A stretch of DNA of 64,000 nucleotides, from assembly GCA_012295275.1 (NCBI GenBank), contig CM022669.1:6572001-6636000 (forward strand). The letters run 5' to 3'. The position numbers and the translations under genes were made by a program. The notes beneath the pieces are model-generated. The model saw nothing but the letters and a program-made list of their open reading frames with translations, made no database searches and was not told where the DNA came from. Source of the DNA: Chrysomallon squamiferum (lineage: Eukaryota; Animalia; Mollusca). Shown in pieces: positions 1 through 64,000 of this stretch (positions are counted from its first letter, which is position 1; each line of letters opens with the position of its first letter).

Positions 1-2989
1 TTTTCTACATAAAAGAATTTAAAAAATGAATAAAACAGTTAAAAAAGAAAATCATACACATGGAGAAATAAATAGTATTTTCACAAGTTGTATGAAATAT
101 TTCTGTTATGGTTTTCAAAAACCAAATGTATAGTATTATGGTTAATGTCAACAATGACCACTTTGAGATGTATCAGAATGTAATATAACTGCAAATAAAA
201 AAAGCATGAACAACAATGTTTGAACATTTTATCAAGCATGTGACTAGTAAGCTTAATCTTTTCATATACATATTAGTAATAATAATAGTTATAATAATAA
301 TAATAATGTGATTTTCTAAGCAGATGTTCTAAATGTAGATAAAATGTGGTGATATTTACTGTGATAATATAGTTCTTAGGGAGCTTATTAAGACTGATCA
401 TGTGGATTTACCACAAAACAGTTGCTCTGACAAACTGAACAAAACACTTCAATTATTAGAAAAAAAAAAAAATCAACAACAAATAATATCAAAAAGTAAA
501 TAATAGTAGTAATAATAATACACATAAAAAAAAAGTGCTGGAGATTCTGTATTTTCTTATTAGATGTAAATATTTAACTGGTATCAAAACAAACATTAGT
601 TACCACGGTTACACAATGTACATTCAAAATATCTTTCTACATATTCAGACAATGTTAATATTCAGTGAACAAATATATAACAAGTACAGCTACAACAAAA
701 AATAAATAAACAAAAAATAAATCCAGCTTACAATTTGTATACAGACATCATTAAATGAGATGGAATAATAAATTTACACATCAAATTAGCCTTCAAATAC
801 ACTGAACCAAATGAACAACATTTATTTAAATTATAAATATATTTAAAACTGTTTCAGATGTTAGTATTTCAAAAATTTTGTCATTTCTTTTTCTTTTTCT
901 AAAACAGAAAACAAGGGTAAGACAAAAAAGTATTTTTACAGGTTAAAAACAAGTTTCATTTTAGCAGCTTCACTAGTTTAGTCCAACAAAATGTCTTTAT
1001 GAAATTATTTCAAACCATGTAACTTTTCTTTATCAATCAATGTACTTTCTTTCAACAAGAAATAACTGCATTATCAAACATAATGAAAATGTCATTTAAG
1101 ACAACTTATCTTTAATTTTAAGGTTTTATTTTTAAAATCTCAGCTGATGAAATATATTGCTAACAAAATGCTCATAAAATTTATTTTCAACTTACTTTAA
1201 ATTTTTAGTGCGTAAATGCCAAGTAATAAAAACCCCAAGTAAATCTACAGATATAAAAGGTAATAAGACGAATTTAAAACCATTGTTTGCAAATGTATTC
1301 TCTGTATTTAATATTTGTTCAAATCTTCTCAGGTTAATAAAGTAACACTTTCTGTTTTACAAAAGGAAATGTTCACAACATTATCAACTACATCTACTTG
1401 AAATACAGTAACCCTAACTGCAATCACAATGACGACTTAGTAACAAAATTATAAATCTAACTCCATGTTTGTTTTGATTTTTTAAGCAAGACATTTATCA
1501 CACTACACATATGAGAAATAAAAGACATTAGTTATAATTTGTTTTGATATCTTCCTTTTGTTCAGTGAGTACACTTCTGTGGTTCAGTTTCCACTCCAAA
1601 CCGTTGTTTGGTCAGACATTACAATGTTGTGACCTTAAGTTTCCACAATCAGTCCCTTCCATTCATTCATACCTGACTTTTTTTTTTTATCATTTCACCG
1701 GAATTGAGAAATAACCTGTCCAAAATATAATCTTCAGAATATTTTGTACCAAAATTAATCTTTAATTTCTGACCGAAAAAGGAAATAGGAATAATTTTTC
1801 CATCTATGACATATTTAATGAGTTGAAACACTGCTCTAATGATAATTATAACCTCTCTAAGTATACTCTAAATAAACAGTGTAATTGTCATTTGATTCAA
1901 AGTTTTCTCTTCTACTGGTAACTATAATGACAGAACACTCATCTGTGCATAAAACTTTCCACAAATCATTTTTACAATTAACTGGAAAATATTTCGGTAC
2001 ATATCAGAATTTGTTCTGTATAGATTATTAGAATTAACACATTCTTAAAATGTTTCATACACATGTGATTCAAAATTAATATTCAGGATGAGTAAATATC
2101 ACAAGAAATTATTTATATCTTTAAATGTTTCATCACCAATTTCTCTATGAATGGTATTATAAATTAAAACTCTTTTAACCCTTTGGACTTAGGCCATTTT
2201 TGAAATACCTGAAAAGCTGAGAAATCGGTCATTGATAATTACTCTGTTTAATGGTTGGCAAATGTGGCTTAACTGTACAATAACTCAACTTTTAACATTA
2301 GAAATCTTCAGCATTGTTATTGACAGTATTGTTTGGATGTTTTAAGGTGGATGTTTTAAGGTTATGGGGGGGGAAGGAAAAAAGGACATGGAATCCAAAG
2401 GATTAAAGAGTCACTTTAAGAACTGAGTGTTAAGAAATCTTAAATCTGTTCAGAAGTTACGTCTAAAATAATGTTTTAAGTTTTCTGTCAGCACTGATTG
2501 ATCCCTTCATAACCATTCAAAACAAGCAAGACAGCATTTGTCAAATTTCTTTTCCATAAATTACTGCATCATGAAAGCTTTGACCTTTTTGTGAGATCTG
2601 TACATATTTCATTTTGATTTATGTAAAGTTAATAAACCGACTTGAACATATTTCACTCATCATATATATAAATATATATGTGTATTTTCATCTGAGAGAA
2701 AAATATCATTCTATTTCCTACAAAAATGTTCTTCAAATGACTAATATATATTTCATAAAATGTATTAAGTGTTTCATTCAGACATACAATGCTCCACATC
2801 TGCATAAACTGTTTCACTTCTTCAAAAAGTCTTCTGATCTTCTTTAATGTACTAAGTCAGATGTATAAAGTGTTTTATTTCTGTGTAATGTCTCAAATAA
2901 TGGTCCAGATGTATAACGTGTTCCAATATAGAGGTACTTCACATAATATGTAATGTACTGTATTTCATAATAAATGTTCCATTTCAAAA

Positions 2990-3210
2990 GAAAATGTTCC
3001 ATATGTTTCACTTCAATAAAAATATTTCCATATAACGATACACTTGAATGAAGTGTTCCATGTTTCACTTCAGCATAAATGTTTGCTTATGTCTCACTAA
3101 GTGTTCTGTAGTTTGTTTCACGTCAGTACAAAGTGTTCCACACAGCATTTCACTTCAGTACACACTGTTCCATACAATGTTTCACTCCGGTACAAAGTGT
3201 TCTGTACAGA
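2990..3210. repeat. Degenerate ~30-60 bp tandem repeat (core TGTTTCACTTCAG...GTGTTCCA) in the PTPN9 3' UTR
   Basis: Recurring tgtttcac(t/g)tca and gtgttcca motifs near 3004, 3061, 3114, 3148 and 3178. Confidence 0.6.
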
Positions 3211-3258
3211 GTAGAAACAAATGTGTGCTGTGTGTTAACCACCACCACATCATCATCA

Positions 3259-6200
3259 TCAGAAATCACTGTCACTGTCACTCTCCTCCAAGCCTGTCCA
3301 GTCAATTTCTTTGAGCATGCCCTGGCGTACGGCATGCTCAATTACAGCCAGATGGCAGAAGACATACTGGTCAGGCACCTGAATGCTGAATGCCCTCTGT
3401 TTGCGGATACGTCGCACAGTCTCTCTGATGTCCACTGTCCCTATGTCCTCCAGTCGTCGCAGAGATATATCAATCGTTATGAAGGTACCTGAAAGTTATG
3501 GTATGTAAGATTACAAATGTCTTGAAAGTTTGGCTGTATGAAGTTATCAATGTAAAAACTCAGGTATATAAAGTTATCAAGGTACCAGTTAATAATGGTA
3601 TATAATCTTATAATAATATATGTGTCTGTAAAGTTTTAAAAATTTTGGTTATATAAAGTTATTAGTGTATCTGAAAACCATAGTATGTAAAGCTATAATT
3701 GTACCTGAAAACTATGGTACGTAAATTTACAAATGTATCTGAAGTATAAAGTTATAAATATATCTGAAAATAATGTTATATAAACTTATTAAAATAGTGT
3801 ATATAAAGTTTTAAATGTAAGGAAACGTTTGGGATAAAGCTAATAACATACTGAGAACCATGGTATATAAAGTTATAAAGGAACCTGAAAATCACAGCAT
3901 ATGAGGTTATCAATGTACCTAAAAATTATTGTCTAGAAAATTATAGATGTACCTGTTCGGCCAATGCCTGCACTACAGTGGACAATTATTGGAGGTCCCC
4001 TGGGGTGACCCTCCCATGAAGACCCCATTTGTTTGGTAGCATTTTCCTGGCACTGCCGGACTCGGAACAGGTAGTCAAGGAAACCTGTAGCAGGAGGTAT
4101 ACCATAATCAGGCCAGCTAGTAAACTGCAGGTGAGTTACCTCCCTTGATTCTCCAGTCTGTAACAATGAAGTATGCCAATTTAAAACATAACTAATTTAA
4201 TAATTATAATAAATCATGTAAATATTTCAAAATTGTCTTATCTATCTTTCCTGTGTAAACACATGCATGCACGACAGAGTGTCAAATTTTTTAAAATTTT
4301 GTTTAAACTGACAATCAAATAAATAAACCAGTATTTCAGTGAACATGTGTGATTGTATGTTTATGTATTATATCTATTTTTCTACTTACTTAATCTACCT
4401 ATAAATTAAAGCAATAAACAGCTGTACCTTAGTATTGTGTAACATAAGTTTAGTTTCTGTGAAGTCTTTCTGATTCTGAATTGCTTTGTTGTAAACAACA
4501 AACTCCTCAAACTGCTCCTCAGTGTTTGTCTCGTTTGGCCAGTACTGACCACACTTCATCCTCTGTCTCTCTATTGTCCTATGAAAAATAAAAATAATAA
4601 TAAATCTTTAAAACAAATACTGAATGTATATTTAAATATACAATCTATTCATTTTCATTTCAATGTTTATTATTCTGCTTTTAGAAATGTTAGAAATGTG
4701 GTGACAGATTACTGGATCACTCCTTATTTTTTTTTAACCACTGGGTGCTTACCCGTTCCAGCCAAGCTCCATGATACTAACAGTGACAAACATTCAAGTA
4801 CAAGACAAATGTGCCTAAGTTATGCATTAAAGATAAAATATTTTTTTTTAATGTTTAGAATTGGATGTGATTCACAGGCTATCTCCATAATACTTTAAAA
4901 TCAGAAAAAATATTAAGTCCAGGATAAAAAGAGTCTTATTAATTATTCTAGGTAAGAGATTTTATTCTAGGTAAAATTAAAGAGAACTTTGAAAAACTGC
5001 AACTATTCAACATCAATCACTAAAAATGCATACATTTTGAAAATGCTATTCTGCTACTGCGCAGAGATCATAAAGTATTAAAATATAACACATACTTTGT
5101 TGTCATGACAATGACATGACACTGGCTGTTCCAAACCATTGACCAAAAATCCAAAAATGTTTTTGGTAAAGGACCTGCAAGCAACAGTAACATATAATTT
5201 AATTTAATTTTTATTTCTGTGTAATAAGACTGTTAGAGCACAGAGATTAAATAATAAACTCAAAAATGACTTATCTAAGTTATTTTTAGTATTAAAAGCT
5301 ACCCGTGGGTTTCTTTATAATGTATTCACTGATTAAAATTATCACAGTAGCTAAACAACCAAGGCAGGTTTCTGAGAATTTAAATTCTACCTTATCAACA
5401 CTGTAAAAGACAAACCTTTAAGGTAACGACAAACATACACTAACTGATACAGTTAACGACAAACATACTTTTTGCTGCAGACATAAACTGACCTTGTGTT
5501 GAGATGTAAGCATTTTTCTGACAGTAACCATCTACATAGTTGGCGTTGATGTAATCAGAGGTGGGATCTCCATCAACGAGAGGCAGTTTTACCCGACTGT
5601 TATCAAAACATAAAACATCCGTGTAGCGGTTCTTCGGCAGATTGTGTTTAGCTCTGCAAACAATCAGACATCGTCAAGTCATTTACTTAAACTTAAAGAC
5701 ATTGTGGTGGATGAATAATATCTGATTTAATCAATTTCTTTACACATTCAAGTTGTTATTTTATTGGTTTGGGCAAACCAATCTTTGTTCAAAACAAAGC
5801 ATCGCAAAATAATTATGTTACAAAAGATGTGATGACCTCCATTTTACTCCTTCACATTCAGAGTTATGTCATTGTGTACATGGCAGACTGATAGCTGAAT
5901 TTGTATTTCTGTGTCGTGAACAATAAACTTACCACTACAGAAAAACAGCTGTGTCATGGTATTTTTTAACTGAACTCTTTTGTTGTAATACTTAATTTTT
6001 GAGAATGGACAGTAAAAAAATAAAAAACCAAATAAACCAACATGAAAGTGTGTAGAATATATTTACATTATTTCTCTGTATCACTGGCATAAACACACAC
6101 ACACACACACACGCAAAATAAATAATAATATTAATTTTTTTGTTTAGCTATCAGCAGACATCCATAAATTTTTTTTTTTTAAATAAATAAAACTGAACAC

Positions 6201-9200
6201 ATTCTTACTTGGAAGCATGAAATGTTCCACTTGGAGCTTCCATTTTGATGGAGGCATATTCAGAGAACAATCCTTTTCGCCTCAGTAATTTAACATGTTC
6301 AACCAATGTGTTTAAATCCATGCCTCCCTCATCTGGCATGTGGATTGAATCATCGAGAATATTAGACCCAGACGAATGAGGTCTTTTTTTCCTCGGCAAG
6401 TCTGTGTCTTGGACAGCCACTTCCCCGTTCACGTTTTCCGAACAGACAGAACCACGTTTCCGAGTTTCTGACAGTTTTGAATCCTGTCTCTTCAGCGGCT
6501 TGTCGAGTTTCTCGTCAGACACCTCTTTTTCAATGTTCTCATTTTCTCTCTGCTTCTCCTGATCTTCGCTGTTCTGTTTCTCGTTGACCGTTTCTTTTGA
6601 AGATTCCGAGTCCATGTCGCTGAAGTGGATATCTCCGTCGCTGGACAAACTGCGGGTCACCGAACTACGCGAATCACCGTCGCCTATGGAGCTGTGTGAT
6701 CTCTTGCGTGAGATGAAATATGAGTCCATGTCAGCAGTCTGACAAGAAGAAACCTTGTGACACAGGTCTATCCAGTCTTTGTGACTGGACGCGACAGTTC
6801 CCCTAGACACCTCGGCAGAGTGTCTTTCGGTATGTACTGTGTTAGCTGAGACAAGTTTACAGTAAACACCTAAATGTACAAAAATAAAATATGCTGATAA
6901 ATAAAAATTCCCATACTATTTACTTATATTACATACAAAGTTTAATAAATATGTGAAACAATAAGCTGGCTGCAGTTACTATGTTATAATATCATTCATC
7001 ATCAACAAATATGTTTTTTTAAAATGCTGCATAAAGCAGGTACTCTGTCTTTAATGTACAAGCTGCAACAGAAACTAGTCAGTTTTTTGATGGATGAATA
7101 AATATTTGTTTAACAATATCTTAAGTCACTTTAATATTAAAGGTATATCTTAATGATGAGCATCTAAAAAGAAAAAAAGAAATTAAAATCTATTCCAGCC
7201 AATTAGCTCAACTACAAATAATAATTTTATTTGAAAAAAACCGAAGAAAACACACATCAAGATACACCACTTCCGGATATATAGTAGGTTACAAAAAAAA
7301 AGATAAATTACAATGAATTAGGTATGTGTTACGAGAGAAAAGAATACTATCAAAACAACAGGAAACACTTATCAAGATGTCTGATACATCACATCTACAG
7401 AAACATCTTTTTTTCTTCTTTAAGATAATAATTAAATTTCAATGACAGACCTATAACTAAATTTATTTTGTGTTGTCATGTGACAGACTACATACCCTGT
7501 CTCGAAGTTTTTCTCTGACAAAAAGTCGAAGAATTTTAAATGGTGCCTTGAACCACAGTGGTGCTGTCACTATCAGCACTCTCTTCAGTCTGGCTGGGAA
7601 TCCTCCCTGAAGTCAACACAGAAAATACACAGCTTATAAGTTACAGAATAATTACGTAAATTAACTAATACGTTACTGAATAAGTGCTTTCTATTATTTC
7701 AAAATAAAAAACAAAGTCACCTTTTAATTATGAAATAAATAAATAAATAATTGAATGAATGAATGAATAAATAGTTTCTATTAAGTCAAAATATAAGAAA
7801 ACATTATCTTTTAATTATACAAATTATGAAATAAACAAATAAATAAATGGTTTCTTCAAAATAGAGACAAAGTCATCATTTTTTTAAACAATCTAATTTG
7901 TTTTTATTTCTAAACCAAAGCTTCAGTTTCAGACAGTTAGGGAAGGTTCCTCAAAAAACTAATGAATATTCTCAATGTTTTAAAAACTATCAAACTTTAT
8001 GATTGATGAATACATATTTAACAACATTTTAATAATAATGGATATATGATACAAATATATTATTTATAGCAATGAGGAAATAAAACCAACTACCATCATC
8101 GTCTGTTATAAATCAGAATATAAAATCAAGGGGATATATTGTCATGAAACTGAATTAGCAGGCTATCTCAATCTACCTGCACTTACCTTTAACAAGTTAA
8201 GTATTTTGATACTAAGTTCGTAGTCAAAATTAGCGTATTTAGAATCAGTCATATCATAGATGAACACCAGCCCATGACGCTGAGTTTCAAAACTGAAAAA
8301 TAAAATTAAAAATGTGCTTTTCATAATTAACAGTCTACTTCTGTAATTACAATTAACAGACATCAATGATTAAAAAATTACAATAATAATAATGGATATA
8401 AGAAACAAAAAAAAAGAAAGTTTAAAAAAGTCAGCATACCTCTGCAAGGCTGTGTCCAGTTGGTAGATAAGGCTCTTCAGAACAATTTGGTGGGTGGTCT
8501 GAGGTGGATGATGGGCACGGGCAGTGAACAGAGCAATAGCAGCACCACTGTTATCTCGACCAGACTTAAAAAAAAAAAAAAATAAAATAAAATAATAATA
8601 TCCCAATAATTAAGTTAGAAGAAAAGAAATTCATTTCAAGAAATAACAATTATTTTTTTTCCTTTTATATTTCTAATCCTAATCATTGTTATGAAACAAG
8701 TTTGTGGTAAAGTAAAACCCATGTCTGACCTCTCAGAAAACTCTGTGCAGTACACTCACCAGTACAGTAAATTTTTCTGTAGCAATTTCACGCTGCAGAA
8801 GTTTATCTGCTGGATCTATGTATACCAACTCTTCTTTGTTTCTAACACTCTGTGAGAAAAAGTAAACAAGTAAACAAATTAAAAACAAACACATTACTTT
8901 TATAATAACAATTGAAAAATAATTAATATAAAAAATATATACATAATTGCATATCAGTATTTCTGAAAGACATTATTCTCATATTAGTTTTTGATATGAC
9001 TGTTTAGAAATATATAAACAAATTTACTTTTTCAGATAAACTTTTCAGGTTTTTTTTGCAAAAAGAAGTGCATATATTCAGATGGCACAATAATAATGGA
9101 TAACATCACCATATACCCATAATAGGTAGAAATATGGTTTATCAAATTTCATTTTTTAAATACTATCCTAACATTTTTGAGAAGAGGCTGCATACTATTT

Positions 9201-10251
9201 GTGCTAGAGTTTCCAAATTTGGAATATATATATTTAAAAATAAATACTAAAAAATGACAAAATAAAATCTTGTAATATAATCTTTATCCAGTTTTCTGAT
9301 GTTTTAAATATGAATGAAAAAATATTATTTTTTTCTTTTAATTATTTCTTTCTGTTATTTTGTAGAAATACATGACTATATTGAACTCCAGCAGTTTAAA
9401 TGATATATATATATACTGGTTTGGGTTGGAGAGATTCATTAAAAGGGGAACTATAATATTAAAAATAGACATTTGCCTTAAAAGAATAAACTAGAACAAG
9501 TTTGATATGGTAATAAATGTGGATTATTTCCATCAAATTTCAGTTCTGTAACATAAAAAATATTGATTTTTGTTATTTCTGTCATCATGTCCCCTTAATA
9601 CTGTTTTATCTAATTTAACTAGGAAAAAACTATGAAATTATTGTATTTGGGTATCTACAAGTTATTTGAACAGAGATGGAGTTCCAATCTGCATTCATAT
9701 CAGAAAACAGAATTCACTGCATGACAGTTCTTGGCTATCAACTTATCAACAGTGCAAATCAAATAAAATTATAACAACACATACATTTCAACTTTTTTCA
9801 AATTATAAATAAATAAATAATAATTAAACAAAATAAAATGAGAAATTTAACTTGCCTCGTGTGCATAAAACAATTCTACTGCTCTTCTAACATCAAACTT
9901 TCTGGCCATAACAAACTTGACTCCTGTGACCCATGGCACTGGTGCCAAGCGACGTCGCAGTCTTACTTTGTTCACCTCTTCTAGAAATCTCTGCACTGCC
10001 TGAGAAGCACAAAATTAAAACATCCTAGACATCAAACAGGTATTAGAGGAGGGAATGCACAACAGATGGAGAGAGCAGAAACACACTTTGGAAATATAGA
10101 GTGAAAACAGAAAGAATGAAGGAGAAAAAGGAGCGATAAAGTGGATTGGATAAAGAAAGCTGAAGAAAAAAAAGAAGTGACAGAGACAGAAAGCAAGAAA
10201 AATAACAGAATTGTTTTTTAAAAAGCAGCAGATAGAAAATCAGAACTGAAA

Positions 10252-10308
<57 letters not shown>

Positions 10309-12792
10309 AAAAAAAACCACAAAAAGTTCTCTAAATTAATTGAAACATCAGAAACATAATGCAACTATTAATAAATTCAGGCAGGAAATACAATTTTAGT
10401 TATGGTACATAATTCAACTAATTTAGTAGTTTATAGTAATACTTATAATTGTTCTGTGAAAGTCTAAGCAAAATGCAAATCTTTGAAAAATTTTATTATT
10501 CCTGGAAGAAAAACCTGTTTGAACAAAACCTCTGGTCTTAATAAGAGTCGCAATTTTAAGCTATTATAAAACATGATTTGTATCATTTGTAATCATTTTA
10601 CGTTTATACTGTCTTTGGATCACTGCACAATTTTACATACACAGCTTTATGAAGTACATATTGATTACATAACAAGATAACTGAAAACAATTAAAGGCTG
10701 CCTGGAAGTGTACCTTGGGTAAATCTATAGCTCACAAGTTATTTTAATCTTGATAGCTTGCCAGGAAGCACTTGTCAAAGCAACTTCCGGAATTCAACTT
10801 AATCGACAGCATAGACATAATCTTATACATGCCAATATGCATGTGTGTATATTTATATGTGGTGTATATATGCGGATGTGACTGTGCTTTTGTGTGTAAA
10901 TATCTGTAGAGAGGTTTGAATAAGTGAGTGAGTGAGTGACTGTGTGTGTGTGTGTGAGATTACACCTGTCTGTTTCAGGATATGTGTGCATGTATTTATG
11001 TGTAGGTGTGATTGTGTTTGTGCTAATTTTTCAAACATATTTTTATATGGAATATCATCATAAGAAAACCACAAACAATATCTATATTAAAGTCTTAATA
11101 ATATATGTTACTAATACAGTTCAAAACAGGTAAAAGATTTGCCTCAGAGCTTATACATTTGAAACTGTATTTGGTATTCAGTTTATTTATTTAAATATAA
11201 ACATTTCTCTTCTTATTTCTTTTATTTTTCATTCAAACCATCTAAAGCTTGTTATTAGTTGCTTGTGTTAGTATCATGCTAACAATATTTAAGTATTCAA
11301 TTTAAAATACATTAATTTTTGTCTCTTTTATATATTCATGTTTAGCCTTATAAATTATAAATAAAAATAAAAATATATTAATAATAGTTTAAACAGATTT
11401 ATACAGAGAAAAAAAGAATACCATTTAAAAACACATAAATATATTTTTTATTTTTTATTTTTTTTTAAATAATAATAAAAATAAAATTAGGGAATACAGT
11501 TTTAATTTTAATTTTTGGTTTTAAAGATTTAGTAAGGTGAATAAGTGGTAATGAGGTCAGTAAAGAGTAAATCATGTTTAAAATGCCATTACCTTACTCC
11601 TATCACTAAAAGGATAGAAAACCAAAATATTTATTTAAATTAATTTGGTGAAAAGGAATACTTGGTAAAATAAATATTTAAATATAAAATGCTTAACCGA
11701 ATATTGCACTTGTGATATGACATGTTTCAAATAACCCAAAGAATTGTAAGAAATATTCTTTATAATAATTATCAGGTTTTTGTGATAGATTTTCTATGTA
11801 AAATAATTAAATGGTCTATTTTTTCTATCTATTTATGATATGAATTAACTTGATACATTAATAAACAAAAATATCTGATAAATGAAGGATAGTAATTAAA
11901 AGAACAGACAGTTATTTAATGTAGATGTTACTTGTTGAATGAATATTTTAATATATAACATCGTAACATATTTCAATATTAATGATTATTAGGTCCGATT
12001 CTGAATTATGCATGTTTTTCACACAATTCTGAAATGACATAAGAAAACAAATGTCCTGGACTTTGATAGATTAGGCATTGGAAATGAACTTGTGAAATGC
12101 ATTGAGGTGGATGGATCCTGTGATATAATGCCTTACTGGAAGAAATGAGATAACACTAGTTGTCTTGAAATGAGAAATAAGTAACCAATTTTGGTTTGGG
12201 GTATTTTAAACTTTTCTAGAATTATTTTAGCATTAATATAATACTGGAATGCTAGATATTAAGAACAACAAATTTTATCCAGTAATATTTTTCAAAAGAT
12301 ACCAAGTTCTATTGGTCTGATAATAAAAAAAAATAATAATAAAAAAATCACTGACAACTGCATTTATTAAAAAGATATTCTTGATTATTATTTAAATAAA
12401 AAAGAAAATAAGGGAAAAAAAAAAAAAAAAAAGAAATATAAAATAAAATAATTATTACTATATTAGATAAATTTAAGGAACATAATTTTCAGACTTTTGT
12501 TTATCAACCCAACTTGGTTTAGTATACACTGCCATTTCACAGATACTGTGACAGTCGTCACATCTGAACACATATTCAATTCATTCATCATAGCAGCTGA
12601 GCAAGACTCCGATCACAGACGTTATATTTAGATAACATAAAATCCAAGATTTGGCATTTTAAACCCAACTATTTTGACAGAGATCCTTTCAAATTACTGA
12701 AAAAAATATAAAACAGTAAAATAATTAAGAATAAAAAGATTAATTTACTAATACACCACCTTTTCTTCTTCTTCGGAAAGGGTTGCGGCCAT
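3259..12792 (-). CDS. PTPN9: Tyrosine-protein phosphatase non-receptor type 9 (MEG2; Sec14/CRAL-TRIO + PTP domain). 12 exons: 12792-12760, 9999-9856, 8849-8760, 8564-8440, 8292-8187, 7606-7496, 6869-6209, 5653-5493, 5174-5096, 4578-4428, 4157-3953, 3488-3259. Apparent 1-nt frameshift near 6800-6810.
   Basis: Spliced translation: [22 protein letters not shown]...[17 protein letters not shown]...[14 protein letters not shown]...[14 protein letters not shown]...[19 protein letters not shown] (Sec14 domain of PTPN9), then [67 protein letters not shown] (all PTP motifs). Intron phases are consistent; splice sites are GT/GC-AG. Confidence 0.95.
3489..3952. repeat. ~36-bp degenerate minisatellite filling the last PTPN9 intron
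   Basis: Repeated unit gta(c/t)ctgaaaa...tggtatataaagtta(t/c)aa running from the acceptor to the donor. Confidence 0.7.
10258..10304. repeat. (AG)n microsatellite
   Basis: Seen directly. Confidence 0.95.
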
Positions 12793-14935
12793 TATAAAAC
12801 CGGATATTATAAACCGGAAATTCTTTTTTCCTGTAAAGCAGAACAAAGGTAATATTCTCCGAAATACTACATTTCGATTATATTCAGTATTCGTCGAATT
12901 CGACAATTAATAAAATACGTTTTACCAAGGATCACGTTAGTTTTGTTGGTATAAAGAATTCGGATTAACCCCCCCAAAAAAAAAAAATAAAAAAAATAAA
13001 AAAAATAACAAATCCCCCAAAACAACAACTAAAGAATGAACTTGTAATAATATCAGTTGGTACAATTTTAGTTCTACAATCCACTGGACAACAAAATACA
13101 CGATAGGTGTGTTATTTTAGTTTTGTTTTGTTGTTTTTTTTACTATTTTTAGGAGGCTAAATGGCAGCAGAGAGATCTTGCAGTCTGTTATTAAGTATTA
13201 TGATAAATTAATGGATCTAGTACTTACAGGTAATGTAGCAACGATTTTAATAAATTGTCTTTTCAGTTAAAACGAAAGTAAAAACTAATGCAATTCTATG
13301 AATTTTTTCTTATCATATTATGTTTAGATGAACCGTAGAAACCAAATCTATTTACAGAACAATACAAATTTTACCTATCTATGCATCTTTATAAAACATT
13401 GTCAATTAATATATGCTAATCTATATTCCGCAAAAATGTATACATATAAATTATTTATACTTCCAGGCTATTATTTTATTGTTTCAGTGCACCTACCATC
13501 GCTAATAACAAAAGATAATAATAATAATACACAGTTAGTAAATATCTGAATGCCGCCATTTTACAACTGGATTTGTGGCGTCATCATGCATATGGTAGAC
13601 TGATAGTTGCATTTATTGCAACTACAGAAGAAACTGGCCCGTCTTGTACGTGGTGACGTCACGATCGTAAAAATGGCGCGCCCTGATGGTTTAAAACAGT
13701 ACACTTGCTGTTATACTTCTTTATTAATTTATGGGGAAAAAATAAATAAAACATAACTTGGAAGTATGCAGAATATATTTATACTATTTATTGTAACCTC
13801 CGAAGACACCCTTTAACATAACATTGAATTATTTTTGGTGTTTTCGTTGTTGATCTGACCACTGCTTCAGATAAAATAAAATTTTAAAAACATTGTTAAA
13901 AGAAATTGCATAATCGTTTATTTTTGTTATAATCATAATACATCAGCTTTAACCTTCTTTCATTAATTACAAATTGACAGATATCTAAATATAATACTTT
14001 AATTATTTTAGACTTACCGGATATACTGTTGCCAAAATTTACTTTCAGAGTTAAATGTTTTTGAAATGTATGGAAATTTTCTCTTGTGCAAACCGGTCAA
14101 ATTACAATGAAGAAAGAAAAAACTTGCTAACCTAACACCATAAGGCATTAGACTGATGACCTTACGTAATGACGTCAAAGCTAAGAGTTCCGATATTTTG
14201 GTGACGTTTCTACTAATCTCAATCTGTTACAAATATAGTGATCGTCGATGTCATATATACATACGATCTATACAGTATTTCACTGATTAATTATTTGATA
14301 CCACTAAAATAAATATACAGTAGTGTACATTGCTATTTCTTTCATTCATTATTTCCATCATCTGAAACCACTGGCGTAAAATTTGGTAGATTAGCCATTT
14401 ATTAGCCTACTAAAAGTTGTCAAAAATAAACGACATTAAAATGAAAAATAATAAAATATTTTTATTCAGTTTGTGGAATATGTTTATTAATGATTTATTA
14501 AAAAATAAAAAATATAATAATAATAAAAAGAAACATTAACAAAATATGATATTTCAAGATACTTGAAAAATTGTAGATATACAACTATAGTATTATTGTA
14601 GCACGATAAATCGTTTTGTGGTCGGGAACCTGTTTTGTCGTAATTTCTATTAATTTTACCCAAAATGTATATTTATGATACTTTGTTTGAAATATCTTAA
14701 CACAGTATAATAATTAATAATAAACTATGCAATGTTCATAAAAAAGAAAAATAATTATAAATATAAATACATTTGCGACAATCCTTTAAGATCGTCCGTG
14801 ACGTCATAATCGTATCGCCATATTTAGCTGCGCACATACAAAGAGGACGTCAGGGTTTCCATGTCATTTTTTGTTTCAGTTTCATAAGTATATTTGATTA
14901 CATTCGTCAATTTTGTATAAAACTGACTTCGGAGA
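12793..14935. promoter_or_regulatory. Divergent promoter region of PTPN9 and UBE2R2 with CRE, YY1-like and ETS-like motifs
   Basis: The ATGs point away from each other, 2.1 kb apart. TGACGTCA at 13654, 14170 and 14799; TTACGTAA at 14162; GCCGCCATTTT at 13552; AAAATGGCG at 13670; CCGGAA near 12814. Confidence 0.6.
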
Positions 14936-16560
14936 ATGGCTACAGGCAGTGCCGTGAAGGCCTTGCAGCTAGAACTCAAAAAAATCTCCGAAGAACCAGT
15001 GGAAGGGTTTCGAGTAAAATTGATCAATGATGAAAATCTTTTCGAGTGGGAAGTGGCAATTTTTGGACCACCTGGCACCCTATATGAGGGTGGATATTTC
15101 AAGGTTCTTGTATTTATGTGTTAGATATTTATTATTAGTTTTAGTTTTTAATTTAAATTTATATGGATTCTTTATGAAAAGGAAATCCTAAGTTGTTAGA
15201 CTCGTTTTCCGTCATCCATTGTTTGTTTACATTTTTAGTACAACAAACGATTCAGTATAAGATAAGTCATAAAACTATTTTTATGTACACCAAAACGAGG
15301 ATTGTACAAAATATTTATTTCAATTTTTTGTTTTCGCCAGCTTTTTATGTTAAAAATGATATTTAAATCATTTACTTTTTGAGTATTAATAATATTTTTT
15401 AACAGTTATTAAATGGATAAACCAAAAATTATTATTGTTTTATTTTAAATGATTCATCGTTATGAATATTCACAAACAATGACACTCTTTCCAAACAATT
15501 TACTCAAAATAAATCACACTGTTGACAAAAGATTCGAATGAATTACAAAATTTCTTCCTTTGTTTTAATAATACCCATTTATTACCAAAGATATTTTCCT
15601 TATTGTTTCATTATCTTACTTTATTTTTAGCCTCATTGAGTTATTTTCCCCAAGAAGCCATTTATAATGTAAAAAATAAACTGTTGTATTGTAAGAAAAT
15701 TCATAAAGAAAATTTTTATTTTTATTTCAAACATCAGTAAAATGGTATTTTATCTGCCCACACCCTTTCTAAAAAAATGTCTTTTGATCATTTATTATAA
15801 ATCTTTTATACACACCAAAAGGTAAGTGATTAAACAGACAAATAGAAGAAAACAATCCTCAACATTTTAAGCAATAATATGTACATAACAAAAAAAGCCC
15901 TCTTGATATTGATGATAACTGGGTGGGTGGTGCGATGGGAAATCTTTCCATGTATTTTTTCTCCACAACATATTTTGTTACATATTTTATAACCAGCTTA
16001 AGGGAAATGGTAACAGTGGATTTTTCATCTTAAAAAAATAAATAACAAATCAAAACCATAGCGAGATCCAGCTTTGAAAAATATTATATCAATTAATTAT
16101 TGAAGACTTAGTTAAATTAATAATTTTGAATTTGTTTATTTATTTATTATTTTTATAATATATATAGTGAAAAATCCCTTTTTTGAAATATAAAAATGTT
16201 CTTTCTTTCTTGCTGTTTTATTATGATTATTTTGTTTTTGAACAGGCTTGTTTTGTCTTTATTTACAAAATATGAAATGAATTAATAGCTTTGTTAAAAT
16301 TCTTTTCATATCTTTCCATTTTATTTTTAAACTATTCTATTTTAAGCAAAGTAGGTCAACTTCATTATAACCATCCTCACAAAGTAGTGACAAACAAATG
16401 TATACAAAATGGTTTAGTTTTCTTCAAGCAGGTTTCAAATGAATTAAATCAGTATTCTTTATTTCATTTTTCATCAAATAATTGAACCTTGCAAGTAAAA
16501 TATTGGTTATGAAAATATATCTATTTTCTTACAATAATAATTCAGAAAACATATCTATGC

Positions 16561-16612
<52 letters not shown>

Positions 16613-19151
16613 CAAAACGTATTGAAAATATTGTTTAAACATTATTTTCTTTCGAAGACAGCAAACCCCTTGTCCTTTTAACAGTCATTTGAGAGTAAGC
16701 AGTATAAATAATAACATCTAGAAATTGATAGCTTTACATGAATCTTTTTATTTATGAACTGGAACTTTTCAGCACCTTGCAGACTAAATTATAGTGAAAC
16801 ATAATAGTAGTAGGTCTTCAGTAAAGTTCAGATTGCATGTCATGATATATCAGTTTGTCTCTCTGTTGTTCTCTTTCTCTCTCTTGCCATATTATTCTGA
16901 TAAATTACTGAAACAGAATTTAATAATATTTCTTATTCATTTTAGGCTCACATGAAATTTCCACAAGATTATCCATACTCACCACCCAGTGTACGCTTCA
17001 TTTCAAAGATGTGGCACCCTAATGTGTATGAGGTAATACATCATTTATACATTTAAATACTTACTGTTTATAACATCTTTCTTAGTTACATTAGTTTAAA
17101 TAGTTTGATTATGTGTTAAATATTTAATTCTTGAAATAATTTATTTTAAGAAATAACAAATATAAAAAAATAGTTAAACGTTTTAGTATCTTTTTTTTGT
17201 TGATATTTTTAAATTTTATTTGTGCATAAGTTCTTAGGAGTTTGGTAGTCGTAAAAAGAACACCAACAAAGTTAAATCTTTTATTCATAAAAACTAATTA
17301 CACTTCAGTGAGTTCAGGATTATATTTAATTAAAAAAAAAAAAAATATGATAACATTTTAATTCTTAAGGTCTCAATAAGATGACAACATTAACATTTAC
17401 TAGAAGTTAATTACCTTTAAGATTATTCTTTTTCACTTTTACAGTCTGGAAAAGGCAACAAACTTACTCACAGTTAACAACCTTTCATATGACATTCTGA
17501 TTTAAGAGTTTGCCTCTTATTATTTTCGTTTTTACAGAAATAAATATTATCTACTATCTGCTTAAATTACAGAATGGTGATGTCTGTATATCAATCCTGC
17601 ACCCACCTGTTGATGATCCACAAAGTGGGGAATTGCCCTCGGAGAGGTGGAATCCTACCCAGACAGTCAGGTAGTTGTGTGATCCACCAGAATAAAAGAC
17701 AAAAATGAAAACAAGGAAAGGAATAACAAAATTAAATTCTGAAATATTACTGTATACCTATTTTAACTCTTGTTGTGACTGGGTTCTGTTACCATTTTTT
17801 TCTGTTCAAACACATTTTTATTCTTTTAACCTTGTGTCAGTTTGTTCCATGTTATGGATTTAGCTATCATGAAGTAAACCAGTTCACAAACAATACATGT
17901 CCAGACATTTGTGTGACTTTTATTAATCATTTCTGATATAGTGTAGGAATGGATAGCTTACTCCTATGCTATAGTGGGTTAAAAATTCTAACTGAAAAGA
18001 AGAGAATTTAAATATTTACTTTTCTAATCAATTCTTTCAAACATCTTTTGTGGAGAATTGCAGGTGTGGGAAGTAGCTGTATGTATGGCAACACGAGCAG
18101 AATAGATCTATGATTTCAGGCACCTTGCTACCACTGATTTTCCTGCATTGCTAAGATTCTGACTAAATAGATTATTATTATTATTATTATTATTATTATT
18201 TTTATAATTTTGAATTTATTCATTTTTATTTTGTTTACAGAACAGTACTGCTAAGTATAATATCTTTACTGAACGAACCAAATACTTTTTCACCTGCCAA
18301 TGTTGATGCCTCTGTGATGTTTCGCAAGTGGAGAGAGTCCAAAGGAAAAGACAAGGAATATGAAACAATAATTAGGTAAGAAAGTTGTTAAAAAGAAATC
18401 CAAGGCATAAATTTGAGTAAATAATTACATTACTGCCATTTGGTTAAACTTTTTGTTAGTTCTGTAATAATGATAATTATAATTATGATAATTAATAACA
18501 AACATTTATAAAATGCAGAATAACTTGAAAAATAGAGATAAGAAAATTTAATATGTAATCTATTTTAAATTAACATCTGTTAGATGTTTTCATATATTTA
18601 AAATGAAATATGAAAGAGTAAACAAACCTTTGCTGCCACTCTGTATGCAACGTTTACCAAAATCAGTTAGTTTTAAAATCTTCCAGTAGGTTTTGACTAA
18701 AGCAATCATTCTGTAAACTGTCCATTGGGTTCTAACAAAAATACTGATTTTGTGAATTTTCCAGTGGTTTTTTAAAATAAAATCGATTGGAATTTTTAAA
18801 CTGTGCAATGGATTTTGTAATCTGTTGAAGAAGTAGAGTGTGTAAAATCCATCCTGTGATCTGTTGTCTTGACGATGTCCTCTAATCTCTTGACAACAGT
18901 ATTCCTGTTTGAACTATATAATGACCTGTTGTGTCTGTTTCAGAAAACAAGTGACATCAACCCGAAGTGAAGCGATCAAGGATGGTGTGACAGTTCCTAT
19001 GACGTTACAGGAATATTGTGTTAGTGCTAAACCGGCGCAAGACAACCAGGTCGATGTTGACTTTTACGATGATGATTATGTCGATGACCTCGAGGAGGAA
19101 GAAGAGATGTACGAGGATGATGATGAAGATTCTGGAAATGAAGAATCCTGA
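14936..19151 (+). CDS. UBE2R2: Ubiquitin-conjugating enzyme E2 R (CDC34/UBE2R2). 5 exons: 14936-15103, 16946-17032, 17573-17670, 18241-18375, 18944-19151.
   Basis: [25 protein letters not shown]...[33 protein letters not shown]...[41 protein letters not shown]. Contains the active-site Cys, the CDC34-specific acidic loop and an acidic C-terminal tail. All introns are GT-AG with matching phases. Confidence 0.96.
16564..16610. repeat. (CA)n microsatellite
   Basis: Seen directly. Confidence 0.95.
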
Positions 19152-22100
19152 TGAAGATTGAATAACTTAAAAATAAAAAAAAAAAAAAATAAAAAAAAAA
19201 ACAAACAAAAACACGCAGACTATTATTATAATTATTATTATTATTCTTATTTGTTCTGATTGGGTGTCAGCAACAGAGTTTCTGATGAATTGTTGTTAAA
19301 TTTAAATTTTATATCCTGGCTAAATTTTCTCATTTTTGGAAAAATAATTTATTCACAGTTCTAAGCATCTGATACTGAGGACAAATCTTCAGCAAAGAAG
19401 CTATGAAGAATATAAAAAAAAAAAAAAAAAAAAAAATATGAACTACTTTTCTCTTGTTCCACAGTGTTGATTTTGAGGAATCCTTCCCTCCATGGATATC
19501 TTATGCTATTGAAGTTTTAAGTATTTGTTACAACCGTAGCAGATGTTTTTTTGAAAAGAAAATGTGGCTAACTTTCACCAGTGATAACAATCTTTCAGGT
19601 AAATATAACACAACATACCCACATATATATATTTTGAAAATTAAAAACGGCTGCAGCAATCAGGTTGAAATGTTGTTAAGACAAAACAACTAATCACTGC
19701 TGAGATTTACCTTTTCCAGAAATTATTTATTTTACTTTTTTTCAACATTAATTAATTTGTATTATTATTATTTATGGTCTGTACAGTGTGGTAGGGCAGA
19801 TTTGAATATTGTATTACTTGCCATTAATAAATTATTTGGCAAACCAACAGCGATAATGAATAAGCCACTGTGCAAGAGATTGCTTTACTTGACTTTCAAT
19901 CAGGAATTATTTAAATTTGCAAAATTAAATAAACTGCAGTTTGAATGTCAGTTTTGTATGTAAATTTGTACTGTAATTGTGAAGAGAGAATGAGAAATGT
20001 GTGTTACTATGTATATTGAACTATGTTAATATTAAATATAAAGTTTTGATTTTATGAAGTGAACTTGAAATATCCTCTGATTTCAGCCATTGATTTAAGT
20101 CTTTTTGTTACTTATTGCAGTGTAGAGATTTTGGTGTGTGATAAAAAAAGTCACGTTTGCAAGGTAAAAATTGTGATGTATGTGTCAGTTTCTTTGATGT
20201 TCCTATATTAACATACTTATTCTCTACAGCACATTTTTTTTTTTAAAGTTTCTTTTCTTTTTTTTTTTGGTGTGGGCCCTGATTTGTATAATTGGACATA
20301 TTTATATTTAAATTTTGGTTATATCTGCATGCATTGTATGTAAGGGCCAGTTGAATATAGTGGACACTGAAGGACAGATATATTATCACATTTGTATGTT
20401 CACAGTTCATTTTGTTTTTCTACTACTTGCCTATAGTACCTTGTGGATAGTTGTTCTTTATTGATTTAAGTGTTGAATTTAAATGAAATTTGTTTTCAAT
20501 TTCTTTGGATGGATGTACATTGCGCTGGAGCAAAAAAAAGAAAAAAAAAAGAACAAATTTCATTTAATTTCCAATTCACATCTTCATTCATTTTAAAAAA
20601 AAAAATCTTTCTCTCATTTTCATCAGTCTTTCATTTCATTTCATTTTTATTTTACTCTCTCTCTTTTACTTGTGTCAACCAAGTCATTAACAGTTAACAA
20701 AAAAGCAAATTTTAAACAAAATTTAAATTACAATTCTTCTATATATTTACTTTTAATCATTCCATGTTTTTTTTTTTAGAATTTCAGATATTTTTTTTTT
20801 TTTTTGTATTGTATATCCAGAATTTCTGAGTATTATTTCTTGCTATGGTTAATTTACAGAAGAATTAAATTTGGTTGATCCTTACTGTGGATAATTTTTC
20901 ACAGATATGATGATCTTTAGGCTACAAATTTTAAAAATTAATCAAAATTCTTCTAACTATGCCATCATTTTTCATTTTATTGACTCCCCAACATTCATCA
21001 TGCAAAGCCATTATTTATTTGTTTATTTATTTTAGCCACAACTTTGTTTTGAAGTACTTCAGAAATATTGAGTTAACAAAATAAACTGAATTAATGAAAT
21101 ATTCTTATTTTTAATAATTACTGAATGTGTGGTTTTAAAGCTTTGTATTACAAAAAAGAATAATAGTAAGTTTTAATAAATTTGAAAAAAACGTGTAAAT
21201 TTTATGAAAAAGAACTTCAGAGAAAATTATTTTTATATATACAATGCCTGCTATATAATTTTCTGAGTAAAACTGGGTTGAAGTATTTTAATAGACATAC
21301 AGTAACTTTAAATTAAGATATAAGATTAGAAAAATGGTCCTCAGCAAATTTATTGTAAATACATCAGTATGATGAACAAACTGAGGCAATATAAACACTC
21401 GTTAGAATAAATTTTCTTATTTTTCTTAGCCATTATTTATCTAACAACTTGTATCTAAAAGTTCTAATCCAGTTTCAAACTTAAGGTTTTATTTTCTATT
21501 TTCATGTTTTGTTTTATTTATAGATCCGATTCTGATTGGAAATCTGCCATTTTCAGAATATTTTATCAAAAATTAGTAAGATTAATGTTAATACACGAGA
21601 TTTAAAATGTGTTTCCTTATAGAAAAAGAGAAATTCTTGGTATTATTTTAGAGCCATTTTCATTCATTGCCTTTGGTGGGTTGTGGTTTTTAATGCAAAA
21701 CAAAAACTGAACTAGAATTATTTATTTGAATTTTTGTTTAATTCTTATTTTTGAATATGCCATTTTCATTCATAATTTTTTGTGGACTGAGGTTTTGTTG
21801 CTGACTAATAATCATTACAGAAAAGTTTTGTTGTTATTACTCTTTTTTTAAATAACATTTATTTATTTTTTGTTGAAATTTCATCATTATTGCTTAGCTT
21901 GCATTGAAAATGAAATTGTTTAAATATGGGCAAAGTAATTTAAAAAAAATAATAAAAAAACAATTAAGTATTAATAAAAATGACATATTTACACCATTAG
22001 ACAAAACACATGCTTACACAATTTTTATTTTAATCTCATAATTCCATCTCAAGGGCATTATGGATAATTTTTATTTAATTTACACTCAGATTTTAAAATG

Positions 22101-24404
22101 TTTTCTTTAAATGTTATTAACATGTCAATTTTTTATTATTTTTTTTTTAGATAAAAAGTTTATTATTTTACCTAGAGATGGATTTTAAATTTTTTTTCTA
22201 CTACTACAACAAAAAAATACTGTTGGCTAAAAAAAAAAATGTGTAAATATTCACAATGTAAGTGTTCTTAAAATATTGACTGGTTTATAAAAATTGGGTT
22301 TTCACTTTTGTAAACTTGTCATAACAGAATCCACGTCCACTGTTCTAAAGCACTATTTATTCCATTTTACTGTTATTTGAATCATATCTAATACATGTAC
22401 ATACATATGTGAAATTAATAAAACAAAAATGAAAAACACAATTTTTTTGTTTTTTCTTTTAATGTTAACAACCAATGGAGCTCTGCAAACCAGATTGTCG
22501 TCTAGTGAGGCACATTCAGATTTAAATTTTTTTTTTTTTTTATTACATATACTCTCAGTATCCTTAAAATTCTGTTACTTATCAACAGATGAAAAAAGAT
22601 GAGTATCAAGATATCCGTAAATATATATTATCTGATATTTTTTACTGGTTTTTACAGGATGAAAACCTAAACTAAACTAAAAATAATAATAATAATAATA
22701 ATATTAAAAAATAAAAAATGACACTGATGATTGATTTGTTTATCAAAAGATATCCTTCGGTACACAAATCTTTTTAGTACACCAGTTATCTCTGTCAGCA
22801 TTTAGAATTATTTAAAAAATATGTAATAAAATATTTTAGATGTAAGAAAGGTATGCTAATAAAAACAATTTGTCAGTTTTAGGTAAAAGATTTTCTATTG
22901 TTTCTAAAGATTTAAATATCCTTTGATAAACTGACATCAATTCATTATGTAAACTGATTAATTTAAATAATACATGATTAAGTAATAAACAGCTAATTTC
23001 ACTGATGATAGTAAATAAAACAGTCACATTTATTTTGGATTTATAGATTTTTCATTCTGATTTGTATTTTCATCTCAGCTCTACAAATAGTCATCAATAA
23101 ACTAATGAAATGCAGAAAACAATTTATAATTTGTAAAATATGCAAAATATGGTCCAGTTCAACTACAATCAAGTATCTGTTTATCATCTTATGACTCCTT
23201 AATTATATAAACATTTCATTGTTATTCATAATTAGCATAGCACTTTCAATAATGATTTTTTTTTTTAAATAAAAATAAATCACAATAAAAACAATACTTG
23301 TTCATTAATATAAATCATGGGTTATTACCTATTTTTTTTAACAAATGATGTGTATTTTTTTTACAATGAAAAAACCTTATTTCATCTTAGACCTAAATTC
23401 CCTCCCTTTAAATAAAAAAATATAAAATATGTTACACATCCATTTTTGGGGCTGACTTTGATGATTACTAGTGACATCCATCACAAACAAAGTGTAGAAT
23501 AATGGCCAAGAATACATGATAAATAAATGGTTGCCCACATTTTCACCAAATTAACAACATAATTATGTTTACATCATGTACTGTATGAAACACATTTCCT
23601 ATGTAAGTACAGTAATATTATGAGCATCTCCAAAAACTACACAATACACATGAAGCAGATATTTATGAAATGATAAAGCATGGCCAAGTACAAAATTAGA
23701 ACACAATTTTGCATAACTTTTGTTAACATTATTAAAAAGAAAGATATTTTCTTTTAATAGTAACACTGATGATAGTTCAACATCTAAAAAATTATTTTCA
23801 GTTTAACTTTGAGACCTGACATACCAGATGCCAGATTATCAAACTGAAAAATAAATAGTTCTTTTTCTCTGTACACATATTTCATTAAACAAAGTGTCAG
23901 GTTTTCCACACTGTAAGTTATTTTGAAATTTCTCAAAATGGACATCTTCTGCAGAAGGAACTTCTATGTACAAACTTGGTGCACAGTCTGGATCTTATCT
24001 GAACACTGTGGAGTTAAATTCAAAACATTATTCGATATGCAGTTCCAGTAACACGTCAAGACTTTCCAGAAACTTCCAATATAGGTTTGCAAACGGTGAT
24101 GTATTTCTTTAAAAAATATAAAATAATAAAATGTAATTAAATGCAAATATATATATATATAATTCAATAAAAAAAAGAAGAAAAAGGCATATGATACATC
24201 TTGATTATTACAAATAATTAGTTATCAATAAAAATTGTTAATTAAAACGTAACAGGATACTGAAATACATTCAAAAATTCACGCGAATGTATGCTTTCTG
24301 TACAGTCAGTCCACAATTAGTGAAAATTCTTCTCTTCAGGAAGTTATCTTGCATATCAGTCTGACTGTTCTTTTAACAAACCTGTGTATTAATGATATCT
24401 TGTG

Positions 24405-27400
24405 TTATGTGGGCAGCGTGTTGAGAGCATCCTGTAGCTTGAGCCTTGCCTCGTTGACCTTTCCTTCCTGACGTCTGATATCTTCTTCATGTATTAGCAT
24501 CTGCTGAATGTGGGGCTGGTTGGCATCGATGTTGACGCCAGGGTTTTTCTGAATTGACGTCTTACTGCCGTTCTGACCAGTGATGGGGATGTTGCTGAGG
24601 TGGAGAGCGGCTGAAATACTCTGAAGTACATTTTCATTTGTCATCTCTGGGCCAACAGCTGAAATGTTTTAAGCATGAATGTCACAATTGTGAAAATAAA
24701 AATATTACTATGGATGATCACCTCATTGGTATACATAATTTGATTTCTAGAAATATTATAACAAGTAAATCCTTTTGGCTGTAATACATATTTGGTTATT
24801 TCTCTGTTCCACTGACTGCTCCATCAATGGCTTATCATAGTCTAGGAAAAATTCTGTTGATAGGAAAAATTAAAAAGTTTTGGTCAGACATAATGTGATA
24901 TAATGTTCTAGATTACTTAATTATTTATGATTCCTAATGCTGTTAAATTATTTGATTGTGGTCTATCAAAACCTAATAAAGTGACAACATACGCTGCATG
25001 TTTCTGGGGAGGTCCATGGCTTGGATAGGGTCATCTGCACTGTCTCTGGCTTGAAGTCCCTGTAGTCTTTTTTCCCAGAAAAGCTACAGAGAAAGAAATG
25101 TTTTTTTAATACTACTGATTTTTTGGTTTTCAATATTATACTAAAAATGGAATAAAAACCTAATATTTACTACACCTGTTCAAGAAGAGACTATAATGAG
25201 AATGTGTATATCTATTTATTAAATCTCCCAGGATTAAATTAAATGAGCAGTTTGAAAATATTATAAACATTTTTCAAATCTGTTTTCTCCATGATCTTTT
25301 TAAAACTAGTGAGATAAAACAGTGCATAATCTGTAAAATATTGATCACAGTTAAAGTGAATATATATTTTCAAAATATTCTAGTGGAATGACTAAACATA
25401 AGATGAACTGCAGAAAATGCAAAAGGAAAAGAAAAACATAAATAAACATAGACAGAGAGAGAGTGAGAAAAGGGTGGAGAAAAATCAAACTTATCTGTAT
25501 TTGAGTACAAATGTTTAAACAATAACAACAAAATAAAATTCTAGGGAGAGAAAAAAAAAATTTTTTTTCTCACCTGTTTTGGTGGATCCTGTGGACCATG
25601 TTTGAGATCAGATTTGGTCTGACTTTCAGGTCTGTTTCTTATTACTGTCACTGGCTGTTTGAATATTGATGCTGTTTGTCGAATTGGTAGAACTAAACTG
25701 GCATCATGCCGGATTCCTATCAAATTACCAGAAACAAAATATGTAGTATCCATGATTTATCTTACATTAGCAACAAAATTATAAACATTCCTAAGTTCAA
25801 TGTAAGTTATTTCATAATTTATCTGCAAAACTGTATAGTATAGATTTAAAAAAAAAATTCTTGACTATTGAAAATTATATAAATATTTTTAGAATTTAAA
25901 TGATTATAATTACACATCTTTACATTTTTTGACAGTTAATACTGAGTTGGTTAAATAAATTTAAACATACATGTTTCTATTATGCTTTATCAAGAAAATA
26001 ATTTGAATACATCAAAGTAAGAATACTATAAGTACTACCAGAATAATATCATTAACTATTATTATAAAGCAATATGCTAAAGAAAGTTTTCAACTTATGA
26101 TTGAGTTACATTACTTGGAATTTTCTTAAGTTTCTTTTTTATTTATGAAATATTATCTACTGTTTTTCTAGAACTGTGCTGCCAGAGAGAATATATAGTA
26201 GGGAAATAAATTCTAATGTTTATTTATATATTTTTTTCCAGATTTTGAATTGTTTTGTTTTTTATTTATTGTGGCAGTACAGACAGATTCAAGTCATAAG
26301 TAGAGAACTAGCTGAATTACTGTTAGACAAGCTAAGACAGTTATTATCTTTTGTCCTGTGAAGCATTTTTACAGAATGAAAACTAATATTAGTGATACTT
26401 ACCTAAAAATACTAATTTTAGGATTAGTAAAATTTAACATTCTGGTCCATTTTTCAGCAAAAAAAACAACAACCAATACTTACCTCCAAGATTTTCAGTT
26501 TAAACTTTTAACAAAATTATCACCTAATTTCTTTTTCATCAACTGCATGCATCATTACATGGCTAAACCTGTATCTCTAGCCTTTCAGCAAAGTTCGTAT
26601 AACTCAGTAGTAATAAAAAATTATAAGTCCAAATATAAACCAACCTATTTTCAATTTAAAAATATCAAATTAATGTTTTATGTATTATTACTAGTATTTG
26701 TATTAAATATATATCATAAGCACTGTTGTGTTTGTAAATATATATTCAGGATGTAAGACAAGCAGCTTATTTCTTGTGGTAATAAAATCTAATCATGCAG
26801 TAAAATAAAGTTAGCATTCTGAGCACAAATACTAGAGTTGTGAAAGCAAAGGCAAATATCATCAGGCAATGGAAGAATTAATATAGAAGCTCTGTTATTG
26901 CTAAATTCAAACAATGTTTTGAATTTTGTCTGAAAACAATTATAAAGCATGCATTCACTATTGAAAAATAACTATTACTTAATTTTATTATTTTTAATAT
27001 ATTGTTAGTATTTTTTTGTTATGTTTGCATATCCAAATATTCAGTGAAGCAAGAATACAGCATGCATGTGTTCAAATGAACTTCATTTATAAATTTATTA
27101 GACAGGTTATTAGATTACTGAAAAAGCTGGGCAATTAATTGTATTCAGAGAATACAACACATACTTTAAATTTCACAAAGTGATTTGAAGGATTTTGATA
27201 TTTTTGCAATAGTTTAAGAATAATTTATAACATGTATTATTTTTGGGGCTGTTTCTCTAACCAAATTTGATAGTAATTAGTACACAGAAAAATAAAAAAT
27301 TACTATTATAAACTACTCTAATTTGTTTTTGTGTCAGTATCGTGTTACATGCCATTCATATCAAACAAAATGGACCATGCAAAAATTACCGGATACAGGT

Positions 27401-28331
27401 TGATCACAAAAACAAACCTCTTGCAAAGTCAAAAGTTGATCCCTTCATACGCTTACTTTTACGAACTGCACTATAGATTAAACGACCTGTACGGAAGTCA
27501 AAAGCACTGAGATCAAGAGCTTCTCCAATGTAGCGGGCCAACTGTGGCTTGCTTCGGATCTTCTTGCCATCTGGGCTGAAATGAAAATAAAACAGATAAA
27601 CAAAGCTCATTAAAACATTAAACATATAAGTGTGACTCTGGGCATAAATGTACATGTAAGCTCTTCATACTGACAAAACAGATTACTCAAACAACAGCTA
27701 TTACTTGTTGTTTGCTGATATGAACAGGATTAAAACTGAATCAGCAAATGTTTGAGTTAATATTTAGCTTCCATTCAATCAATTCATTTTCATATGAAAA
27801 CTTGTTACTGAAAAAAAAATTAAGTATGTGAATAAACTGCTGAAACAGTTTCTAAACCTATTAATTGTTTAACATTAATACAATGATAATAATTTGATTT
27901 TGTTCACCTTACTACCCAATACTGGTCTGATTTTTAATTTGTGATTACGTCTGTTCGGAAAGAAGGTGCGACAGAACTCATTTCACTGTGTCGTATTTTA
28001 CTTTGATTGTAAAAGTTTATGAAAAGATCATATTATTACCATGTATTTTAAATTAATTTATGAAAGCCTGACGATGACATAACAAAGTCAGATGTAATGA
28101 CATTATGTTTCAACAATAAATAAAATACAGAATACTGAGAATTCAGTTTTAACTTTGTGTTTAAAATTCTGTTTATGTGTATTCGTTGATAAACTAATAT
28201 GTAATATACCTAAAATAATAAACATCAGTTTTTCCTGCAGATAATCCAGATTTCCTTACTACCTCTTCCCTCTTCCAACCAGATGGCAAGCCGCTTTCAG
28301 ATAACTTTGATGTTGATCTTTGCGGATCCAT
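24405..28331 (-). CDS. MBD2: Methyl-CpG-binding domain protein 2/3 (NuRD subunit). 5 exons: 28331-28210, 27575-27418, 25716-25574, 25083-24993, 24658-24405.
   Basis: LPSGWKREEVVRKSGLSAGKTDVYYFS/PDGKKIRSKPQLARY...LDLSAFDFRTG (MBD domain), LPIRQTASIFKQPVT, PKQ/LFWEKRLQGL, and C-terminal coiled coil EEDIRRQEGKVNEARLKLQDAL. This is the invertebrate single MBD2/3 orthologue. Confidence 0.95.
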
Positions 28332-28344
28332 TGTCCACTTTAGC

Positions 28345-28385
28345 ACACAACCGGAAGTGTTTTTCTTTTCTCCCGGAAGTTATAA
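28345..28385 (-). promoter_or_regulatory. Tandem ETS/GABP-like CCGGAAGT motifs just upstream of the MBD2/3 ATG
   Basis: accggaagtg at ~28350 and cccggaagt at ~28372. Confidence 0.5.
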
Positions 28386-29123
28386 TGCCAAGTGAAAATA
28401 ATGCCTTTTGTTTATTTCACATTTAATTTATACCCATTAACAATAAAATAAATGTGATATTTTTTGTAATTTCAAATTTTTATAATCACAATTTAATATA
28501 TATATTGTGTGATATATTCTTAAATTTTATAATAAATTGTGCTTGGTGTAGGTTCATACACTGAAATAGAAAATGGTTGACTGTCAGCATTTTAAGTGGC
28601 GGTAATGTTTAAAAGATTGTCAAGACACCTATATTTAAAAATAAAATCTGTTTTTCAAAAAAGATATAGAAATAATATAAAAAAAAAATCAATGATTTAA
28701 ATATATTAGTTGTTATACTGGGCAAAATATAATTGTTACTATAGTACCTACAACTACTAATACGTTATTAAAATATTAGCAATAGCTTTTAAATTTATGC
28801 CTGCTACGTTATTGTCACCTGTGTTAAATATTATATAACTACTGTCAGTAGTAGTAGAAATAGTAGTAATGTAGATGCATCGATGGTAGTAAACTAGTAT
28901 AAACAGAAGTAATAATGGTTATGATATCCTGATAATCTAAGGCCAGAATAATCATTCATTCGTTGATATATTAATTTATTGATTATTCTGAATTTATTTG
29001 TCTCTTAAGAGTTTTCCATGACTTTCAAAGGGAAACTTTTTTTTGTTATTTTTCTCACATGACCATTAGTAATTATTAGTATTCTGTACATTAATTAGAC
29101 AGTGTATATATTACTATACTCAC

Positions 29124-29124
<1 letters not shown>

Positions 29125-29187
<63 letters not shown>
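29125..29187. repeat. (AAT)n microsatellite
   Basis: Seen directly. Similar (AAT/ATT)n tracts occur at ~30930, 37590, 46790, 47590, 48720, 49620, 53910, 59760, 61670, 62960 and 63825. Confidence 0.95.
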
Positions 29188-29189
<2 letters not shown>

Positions 29190-29347
29190 CTTCAAACAAA
29201 TATATATATATTTCAGATAACCTACACCTCCCTGAGATTAACCATTGACTGTAGTTGTATTAATGGTAATAGTTCTCAAGAACATTTTACAATATTTTTT
29301 TGTTTTAAAACTATATTTGTATATATTTTGTAATACAGGTAAAAGAA

Positions 29348-29502
29348 ATGTTTCGAGGATTAACTGCTTGGTTCTCAGAAAGTGTATCAGCCAAACGAAG
29401 ACATCTTTGGAGTAAGGAACATAAAAACCCCCACTAAACCAATTATTATTATATAAACTGGGACACTTTTGTCAAAAATTCACAAAAACCCAAGTATTTA
29501 TT

Positions 29503-29535
<33 letters not shown>

Positions 29536-30930
29536 GTTATTATTATTATCTTTTGTTATTATTATTATTATTTATTCATTTATATATTTTATTATTATTA
29601 TTATTCTTATTATTTTTTAACAGCTGGGGTATTGTTAGGTTATATTTGTCATTTTTCCACAAAATTTATGCACCAACTTTTAGTCTCATTTCAAATAAGA
29701 AAATTATTTAAATGCAAGTTATTTCTTATACATGTTTTGAGTTATTCATGCATCGTTTAATTACAGAACAACATGGTGGAAAAGAAGTTCATTTTGATGA
29801 TGCGCAGTTTGTATTTAGTGAAGACTGTCAAAGTGAGGACACAAAGAGGTATGAATTTATCTTTAACAATTCATTTTAAATTTTATACTTAGCTAGATAT
29901 CAGTCACATTTCATGATGATTTCACAGAGGGAATATTCTGTTTCCTGTCCAAGGATTAGGTTGTCATGGAAACAGTGCGAGGTTTATTTCTAATACTATT
30001 TGTATTATTCTCAACAGCTGTAAGTAATCTTTATCAGGAAATCAGATCCTCAGACTGCTTGTTTTGAGATATTAGGTTGTATAAAAAAAATGCTGTATGA
30101 TATCATTTTTATTTTTATTTATTTATTTACATTTAAACTTTTTTAATAATAAACTGGTGACTATATAAAAATAATTATAATGGTTATGGTATAATGATCG
30201 GTAAAATACATTCAATTTAGTTTTTGATGTAAATGAGAAATTCAGTCCACTTGGTTTTCACCTGTGTGATGTTTTAATATATATTTGTATAAGTGATTGT
30301 GTGTGAGAGTGTGTATGTGTGTATGTGTGTGTATGTGTGTGTGTTTAGTTGTTTCTGTGTGTATGTGCAGATGTGTCTTTGTGTGAATCAGACTGGTTTA
30401 TTAATTTTCTTTTTTTTATTCACTGAAAAACAGTTTGCATTTCATTAATATTTAATATCGTTATTTCAGTCAGATTAGAAGAAAATTGTAACTCTTATTA
30501 TTTTTAAAAATAATCTTTTGAGATTACAGAATGTTCATAATTTTTTTTATGTGGAGGCTCTTTGAATGATTTCATTTTTAATATTTTCAGAATCTATCAG
30601 AGTGAAGCATACATGAATGAACATCTTGCAATTTTTCATGCCAGCTATATCAACGAGTGTGTACAAAAAGGAGATTCAAGAATAGTTGTCCTTGGAAAAT
30701 ATTTCATGCCACCTTTGGAGGTTCAGAAAAGTAAAATCACAAAATGCAGAATGTTAATCTGGAATTTGCTTTTATAGAAATATGTACACCTTCACATCTA
30801 TATATGAATGTATATACTTTTTGAAAACAAACAAGCTCTGAAGTATATTTTTTAATTATTATTTAAGAAATAAGATTATTTGTCATTAATTTCTCTGTTT
30901 TATGTATTTATTTATTTCATTATTATTATG

Positions 30931-30981
<51 letters not shown>

Positions 30982-32621
30982 GTTATTATTACTATTGTTG
31001 TTGTCATTATTATTATTATTATTTAGCAGCCAACATGAACTGGGAGTGGATCAAGATATCTGATAGTGAAGGCACCAGTGATGAGGTGGGTAATTAACAA
31101 AGTATTTCATTTAATGCCTCATTTCATAATTACCTTCATTTACAAGTAAATCTAGACATTCTCTTTGCATCAGTAAATAAAACAGTTTTATGTCATTTAT
31201 TATCAGAACTTTGTCATGTGCCTTCATTGTATTTGGCCCTAGAATTATGTTAGGAATAATCTCACTAGACTGTCAGATAGATAAATCTTGACTAATATGG
31301 AAAAAAAGGCTGAGATATTAATATCAGAAACTTCAAGTGTCGAGCCCATTGGATTTAATTTTTATTTATCAAATTGTGAATATAGCATCTTTTAAAAAAC
31401 TGTCTCAATTTCAGTAGGCTCTTACTGTTACTATTATTTAAAATATAAAACTTTGCATTTGTAACAGACTTTGCATAGGAATCTGTAAATGAGTGTATAC
31501 ATGTGTGCATATGTGTAGAACTAAATGCTTAGTATAACAAATATATATTTGTGAAGAGTTTTCTTTTTTCTTTTTTTACAAAGCATTTCTTTACTGGATT
31601 TTTATTTATTTATTTATTTATTTTCAAAGAATGAAGATGAACAATCAGTTTCAACAGCAAGGTCAAAAGTCAACAACACAGTAAACATAGCTGTTCAGAG
31701 AAATGCAAATATTACTAAAAACAAATCTCCAACTCACACTGTAACCATGGTAACACAAAGCAACAATATCAGTACAAGTTGGAGACCAGCCAATCATGGC
31801 AGAGTCACTAGAAAGAGAGGTGTTGTCAGTGAGAATACCATGGTAACTGACAATGTCACAGTGAAGATACCTGTCAATCGTTGTGATGCCAGTGAAACTG
31901 GTGGCATGACAGCAAAAAAGCCTACCAATCACTGCAATACCACAGCAACTGATGATGTCACAGTGAAGAGACCTATCAATCGTTGTGTTGCCATGGTAAC
32001 TGCTGACACAGCAGTGAAAAGAATGGATGAAAATGCTCTGCATAATGATGACATGACAAAGAAAAATAACGATGGGGAAGAAACCATAGTGATAAGTGAT
32101 GAGGAAAATGCTAATGAAGGTAAGACTACTTTTCTAACAAGAGATGTGAATTTGGTTCTGATTAATTTTAAAATTGGGAAAATGTTAAAAGTTTATGTTT
32201 GTTAATGATAAAGCATGACAATAATAAAACTAGAATGTGAGAATACAGTAATCTTCATTTTGTTTCTGCGTCTGAAACCATTAACTAGCTTCAGTAATAA
32301 AATTTATTCTGTCAAGATTTAAAAAAAAGTTAATTTGAGATAAAGAGGATAATTAACTTGATCAGTGCAAAGAGTGTAACTGATCACAAAAAAATTTACA
32401 TACTTCCATTCATACATCGATTAAGGAATGGTCCCCACCACTTGAAAAATAAGTCCCAACAGTTATTTAGATGAGTTTCTTAAAACATGTTTTAATATAA
32501 CTTAATATAATATTTTTGTACAGACACTGTCCATATTGACACATTGCCAAAGATTGCTGGTGTTATAGAAGATTTGATCCCTGGTCAACAAGGAGTTGCT
32601 CTTTACCTAAAAACATCTTGA
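29348..32621 (+). CDS. TERB2: Telomere repeats-binding bouquet formation protein 2. 6 exons: 29348-29411, 29767-29848, 30591-30730, 31027-31085, 31630-32119, 32524-32621.
   Basis: MFRGLTAWFSESVSAKRRHLWKQHGGKEVHFDDAQFVFSEDCQSEDTKRIYQSEAYMNEHLAIFHASYINECVQKGDSRIVVLGKYFMPP matches the recalled vertebrate TERB2 N-terminus (MFQGQRGWFCGSVS...FW...GG...ADFLFSCDASHPDTLRIYQS...VFHAYY...VALGHFILPP). The last exon, DTVHIDTLPKIAGVIEDLIPGQQG, matches the MAJIN-binding C-terminus (YISIDAMKKFLGELHDFIPGTSG). Phases are consistent. Confidence 0.88.
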
Positions 32622-34385
32622 TCACTGCTGATGTGACAAGAATTCTTTCAAAGACAGCTTGTTATCAGCAGAGATTTCACAAATCTTGAACTGGAAAAAC
32701 TGGATTTCCACTAATCACAGACTACTACTTCTTAAAACAACCAAATATTTTTACTAATTATGGATTGCATTATGGTGACGAAAAATAATTTGCACAAATT
32801 TGGATTGTGAAAAAGAGGACGGATTTTTCACTAGTCATAGACTCAGTCGCCAATAAGCAGATACAACATGCAATAAAAATGGATTCCTGCTAATACTGAA
32901 CTGTTGTATAGAAGATAGTTTTTGACTGAAATAAGTGTGGATTTTCAGAAATCACTGATGTATGTTTTAAAGATTTCCACTAATTATGGCTTGCAACAAT
33001 TACTGAGAACTTTCTGCCATAGCAAATAAGTCATTTTTGGATACGAATTGCTTCATGTAAGAAATAATGGCTTAGTTTTTGTTACTGTATCTTTTTGTAT
33101 TTGTGTGTATGTTATTTTTTTAAGCAAAACTTCTTCTTGTTGCTTTACTGTTATGTAGTCGTGTTTAATATTTTATTTAGATTTAAAATAGGCATTAATT
33201 CCTGGAAAAACATCCTGATTCTTAAAATTAAAAAGTCATATGTTTTTTATTTTCTGTTGTTTTTCTGGGTTTTTTCAGTTAAAATGTTATTTAACTAAAC
33301 CTGACTATATTTTGAATGTAAATGGTTGCTGAAAGTTATAATACTTTCGTTTTTCCTTTTTTAAAATAGGCATTATGTATATGTATATATATATATATGT
33401 ATGTTACAAAGAAAATTCATCATTCCTGAAATAAAACATCTTGATTTTTGAAAGTGAAAAAGTCATGTTTTTTTTTTTTGCTTGTTGGTTTTTCAATTAA
33501 ACTGTTATTTAACTGTATCTCACTATATTTTGTATGTAAATAGTTACTGAAAGTCATATCAATGATATAATATGGGAGAGGAAACCTTATTTGTTCCACA
33601 TTGACTACTCATCCATATTAGTAACAAGATATCTTTTGCATCAGCTATTAAAAGAACAGAAAATGCTCTTCTGACTGTTTGATTTTTTTCACTTTTGCAA
33701 TGGCAGCATTGGATGTGTTAAAAGTTGTAATTCGTCTGAAAATTCTAAAATTACTTGTTAAAAATGCTGAGGTCTCATTACATTATATGATAAATTATAC
33801 AAAATATCATTCTCCTTCTCCCTCTCTCTGTCTCTCTTTTATCCTCTTTTTCTCTCATACATTTACATGTTTAACTACAATCATCGTAAGAAAATAAATA
33901 AACCCTAAGAGAGCCAAACAAACATATTTAACAAGATAATATAAATAAATAAATAATAAAATAAAAAAATAAAAACTACAGTTTACCTGATGGCTTGGAC
34001 AGCACGTTCTACTAAACAAAATCATTGGCTTATACCAACATCAGCGCATCAATTAGAGCAGTATATTCATCCTGAAAAAACAACAACAAAAAAACAAAAC
34101 AACAACAAAAAACAAAATATATATATATAATAAATAAATATATGAAATAATAATAAAAATAATAAACCGTTATAAATAAATAACTTATACTTCTGTTATT
34201 ATTAAAATTCAAATTTAACTGGTATCAGTTACTGGATTATTCAGACAGAGTGGGCTGCAGGATATTTTCAAAATACTTTGTTATTAATAAATAATGTTGG
34301 GTTATATCCATTGAACACATGACTAAACAGGTCAAAAATTGGAGCTAATTTCAAAATGCGCAAGAAGTACAATGTGAACATCATG

Positions 34386-34623
34386 CAGTGGCGTGCAGAG
34401 CTCTGGTGATGCTCCAAAGACTCAAGTGTAAGGCCTAGTACTGAAAAATATTAATGAGAAAGAAAGATGTTTGAATATGTAAACACAGATGAAACATAAA
34501 ATAAACACTTTATTCCATTTAAATATAAATACAGATTTATTAAGTTCTATTATCTGATTAGATGCCCGTACCCATTTTGATGCCCGGGGCCACTGCCCCT
34601 TCGTCTAACTCTGCACGCCACTG
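34386..34623. mobile_element. 238-bp MITE, probably hAT superfamily
   Basis: Perfect 15-bp terminal inverted repeats CAGTGGCGTGCAGAG (34386-34400) and CTCTGCACGCCACTG (34609-34623), with GATGCCC-like subterminal motifs. The 8-bp flanks (acatcatg / acagccag) are not an intact TSD. Confidence 0.75.
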
Positions 34624-35289
34624 ACAGCCAGAACAGATTCGTATTGCTGTGGATAAAAAAGGAAATAAATTAATTTAAATGTTTTCAACGTTCCAGTTCA
34701 GAGAATCTGGGTAAAATATGCATATCTAACATGGCAAGATGGTGCTACTGCCTGGTGTGTTCGTTAAGGAAAGCAGGATGACAATTTTTTCAAAATCGTG
34801 ATCAACGAAGCCTTAACGTGAGGCTAACATTCCAGCAATAAGAAAAGCTCCCGATAATAATATCTTCTAATAGTACAGCAACTCAAAACAGCGTACTGCA
34901 GAATACAGAGTGATGGACTACACAGACAAATAGTGTTTTATATTTAAAAATCCGATATAAAGATTAAAAACCCGATACTCACGAGAATCATGCAAACTAG
35001 CTATTCCTTTTAGGGACAACGCTGATGTCCAGAGGTACTGATACAGACTATAACACGAATACAATAGACTGACCAAAGTTAATCCCATACCACCCAAATC
35101 ACACCTAGCCAAAACCCAGTGTTGTTGTAGTAGATTGATTTGTTTAGGTTTTTGGCTAGTTGGGAGGACACCGGTTTCAGTAGTGCCAGTAATAGGAATA
35201 GTAGGGAAAGTGGTACTACTACTAGTAGAGGTATGTATGAAACCACATCTTCACTAGGTGGTCTCAAAATTACCAGATACAAGATACAA

Positions 35290-35462
35290 ACATGGCTTGC
35301 ATATTAGCAGTGTATTGTTCTTAGACTCAAAGATCAGATGATCGTCTGTCATGGTGATCCGGTTTCCATTTTCTGTTGTTAACGTTCGGTAAGTGGCATT
35401 CACGTGTGGCTTTCGTTTTATAGATGTTTTTACTTCTGAAGGTATACTCTTACCATTTTCAA
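35290..35462 (-). pseudogene. Orphan Hint-domain exon (copy of Hog exon 39402-39231) with a frameshift near its 3' end
   Basis: VENGKSIPSEVKTSIKRKPHVNATYRTLTTENGNRITMTDDHLIF, followed by a 1-nt loss relative to the intact copy. The flanking intron sequence is also homologous. Confidence 0.8.
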
Positions 35463-35589
35463 CTGGAAGAAGAAGAAGAAAAAACAACCTACAGAAGAAA
35501 AAGCAACAAATAATGTGTTTGTATTTCTGTAACATTCAAAGATCCTTGAGGTATTCAGTCACGTTGAAAAGTTCATTTACAGACATAGT

Positions 35590-36095
35590 TATATTGAAAA
35601 CATTTTGGTTCTAATATTTTTTATGTTATTTTATCCAAGCTCTGTGAACAGCAATGTATGATGCTACTTCGGCAACTTCTGTGATTATTAACTGACGCTT
35701 ACTGATTTCAAGAAGTCAGTTTAGAAATTAGGTTGTAGATGTACTCTGATTTAATTCTTAAACATTAACTGAACAGAGGATAGATTCCATTCATTAAAAC
35801 GCATTTTCATAGACACCAAGGTTCCAGTGCTTAAAGAAAGACGAAATTATTTATCTGGTCATTTCTGACCTACGCGACCTATCATCTTCTAAGTTACTCT
35901 AAATAGTTGCTTATTTCAGTATTGCTTACGAAATATTAAAACACCAAACTGATACAAACAAAGAAGACCTTCATCAACTATGATTACCATTAGGAATCAG
36001 TATTATTCGGGGCAATAATTTAATTGTGACAGAATGTGTGAAAATCAAACATTAATGAAAATATATTAGCTGTTAAATCTAGTAATTTCACAAAG
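35590..36095 (+). repeat. ~500-bp direct segmental duplication of 41220-41700
   Basis: Shared blocks such as tatgatgctacttcggcaact, cagtttagaaattag.ttgtagatgtactctg and tctagtaatttcacaaag. Confidence 0.8.
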
Positions 36096-36607
36096 AGAAA
36101 AGTGTTGAGGGAGGGAAAACAAAAGATCGTGTTTACTCCTGCGAAATGCAAGAGAGTGTTGAGCAGATCGAAGGGTAAGGATCCTGTTAGTTTTTTTAGT
36201 TTTTTTATACCGCTTTTTGATGTTCCAAGAGATGTGTTATTCTTTCATAACTGATTGACAGACTGACTAAAAAAAAAAATATATATATTTATATATATAT
36301 ATATAATAACGTGCTAATCAGAGGAAGCTTATATAAAGTGTTCCTGCGACACGAAAGCCCTGTAAGTAAACCAGGAGAGGCTTCTGAAAGAGAAGAGTGT
36401 TGAGGAAGAGAAAAGAAGGGATCCTCGTTACATCTGCGAGACGCAAGAGAGTGTCTTTCACTTTTTTCTGTTTCCATCATCAAATTCGTGCTGAGCTGGT
36501 GGTGTTTTGATCACTGCTCCTGTTGCAGGCTCTCTTAAGATGTTCATCTTTATGTTGTACGGTTCGAATCATCAATTTATGTTATATTACTTGATTCCAT
36601 TAATCAG

Positions 36608-36645
<38 letters not shown>

Positions 36646-37162
36646 CATTGTGCGAGACCATATTTTGTAAGTTTCGTTGAAATATGCATTTTGAAGTGTT
36701 GTAATTAAAACAAGAAATTGTGCTGATTCTTCTAATCGGGAATCCAAATATACAGTTGTAGACCATTCGGGGCAAGAACGATATGTATATAAATCAAGAA
36801 AATATTCAAAATTTTGTCAGCTCAGATAAGTGTAATTTCGAATAATGGAATGTTGAGAGACTTGTGGAAAGTACAGATTATTCTTCAATCGGCGATTCAC
36901 AAATCAAATGAAACCGGCTTTGAAACACAATACAGATTTGGCGGTTTTTCCATGGTCAGCAGAAACAGACCTGCCTAACAAGTATATAAAAATGTCTGTG
37001 ATATTCTATCTTCAGGTAAAACTTCAAAATGTTAAATCAAACGTTGCCATCTTAAACTTACACTAGACGATAAAACTAATTTTGAGATGTGGTGAAGCCC
37101 AACATCGTACCGCAGCAGTACAATATAACTGATTAGACAAACATTCAGTTCAATAAAACCGT

Positions 37163-37322
37163 CTAGCGAGTATATTAGTAGATTCGTTGATCAAATGGTT
37201 CTCTGGCATGGTAATGTGATTGCCAAATGGCGTTGTTTACGTTGGATAAGTAGCTTTTTTGTGTGGCTTTCGTTTCATTAAAGGTTAAAGTTATGAAAAT
37301 ATTCGGTTACCATTTTCGACTC
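37163..37322 (-). pseudogene. Heavily decayed Hint exon copy
   Basis: VENGNRIFS*L*PLMKRKPHKKATYPT*TTPFGNHITMPENHLI, with three stop codons. Confidence 0.7.
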
Positions 37323-38130
37323 AAAAAAAGGAAGAAAACAAACTATTTTGTTTGAATTTTTTAAACATAGAAAAAAACATCAGATGTTAAAACATTATTA
37401 AAAGAGCAATTTACAAAGTGTTTATAAGAAAAGAAACAAAAAATAAAATAAAATAAAATAAAATAAAAATTCAGTGCATAAAAATGGAAAGAACAGGGCC
37501 TAGCATAAATGTATGGAGACGAACATTATATTTTTGTATTTATTTATCAAGTTTCTTCTTCTTCTTTTTTTCTCTTTCATTTCTGTTATTATAATTATAA
37601 TTATAATTATTATAATAATTATTATTATTATTATTATTATTATTATCGGTAGTAGCAGTGGTAAAAGTAGTAGTAGTTGTAGTAGCGTTTTTTAAACTCA
37701 TCATCAGAAAATTAAAATAATGATATTTTAACTCATTCTTACTGTAGGTCAATTCAAATTCATAAATATTTAGGACAATAACAACTATTTCATACTGTAT
37801 TAAATCATATTAGCAAAAAAAAAAATATGTGTGTGTTGTGTGTGTCTGTTGTGTGTGTGTGTGTGTGTCTGTTGTGTGTGCGTGTTTGTGTTTACGCCAA
37901 TTTGGAAAATTTCCTATCCAGTGTCCTGTTAGGTAATTTAATAAAAGCACTTGCAATATGGTTACCTGTCACTTAAATAGCGTAATCAAAAACAAACTCA
38001 GTTATAGATCAGCGCATATATTTGTCATACGTTTCAGCATGGAACACAAGAATAAATATAATTTAAAAAAAAAATAAAAAGTAAAGAAAAAAAGGATTAA
38101 TAATAAACTTAAAACGAAAGAACACGTTCA

Positions 38131-40251
38131 TTAGCATCCTGTCATTCTGTCGACATTTCCAGGAATCAGCAAGGTACCGAAATATCTCATGCCTTCTATT
38201 ATTGGACTAGATCCGTCTTCTTGCCATGGTTTCAGTAGCCACGGAAACCAGCGGAATGGAGCTAAGATCAAATGTTCAAAGTCGTGATCAACAAAATCAT
38301 AACATGAAGGTAAAAATTCCATCGACAACAAGTGTTCCTGTCTCTGTGACTGGTACGTACAAACCTGTAAGCAAATATACATATAACAACAACTTCAAAT
38401 AGCACAGAAACGCAAGACAACAAGGGCGAAAAGATAACAGCATATTGCAGCATACTCAGTGAGGTGCGTCCAAGATACAACATAGGACGCACGACACTTT
38501 GTATACTGCAATATACTGACGTAATGTACAATCTAGAGAAATGGAAATACAGATAGCAACCAGATAGAGACATCCTGCTCGTTGATAATAAGGCATATCA
38601 TACAGCTGGAATTACAATGGTCGGAGAAGTTTCAATAGTAATGTTAACGATAGTACTTGCAGTGGTAGTAATAGTAATAGCACTAGTAGTTTAAGCAGTA
38701 ATGACTGTATAGTAGCATAAGACGCATTTCTAGACGGACCTTCTTTCTGAGAGAAAGATATTTCAACGACTCGCTCTCCATAAAGATCGTTTGTAGACGA
38801 TTTTGTTGTAAAAATATAATCACCGCGTTCCACAACCATCGCAAATCTGAAAGGTGAATAAATCGTATGACTTTGGAGAAAATGATAAAATACCCCAAAA
38901 TACTCACAAAATATGATTTAAATATCGATAAATGTATTTATTTTTCATTTTGTGATTCTATAAACTTATCTATGATTACTTCCTACTTTTTTAATGTTTT
39001 GCAAACTATCTATAACAATTATCTTACAGAAACTAAGTTTTTTAAATATTGATGATGTTTTTCAAGCGTGTATGGTGCACAAATACTTACATTTTGATTT
39101 TAACCAAATCACAGACGCATGTAAACAAATTCATATACAGTTTCTATACATCCGTCTCCTTAACAATAATTAACATATTTAATTTCTTCCCACGAAACCT
39201 GCACATAGTTACCAGAGACCAGATACAAACCTGGCTTGCATATCAGTAGATCTGTTGTTCTTAGACACAAATATCAGATGTTCGCCTGTCATGGTGATGC
39301 TGTTTCCATTTTCTATTGTTAACGTTCGGTAAGTGGCATTCACGTGTGGTTTTCGTTTTATAAAAGTTTTTACTTCTGAAAATATTCTCTTACTATTTTC
39401 CACTGGAAAAAACAAGAAATGGAAACAAAACAAAACAAAACCAAAAAAATCAATAAAATAAAATAAGGAAAGAAATAAAGAAAAAGAAAGAAAAATAATT
39501 AAAAAAAACAAGACAGAAAAAAAAAACGCAGAAAAAAATCAAACAACTAATGTGTTTTTATTTCTGTAATATTCGAAAATCCTTGATGTATTCAATCACG
39601 TTGAAAAGTACTTATTTTGACGGCTAATATCGGTCATTTATAGAGATGTATGTATTGAAGAAACTGAAATTGGTCTTCTTTCTCTGGACTTTTGAAGAAA
39701 TATATGCGTTTTATTGAATTACCCAAAATAAATATGAATTATATAACTTTCACCGACGTACAAAACCATTCCAGTTATAGTTAAGTAAGAAATATACCTT
39801 AACTTTTTCATACTAATTATAACTTTTCACTAATTCTTGGAATACATAATTACTTTTTAGATCTGGTGACCACAAATATATACAGACGTCTATCTATGTG
39901 ATATATTTTTGCACTTTGTGCTATGTAAAAATCATTAAAATGTATTAACCTGTCAGAACCTTATGGCCTGGATTAAGATATTTCATTTTCACGAGGGATC
40001 CGTCTTGAAGTTCAACCTCACTGTCAGCATGGAAACACTTACAGTTATCACAGCATTTATTAGGTCCCCAGTTGTCAGAACATCCACATTTACATTCATC
40101 TTTGGGATTTGTTCTCGCACCAGAAATAGAATAACAACGACAGAAATTCTTTGAAAGAAAACATATTCCAATTAAGGATTGAAAATGTTTTCATTATGCA
40201 TGTATGATGTTTTGTGAAGACATTCTTTTTCACCTTGTAATGAGAAAACTT
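38131..40251 (-). CDS. Hedgehog-related Hog protein: small 8-Cys N-terminal peptide + Hint autoprocessing domain + sterol-recognition-like region. Exons 40251-40234 (microexon), 40148-39950, 39402-39231, 38846-38740, 38364-38131. One extra T at ~38312-38316 (assembly error or young pseudogene). 5' exon uncertain.
   Basis: NFCRCYSISGARTNPKDECKCGCSDNWGPNKCCDNCK|CFHADSEVELQDGSLVKMKYLNPGHKVLT/VENSKRIFSEVKTFIKRKP...ITMTGEHLIFV.../RFAMVVERGDYIF.../GLYVPVTETGTLVVDGI[fs]LPSCYDFVDHDFEHLILAPFRWF. Shows the Hint CF start, the TxxH motif, the GxYxPxTxxGT..V..xSCY block and the H..xAPxR SRR motif of Hedgehog C-termini. Exon phases 1, 2 and 1 join correctly. Confidence 0.85.
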
Positions 40252-40754
40252 CTATAATATTGTTTTCGTTTAACGAATTTAGTGTACTACAGTAATGAAA
40301 TTTGAGACATGGAAAGAGGTACAAAAAGAGAGACAGAGAAAATCAGAGAGTGGGAGAGAGGGAAAAGAGAAAGGAGGCCTGGAATAGTTGTGAATAGAAC
40401 AGAGAGACAGAGAGCAGAGGGTTGGGAAAGGAGTGAACAAAATATTATGTTGTTATTTTAGATTCAAGAGAGATACTGAATTTAGAAACTTTATGCAACA
40501 GGGAATGTTTAATTAAAAGGTGTTAAAAATGACCAATATTTTTTAATATATACATACTTCACCTAGCTGATAGGCGCCAATAGCTGGAAATATGATTTAA
40601 ATAATTAATTTAGGTTGCTTTAAATAGGAAAGCATGAATCACTTATATATGATAAATCTGTTTTTCTTGATTTTATGATGTAAAATAATGAAATACAGGC
40701 AGTCATAGACAGAATAAAGAAGACATACAGAGGAAAGTAATATCAGTAGCCCGG

Positions 40755-40763
<9 letters not shown>

Positions 40764-40842
<79 letters not shown>
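40764..40842. repeat. (AG)n microsatellite
   Basis: Seen directly. Confidence 0.95.
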
Positions 40843-40845
<3 letters not shown>

Positions 40846-41984
40846 AATAAATCATGTGAGCACTGACTTTGTTGTCGAGTTTTCAGTTTTCTCACGTGAA
40901 ACTAAATTTTTACAAGAAGCATTAATAAAACGAATCACACAAAAAACGTTCATCTTTTAAAAACTCATTATACAAATTGATTCACTAAAAAAAATAAAAA
41001 AATAAAAAAATAAAAATAAAAAAAATTAAATAAAAAAAATATGTTATTTGTTTTTCACATTTCTTAAAAGCGTTTGCAAGTCTAAAAAATAAACAACTAT
41101 TTTTGAAACGTCAGGTTTTGTTTTCGTTTTAAATGAGCGACCGTATTGAAAAAAACGTATTTAGTTATCGCTTGTGCCCATCTGTAATATGTATAAAGTA
41201 TAGAAAATCATACAAATTTTGGTTATAATATTTTTTGTTATTTTATCCAATCTCTCTGAACCGCAACGTATGATGCTACTTCGGCAACTGCTATGATTAT
41301 TAAGTGACGGGTAATGATATCAAGAATACAGTTTAGAAATTAGCTTGTAGATGTACTCTGTATCATTCTTAAATACTAAATGAACAGAGGAAAGGTTCCA
41401 TCCATCAAAACACATTTTCTTAGAGGCCAAGTGATAATGCTTAAAGAAAGGCGAAATTATTTATTTTCGTCACATGTGACCTGCACGAGCGATCATTTTC
41501 TTATTTCGAGTAAACATTTGCTTATTTCAGTAATGTTAAAAATTAAAATGATAAAAACAAGTAACAACTTTATCAACTTAAATGAATAATTTCAATGAAA
41601 ATTATTAGTTGAAACATTTAATTGTAACTGAATGTGTGAAAAATCAAACACTAACGAAAACATATTAGCTATTAAACAAATCTAGTAATTTCACAAAGTA
41701 AGAGAAAATTAATAAAATAATACCTAAAATCATCTACTTTTTTTGTCTCTTTACAACAGTATTCTCTACACAGATGAAACATTAAACAGTGAAAATTAAT
41801 ATTATCAATGTTTAATTGTGATGAAACGTGAAATTCAAAGACTAACGAAAATATAAAACACGAGCATAAACTTTTGTCGCAGAAATGAATTATATGTCTA
41901 AACCGGCCTCTTTATATCAGAGATGGCAAATAAAAAGCTAAAATAATTAGAATAAATTTCATATTAAACAAAATCTTATTTTAC

Positions 41985-42027
41985 CTTGTAACACGAAAAA
42001 AATAAATAAATAAGAAAAATCATCCAT
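41985..42027 (-). CDS. Candidate first (signal-peptide) exon of the Hog gene
   Basis: ATG-started short hydrophobic stretch (MDDFSYLFIFFVLQ in phase 1, or MIFLIYLFFSCYK in phase 0) ending in AAG|GTAAAA. AT-rich DNA can mimic this. Confidence 0.3.
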
Positions 42028-43504
42028 AGTTAGCTCACTGTTCAACAATGTTCTTTAAATGATTGAGTAGATTTTTATAATATATTTAATATATTCACAT
42101 ATACATAATTTATATATTATATATAATTTACATAAAAATGAATGCAATTTCAGGGTTTTAAAATATTTTCGGTTTTTATTCCATATTCATAAACCTTAGA
42201 TCTATTAGTGTCAGATTTTATGGATATCGCTTGCAGTTCTGAATACTTTAATTTGATTAATGTTCACATTATGAAATATGAAAATAAAACATATACAGTC
42301 CATGCAGTTTTAAGTTTTGTTTTATTTTTATACTTTCTTTTATTTCATTTTATTTTATTTTTATTTTTTTAATTTTATTTTATTCCGTTTTTATTTAATT
42401 ATCTATTTGTTTATTTATTTATTAATTAATTAATTTTTTTTGTTTTTCTTTCTGTTGTTGTCTTTTTTGTTGTAGTATTTTTGTCACGGTTGTTGTTATA
42501 GTACCATTATTTCTGCTATCCATATTACTGACGCTACTGATACTGCGAAAACTAATATTATTGTTGTTGTTGATGTTATCGTTTGTTCTGCTTCCACTAA
42601 CGTTTTGTGTTGCAAATATCATTTCAGTATTTTTCCTTTTCAGTTTTATTTTCGACTTTGGAAAAGTCGTATTAAATTACTACCTATGAAGCTGAAATAT
42701 TCTGAAGAGAAACCCTGCCCCCCAGCCCAAAAAAAGTGAGATCTAGATATTACAAGCCTCTTTTGTTCGCTTAATCAAAATAATATCTGGCTACTTCTAT
42801 GTGCCAAGACTTGATGTAGTATTTGACTACTATTAAAGTATGCAAACATTTTTCAATTTAATATGAGATATTTTATTTCCAAACGTTTATTATTAATTAC
42901 TGTCGCGGGACCGACACCATTAAATATCTTTAATATTTTACCAAGGCTCAATTTCGATTGAGAAGTGCTCTTGTGGCCATCTCACAAGGAATAATGTGAA
43001 TTATTTCATACGGAGAACCAATAGAAAAATAAGAATGTGCACTGAGAAAAAATTAACCACGTTAAATATGTCTATATGAATGGTTACCGAGAGAGGTTAT
43101 TTTTACCTTACGCTCAGTCAAAATAAGAACAGACAATGGCTTACCATACTTTTTAAATTAGTTGAAAAATATCTTTGTTTTCTTCATTTTGTTTTATTTA
43201 ATTTTATGTTTTAATTTTAAGTAATTTATCACATGACATTGCATATATACAGTTTTTATATTCTTCCGTAATAACCCTGAAGTAAAAAAATAAAGAAAAT
43301 AGCAAAAGAAACATTGACAACTTCTTTGATGTCCATATTTAAACGAGTAACTAAGGTAATTTTATGACTTTTGATATTGGACTATATCCTTCATCTTGTC
43401 ACGATTTCAGACGTCACAGGAGTAGTTGTAGTAGGAGGAGGCGTAGATGTAGGAGCCCTACTGGTAATAAATGTAGTAGTAGTTGCATAAACTGAAGGTA
43501 GTAC

Positions 43505-43567
43505 GTGCGATCTTTTTTCTCAGGGAAAGATATTATCGCGATTAAGGACTGTCCTGTCGAGAAAATC
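43505..43567 (-). pseudogene. Possible decayed remnant of Hog exon 38846-38740
   Basis: cag|ATTT...CGCGATAATATCTTTCCCTGAGAAAAAAG resembles cag|ATTT...CGCGGTGATTATATTTTT...ATATCTTTCTCTCAGAAAGAAG. Confidence 0.35.
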
Positions 43568-44023
43568 TGATAAAAAAGTCGAAATAATGTATTCTTCACA
43601 AGGTTGATATAATAAGCAAATACAAACTAATATTAACATATCTGTAAATGTATTCTTATATTGACGCCTTCTGCACTGTCTTAGAGATACAGAACAGTTA
43701 TCGTTAATTGCCAGTGACATTAACTAGAGTACTGAGTCTTGGACAGCTGGTATGGTGTGCTAATGAAACAATTTCAGGATGAGCTACTATGAATAATGGA
43801 ATAAATTCAAAATCGTAACTCATGCTTTAGATATTTAAATTTAGTACCTGTGTCCAAGAAGGAGGTCAACGTATTTCTACGACTCTTTTCCGAAATGAGA
43901 TGTCCTAAGGAACATTGAGAGCAGTGTTTTATGACAAAGACATTCTGCAAGACTATATTTTGTAATTTTTATTTTTTTCTGTTACTACTTCTACCACTAC
44001 TAATACTAATCCCTAAATTATAG

Positions 44024-44915
44024 AATTTTTTTCATTACAAAGGTAAAATGAATGTTTCTTAAAACGTCGTACATGCATGATGAAAACATTTGGAGGTTCT
44101 TACTTGGAATACGTTTCTTTCAAGATTTTGTGTGCTTGATGTGATTGGATTGGAAATAGAGTAAATCCTAGAGACGAATGTTTATGTGGTTGTTCTGATT
44201 AAATCTGTGGTAAAGATTGTAAGTGTTTTGATGCTGACAGTGAGCTCGAACTTGAATACGGATCCGTGATAAAAATGAAATATTTTAATTCAGGCCATAA
44301 GGTCCTGACAGGCTAATGCATTATAATTATTTTCACATCGCACAAATTGCAATACTATATCAGATAGATAGATGTCTGTATATATTTGTGGTCACCAGAT
44401 ATAAAAAGTTATTTTTTATTCCAAGAATTAGTGAACATTTATAATTAGTCTGTAATAGTTAAGGTACATTTCAAACTTAACTATATATCGTACGTCGCTG
44501 AAAATTACATAATTAATATTCTTGTTAGGTAATTCAATAAATCGCACGTTCTTCTTCAAAATTCCAATAGTGAAGACCAATTTCAGATTTTCCAATAAAA
44601 CCATGTCTATAAATGAACGATAGTAACACTCAAAATGCGCATTTTACAACGTGATTGAATAATTCGAGGATTTTTCAGTGTTACTGAAATACAAACACTT
44701 CAGTTGTTTGGTTTTTCTTTTCTACCGTTTTTATTTGTTAGAAAATGGTAAGAGGATATTTTCAGAAGTAAAAACTTTTATAAAATGAAAGCCACACGTG
44801 AATGTCTCTTATCGAACGTTAACAACAGAACATGGAAACAGCATCAGCATCACAGATGACCATCTGATATTTAGAAACGTGTATTAGAACAACAGATCGA
44901 CTAAAACAAGTCAGA
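44024..44915 (+). pseudogene. Inverted-duplicate Hog pseudogene (microexon 44024-44042, Cys-peptide/CF exon 44125-44311, TxxH exon ~44742-44915)
   Basis: LCA*CDWIGNRVNPRDECLCGCSD*ICGKDCK|CFDADSELELEYGSVIKMKYFNSGHKVLT and ENGKRIFSEVKTFIK*KPHVNVSYRTLTTEHGNSISITDDHLIF. Contains in-frame stops and a donor mutated to GC. The introns are reverse-complement homologous to ~38950-40250. Confidence 0.85.
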
Positions 44916-46785
44916 AATGTATCTTGTATCTGGTAATTATGTACATACTGCAAGGGAAAAAATGTAATTATTATTAAGAAAGATGGAAGTATAGAAAGTG
45001 TGTGTGTTTGTGTGTGTTTGTTGTTGTTCCATATGTACACATTAATATATAGGTGTTTTGGCGAAACATCTACTAATACTTGTTTATTTGCTTCTATAAC
45101 CTCGCTAAAATGAAAATTTAAGAATCTGCGGACCATACACCCTTGCAAAACTCACTGATATTTACAAAACATAGTTTCTGTAAGATAACTGTTACAAATC
45201 GCTTGCAAAATATCAAACAAAGGAGAACGTAATTTTATAGATCACAAAATATCTAAATACCAATATTGAATTTTTTTTTTTTTTTCAACAGTCATTTCCA
45301 GGATGGCAATATATGGATATAGAAACTTAAATCAGTAAAAATATAGTAATTACTATTTTCACTTTATTTTACTTTAGAGTAATTTCTAATTTGTCTAATA
45401 ATGTGTGTCACTGGCTGATAAATATGTAGATTAATTCTTGATTTTATTAGCTTGCAGTTTGTTGTTTTATTTACTGATCAGTCTAAATTTATTATTATTT
45501 AGTAATAGTAACTGTTATTTTTATGTTTGGGTTTAGCTCCTTATAAAATGATTTAAAAAAGAAAGATAATTACTACTGAATCCGTTACACTTATTTTGGG
45601 TAAACCTGGATATGACATCATTCAGTATTACTTCACATTAACACTTCTAATGCCTGGGAAAAAAGCCAGCAAATTGTTTGAGAGTAAAATTGTTAACCAA
45701 TGCTTTCGTTTTATATAATGCGTTTGATGAAGAATTCCACTCATTGTAATTCTAATTTAAAAACGACAACAATTTAAAAATAACTTTACAAGAAATCACA
45801 ATAAAAAATAAAATAAAATAAAATAAAACCCAACACAATTTAGTTGGAAACTGGGTATTTGAGAACTGCAGATAATGACTAGAATACTTTTAAAACCGGT
45901 ACAAATATGTGCTATAACTGACTTTGAAGTTATTTCTCTTAAAGAATTTTCATAAATTAACAGAATTCCAAGAAATCACTGCTATCAAATCTGTAAAATT
46001 TTGAGACATAATTGGCTTCAGGAGAAGCTGGGAAGAGAAGTTCTAAAGCTCAATAATGTGGATCGTGATACAATTGCTTCTCTGACCAAAGATTTCATTT
46101 GTTCTCCTGATTTATCCCGTTTGTTCGGACATAAGACAGGGAATATCAGTATTCCCACAAACTCAACTCAGACTCGCCGCTAATTCAGTTAAACTCGCAA
46201 GATTTCTGGATTTAATTATCGTTACTATTAACAAAATACTTTACAAATCGTTTCCAGCTCAGATTAGCATTTTGAATGAAAACTACTCGTGTTAAATGTG
46301 ATGAAATGTCAAATTGTAACGAAAATATAAAATACGGAGATAGGTAATTCGTTTAAATGCATGATCCTAGAACATTATATATATAATAATTTGAATAAAT
46401 ATTAAAATATAATTTAAGCGTTTTCATTTAATAGTGTTTGTTGCATACCTCTCTATGAAGTTTACATCCATCAATGTAACACTCTTTGAGTATCGCTGAC
46501 TGATCTGAATATTTTAGTTTTAATAAACTTTTCACACGGAAGAATGACAGATATGCGCTGTGTGCAGTTTTCAGTCTCGTTTATATATATATAATTATTA
46601 TTATTATCATTACCATCATCATCATCATCATCAAAATTTTGTTGGTAAGAAAACGTCTGAATCTTTGTGTATATCTGTCTATCTATCTACTGTTTTTTTT
46701 TAATTTAATTTAATTTTTTATATATATATATAATTATAATTATTATTATTTTTATCATCATCATCATCATCATAATAATAATAAC

Positions 46786-46818
<33 letters not shown>

Positions 46819-47867
46819 TAGTTACTATTCAAAGATATTATAGTTATTATGATTATCTTTCGGCAAATAAAATAATAATAAAAATACTAACAATAACAAA
46901 ATAACAAAAAATAACAAAGAAACAAAGAACAAATAAATTAATTTGATTAATTTTATGTTATTTTTAGAGAAAAAAAAAAAAAGACATTTTTTTTTTTTTT
47001 TTTTTATTAGATAAAGTAAAAAGAATTTCTCTGCAATCAGTACTTCACTTTGCCCTATGATACCTAGAATGTCTGTAAACAAAATTTTCTCCGTAGCAGA
47101 ATGGTATAGGCGTCCTGAGTCTCCGGAATGTTGTCTATGAACAGTGTGCAATAAGACGGACATCAGACACCTTGTCTGTATACCCAGATATTCATATATA
47201 TATATATACACACATTTAATGATTTATGTAACCTGTATGCAAGGATACCTACATACCTACCTGCCTACTTGCCTAGAAACAAACCAATAACAAACAACGT
47301 ACATACACATTTCCAGTTTCTATTTTTCTACTTTTAAATCGTCTCCTCCTTGATCCAGTCTTGAGGTTTATAAGTATTGACATGTTTGATTAATAAGGAG
47401 TATCTTCATACGTAATTAGATAACTCGAAATTAGATACAATAAAATAACATTCTTGAAGATCAGATTTGTTTCCATTATAACGAAGTTATATTTCCTTAT
47501 GTATTACATGCCACCGTTAATATACTGGGCACCCTAGAATAACAACAGCAACAGCAGCAGCAACAAGCAACAACAACAACAACAACAATAATAATAATAA
47601 TAATAATAATAGTAATAATAATAGTGATATTAATAGTAGTAGTACCATTAACTATTTGAGTAGAATTTCTTATAGTAATAATAGCAGTAAATGTGGTAGT
47701 AATAACTGAACATTTGACACAGGTAGAAAAACAAAATGACAAGGTCAGTGGATCAAGAAAAAAGAAGAATTATTAAAAGAGAAGAATGCTGTTGCTGCCA
47801 CTTGCTGGACTTTTGATAAAATGACGATTATAACGAAAACTAAATATTTATTTATTCGTTCGTTGAT

Positions 47868-54885
<7,018 letters not shown>

Positions 54886-54964
54886 TATTACACAATTTAT
54901 ACCGTTTTGTATTCGTTATCTCAGGAGTTAACAGTGGATACTGCGCCACTTTGACAACATTTTG

Positions 54965-55018
54965 TTTATATAACCAGGACGTTCCGTGTTTTATTTGAGT
55001 AGTTTGTTTCTTCATTGG
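54965..55018 (-). promoter_or_regulatory. TATA box (54965-54972) and CCAAT (55014-55018) of the 8-domain gene
   Basis: TATATAAA lies 80 nt upstream of the ATG. Identical spacing in the paralogues (60229-60236 with 60278-60282; 63447-63454 with 63496-63500). Confidence 0.7.
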
Positions 55019-55299
55019 TTATCTCCGTTGACTCTACCGAATCGTGGTGTTGAATTAGTCATGAAATCTACGTCCACAAATATATTTCAACTTATAAAAC
55101 AATTCGGCGGCTTTGTTCAATATAAACTCAATGGAAATTGTTTTCCGTAATAAAACATTATTTTGCGTTGAGATTATCGTGATAATAAATATTTCAAGTT
55201 TAAGATAAGTAACGCATGTTAATGAGAATAAAGAAAACAAGAAAAAACACACGAAGGAAAGAGTGGAGAAAAACAACATAAGAGGAACACAATATAAAC

Positions 55300-55575
55300 T
55301 CAATGCAAATTGTTTTCCATTGGGCATAAAGATTTCTCTTTCGAAAACGACATGCCTCCTTTTCAACAAAAAATCAAACAACAGCAAGATCACACTAAAC
55401 ATCGACAACAACGTCATAACACAAACAAAAACATTCAAATTCGACAGTCAACTCAACTTCCGATGCCACATACACAATATAATTGCATCCTGCAAAAAAA
55501 CAATCAATCTTTTAAAGTTAATTTCCGTAACCAGTTGGGGAGCAAACGAGTCAACGCTGATTTTAACAACAATTA
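55300..55575 (+). mobile_element. Non-LTR retrotransposon (LINE, I-group-like) RT C-terminal fragment
   Basis: GIKISLSKTTCLLF...ITQTKTFK-FDSQLNFRCHIHNIIASCKKTINLLKLISVTSWGAN matches the pattern G..(F/I)s..KT....F...KfLG..fD.kL.f..HI......c.k.ln.lk.ls...WGa, with the YLG block deleted. It interrupts the duplicated upstream region. Confidence 0.75.
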
Positions 55576-57039
55576 TATGAATTTATTGAATTTCAGACTG
55601 ATCGGTTGAACAGTCGATGGATCTGCGGATGGAACGGCTGATTGACGGATCAGTTTGAGTGGCCATTTAAATTAATAATTAAAAACAAAACTATACGTGC
55701 TATACGCACCTACTTTCAGACCATACTAACCTGTTTTTTTTCCTTCTCTTGTACATAATAAATGAAAATAAGTTCATGTTCTGCAAATATTTATAACATC
55801 TTTTAAATTAAAATAGAAAAATAAAATAAAATAAAATAAAATGTAAATAAGTTAACTACACTTATGTTATTCTTTTTAGTTACAGGTGTTCACAGCATCC
55901 TTTTAATCAATAAAAATACCAATGGCAAAAAAAAAAAAAAAGAAAAAAAGTTGGAATTGTTGGACCAGAAGAAACCAGCCAAAAAGAACAAAGAAACAGC
56001 AGCACCAGCCGACAAGAGGACAAACAAACAGGACGCAACCAACACGGACCCGGTGATGACTAGGAGAGCTTCAACGAGCCATACAAGTACCTGAAACAAC
56101 AAGGAGCGGATAACGTCTACGAAACATCGGAACCGACTCGTTACGATCTGATATGTTGGATCTGATCTGATCCCTTGTGTCCTGCAATCGTATCGAGAAC
56201 CCATTCTCTTTCCTTATCCAAAACTCTTTTCTGCGACAGGCACGAGTATGGTAAGCAACTATCTTTTGTTATTTTGATAGGGTGTAATGTGCAATTAACC
56301 TGTGTCAATAAAATTTATTATACCTTAAATTTTAATAGTTTAATCTGACCTCCGTGCAGATTCTTATTTTGTCTTGGTTCCCCGTATCACCTTACTAGTA
56401 TGACCTTACTCGTATCATTAATCAAAATTACTTAAACGTATGTTTTATGATTATACAATGTATTATTATCAAGTCCCCTATATATCAAATTTAATACTTA
56501 ACATGAACCTTAACTTGGCTTGTGTTTGTTTCTGTAATGGATAGATAGACTTACTGATTTATATAGAGTGCTGTCAGTTTAGAGTATATATTCTATGTTA
56601 GGTGGCCATTAACGCACCTTGTTACCCTAGACTGAGCCATAATAAAACATACAAGGTGGTTAAAGTGTGAGCACCGAGACAACGTGTTTACATGTGTCGT
56701 CTTGACACTTACATTTAGTATTTGACTTTTCCGAAGATTCAATGAAATGCAACTCTTGGTTGAAATGCATTGAAATTCTTCTTCTTTGTATGTATACCTG
56801 TATGGGTATCATCTGTATGTGTTTGTGTGTATGCATATATATCTATGTGGACGTATTTATGTATATCAATATGTACCTATGTATGTATGCATGTAAATAT
56901 GTATTTACATGTAGGTAGTTATTAGTTTTGGATTTTGAATATTCTTTGTCTTGTGTACCTGTGATTAGATTCTGCACGTATACAATATTCGGAAACGCAT
57001 TGGCGTAGGAGGACAAAGTCCAATCACAACCTCACAAAT

Positions 57040-57125
57040 CCCGTCAGATGCCGTTGACGAGACTCGAACGTATGACTCCTCTTTCCCCGCACTCTGAAGG
57101 CGTACGACATTACCGTTCTCAGAAA
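57040..57125 (-). mobile_element. tRNA-derived SINE head remnant
   Basis: The minus strand reads ...GAACGGTAATGTCGTACGCC...CGTTCGAGTCTCGTCAACGGCA (A-box-like and B-box GTTCGAG). It does not fold into a clean cloverleaf. It lies between ~80-bp direct repeats (56920-57000 and 57225-57302). Confidence 0.45.
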
Positions 57126-57389
57126 CGGGTAATCATCGCTTCCCACGAAGCCCGCTATTTCTTTTGTTTTTCGTCAGTTTTGCATGCATCTATTTTTTTG
57201 TGGGAAACCTGGCACTGGCAAGTATGTAGTTTAGGATTTTGAACATTCTCTGTCTTATGTACGTCTGATTAGACTCTGCACATGGAAAATACTCGGGAAC
57301 GCTTTTATTATGTCCCATCTCTTTGCAATTAATGTTTTGTCGTGACTGTACGAATTAAAGATTTTCTTACATATAAAATCTGCTTGTAG

Positions 57390-57582
57390 GTTTGTACCTA
57401 CCAGTCACACAGTCAGGGACTCTTGTTGTAATTTAGCTTCATGCTATGGTTTTGTTGATGACGACTTTGAACATTTAATCTTTGCTCCATTCCGTGGCTA
57501 TGAAATCCATGGCATGAAGTTGGATCTCGTCCAGTAATAGAAGGCATGAGGTATTTAGGTATTTTACTGATAACTGGAAATC
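57390..57582 (+). pseudogene. Decayed terminal exon of a Hog gene (Hint C-terminus + SRR)
   Basis: tag|G LYLPVTQSGTLVV[del]LASCYGFVDDDFEHLIFAPFR[del]...PVIEGMRYLGILLITGN. Homologous to 38364-38131 but with deletions. Confidence 0.85.
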
Positions 57583-58465
57583 TTTTTTCTTTTATAAATT
57601 ATTATTATTTCGTTTTGTGTTTATTTTTTTATTTTTTATTTTTAAATATTTCTATTTGAGCACGATATTCAAGTATATGCCATATAAGTATTTGTAGCCT
57701 CATAAATTAAACTTTCAACTTCTTTAAAAATATAATTTTAAGTGACATGTAACCATATTGGATGTGCTTAATTAATTTACCTATAGGACAGTGAATGGGA
57801 AATATCCCAAACAACAGTAAACAAACAAATCTATTTTTTTTTATATATATATGAAAGTTAAAATACAGGTAGCATGAAAATATGACAATTGTGAATATTT
57901 TGTTTTAACGATCAGAAGATGCTAAGAATCCCAGGAAAACCCCCCAGCAAGAATTATATCATGTAAACAAACGTAAAGTATGACAAAGAAGGCTTTTTAT
58001 TAAACAAAGTAAAAATAACATACCGCTACACTCAGTACTTTATTTCTCAGTAACACACGTTATAGGACACTGATATAGGAAACACTGATGTCCAAGATAT
58101 AAACATTTCCTGACCAGGCTATTATTTTTAATGGCTAGATAATTTTATTTATTTTTATTAAATGATTTATATAACCTATGTGCAAGGATAGCTACATACC
58201 TACCTACCTACCTATTTGCCTAGAAAAAAAAAAAAATAACATACAAACAAATTTCCATTTTCTATTTTTCTATTTCTAAATCGTCCCCTCCTTTCCCAGC
58301 CTGAAGTTTATAAGTAGTGACATGTTTGATTAATATGTAGCATACATAATTACATTTCTCGAAATTTAGATACGACAAAATAATATTCCTAAACATCAAA
58401 TTTGCTTCCATATAACGAAATGGTATCTGTTCTTATGTATTATTATGCCACCTCTTATATAGCAC

Positions 58466-58500
<35 letters not shown>

Positions 58501-58871
58501 AATAATAATAATAATAGTAATAATAATAGTGATATTAATAGTACTAATACATTAACTATATCAGTAGAATTTGTAATAGTAACAGTAGTAGTAAATGTGG
58601 TAGTAATAACTGAACATCTGACAGAGGTTGATTAAGAAACGAACAGAAAAATAAAAAGACAAGGTCAGTGTATCAAGAAAGAAAGAAGTAATAAAAAAGA
58701 AAAATGCTGCCAAATGCTGGAACTTTTTATAACTTGTAAATAAAATGACGATAATAACGAAAAGGAAATATTTATTTATTCGTTCGATCTTTCGTATAGT
58801 ATTTCAAAGTGACAACAGCTGTCATCGGGATGATTCGTTTTTTATCACATTTTGTTTTAAGTTTTAACTGG

Positions 58872-59492
58872 TCAGTTTTGGATACAGCCCACCATAGTAC
58901 ATGCTGTAAGTCCACCATCAGCGCAAACACACGTGTTACAACCATCGAAAAACGATTGACCAGGGCCAACACATTGCTTGGTTGTTTCGTCAAAACATTC
59001 GCAATCTACAAGGAAATTAAACAAACAAATGGAAGATAAAAACTACTGATAATATTTTTAGAATTCCAATGCGTTTAGTATTTAATGTGTGAACCTGAGT
59101 CTGTGCATGTTTTATATCCGACTATGTTTGTGTATATGTATGTTTGTGTGTGCGAGCGTGCGTGCATGTGTGTTTGTATGTGTGTATGTATGCTAGTTCT
59201 TTAGTGTTTAATTGCTGCTTTAGATCTAAAGAGATCATTTGGAAAACGATTTTCTTTTAAAAGCTAATGAATAGATTGTTGTCATTTAAAAATGATTTTA
59301 AAAGAAATAACTTGTTACGATGTTGTCGTGTTCAGGTCGTACTGCATTACAGCATTCACAAGAAAATAACAAGTTATTCCCCCTACACAAACACATAACA
59401 GCTGATCACATAATACATTCACATCCATCGTTCAAAAATTATATAGGTATTAATACACATACGCAGATGTCTAAATATTAAACCTTCGCCGA

Positions 59493-59527
<35 letters not shown>

Positions 59528-59758
59528 ATGAATGAATGAATGAATGAATGAATGAATGAATGAATAAATAAATAAATAAGTAAGATGATACTTACCTAAT
59601 GATGAACAGACCTTTTTAGTACACGATATTTTGCCGTTGTAGCACGTGCAAGTGTTGCAACCGTCGACGTCAGCGAATGTTTCTTGGTGTTTGTAATAGC
59701 GATGTTCAGCAGCATAGTAACAAGCTCGAGATTCTGTAAGTAAGTAAGTAAGTAAGTA

Positions 59759-59806
<48 letters not shown>

Positions 59807-60149
59807 CATAAATAAATAAATAAATAATATAAAAATAAATTACATACATAGATATAGACATGCATGTGGATAAATATACGTATAGAAAATTAAATACATA
59901 AAAACATGCACACATTGATACTTACGAAAGTATGTATGTGCAAATACTGAATAATAAGTAAAAAAAACAAAACAATCCATATAGGATCAGAAAAAGAGAA
60001 AGTTTGAAATATAAAAATATGTTGAAAGTGTAAGATGGAATGACAGAGAGACCGACAGACAGACAGACTGACAGATAGACAATAAACAATAGTTTACCTG
60101 CATAGCTGAAGTAAAGAATCACAAACAAAGTAAACAGCAAAACCTTCAT
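58872..60149 (-). CDS. Secreted two-domain pacifastin/VWC-like peptide. Exons 60149-60098, 59733-59596, 59005-58872.
   Basis: MKVLLFTLFVILYFSYA/ESRACYYAAEHRYYKHQETFADVDGCNTCTCYNGKISCTKKVCSSL/DCECFDETTKQCVGPGQSFFDGCNTCVCADGGLTACTMVGCIQN*. The second domain fits the pacifastin consensus C-x9-12-CNxCxCx2-3Gx3-6CTx3C. Confidence 0.85.
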
Positions 60150-61665
60150 TATTACACAATTTATACCGTTTTGTATTCGTTATCTCAGGAGTTAACAGTG
60201 GATACTGCGCCACTTTGACAACATTGTGTTTATATAACCAGGACGTTCCGTGTTTTATTTGAGTAGTTTGTTTCTTCATTGGTTATCTCCGTTGACTCTA
60301 CCGAATCGTGGTGTTGAATTAGTCATGAAATCTACGTCGACAAATATCCTTCAACCTATAAAACAATTCGGCGGCTTTGCCTCCGGTGTTGCTTGAGTCT
60401 TTGTTATGCAAAAGAGAAACACAATATAAAGTCAATGGAAAATTTTTCCGTAATACAACATTATATCGCGTTAACATTATCGTGATGATATATATTTCAA
60501 GTTTAAAAGAAGCGATTCATATTAATGACCATAAAGAAAAGAAGAAAAAACACTCGAAACAAAGGGTGGAGAAAAACAACAACAACAAGAAAGATATAAA
60601 TAATAATAATAACAATAAGGAAACAAACAAAAGAAAAGAAAAAGTAATGAAGAAAAAAATAACTAAAAAGTACTGTTTGTGTTTCAACGTGTTTACGTAT
60701 GTCGTCTTGACACTTACATTTCGTATTTGACTTTTCAGAAGATTCAATGAAATGCAACTCGTGATTGAAATTCATTGAAATTGTTCTTGTTTGTACGTAT
60801 ATCTGTATGGTATCATCTGTATGTGTGTATGTATATATATCTATCTGGACATATTTATGTATATAAGAATGTACCTAGTATGTATGAATGTAAATATGTA
60901 TGTATATGTAGGTAGTTATGTAGTTTAGGATTTTGAATATTCTTTGTCTGGTGTACCTATGTGCTATAAGACACTGAATGGGAAATATCCCAAACAGTCG
61001 TAAACAAAAACGGGTAATTTTTATATATTTATGAACGATAAAATAGAACTAGCATGAAAATATGACAATTGTGGCGATTTTGTTTTTACGATCAGACCAT
61101 GGTAACAATATAAGGATAATAAATGAAAAGAATTAAACGATGCAAAAGAAAGTCACCAAACGTAAAGTATAACAAAGAAGAATTTTTATTAAACAAAGTA
61201 AAAATAACATACCGCTACACTCAGTACTTTATTTCTCAGTAAAACACGTTATAGGACACTGATATAGGAAACACTGATGTCCAACATATAAACATTTCCT
61301 GAACAGTCTGTTATTTTTAGTGGATAGATAATTTTATTTATTCATATTAAATGATTTATATAACCTCTATGCAAGGATACCTACATACCTACCTACCTAC
61401 TTGCCTAGAAACAAACAAATAAACAACGTACATACAAATTTCCATTTTGTGTTTTTCTACTTCTAAATCATCCCCTTCTTGTTCCAGCCTGAGGTTTATA
61501 AATATTGACATGTTTGATTAATATGGAGTATGTGTCATACGTAATTAGATATCTCGAAATTAGATACGTGAAAATAATATTCATGAAGGTCAAAGTTACT
61601 TTCATGCAATGAAATGGTTTCTCTTCTTAAGTATTATATGACACCTCTTATATACTGAGCACAAC

Positions 61666-61744
<79 letters not shown>

Positions 61745-62064
61745 GTGATATTAATAGTAGTAGTAGGATGAACGATGTCAGTAGAATTTGTAATAGTAAT
61801 AATAGTAGTAAATGTGGTAGTAATAACTAAACATTTGACACAGGTAGAAAAACAAAAAGACAAGGTCAGTGGATCAAAAAAGAAAGAATTATTAAAAGAG
61901 AAGAATGTTGTTGCTGCCACTTGCTGGACATTTTTTATAAGTCCTAAATAAAATGACGATAATAACAAAAAGGAAATATTTATTTATTCGTTCGTTCGTT
62001 CGTATAGTATTTCAAAGTGACAACAGCGATCATCGGGATGATTCGTCTTTTATGACATATTGTT

Positions 62065-62960
62065 TTAAGTTTTAACTGGTTCGATTTCTGAACAGTATCT
62101 CTTAGTACATAGTGTAGGTCCACCATTACTGCAAAGACACGTGTTACAACCGTCGTAAAACGTTTGACCAGGTCGAACACATCGCTTGGTTGTTACGTCA
62201 AAACATCCGCAACCTAGAAGGAAAAAAATAACAACAAATGGAAGTACAAACTATTGATGATACTTTTAGAATTACAATGCATTTAGTATTTTTTATGTGT
62301 GAACCTGAGTCGGTGCATGTTTTATATCCGACTATGTATTTGTGTATATGTATGTTTGTGTGTGTGTGCGAGCGTGCGTGCGTGTGTGTTTTGTATGTGT
62401 GTGTATATTAGTTCTTTAGTGTTTAATTGCTGCTTTAGATCTTAAGAGATCATTTGGGAAACGATTTTCTTTTAAAAGCTAATCAATAAATTGTTGTCAT
62501 ATAAAAATGATTTTAAAAGAAGTAACTTGTTACGATGTTGTCGCATTCACAAGACAATAACAAGTTATTCCCCCTGCACAAACACATAGCAGCTGATCAC
62601 ATAATACATTCACATCCATCGTTCAAAAATTATATAGGTAATAATACACATACGCAGATGTTTAAATATTTAATATATACAAATAAATGAATAAATAAAA
62701 AAAATAAAAAATAAATGAATGAATGAATAAATGAATAAATAAATAAATAAATAAGATGATACTTACCTAATGGTGGACAGGCCTTTCTAGTACACGATAT
62801 TTTGCCGTTGTAGCACGTACATGTGTTGCAACCGTCGACGTGAGTGAATGTTTCTTGGTGTTTGTAATAGCGATTTCTAGCAGCGTAGTAACAACCTCGA
62901 GATTCTGTAAGTAAGTAAGTTAGTTTTGATAATAATAATAACAACAACAACAACAACAAC

Positions 62961-63021
<61 letters not shown>

Positions 63022-63367
63022 TAAATAAATAAATAAATAAATAAAGTAAACAAATAAGTTACCCACGTAGATATAGACACGCATATGGACAAATATACAA
63101 ATAGAAAATTAAATACATGAAAACATGCGCACATTGCTACTTATGTAAATATGTTTGTGCAAATGCTGAATAATAAGTAAAAAACCAAAACTATCCAGAT
63201 AGGATCAGAGAAGGAGAAAGTTTGAACTATAAAAATATGTTGAAAGTGTAAGATGGAATGACAGAGAGACCGACAGACAGACAGACTGACAGATAGACAA
63301 TAAACAATAGTTTACCTGCATAGCTGAAGTAAAGAATCACAAACAAAGTAAACAGCAAAACCTTCAT
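62065..63367 (-). CDS. Secreted two-domain pacifastin/VWC-like peptide. Exons 63367-63316, 62904-62767, 62213-62065.
   Basis: MKVLLFTLFVILYFSYA/ESRGCYYAARNRYYKHQETFTHVDGCNTCTCYNGKISCTRKACPPL/GCGCFDVTTKRCVRPGQTFYDGCNTCLCSNGGPTLCTKRYCSEIEPVKT*. GT-AG introns, all phase 1, TATA and CCAAT upstream. Confidence 0.85.
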
Positions 63368-63820
63368 TATTACACAATTTATACCGTTTTGTATTCGTTA
63401 TCTCAGGAGTTAACAGTGGATACTGCGCCACTTTGACAACATTGTGTTTATATAACCAGGACGTTCCGTGTTTTATTTGAGTAGTTTGTTTCTTCATTGG
63501 TTATCACCGTTGACTCTACCGAATCGTGGTGTTGAATGAGTCATGAAATCTACGTCGACAAATATCCTTCAACCTATAAAACAATTCGGCGGCTTTGCCT
63601 CCGGTGTTGCTTGCGGCTTTTTTCTGGAAAAGAGAAAGACAACATAAACTCACTGGACATTTGTTTCCGTATTGTAACATTATATCGCGTTAAGATGTTC
63701 GTAATAACAAATATTTCAAGTTTAAAAGAAACGATGCATGTTAATGACCATAAACAAAAGAAGAAAAAATACATGAAGCAAAGTGTGGAGAAAAATAACA
63801 ACAACAACAACAACAAGATA

Positions 63821-63879
<59 letters not shown>

Positions 63880-64000
63880 GGAAACAAACAAAAGAAAAGA
63901 AAAAGGAATGAAGAAAAAAATTACTAAAAAGTACTGTTTGGCTTTCAACGTGTTTACATATGTCGTCTTGACACTTACATTCAGTATTTGACTTTTCAGA

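Follow-up and report, generated by a model that had tools for sequence, protein, structure and literature searches.

Organization of the Locus and the Cargo-Hint Fusion Exon

The window considered here is a single stretch of 64 kb of DNA, which bears on its minus strand a gene whose third exon (40148-39950) encodes a 37-residue, eight-cysteine peptide running straight into a Hint domain. The peptide, referred to below as the cargo, occupies the first 37 codons of this exon (40038..40148) and has cysteines at positions 3, 5, 19, 21, 23, 32, 33, and 36, i.e., in the framework CxC-x13-CxCxC-x8-CC-x2-C. The rest of the exon (39950..40037) begins with the nucleophile Cys1 of motif A (40037-40035) and matches positions 8-40 of the Pfam profile PF01079 with E 1.3e-4 and 22.1 bits, a score under the cut-off of 29.7 because just 29 Hint residues reside on exon 3. 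Exon 4 (39231..39402) covers profile positions 47-97 above the cut-off (E 1.8e-10, 41.2 bits) with equal lengths on both sides, so that the Hint domain with motif A Cys1, expected for any Hog domain, is recognized over exons 3 and 4. Re-reading of the sequence bore out the eight-cysteine framework placed directly before a Cys-Phe Hint nucleophile in the first-pass annotation, and the profile search proposed there returned PF01079 on both exons. A tiny eight-cysteine cargo is fused directly to a true Hog domain. Among stop-free windows of 37 codons in the six frames of the 64 kb, 17 hold eight or more cysteines; 16 of these look like simple-repeat or low-complexity DNA as judged by eye from their translations, the cargo being the sole one not resembling it, and a block-shuffle control yielded one such eight-cysteine match in all over 20 shuffled windows. 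The cargo-Hint junction is crossed gap-free by contigs of two public DNA runs, X2 (record 15, 0 differences) and X7 (record 30, three differences), which are filed under different study codes and one of which could be the source of the assembly.

The predicted gene comprises six exons (42027-41985, 40583-40558, 40148-39950, 39402-39231, 38846-38740, and 38364-38131) with GT-AG borders at all five introns and matching phases. Exon 4 supplies the Hint core with the TxxH motif (Thr 39289-39287, His 39280-39278) and with Lys (39358-39356) where Hedgehog has Asp46. Exon 5 (38740..38846, minus strand), assigned by canonical splice sites and phase, would encode the middle of the Hint domain and resembles by eye the FA..V..GD stretch of published Hog alignments, while exon 6 (38131..38364, minus strand) was read from the sequence as containing motifs F and J (SCY, Ser codon 38307) and a sterol-recognition-like tail. 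The Pfam scan of two later exon pieces and of the sterol-recognition region (SRR) piece, taken singly, gave no match. All later-exon parts announced previously, namely TGEH, SCY, and the SRR-like tail HDFEHLILAPFRWFPW, are present on the minus strand, with the caveat that SCY and the tail lie past a frameshift near 38312 and are read in a frame other than that of the start of exon 6.

The Start of the Precursor and the Upstream DNA

The gene extends upstream to about 42027, beyond the stretch originally annotated. Predicted exon 1 (41985..42027, minus strand), inferred from phase, donor, and hydropathy, would contribute the ATG and the hydrophobic core of a signal peptide followed by a phase-1 GT donor. 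With a hydropathy peak of 2.6 it is the best among three phase-1 candidates in 7.4 kb, and it is also the weakest part of the predicted model, being T-rich low-complexity DNA in which such a peak may occur by chance. The predicted 26-nt mini-exon 2 (40558..40583, minus strand) has canonical AG/GT borders and a phase joining exons 1 and 3, and is expected to encode the end of the signal peptide and the first five mature residues of the cargo; in one contig of run X5 it carries at least seven substitutions, those listed all falling in the mature part and creating no stop. Joined together, exons 1 and 2 would provide an 18-residue signal-like start and five further mature residues, giving a predicted mature cargo of 42 residues, 4.7 kDa, and net charge about +1. 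On this model a signal peptide on the precursor is likely.

The Pfam scan of the exons detected no Hedge domain, the cargo exon running directly into Cys1, and the upstream DNA, read to 53.5 kb, contains Hog remnants and a VWC/pacifastin-like gene. The original statement that Hedge is lacking was therefore upheld for this neighbourhood. One may ask if the cargo is instead the tail of a larger N-terminal region, with the repeat exons at 48-52 kb spliced into exon 2, since they are located upstream on the strand of the Hog gene, show weak matches to Pacifastin_I or VWC, and by eye have phase-1 donors fitting exon 2. However, the final repeat exon reads into a stop codon with AATAAA after it at 47856, on which ground the VWC/pacifastin-like gene is treated as separate; about 8 kb with inverted Hog remnants divides it from the Hog gene, and a signal-like exon exists closer to the cargo. 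Such a large N-terminus appears very improbable.

Search for Relatives of the Cargo

Checks of the cargo by sequence, profile, and fold comparison, as had been advised, were carried out and retrieved no relative. Pfam contained no homologue of the cargo (0 matches). The word-based protein searches with exons 3 and 4, which cover longer proteins only and count as weak negatives, returned nothing; the metagenome scan confirmed none of 118 pattern matches for exon 3. For exon 4 one of 431 was confirmed (L001) and discarded as an unrelated prokaryote-like surface protein. PDB sequence searches with single exons produced chance matches alone, Hedgehog itself not being retrieved by them. In the Atlas, Hint-type leads were obtained for exon 3 (best 0.86), and for the cargo the leads reached at most 0.81, none of them credible. 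The fold search with a single-sequence model of the cargo gave 0 matches, which is a weak test given the pLDDT of 69 (45-51 in the other four models), and for a model of such middling quality the absent fold match cannot be taken as a sign that the fold is new.

The toxin- or defensin-like nature initially ascribed to the peptide found no support: known disulfide-rich toxin and defensin families gave no sequence, profile, or fold match in Pfam, the PDB, the Atlas, or the fold search, the last being a weak test. That the peptide is a venom toxin is advocated by its size and four possible disulfides only, while the net charge of about +1 and the closest named relative, a chemosymbiotic snail living on endosymbionts, speak against it together with the absent matches, and we hold this identity to be highly improbable. 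The Atlas also linked the peptide to scorpion short toxins at 0.77, a lead rejected because such a score lies within chance for the Atlas. A metal-binding module for vent metals, rather than a disulfide-bonded effector, would suit the proportion of cysteines (8 of 37 residues) and the spacing of CxC, CxCxC, and CC groups among Lys, Gly, Asp, and Ser, which resembles metallothionein motifs, but no Pfam metallothionein family matched and a signal peptide would direct the product into an oxidising compartment that favours disulfides; we consider this function very unlikely.

A further possibility is that the cargo represents a diverged N-terminal domain of Lophohog, in which case the gene would join a family already on record. 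This family of lophotrochozoan Hogs has an N-terminal domain of its own and is reported for Lottia, a chiton, and Capitella in the available parts of PMC5103448 and PMC9695228, and the tables at hand from PMC7895826 include a Gigantopelta aegis gene labelled "lophotrochozoan hedgehog-related", which is gland-enriched too. Against this, phmmer with the cargo and the Hint start recovered two matches among 1.84 billion representatives, one an unrelated repeat protein and the other a sushi-like repeat protein, with no G. aegis protein matching the cargo exon among these representatives. As the sister protein collection includes proteins of Lottia, Patella, Haliotis, and Gigantopelta, this negative carries some weight, the presence of Lophohog itself in the collection being unconfirmed. 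A Lophohog origin of the cargo is thereby rated as quite unlikely.

Comparison With Described Hog Proteins

According to the accessible part of PMC2362128, secreted Hogs with cargos of 15, 25, and 34 residues, as well as a six-cysteine upstream motif (Enop), were described in 2008. Since tiny-cargo and cysteine-rich Hogs (Shog, Xhog3, Enop, and Lophohog) are on record, the layout is not new; of the novelty claimed at the outset there stands that no homologue of this cargo was found, and the architecture as such must be given up. The enoplean Short-hogs (XC Shog1, XC Shog2, and Ts Xhog3, with cargos of 15, 25, and 34 residues) and Enop-hog (Ts Xhog1/2) have the succession of signal peptide, tiny cargo, and Hog that is predicted for the vent-snail gene; motifs K and L are likewise preserved in Ts Xhog3, where a basic residue occupies the Asp46 site. 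The six conserved cysteines are the feature of Enop, whereas the cargos of Shog and Xhog3, as presented in that same part of the source, are not cysteine-rich, and the vent-snail gene is molluscan. The nematode type (warthog, groundhog, quahog, and Enop in the same available material) is marked by a central cysteine pair and a nematode-type K/L region, both absent here, there being no cysteine between Cys1 and SCY in the model.

The gastropod Hog genes, known from partial views of PMC5103448 and PMC9695228, demonstrate a similar gastropod expansion with non-Hedge N-termini: Lophohog and 11 Hedgehog-related genes are reported for a limpet. Comparison with Lophohog and other gastropod Hogs was made by description, no such protein having matched the cargo exon. 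A Hint domain has also been noted on a snail immune-type GTPase (PMC7053062, seen in part). In listings of the open-licence literature we found no cysteine-rich peptide-Hog fusion in a mollusc and no role of Hog in symbiont organs.

Also comparable is Hedgehog's C-terminal autoprocessing domain (HhC; Drosophila PDB 1AT0; PF01079), with which the vent-snail protein has in common Cys1, TxxH, a predicted cleavage site directly after a putatively secreted N-terminal part, and, past the frameshift of this copy, SCY and the motif K-like SRR helix. It departs from HhC in having no Hedge, a cargo about 42 residues long, Lys|Cys in place of Gly|Cys at the junction, Lys at Asp46, RYF for HWY, and many copies rather than one. 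The Hedge signalling domain upstream of Hog that characterizes Hedgehog proper is missing.

Hint Chemistry and the Probable Fate of the Cargo

The residues relevant to catalysis were located by Pfam profile coordinates, Cys1, Lys, Thr, and His corresponding to profile positions 13, 58, 81, and 84 with equal lengths on both sides, and their spacing is that of C258, D303, T326, and H329 of Drosophila Hedgehog (numbering from the part of PMC9163320 at our disposal). Motif B TxxH, typical of Hog domains, is present as Thr68 and His71. The position of the general base, held by Asp46 or His in Hedgehog proper, reads Lys in all four exon-4 copies of the window, an assignment based on profile coordinates and by-eye alignment, not on structure. 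In the Hog alignment given as supplement S1 of PMC2362128, read by eye, 50 of 50 rows have Asp or His in the same column. Basic or other residues do occur there among other short or non-Hedge Hogs in the rows of supplement S9, Ts Xhog3 having Arg and Nv 120428 having Gln, so that the change to Lys is not unique.

The consequences of such a replacement may be anticipated from Drosophila mutants, as far as covered by the accessible sections of PMC9163320: D303A keeps thiol cleavage and loses cholesterol transfer, the variants D303A, N, R, and E cleave faster with DTT. The same source has activity preserved with His in place of Asp46. Since the general base is Lys in all four copies, release of the cargo without cholesterol becomes the more likely course, and the cholesterol-type modification envisaged by the first-pass annotation lost its support at precisely this position. 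Judged from the residues, self-release of the cargo in intact family members is likely and constitutes the best reading; as to its chemistry, we lean slightly towards thioester formation and cargo release without efficient cholesterol ligation.

The opposite expectation is that the protein works fully like Hedgehog, its Hog part joining the peptide to cholesterol or to some other sterol or lipid and turning it into a tiny membrane-tethered signal. A number of preserved elements agree with that: Cys1, TxxH, and SCY are in place, the motif K-like stretch and the aromatic motif L-like stretch are kept and look to be of Hedgehog rather than nematode type, the retained SRR-like tail fits lipid transfer, and His can stand in for Asp46 without loss of activity (PMC9163320, part available). 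Opposed to it are Lys at position 46 in each of the four copies, the end of cholesterol transfer in D303A, and motif L itself, where by eye RYF stands for the HWY characteristic of Hedgehog. Lipidation of the peptide therefore seems unlikely, and release without efficient cholesterol transfer is retained as the preferred outcome.

Neighboring Copies and the Gene Family

Besides the gene described above, which is designated copy A, five further Hog pieces are scattered over both strands of the window, all of them decayed. Sequence comparison identified an inverted copy B (44017..45250, plus strand), in which the cargo exon, an intron, and exon 4 are preserved in a state disrupted by stops, deletions, and splice-site damage; copy C (34789..36095, minus strand) with intron-1-like DNA, exon 4, and a remnant of exon 6; copy D (37190..37337, minus strand) reduced to a remnant of exon 4; and a decayed exon 6 with its own frame breaks (57317..57811, plus strand). 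Remnants of exons 5 and 6 (E 0.009 and 9e-6) are found at 43364..43534 on the minus strand. The intron of copy B differs by about 18% from that of copy A, whose exons 2-5 are free of stops, deletions, and damaged splice sites. Apart from copy A, a full cargo exon was seen only in copy B, a pseudogene; its cargo retains most of the cysteine frame, from which it follows that the fusion is older than the A/B duplication. Positive selection on the cargo was considered from the likeness of A and B (77% for the cargo, 85-88% for the Hint parts, and 82-84% for the introns) and rejected, counts being small and B decayed.

In run X1 the summed contig depth amounts to about 675-690 on exons 4 and 6, contributed by two to three contigs, while the longest contigs listed have depths of 29-72, depth being no measure of copy number. 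The cargo exon has a depth of 125 at 88% likeness, similar to intron bins. Raised depth on exons 4 and 6 without a rise on the cargo exon implies that most family members may have different cargos, and the deep contigs suggest a large family of many similar Hint exons combined with more divergent or different cargos.

The Frameshift and the State of This Copy

The one-base frameshift near 38312 falls in a five-base homopolymer just before SCY, and for this reason the product as assembled stops at 204 residues, without Cys143 and the sterol region. At this break the deep contigs of X2 and X7 keep the frame, and loose contig ends in X1, X2, and X7 continue into SCY-like sequence; all of these look like other copies. 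Among the X1 contigs listed none is in frame at the break, so that the data fit either an assembly error or a recent break. We put it at about even odds that this gene copy is recently broken or mis-assembled.

Alternatively, the cargo-Hog gene may be dead, the locus being a pseudogene cluster with active family members elsewhere that carry other cargos. The frameshift ahead of SCY, the decay of all five other pieces, the depth of the cargo exon, not raised at 88% likeness, and the lack of an in-frame contig among those listed for X1 are all in line with this. The break, however, sits in a homopolymer, which is a common site of assembly error, and exons 2-5 with their splice sites are intact, as neutral decay since the split from copy B would seldom leave them. 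In a neutral-decay simulation run at half the intron divergence from copy B, exons 2-5 and splice sites survived intact in 0.9% of 20,000 copies, and in 3.4% when substitutions and splice hits were counted without indels. We regard a dead gene as unlikely. Under this simulation model, the gene outside the exon 6 break is one kept open by selection through most of its history.

Proposed Mechanism and the Symbiont Context

The host group is indicated by a neighboring MBD2/3 exon (27 matches of 130 candidates), which shares 96% identity with the vent snail G. aegis, with Haliotis at 78% and limpets at 66-68%, so that a peltospirid-type snail is the probable host. Combining the features of the gene with this placement, we find it somewhat more probable than the contrary that the locus belongs to a Hog gene of a peltospirid-like snail, intact members of which release a predicted secreted eight-cysteine peptide of about 42 residues, probably without cholesterol. 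The sequence of events we infer would start from the signal peptide taking a precursor of about 260 residues into the secretory pathway, where the cargo may fold with four disulfides. Cys1, aided by Thr68 and His71, would then form a thioester at the Lys|Cys bond. With no general base at hand, this thioester might be opened by water, a thiol, or an amine instead of by efficient transfer to cholesterol. The free peptide could act extracellularly or inside a vacuole, the oesophageal gland that houses the symbionts being the most plausible site.

The gland comes into consideration by way of the relative. In the supplementary tables of PMC7895826, 16 genes of G. aegis are assigned to KOG3638, and 11 of these 16 are among the oesophageal-gland-enriched genes, which number 1782 of 21,438 (background 8%); five lie outside the gland list, among them both rows that carry the label K06224 or Hedge signalling domain. 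A hypergeometric p of 4e-9 would apply if the genes were independent and is overstated, as paralogues are not. These G. aegis genes are known here as table rows, and their tie to the vent-snail Hog gene is by kind and host alone. For the scaly-foot snail the part of PMC7142155 at hand has one "indian hedgehog" row in its table for the oesophageal gland (OG). The word Hedgehog has 0 occurrences in each main text of three peltospirid genome papers (PMC7895826, PMC7142155, and PMC7736800), and likewise 0 in those supplements of PMC11871041 that are searchable.

By functional analogy only, such a peptide may be compared with the aphid bacteriocyte-specific cysteine-rich (BCR) and legume NCR peptides, which, as the available portion of PMC6594739 describes them, are likewise secreted, consist of 44-84 residues with six or eight cysteines, and are made in symbiont-housing cells, but are released by signal peptidase alone, have no Hint domain, and show no detected homology; on the snail side of this comparison, gland expression is known for Hedgehog-related genes of the relative and not for the vent-snail gene. 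A broader and speculative extension, which we rate as rather unlikely, would be that peltospirid snails employ an expanded Hog family as built-in maturases for diverse cysteine-rich peptides in the symbiont gland, as a functional counterpart of NCR and BCR, the replacement of Asp46 by Lys redirecting the thioester to hydrolysis, cyclisation, or non-sterol ligation.

Whether non-Hedgehog Hog proteins place any adduct on their cargo is stated as an open question in the accessible part of PMC2362128. With a cargo of 4.7 kDa and Lys occurring naturally where the general base is expected, such a precursor makes a convenient test case for it, as the freed peptide and any adduct are open to direct weighing. 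If the Hog family acts in the symbiont gland, it would be a candidate class of host effectors for vent-snail symbiosis.

Deletions over the Hog exons

Comparison of the window with contigs assembled from public DNA runs revealed two deletions over exons of the minus-strand Hog gene, namely a 431-base deletion at 39175-39607 in contigs of runs X1 and X2, by which exon 4, encoding the Hint core, is lost, and a 179-base deletion at 38212-38392 in contigs of run X5, removing most of exon 6. The contigs bearing these deletions may represent further broken Hog copies or alleles. Exon 6 itself contains a short imperfect palindrome (38227-38250), and a self-inverted stretch (38438-38518) lies in the intron preceding it.

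In the vent snail Gigantopelta aegis, according to table rows of PMC7895826 (Supplementary Data 2), three Hh-related genes share one contig with ctg1659-1.2, an astacin-like "high choriolytic enzyme" gene placed among them and likewise enriched in the symbiont-housing oesophageal gland.

Neighbouring genes and repeats

Other protein-coding content of the window includes minus-strand exons of a protein-tyrosine phosphatase (3260-6915) with an intact HCSAGIGR motif and an MBD2/3 gene (24400-32200) with MBD and MBD_C domains (Pfam), which served for placing the host. At least three copies of a dispersed repeat, sharing a near-identical translated stretch, are present (48400, 59400 and 62590), and segments 58775-59036 and 61983-62192 resemble each other.

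A VWC/pacifastin-like cysteine-repeat gene, whose short exons are all phase 1 and number seven or more, occupies 47860-52060 on the minus strand and is tandemly duplicated in part; a possible 21-nt mini-exon of it was noticed near 52030. All four of its exons scanned were matched by Pacifastin_I of Pfam (E-values from 2e-6 to 1.5e-4), and its product is perhaps a multi-domain protease inhibitor.
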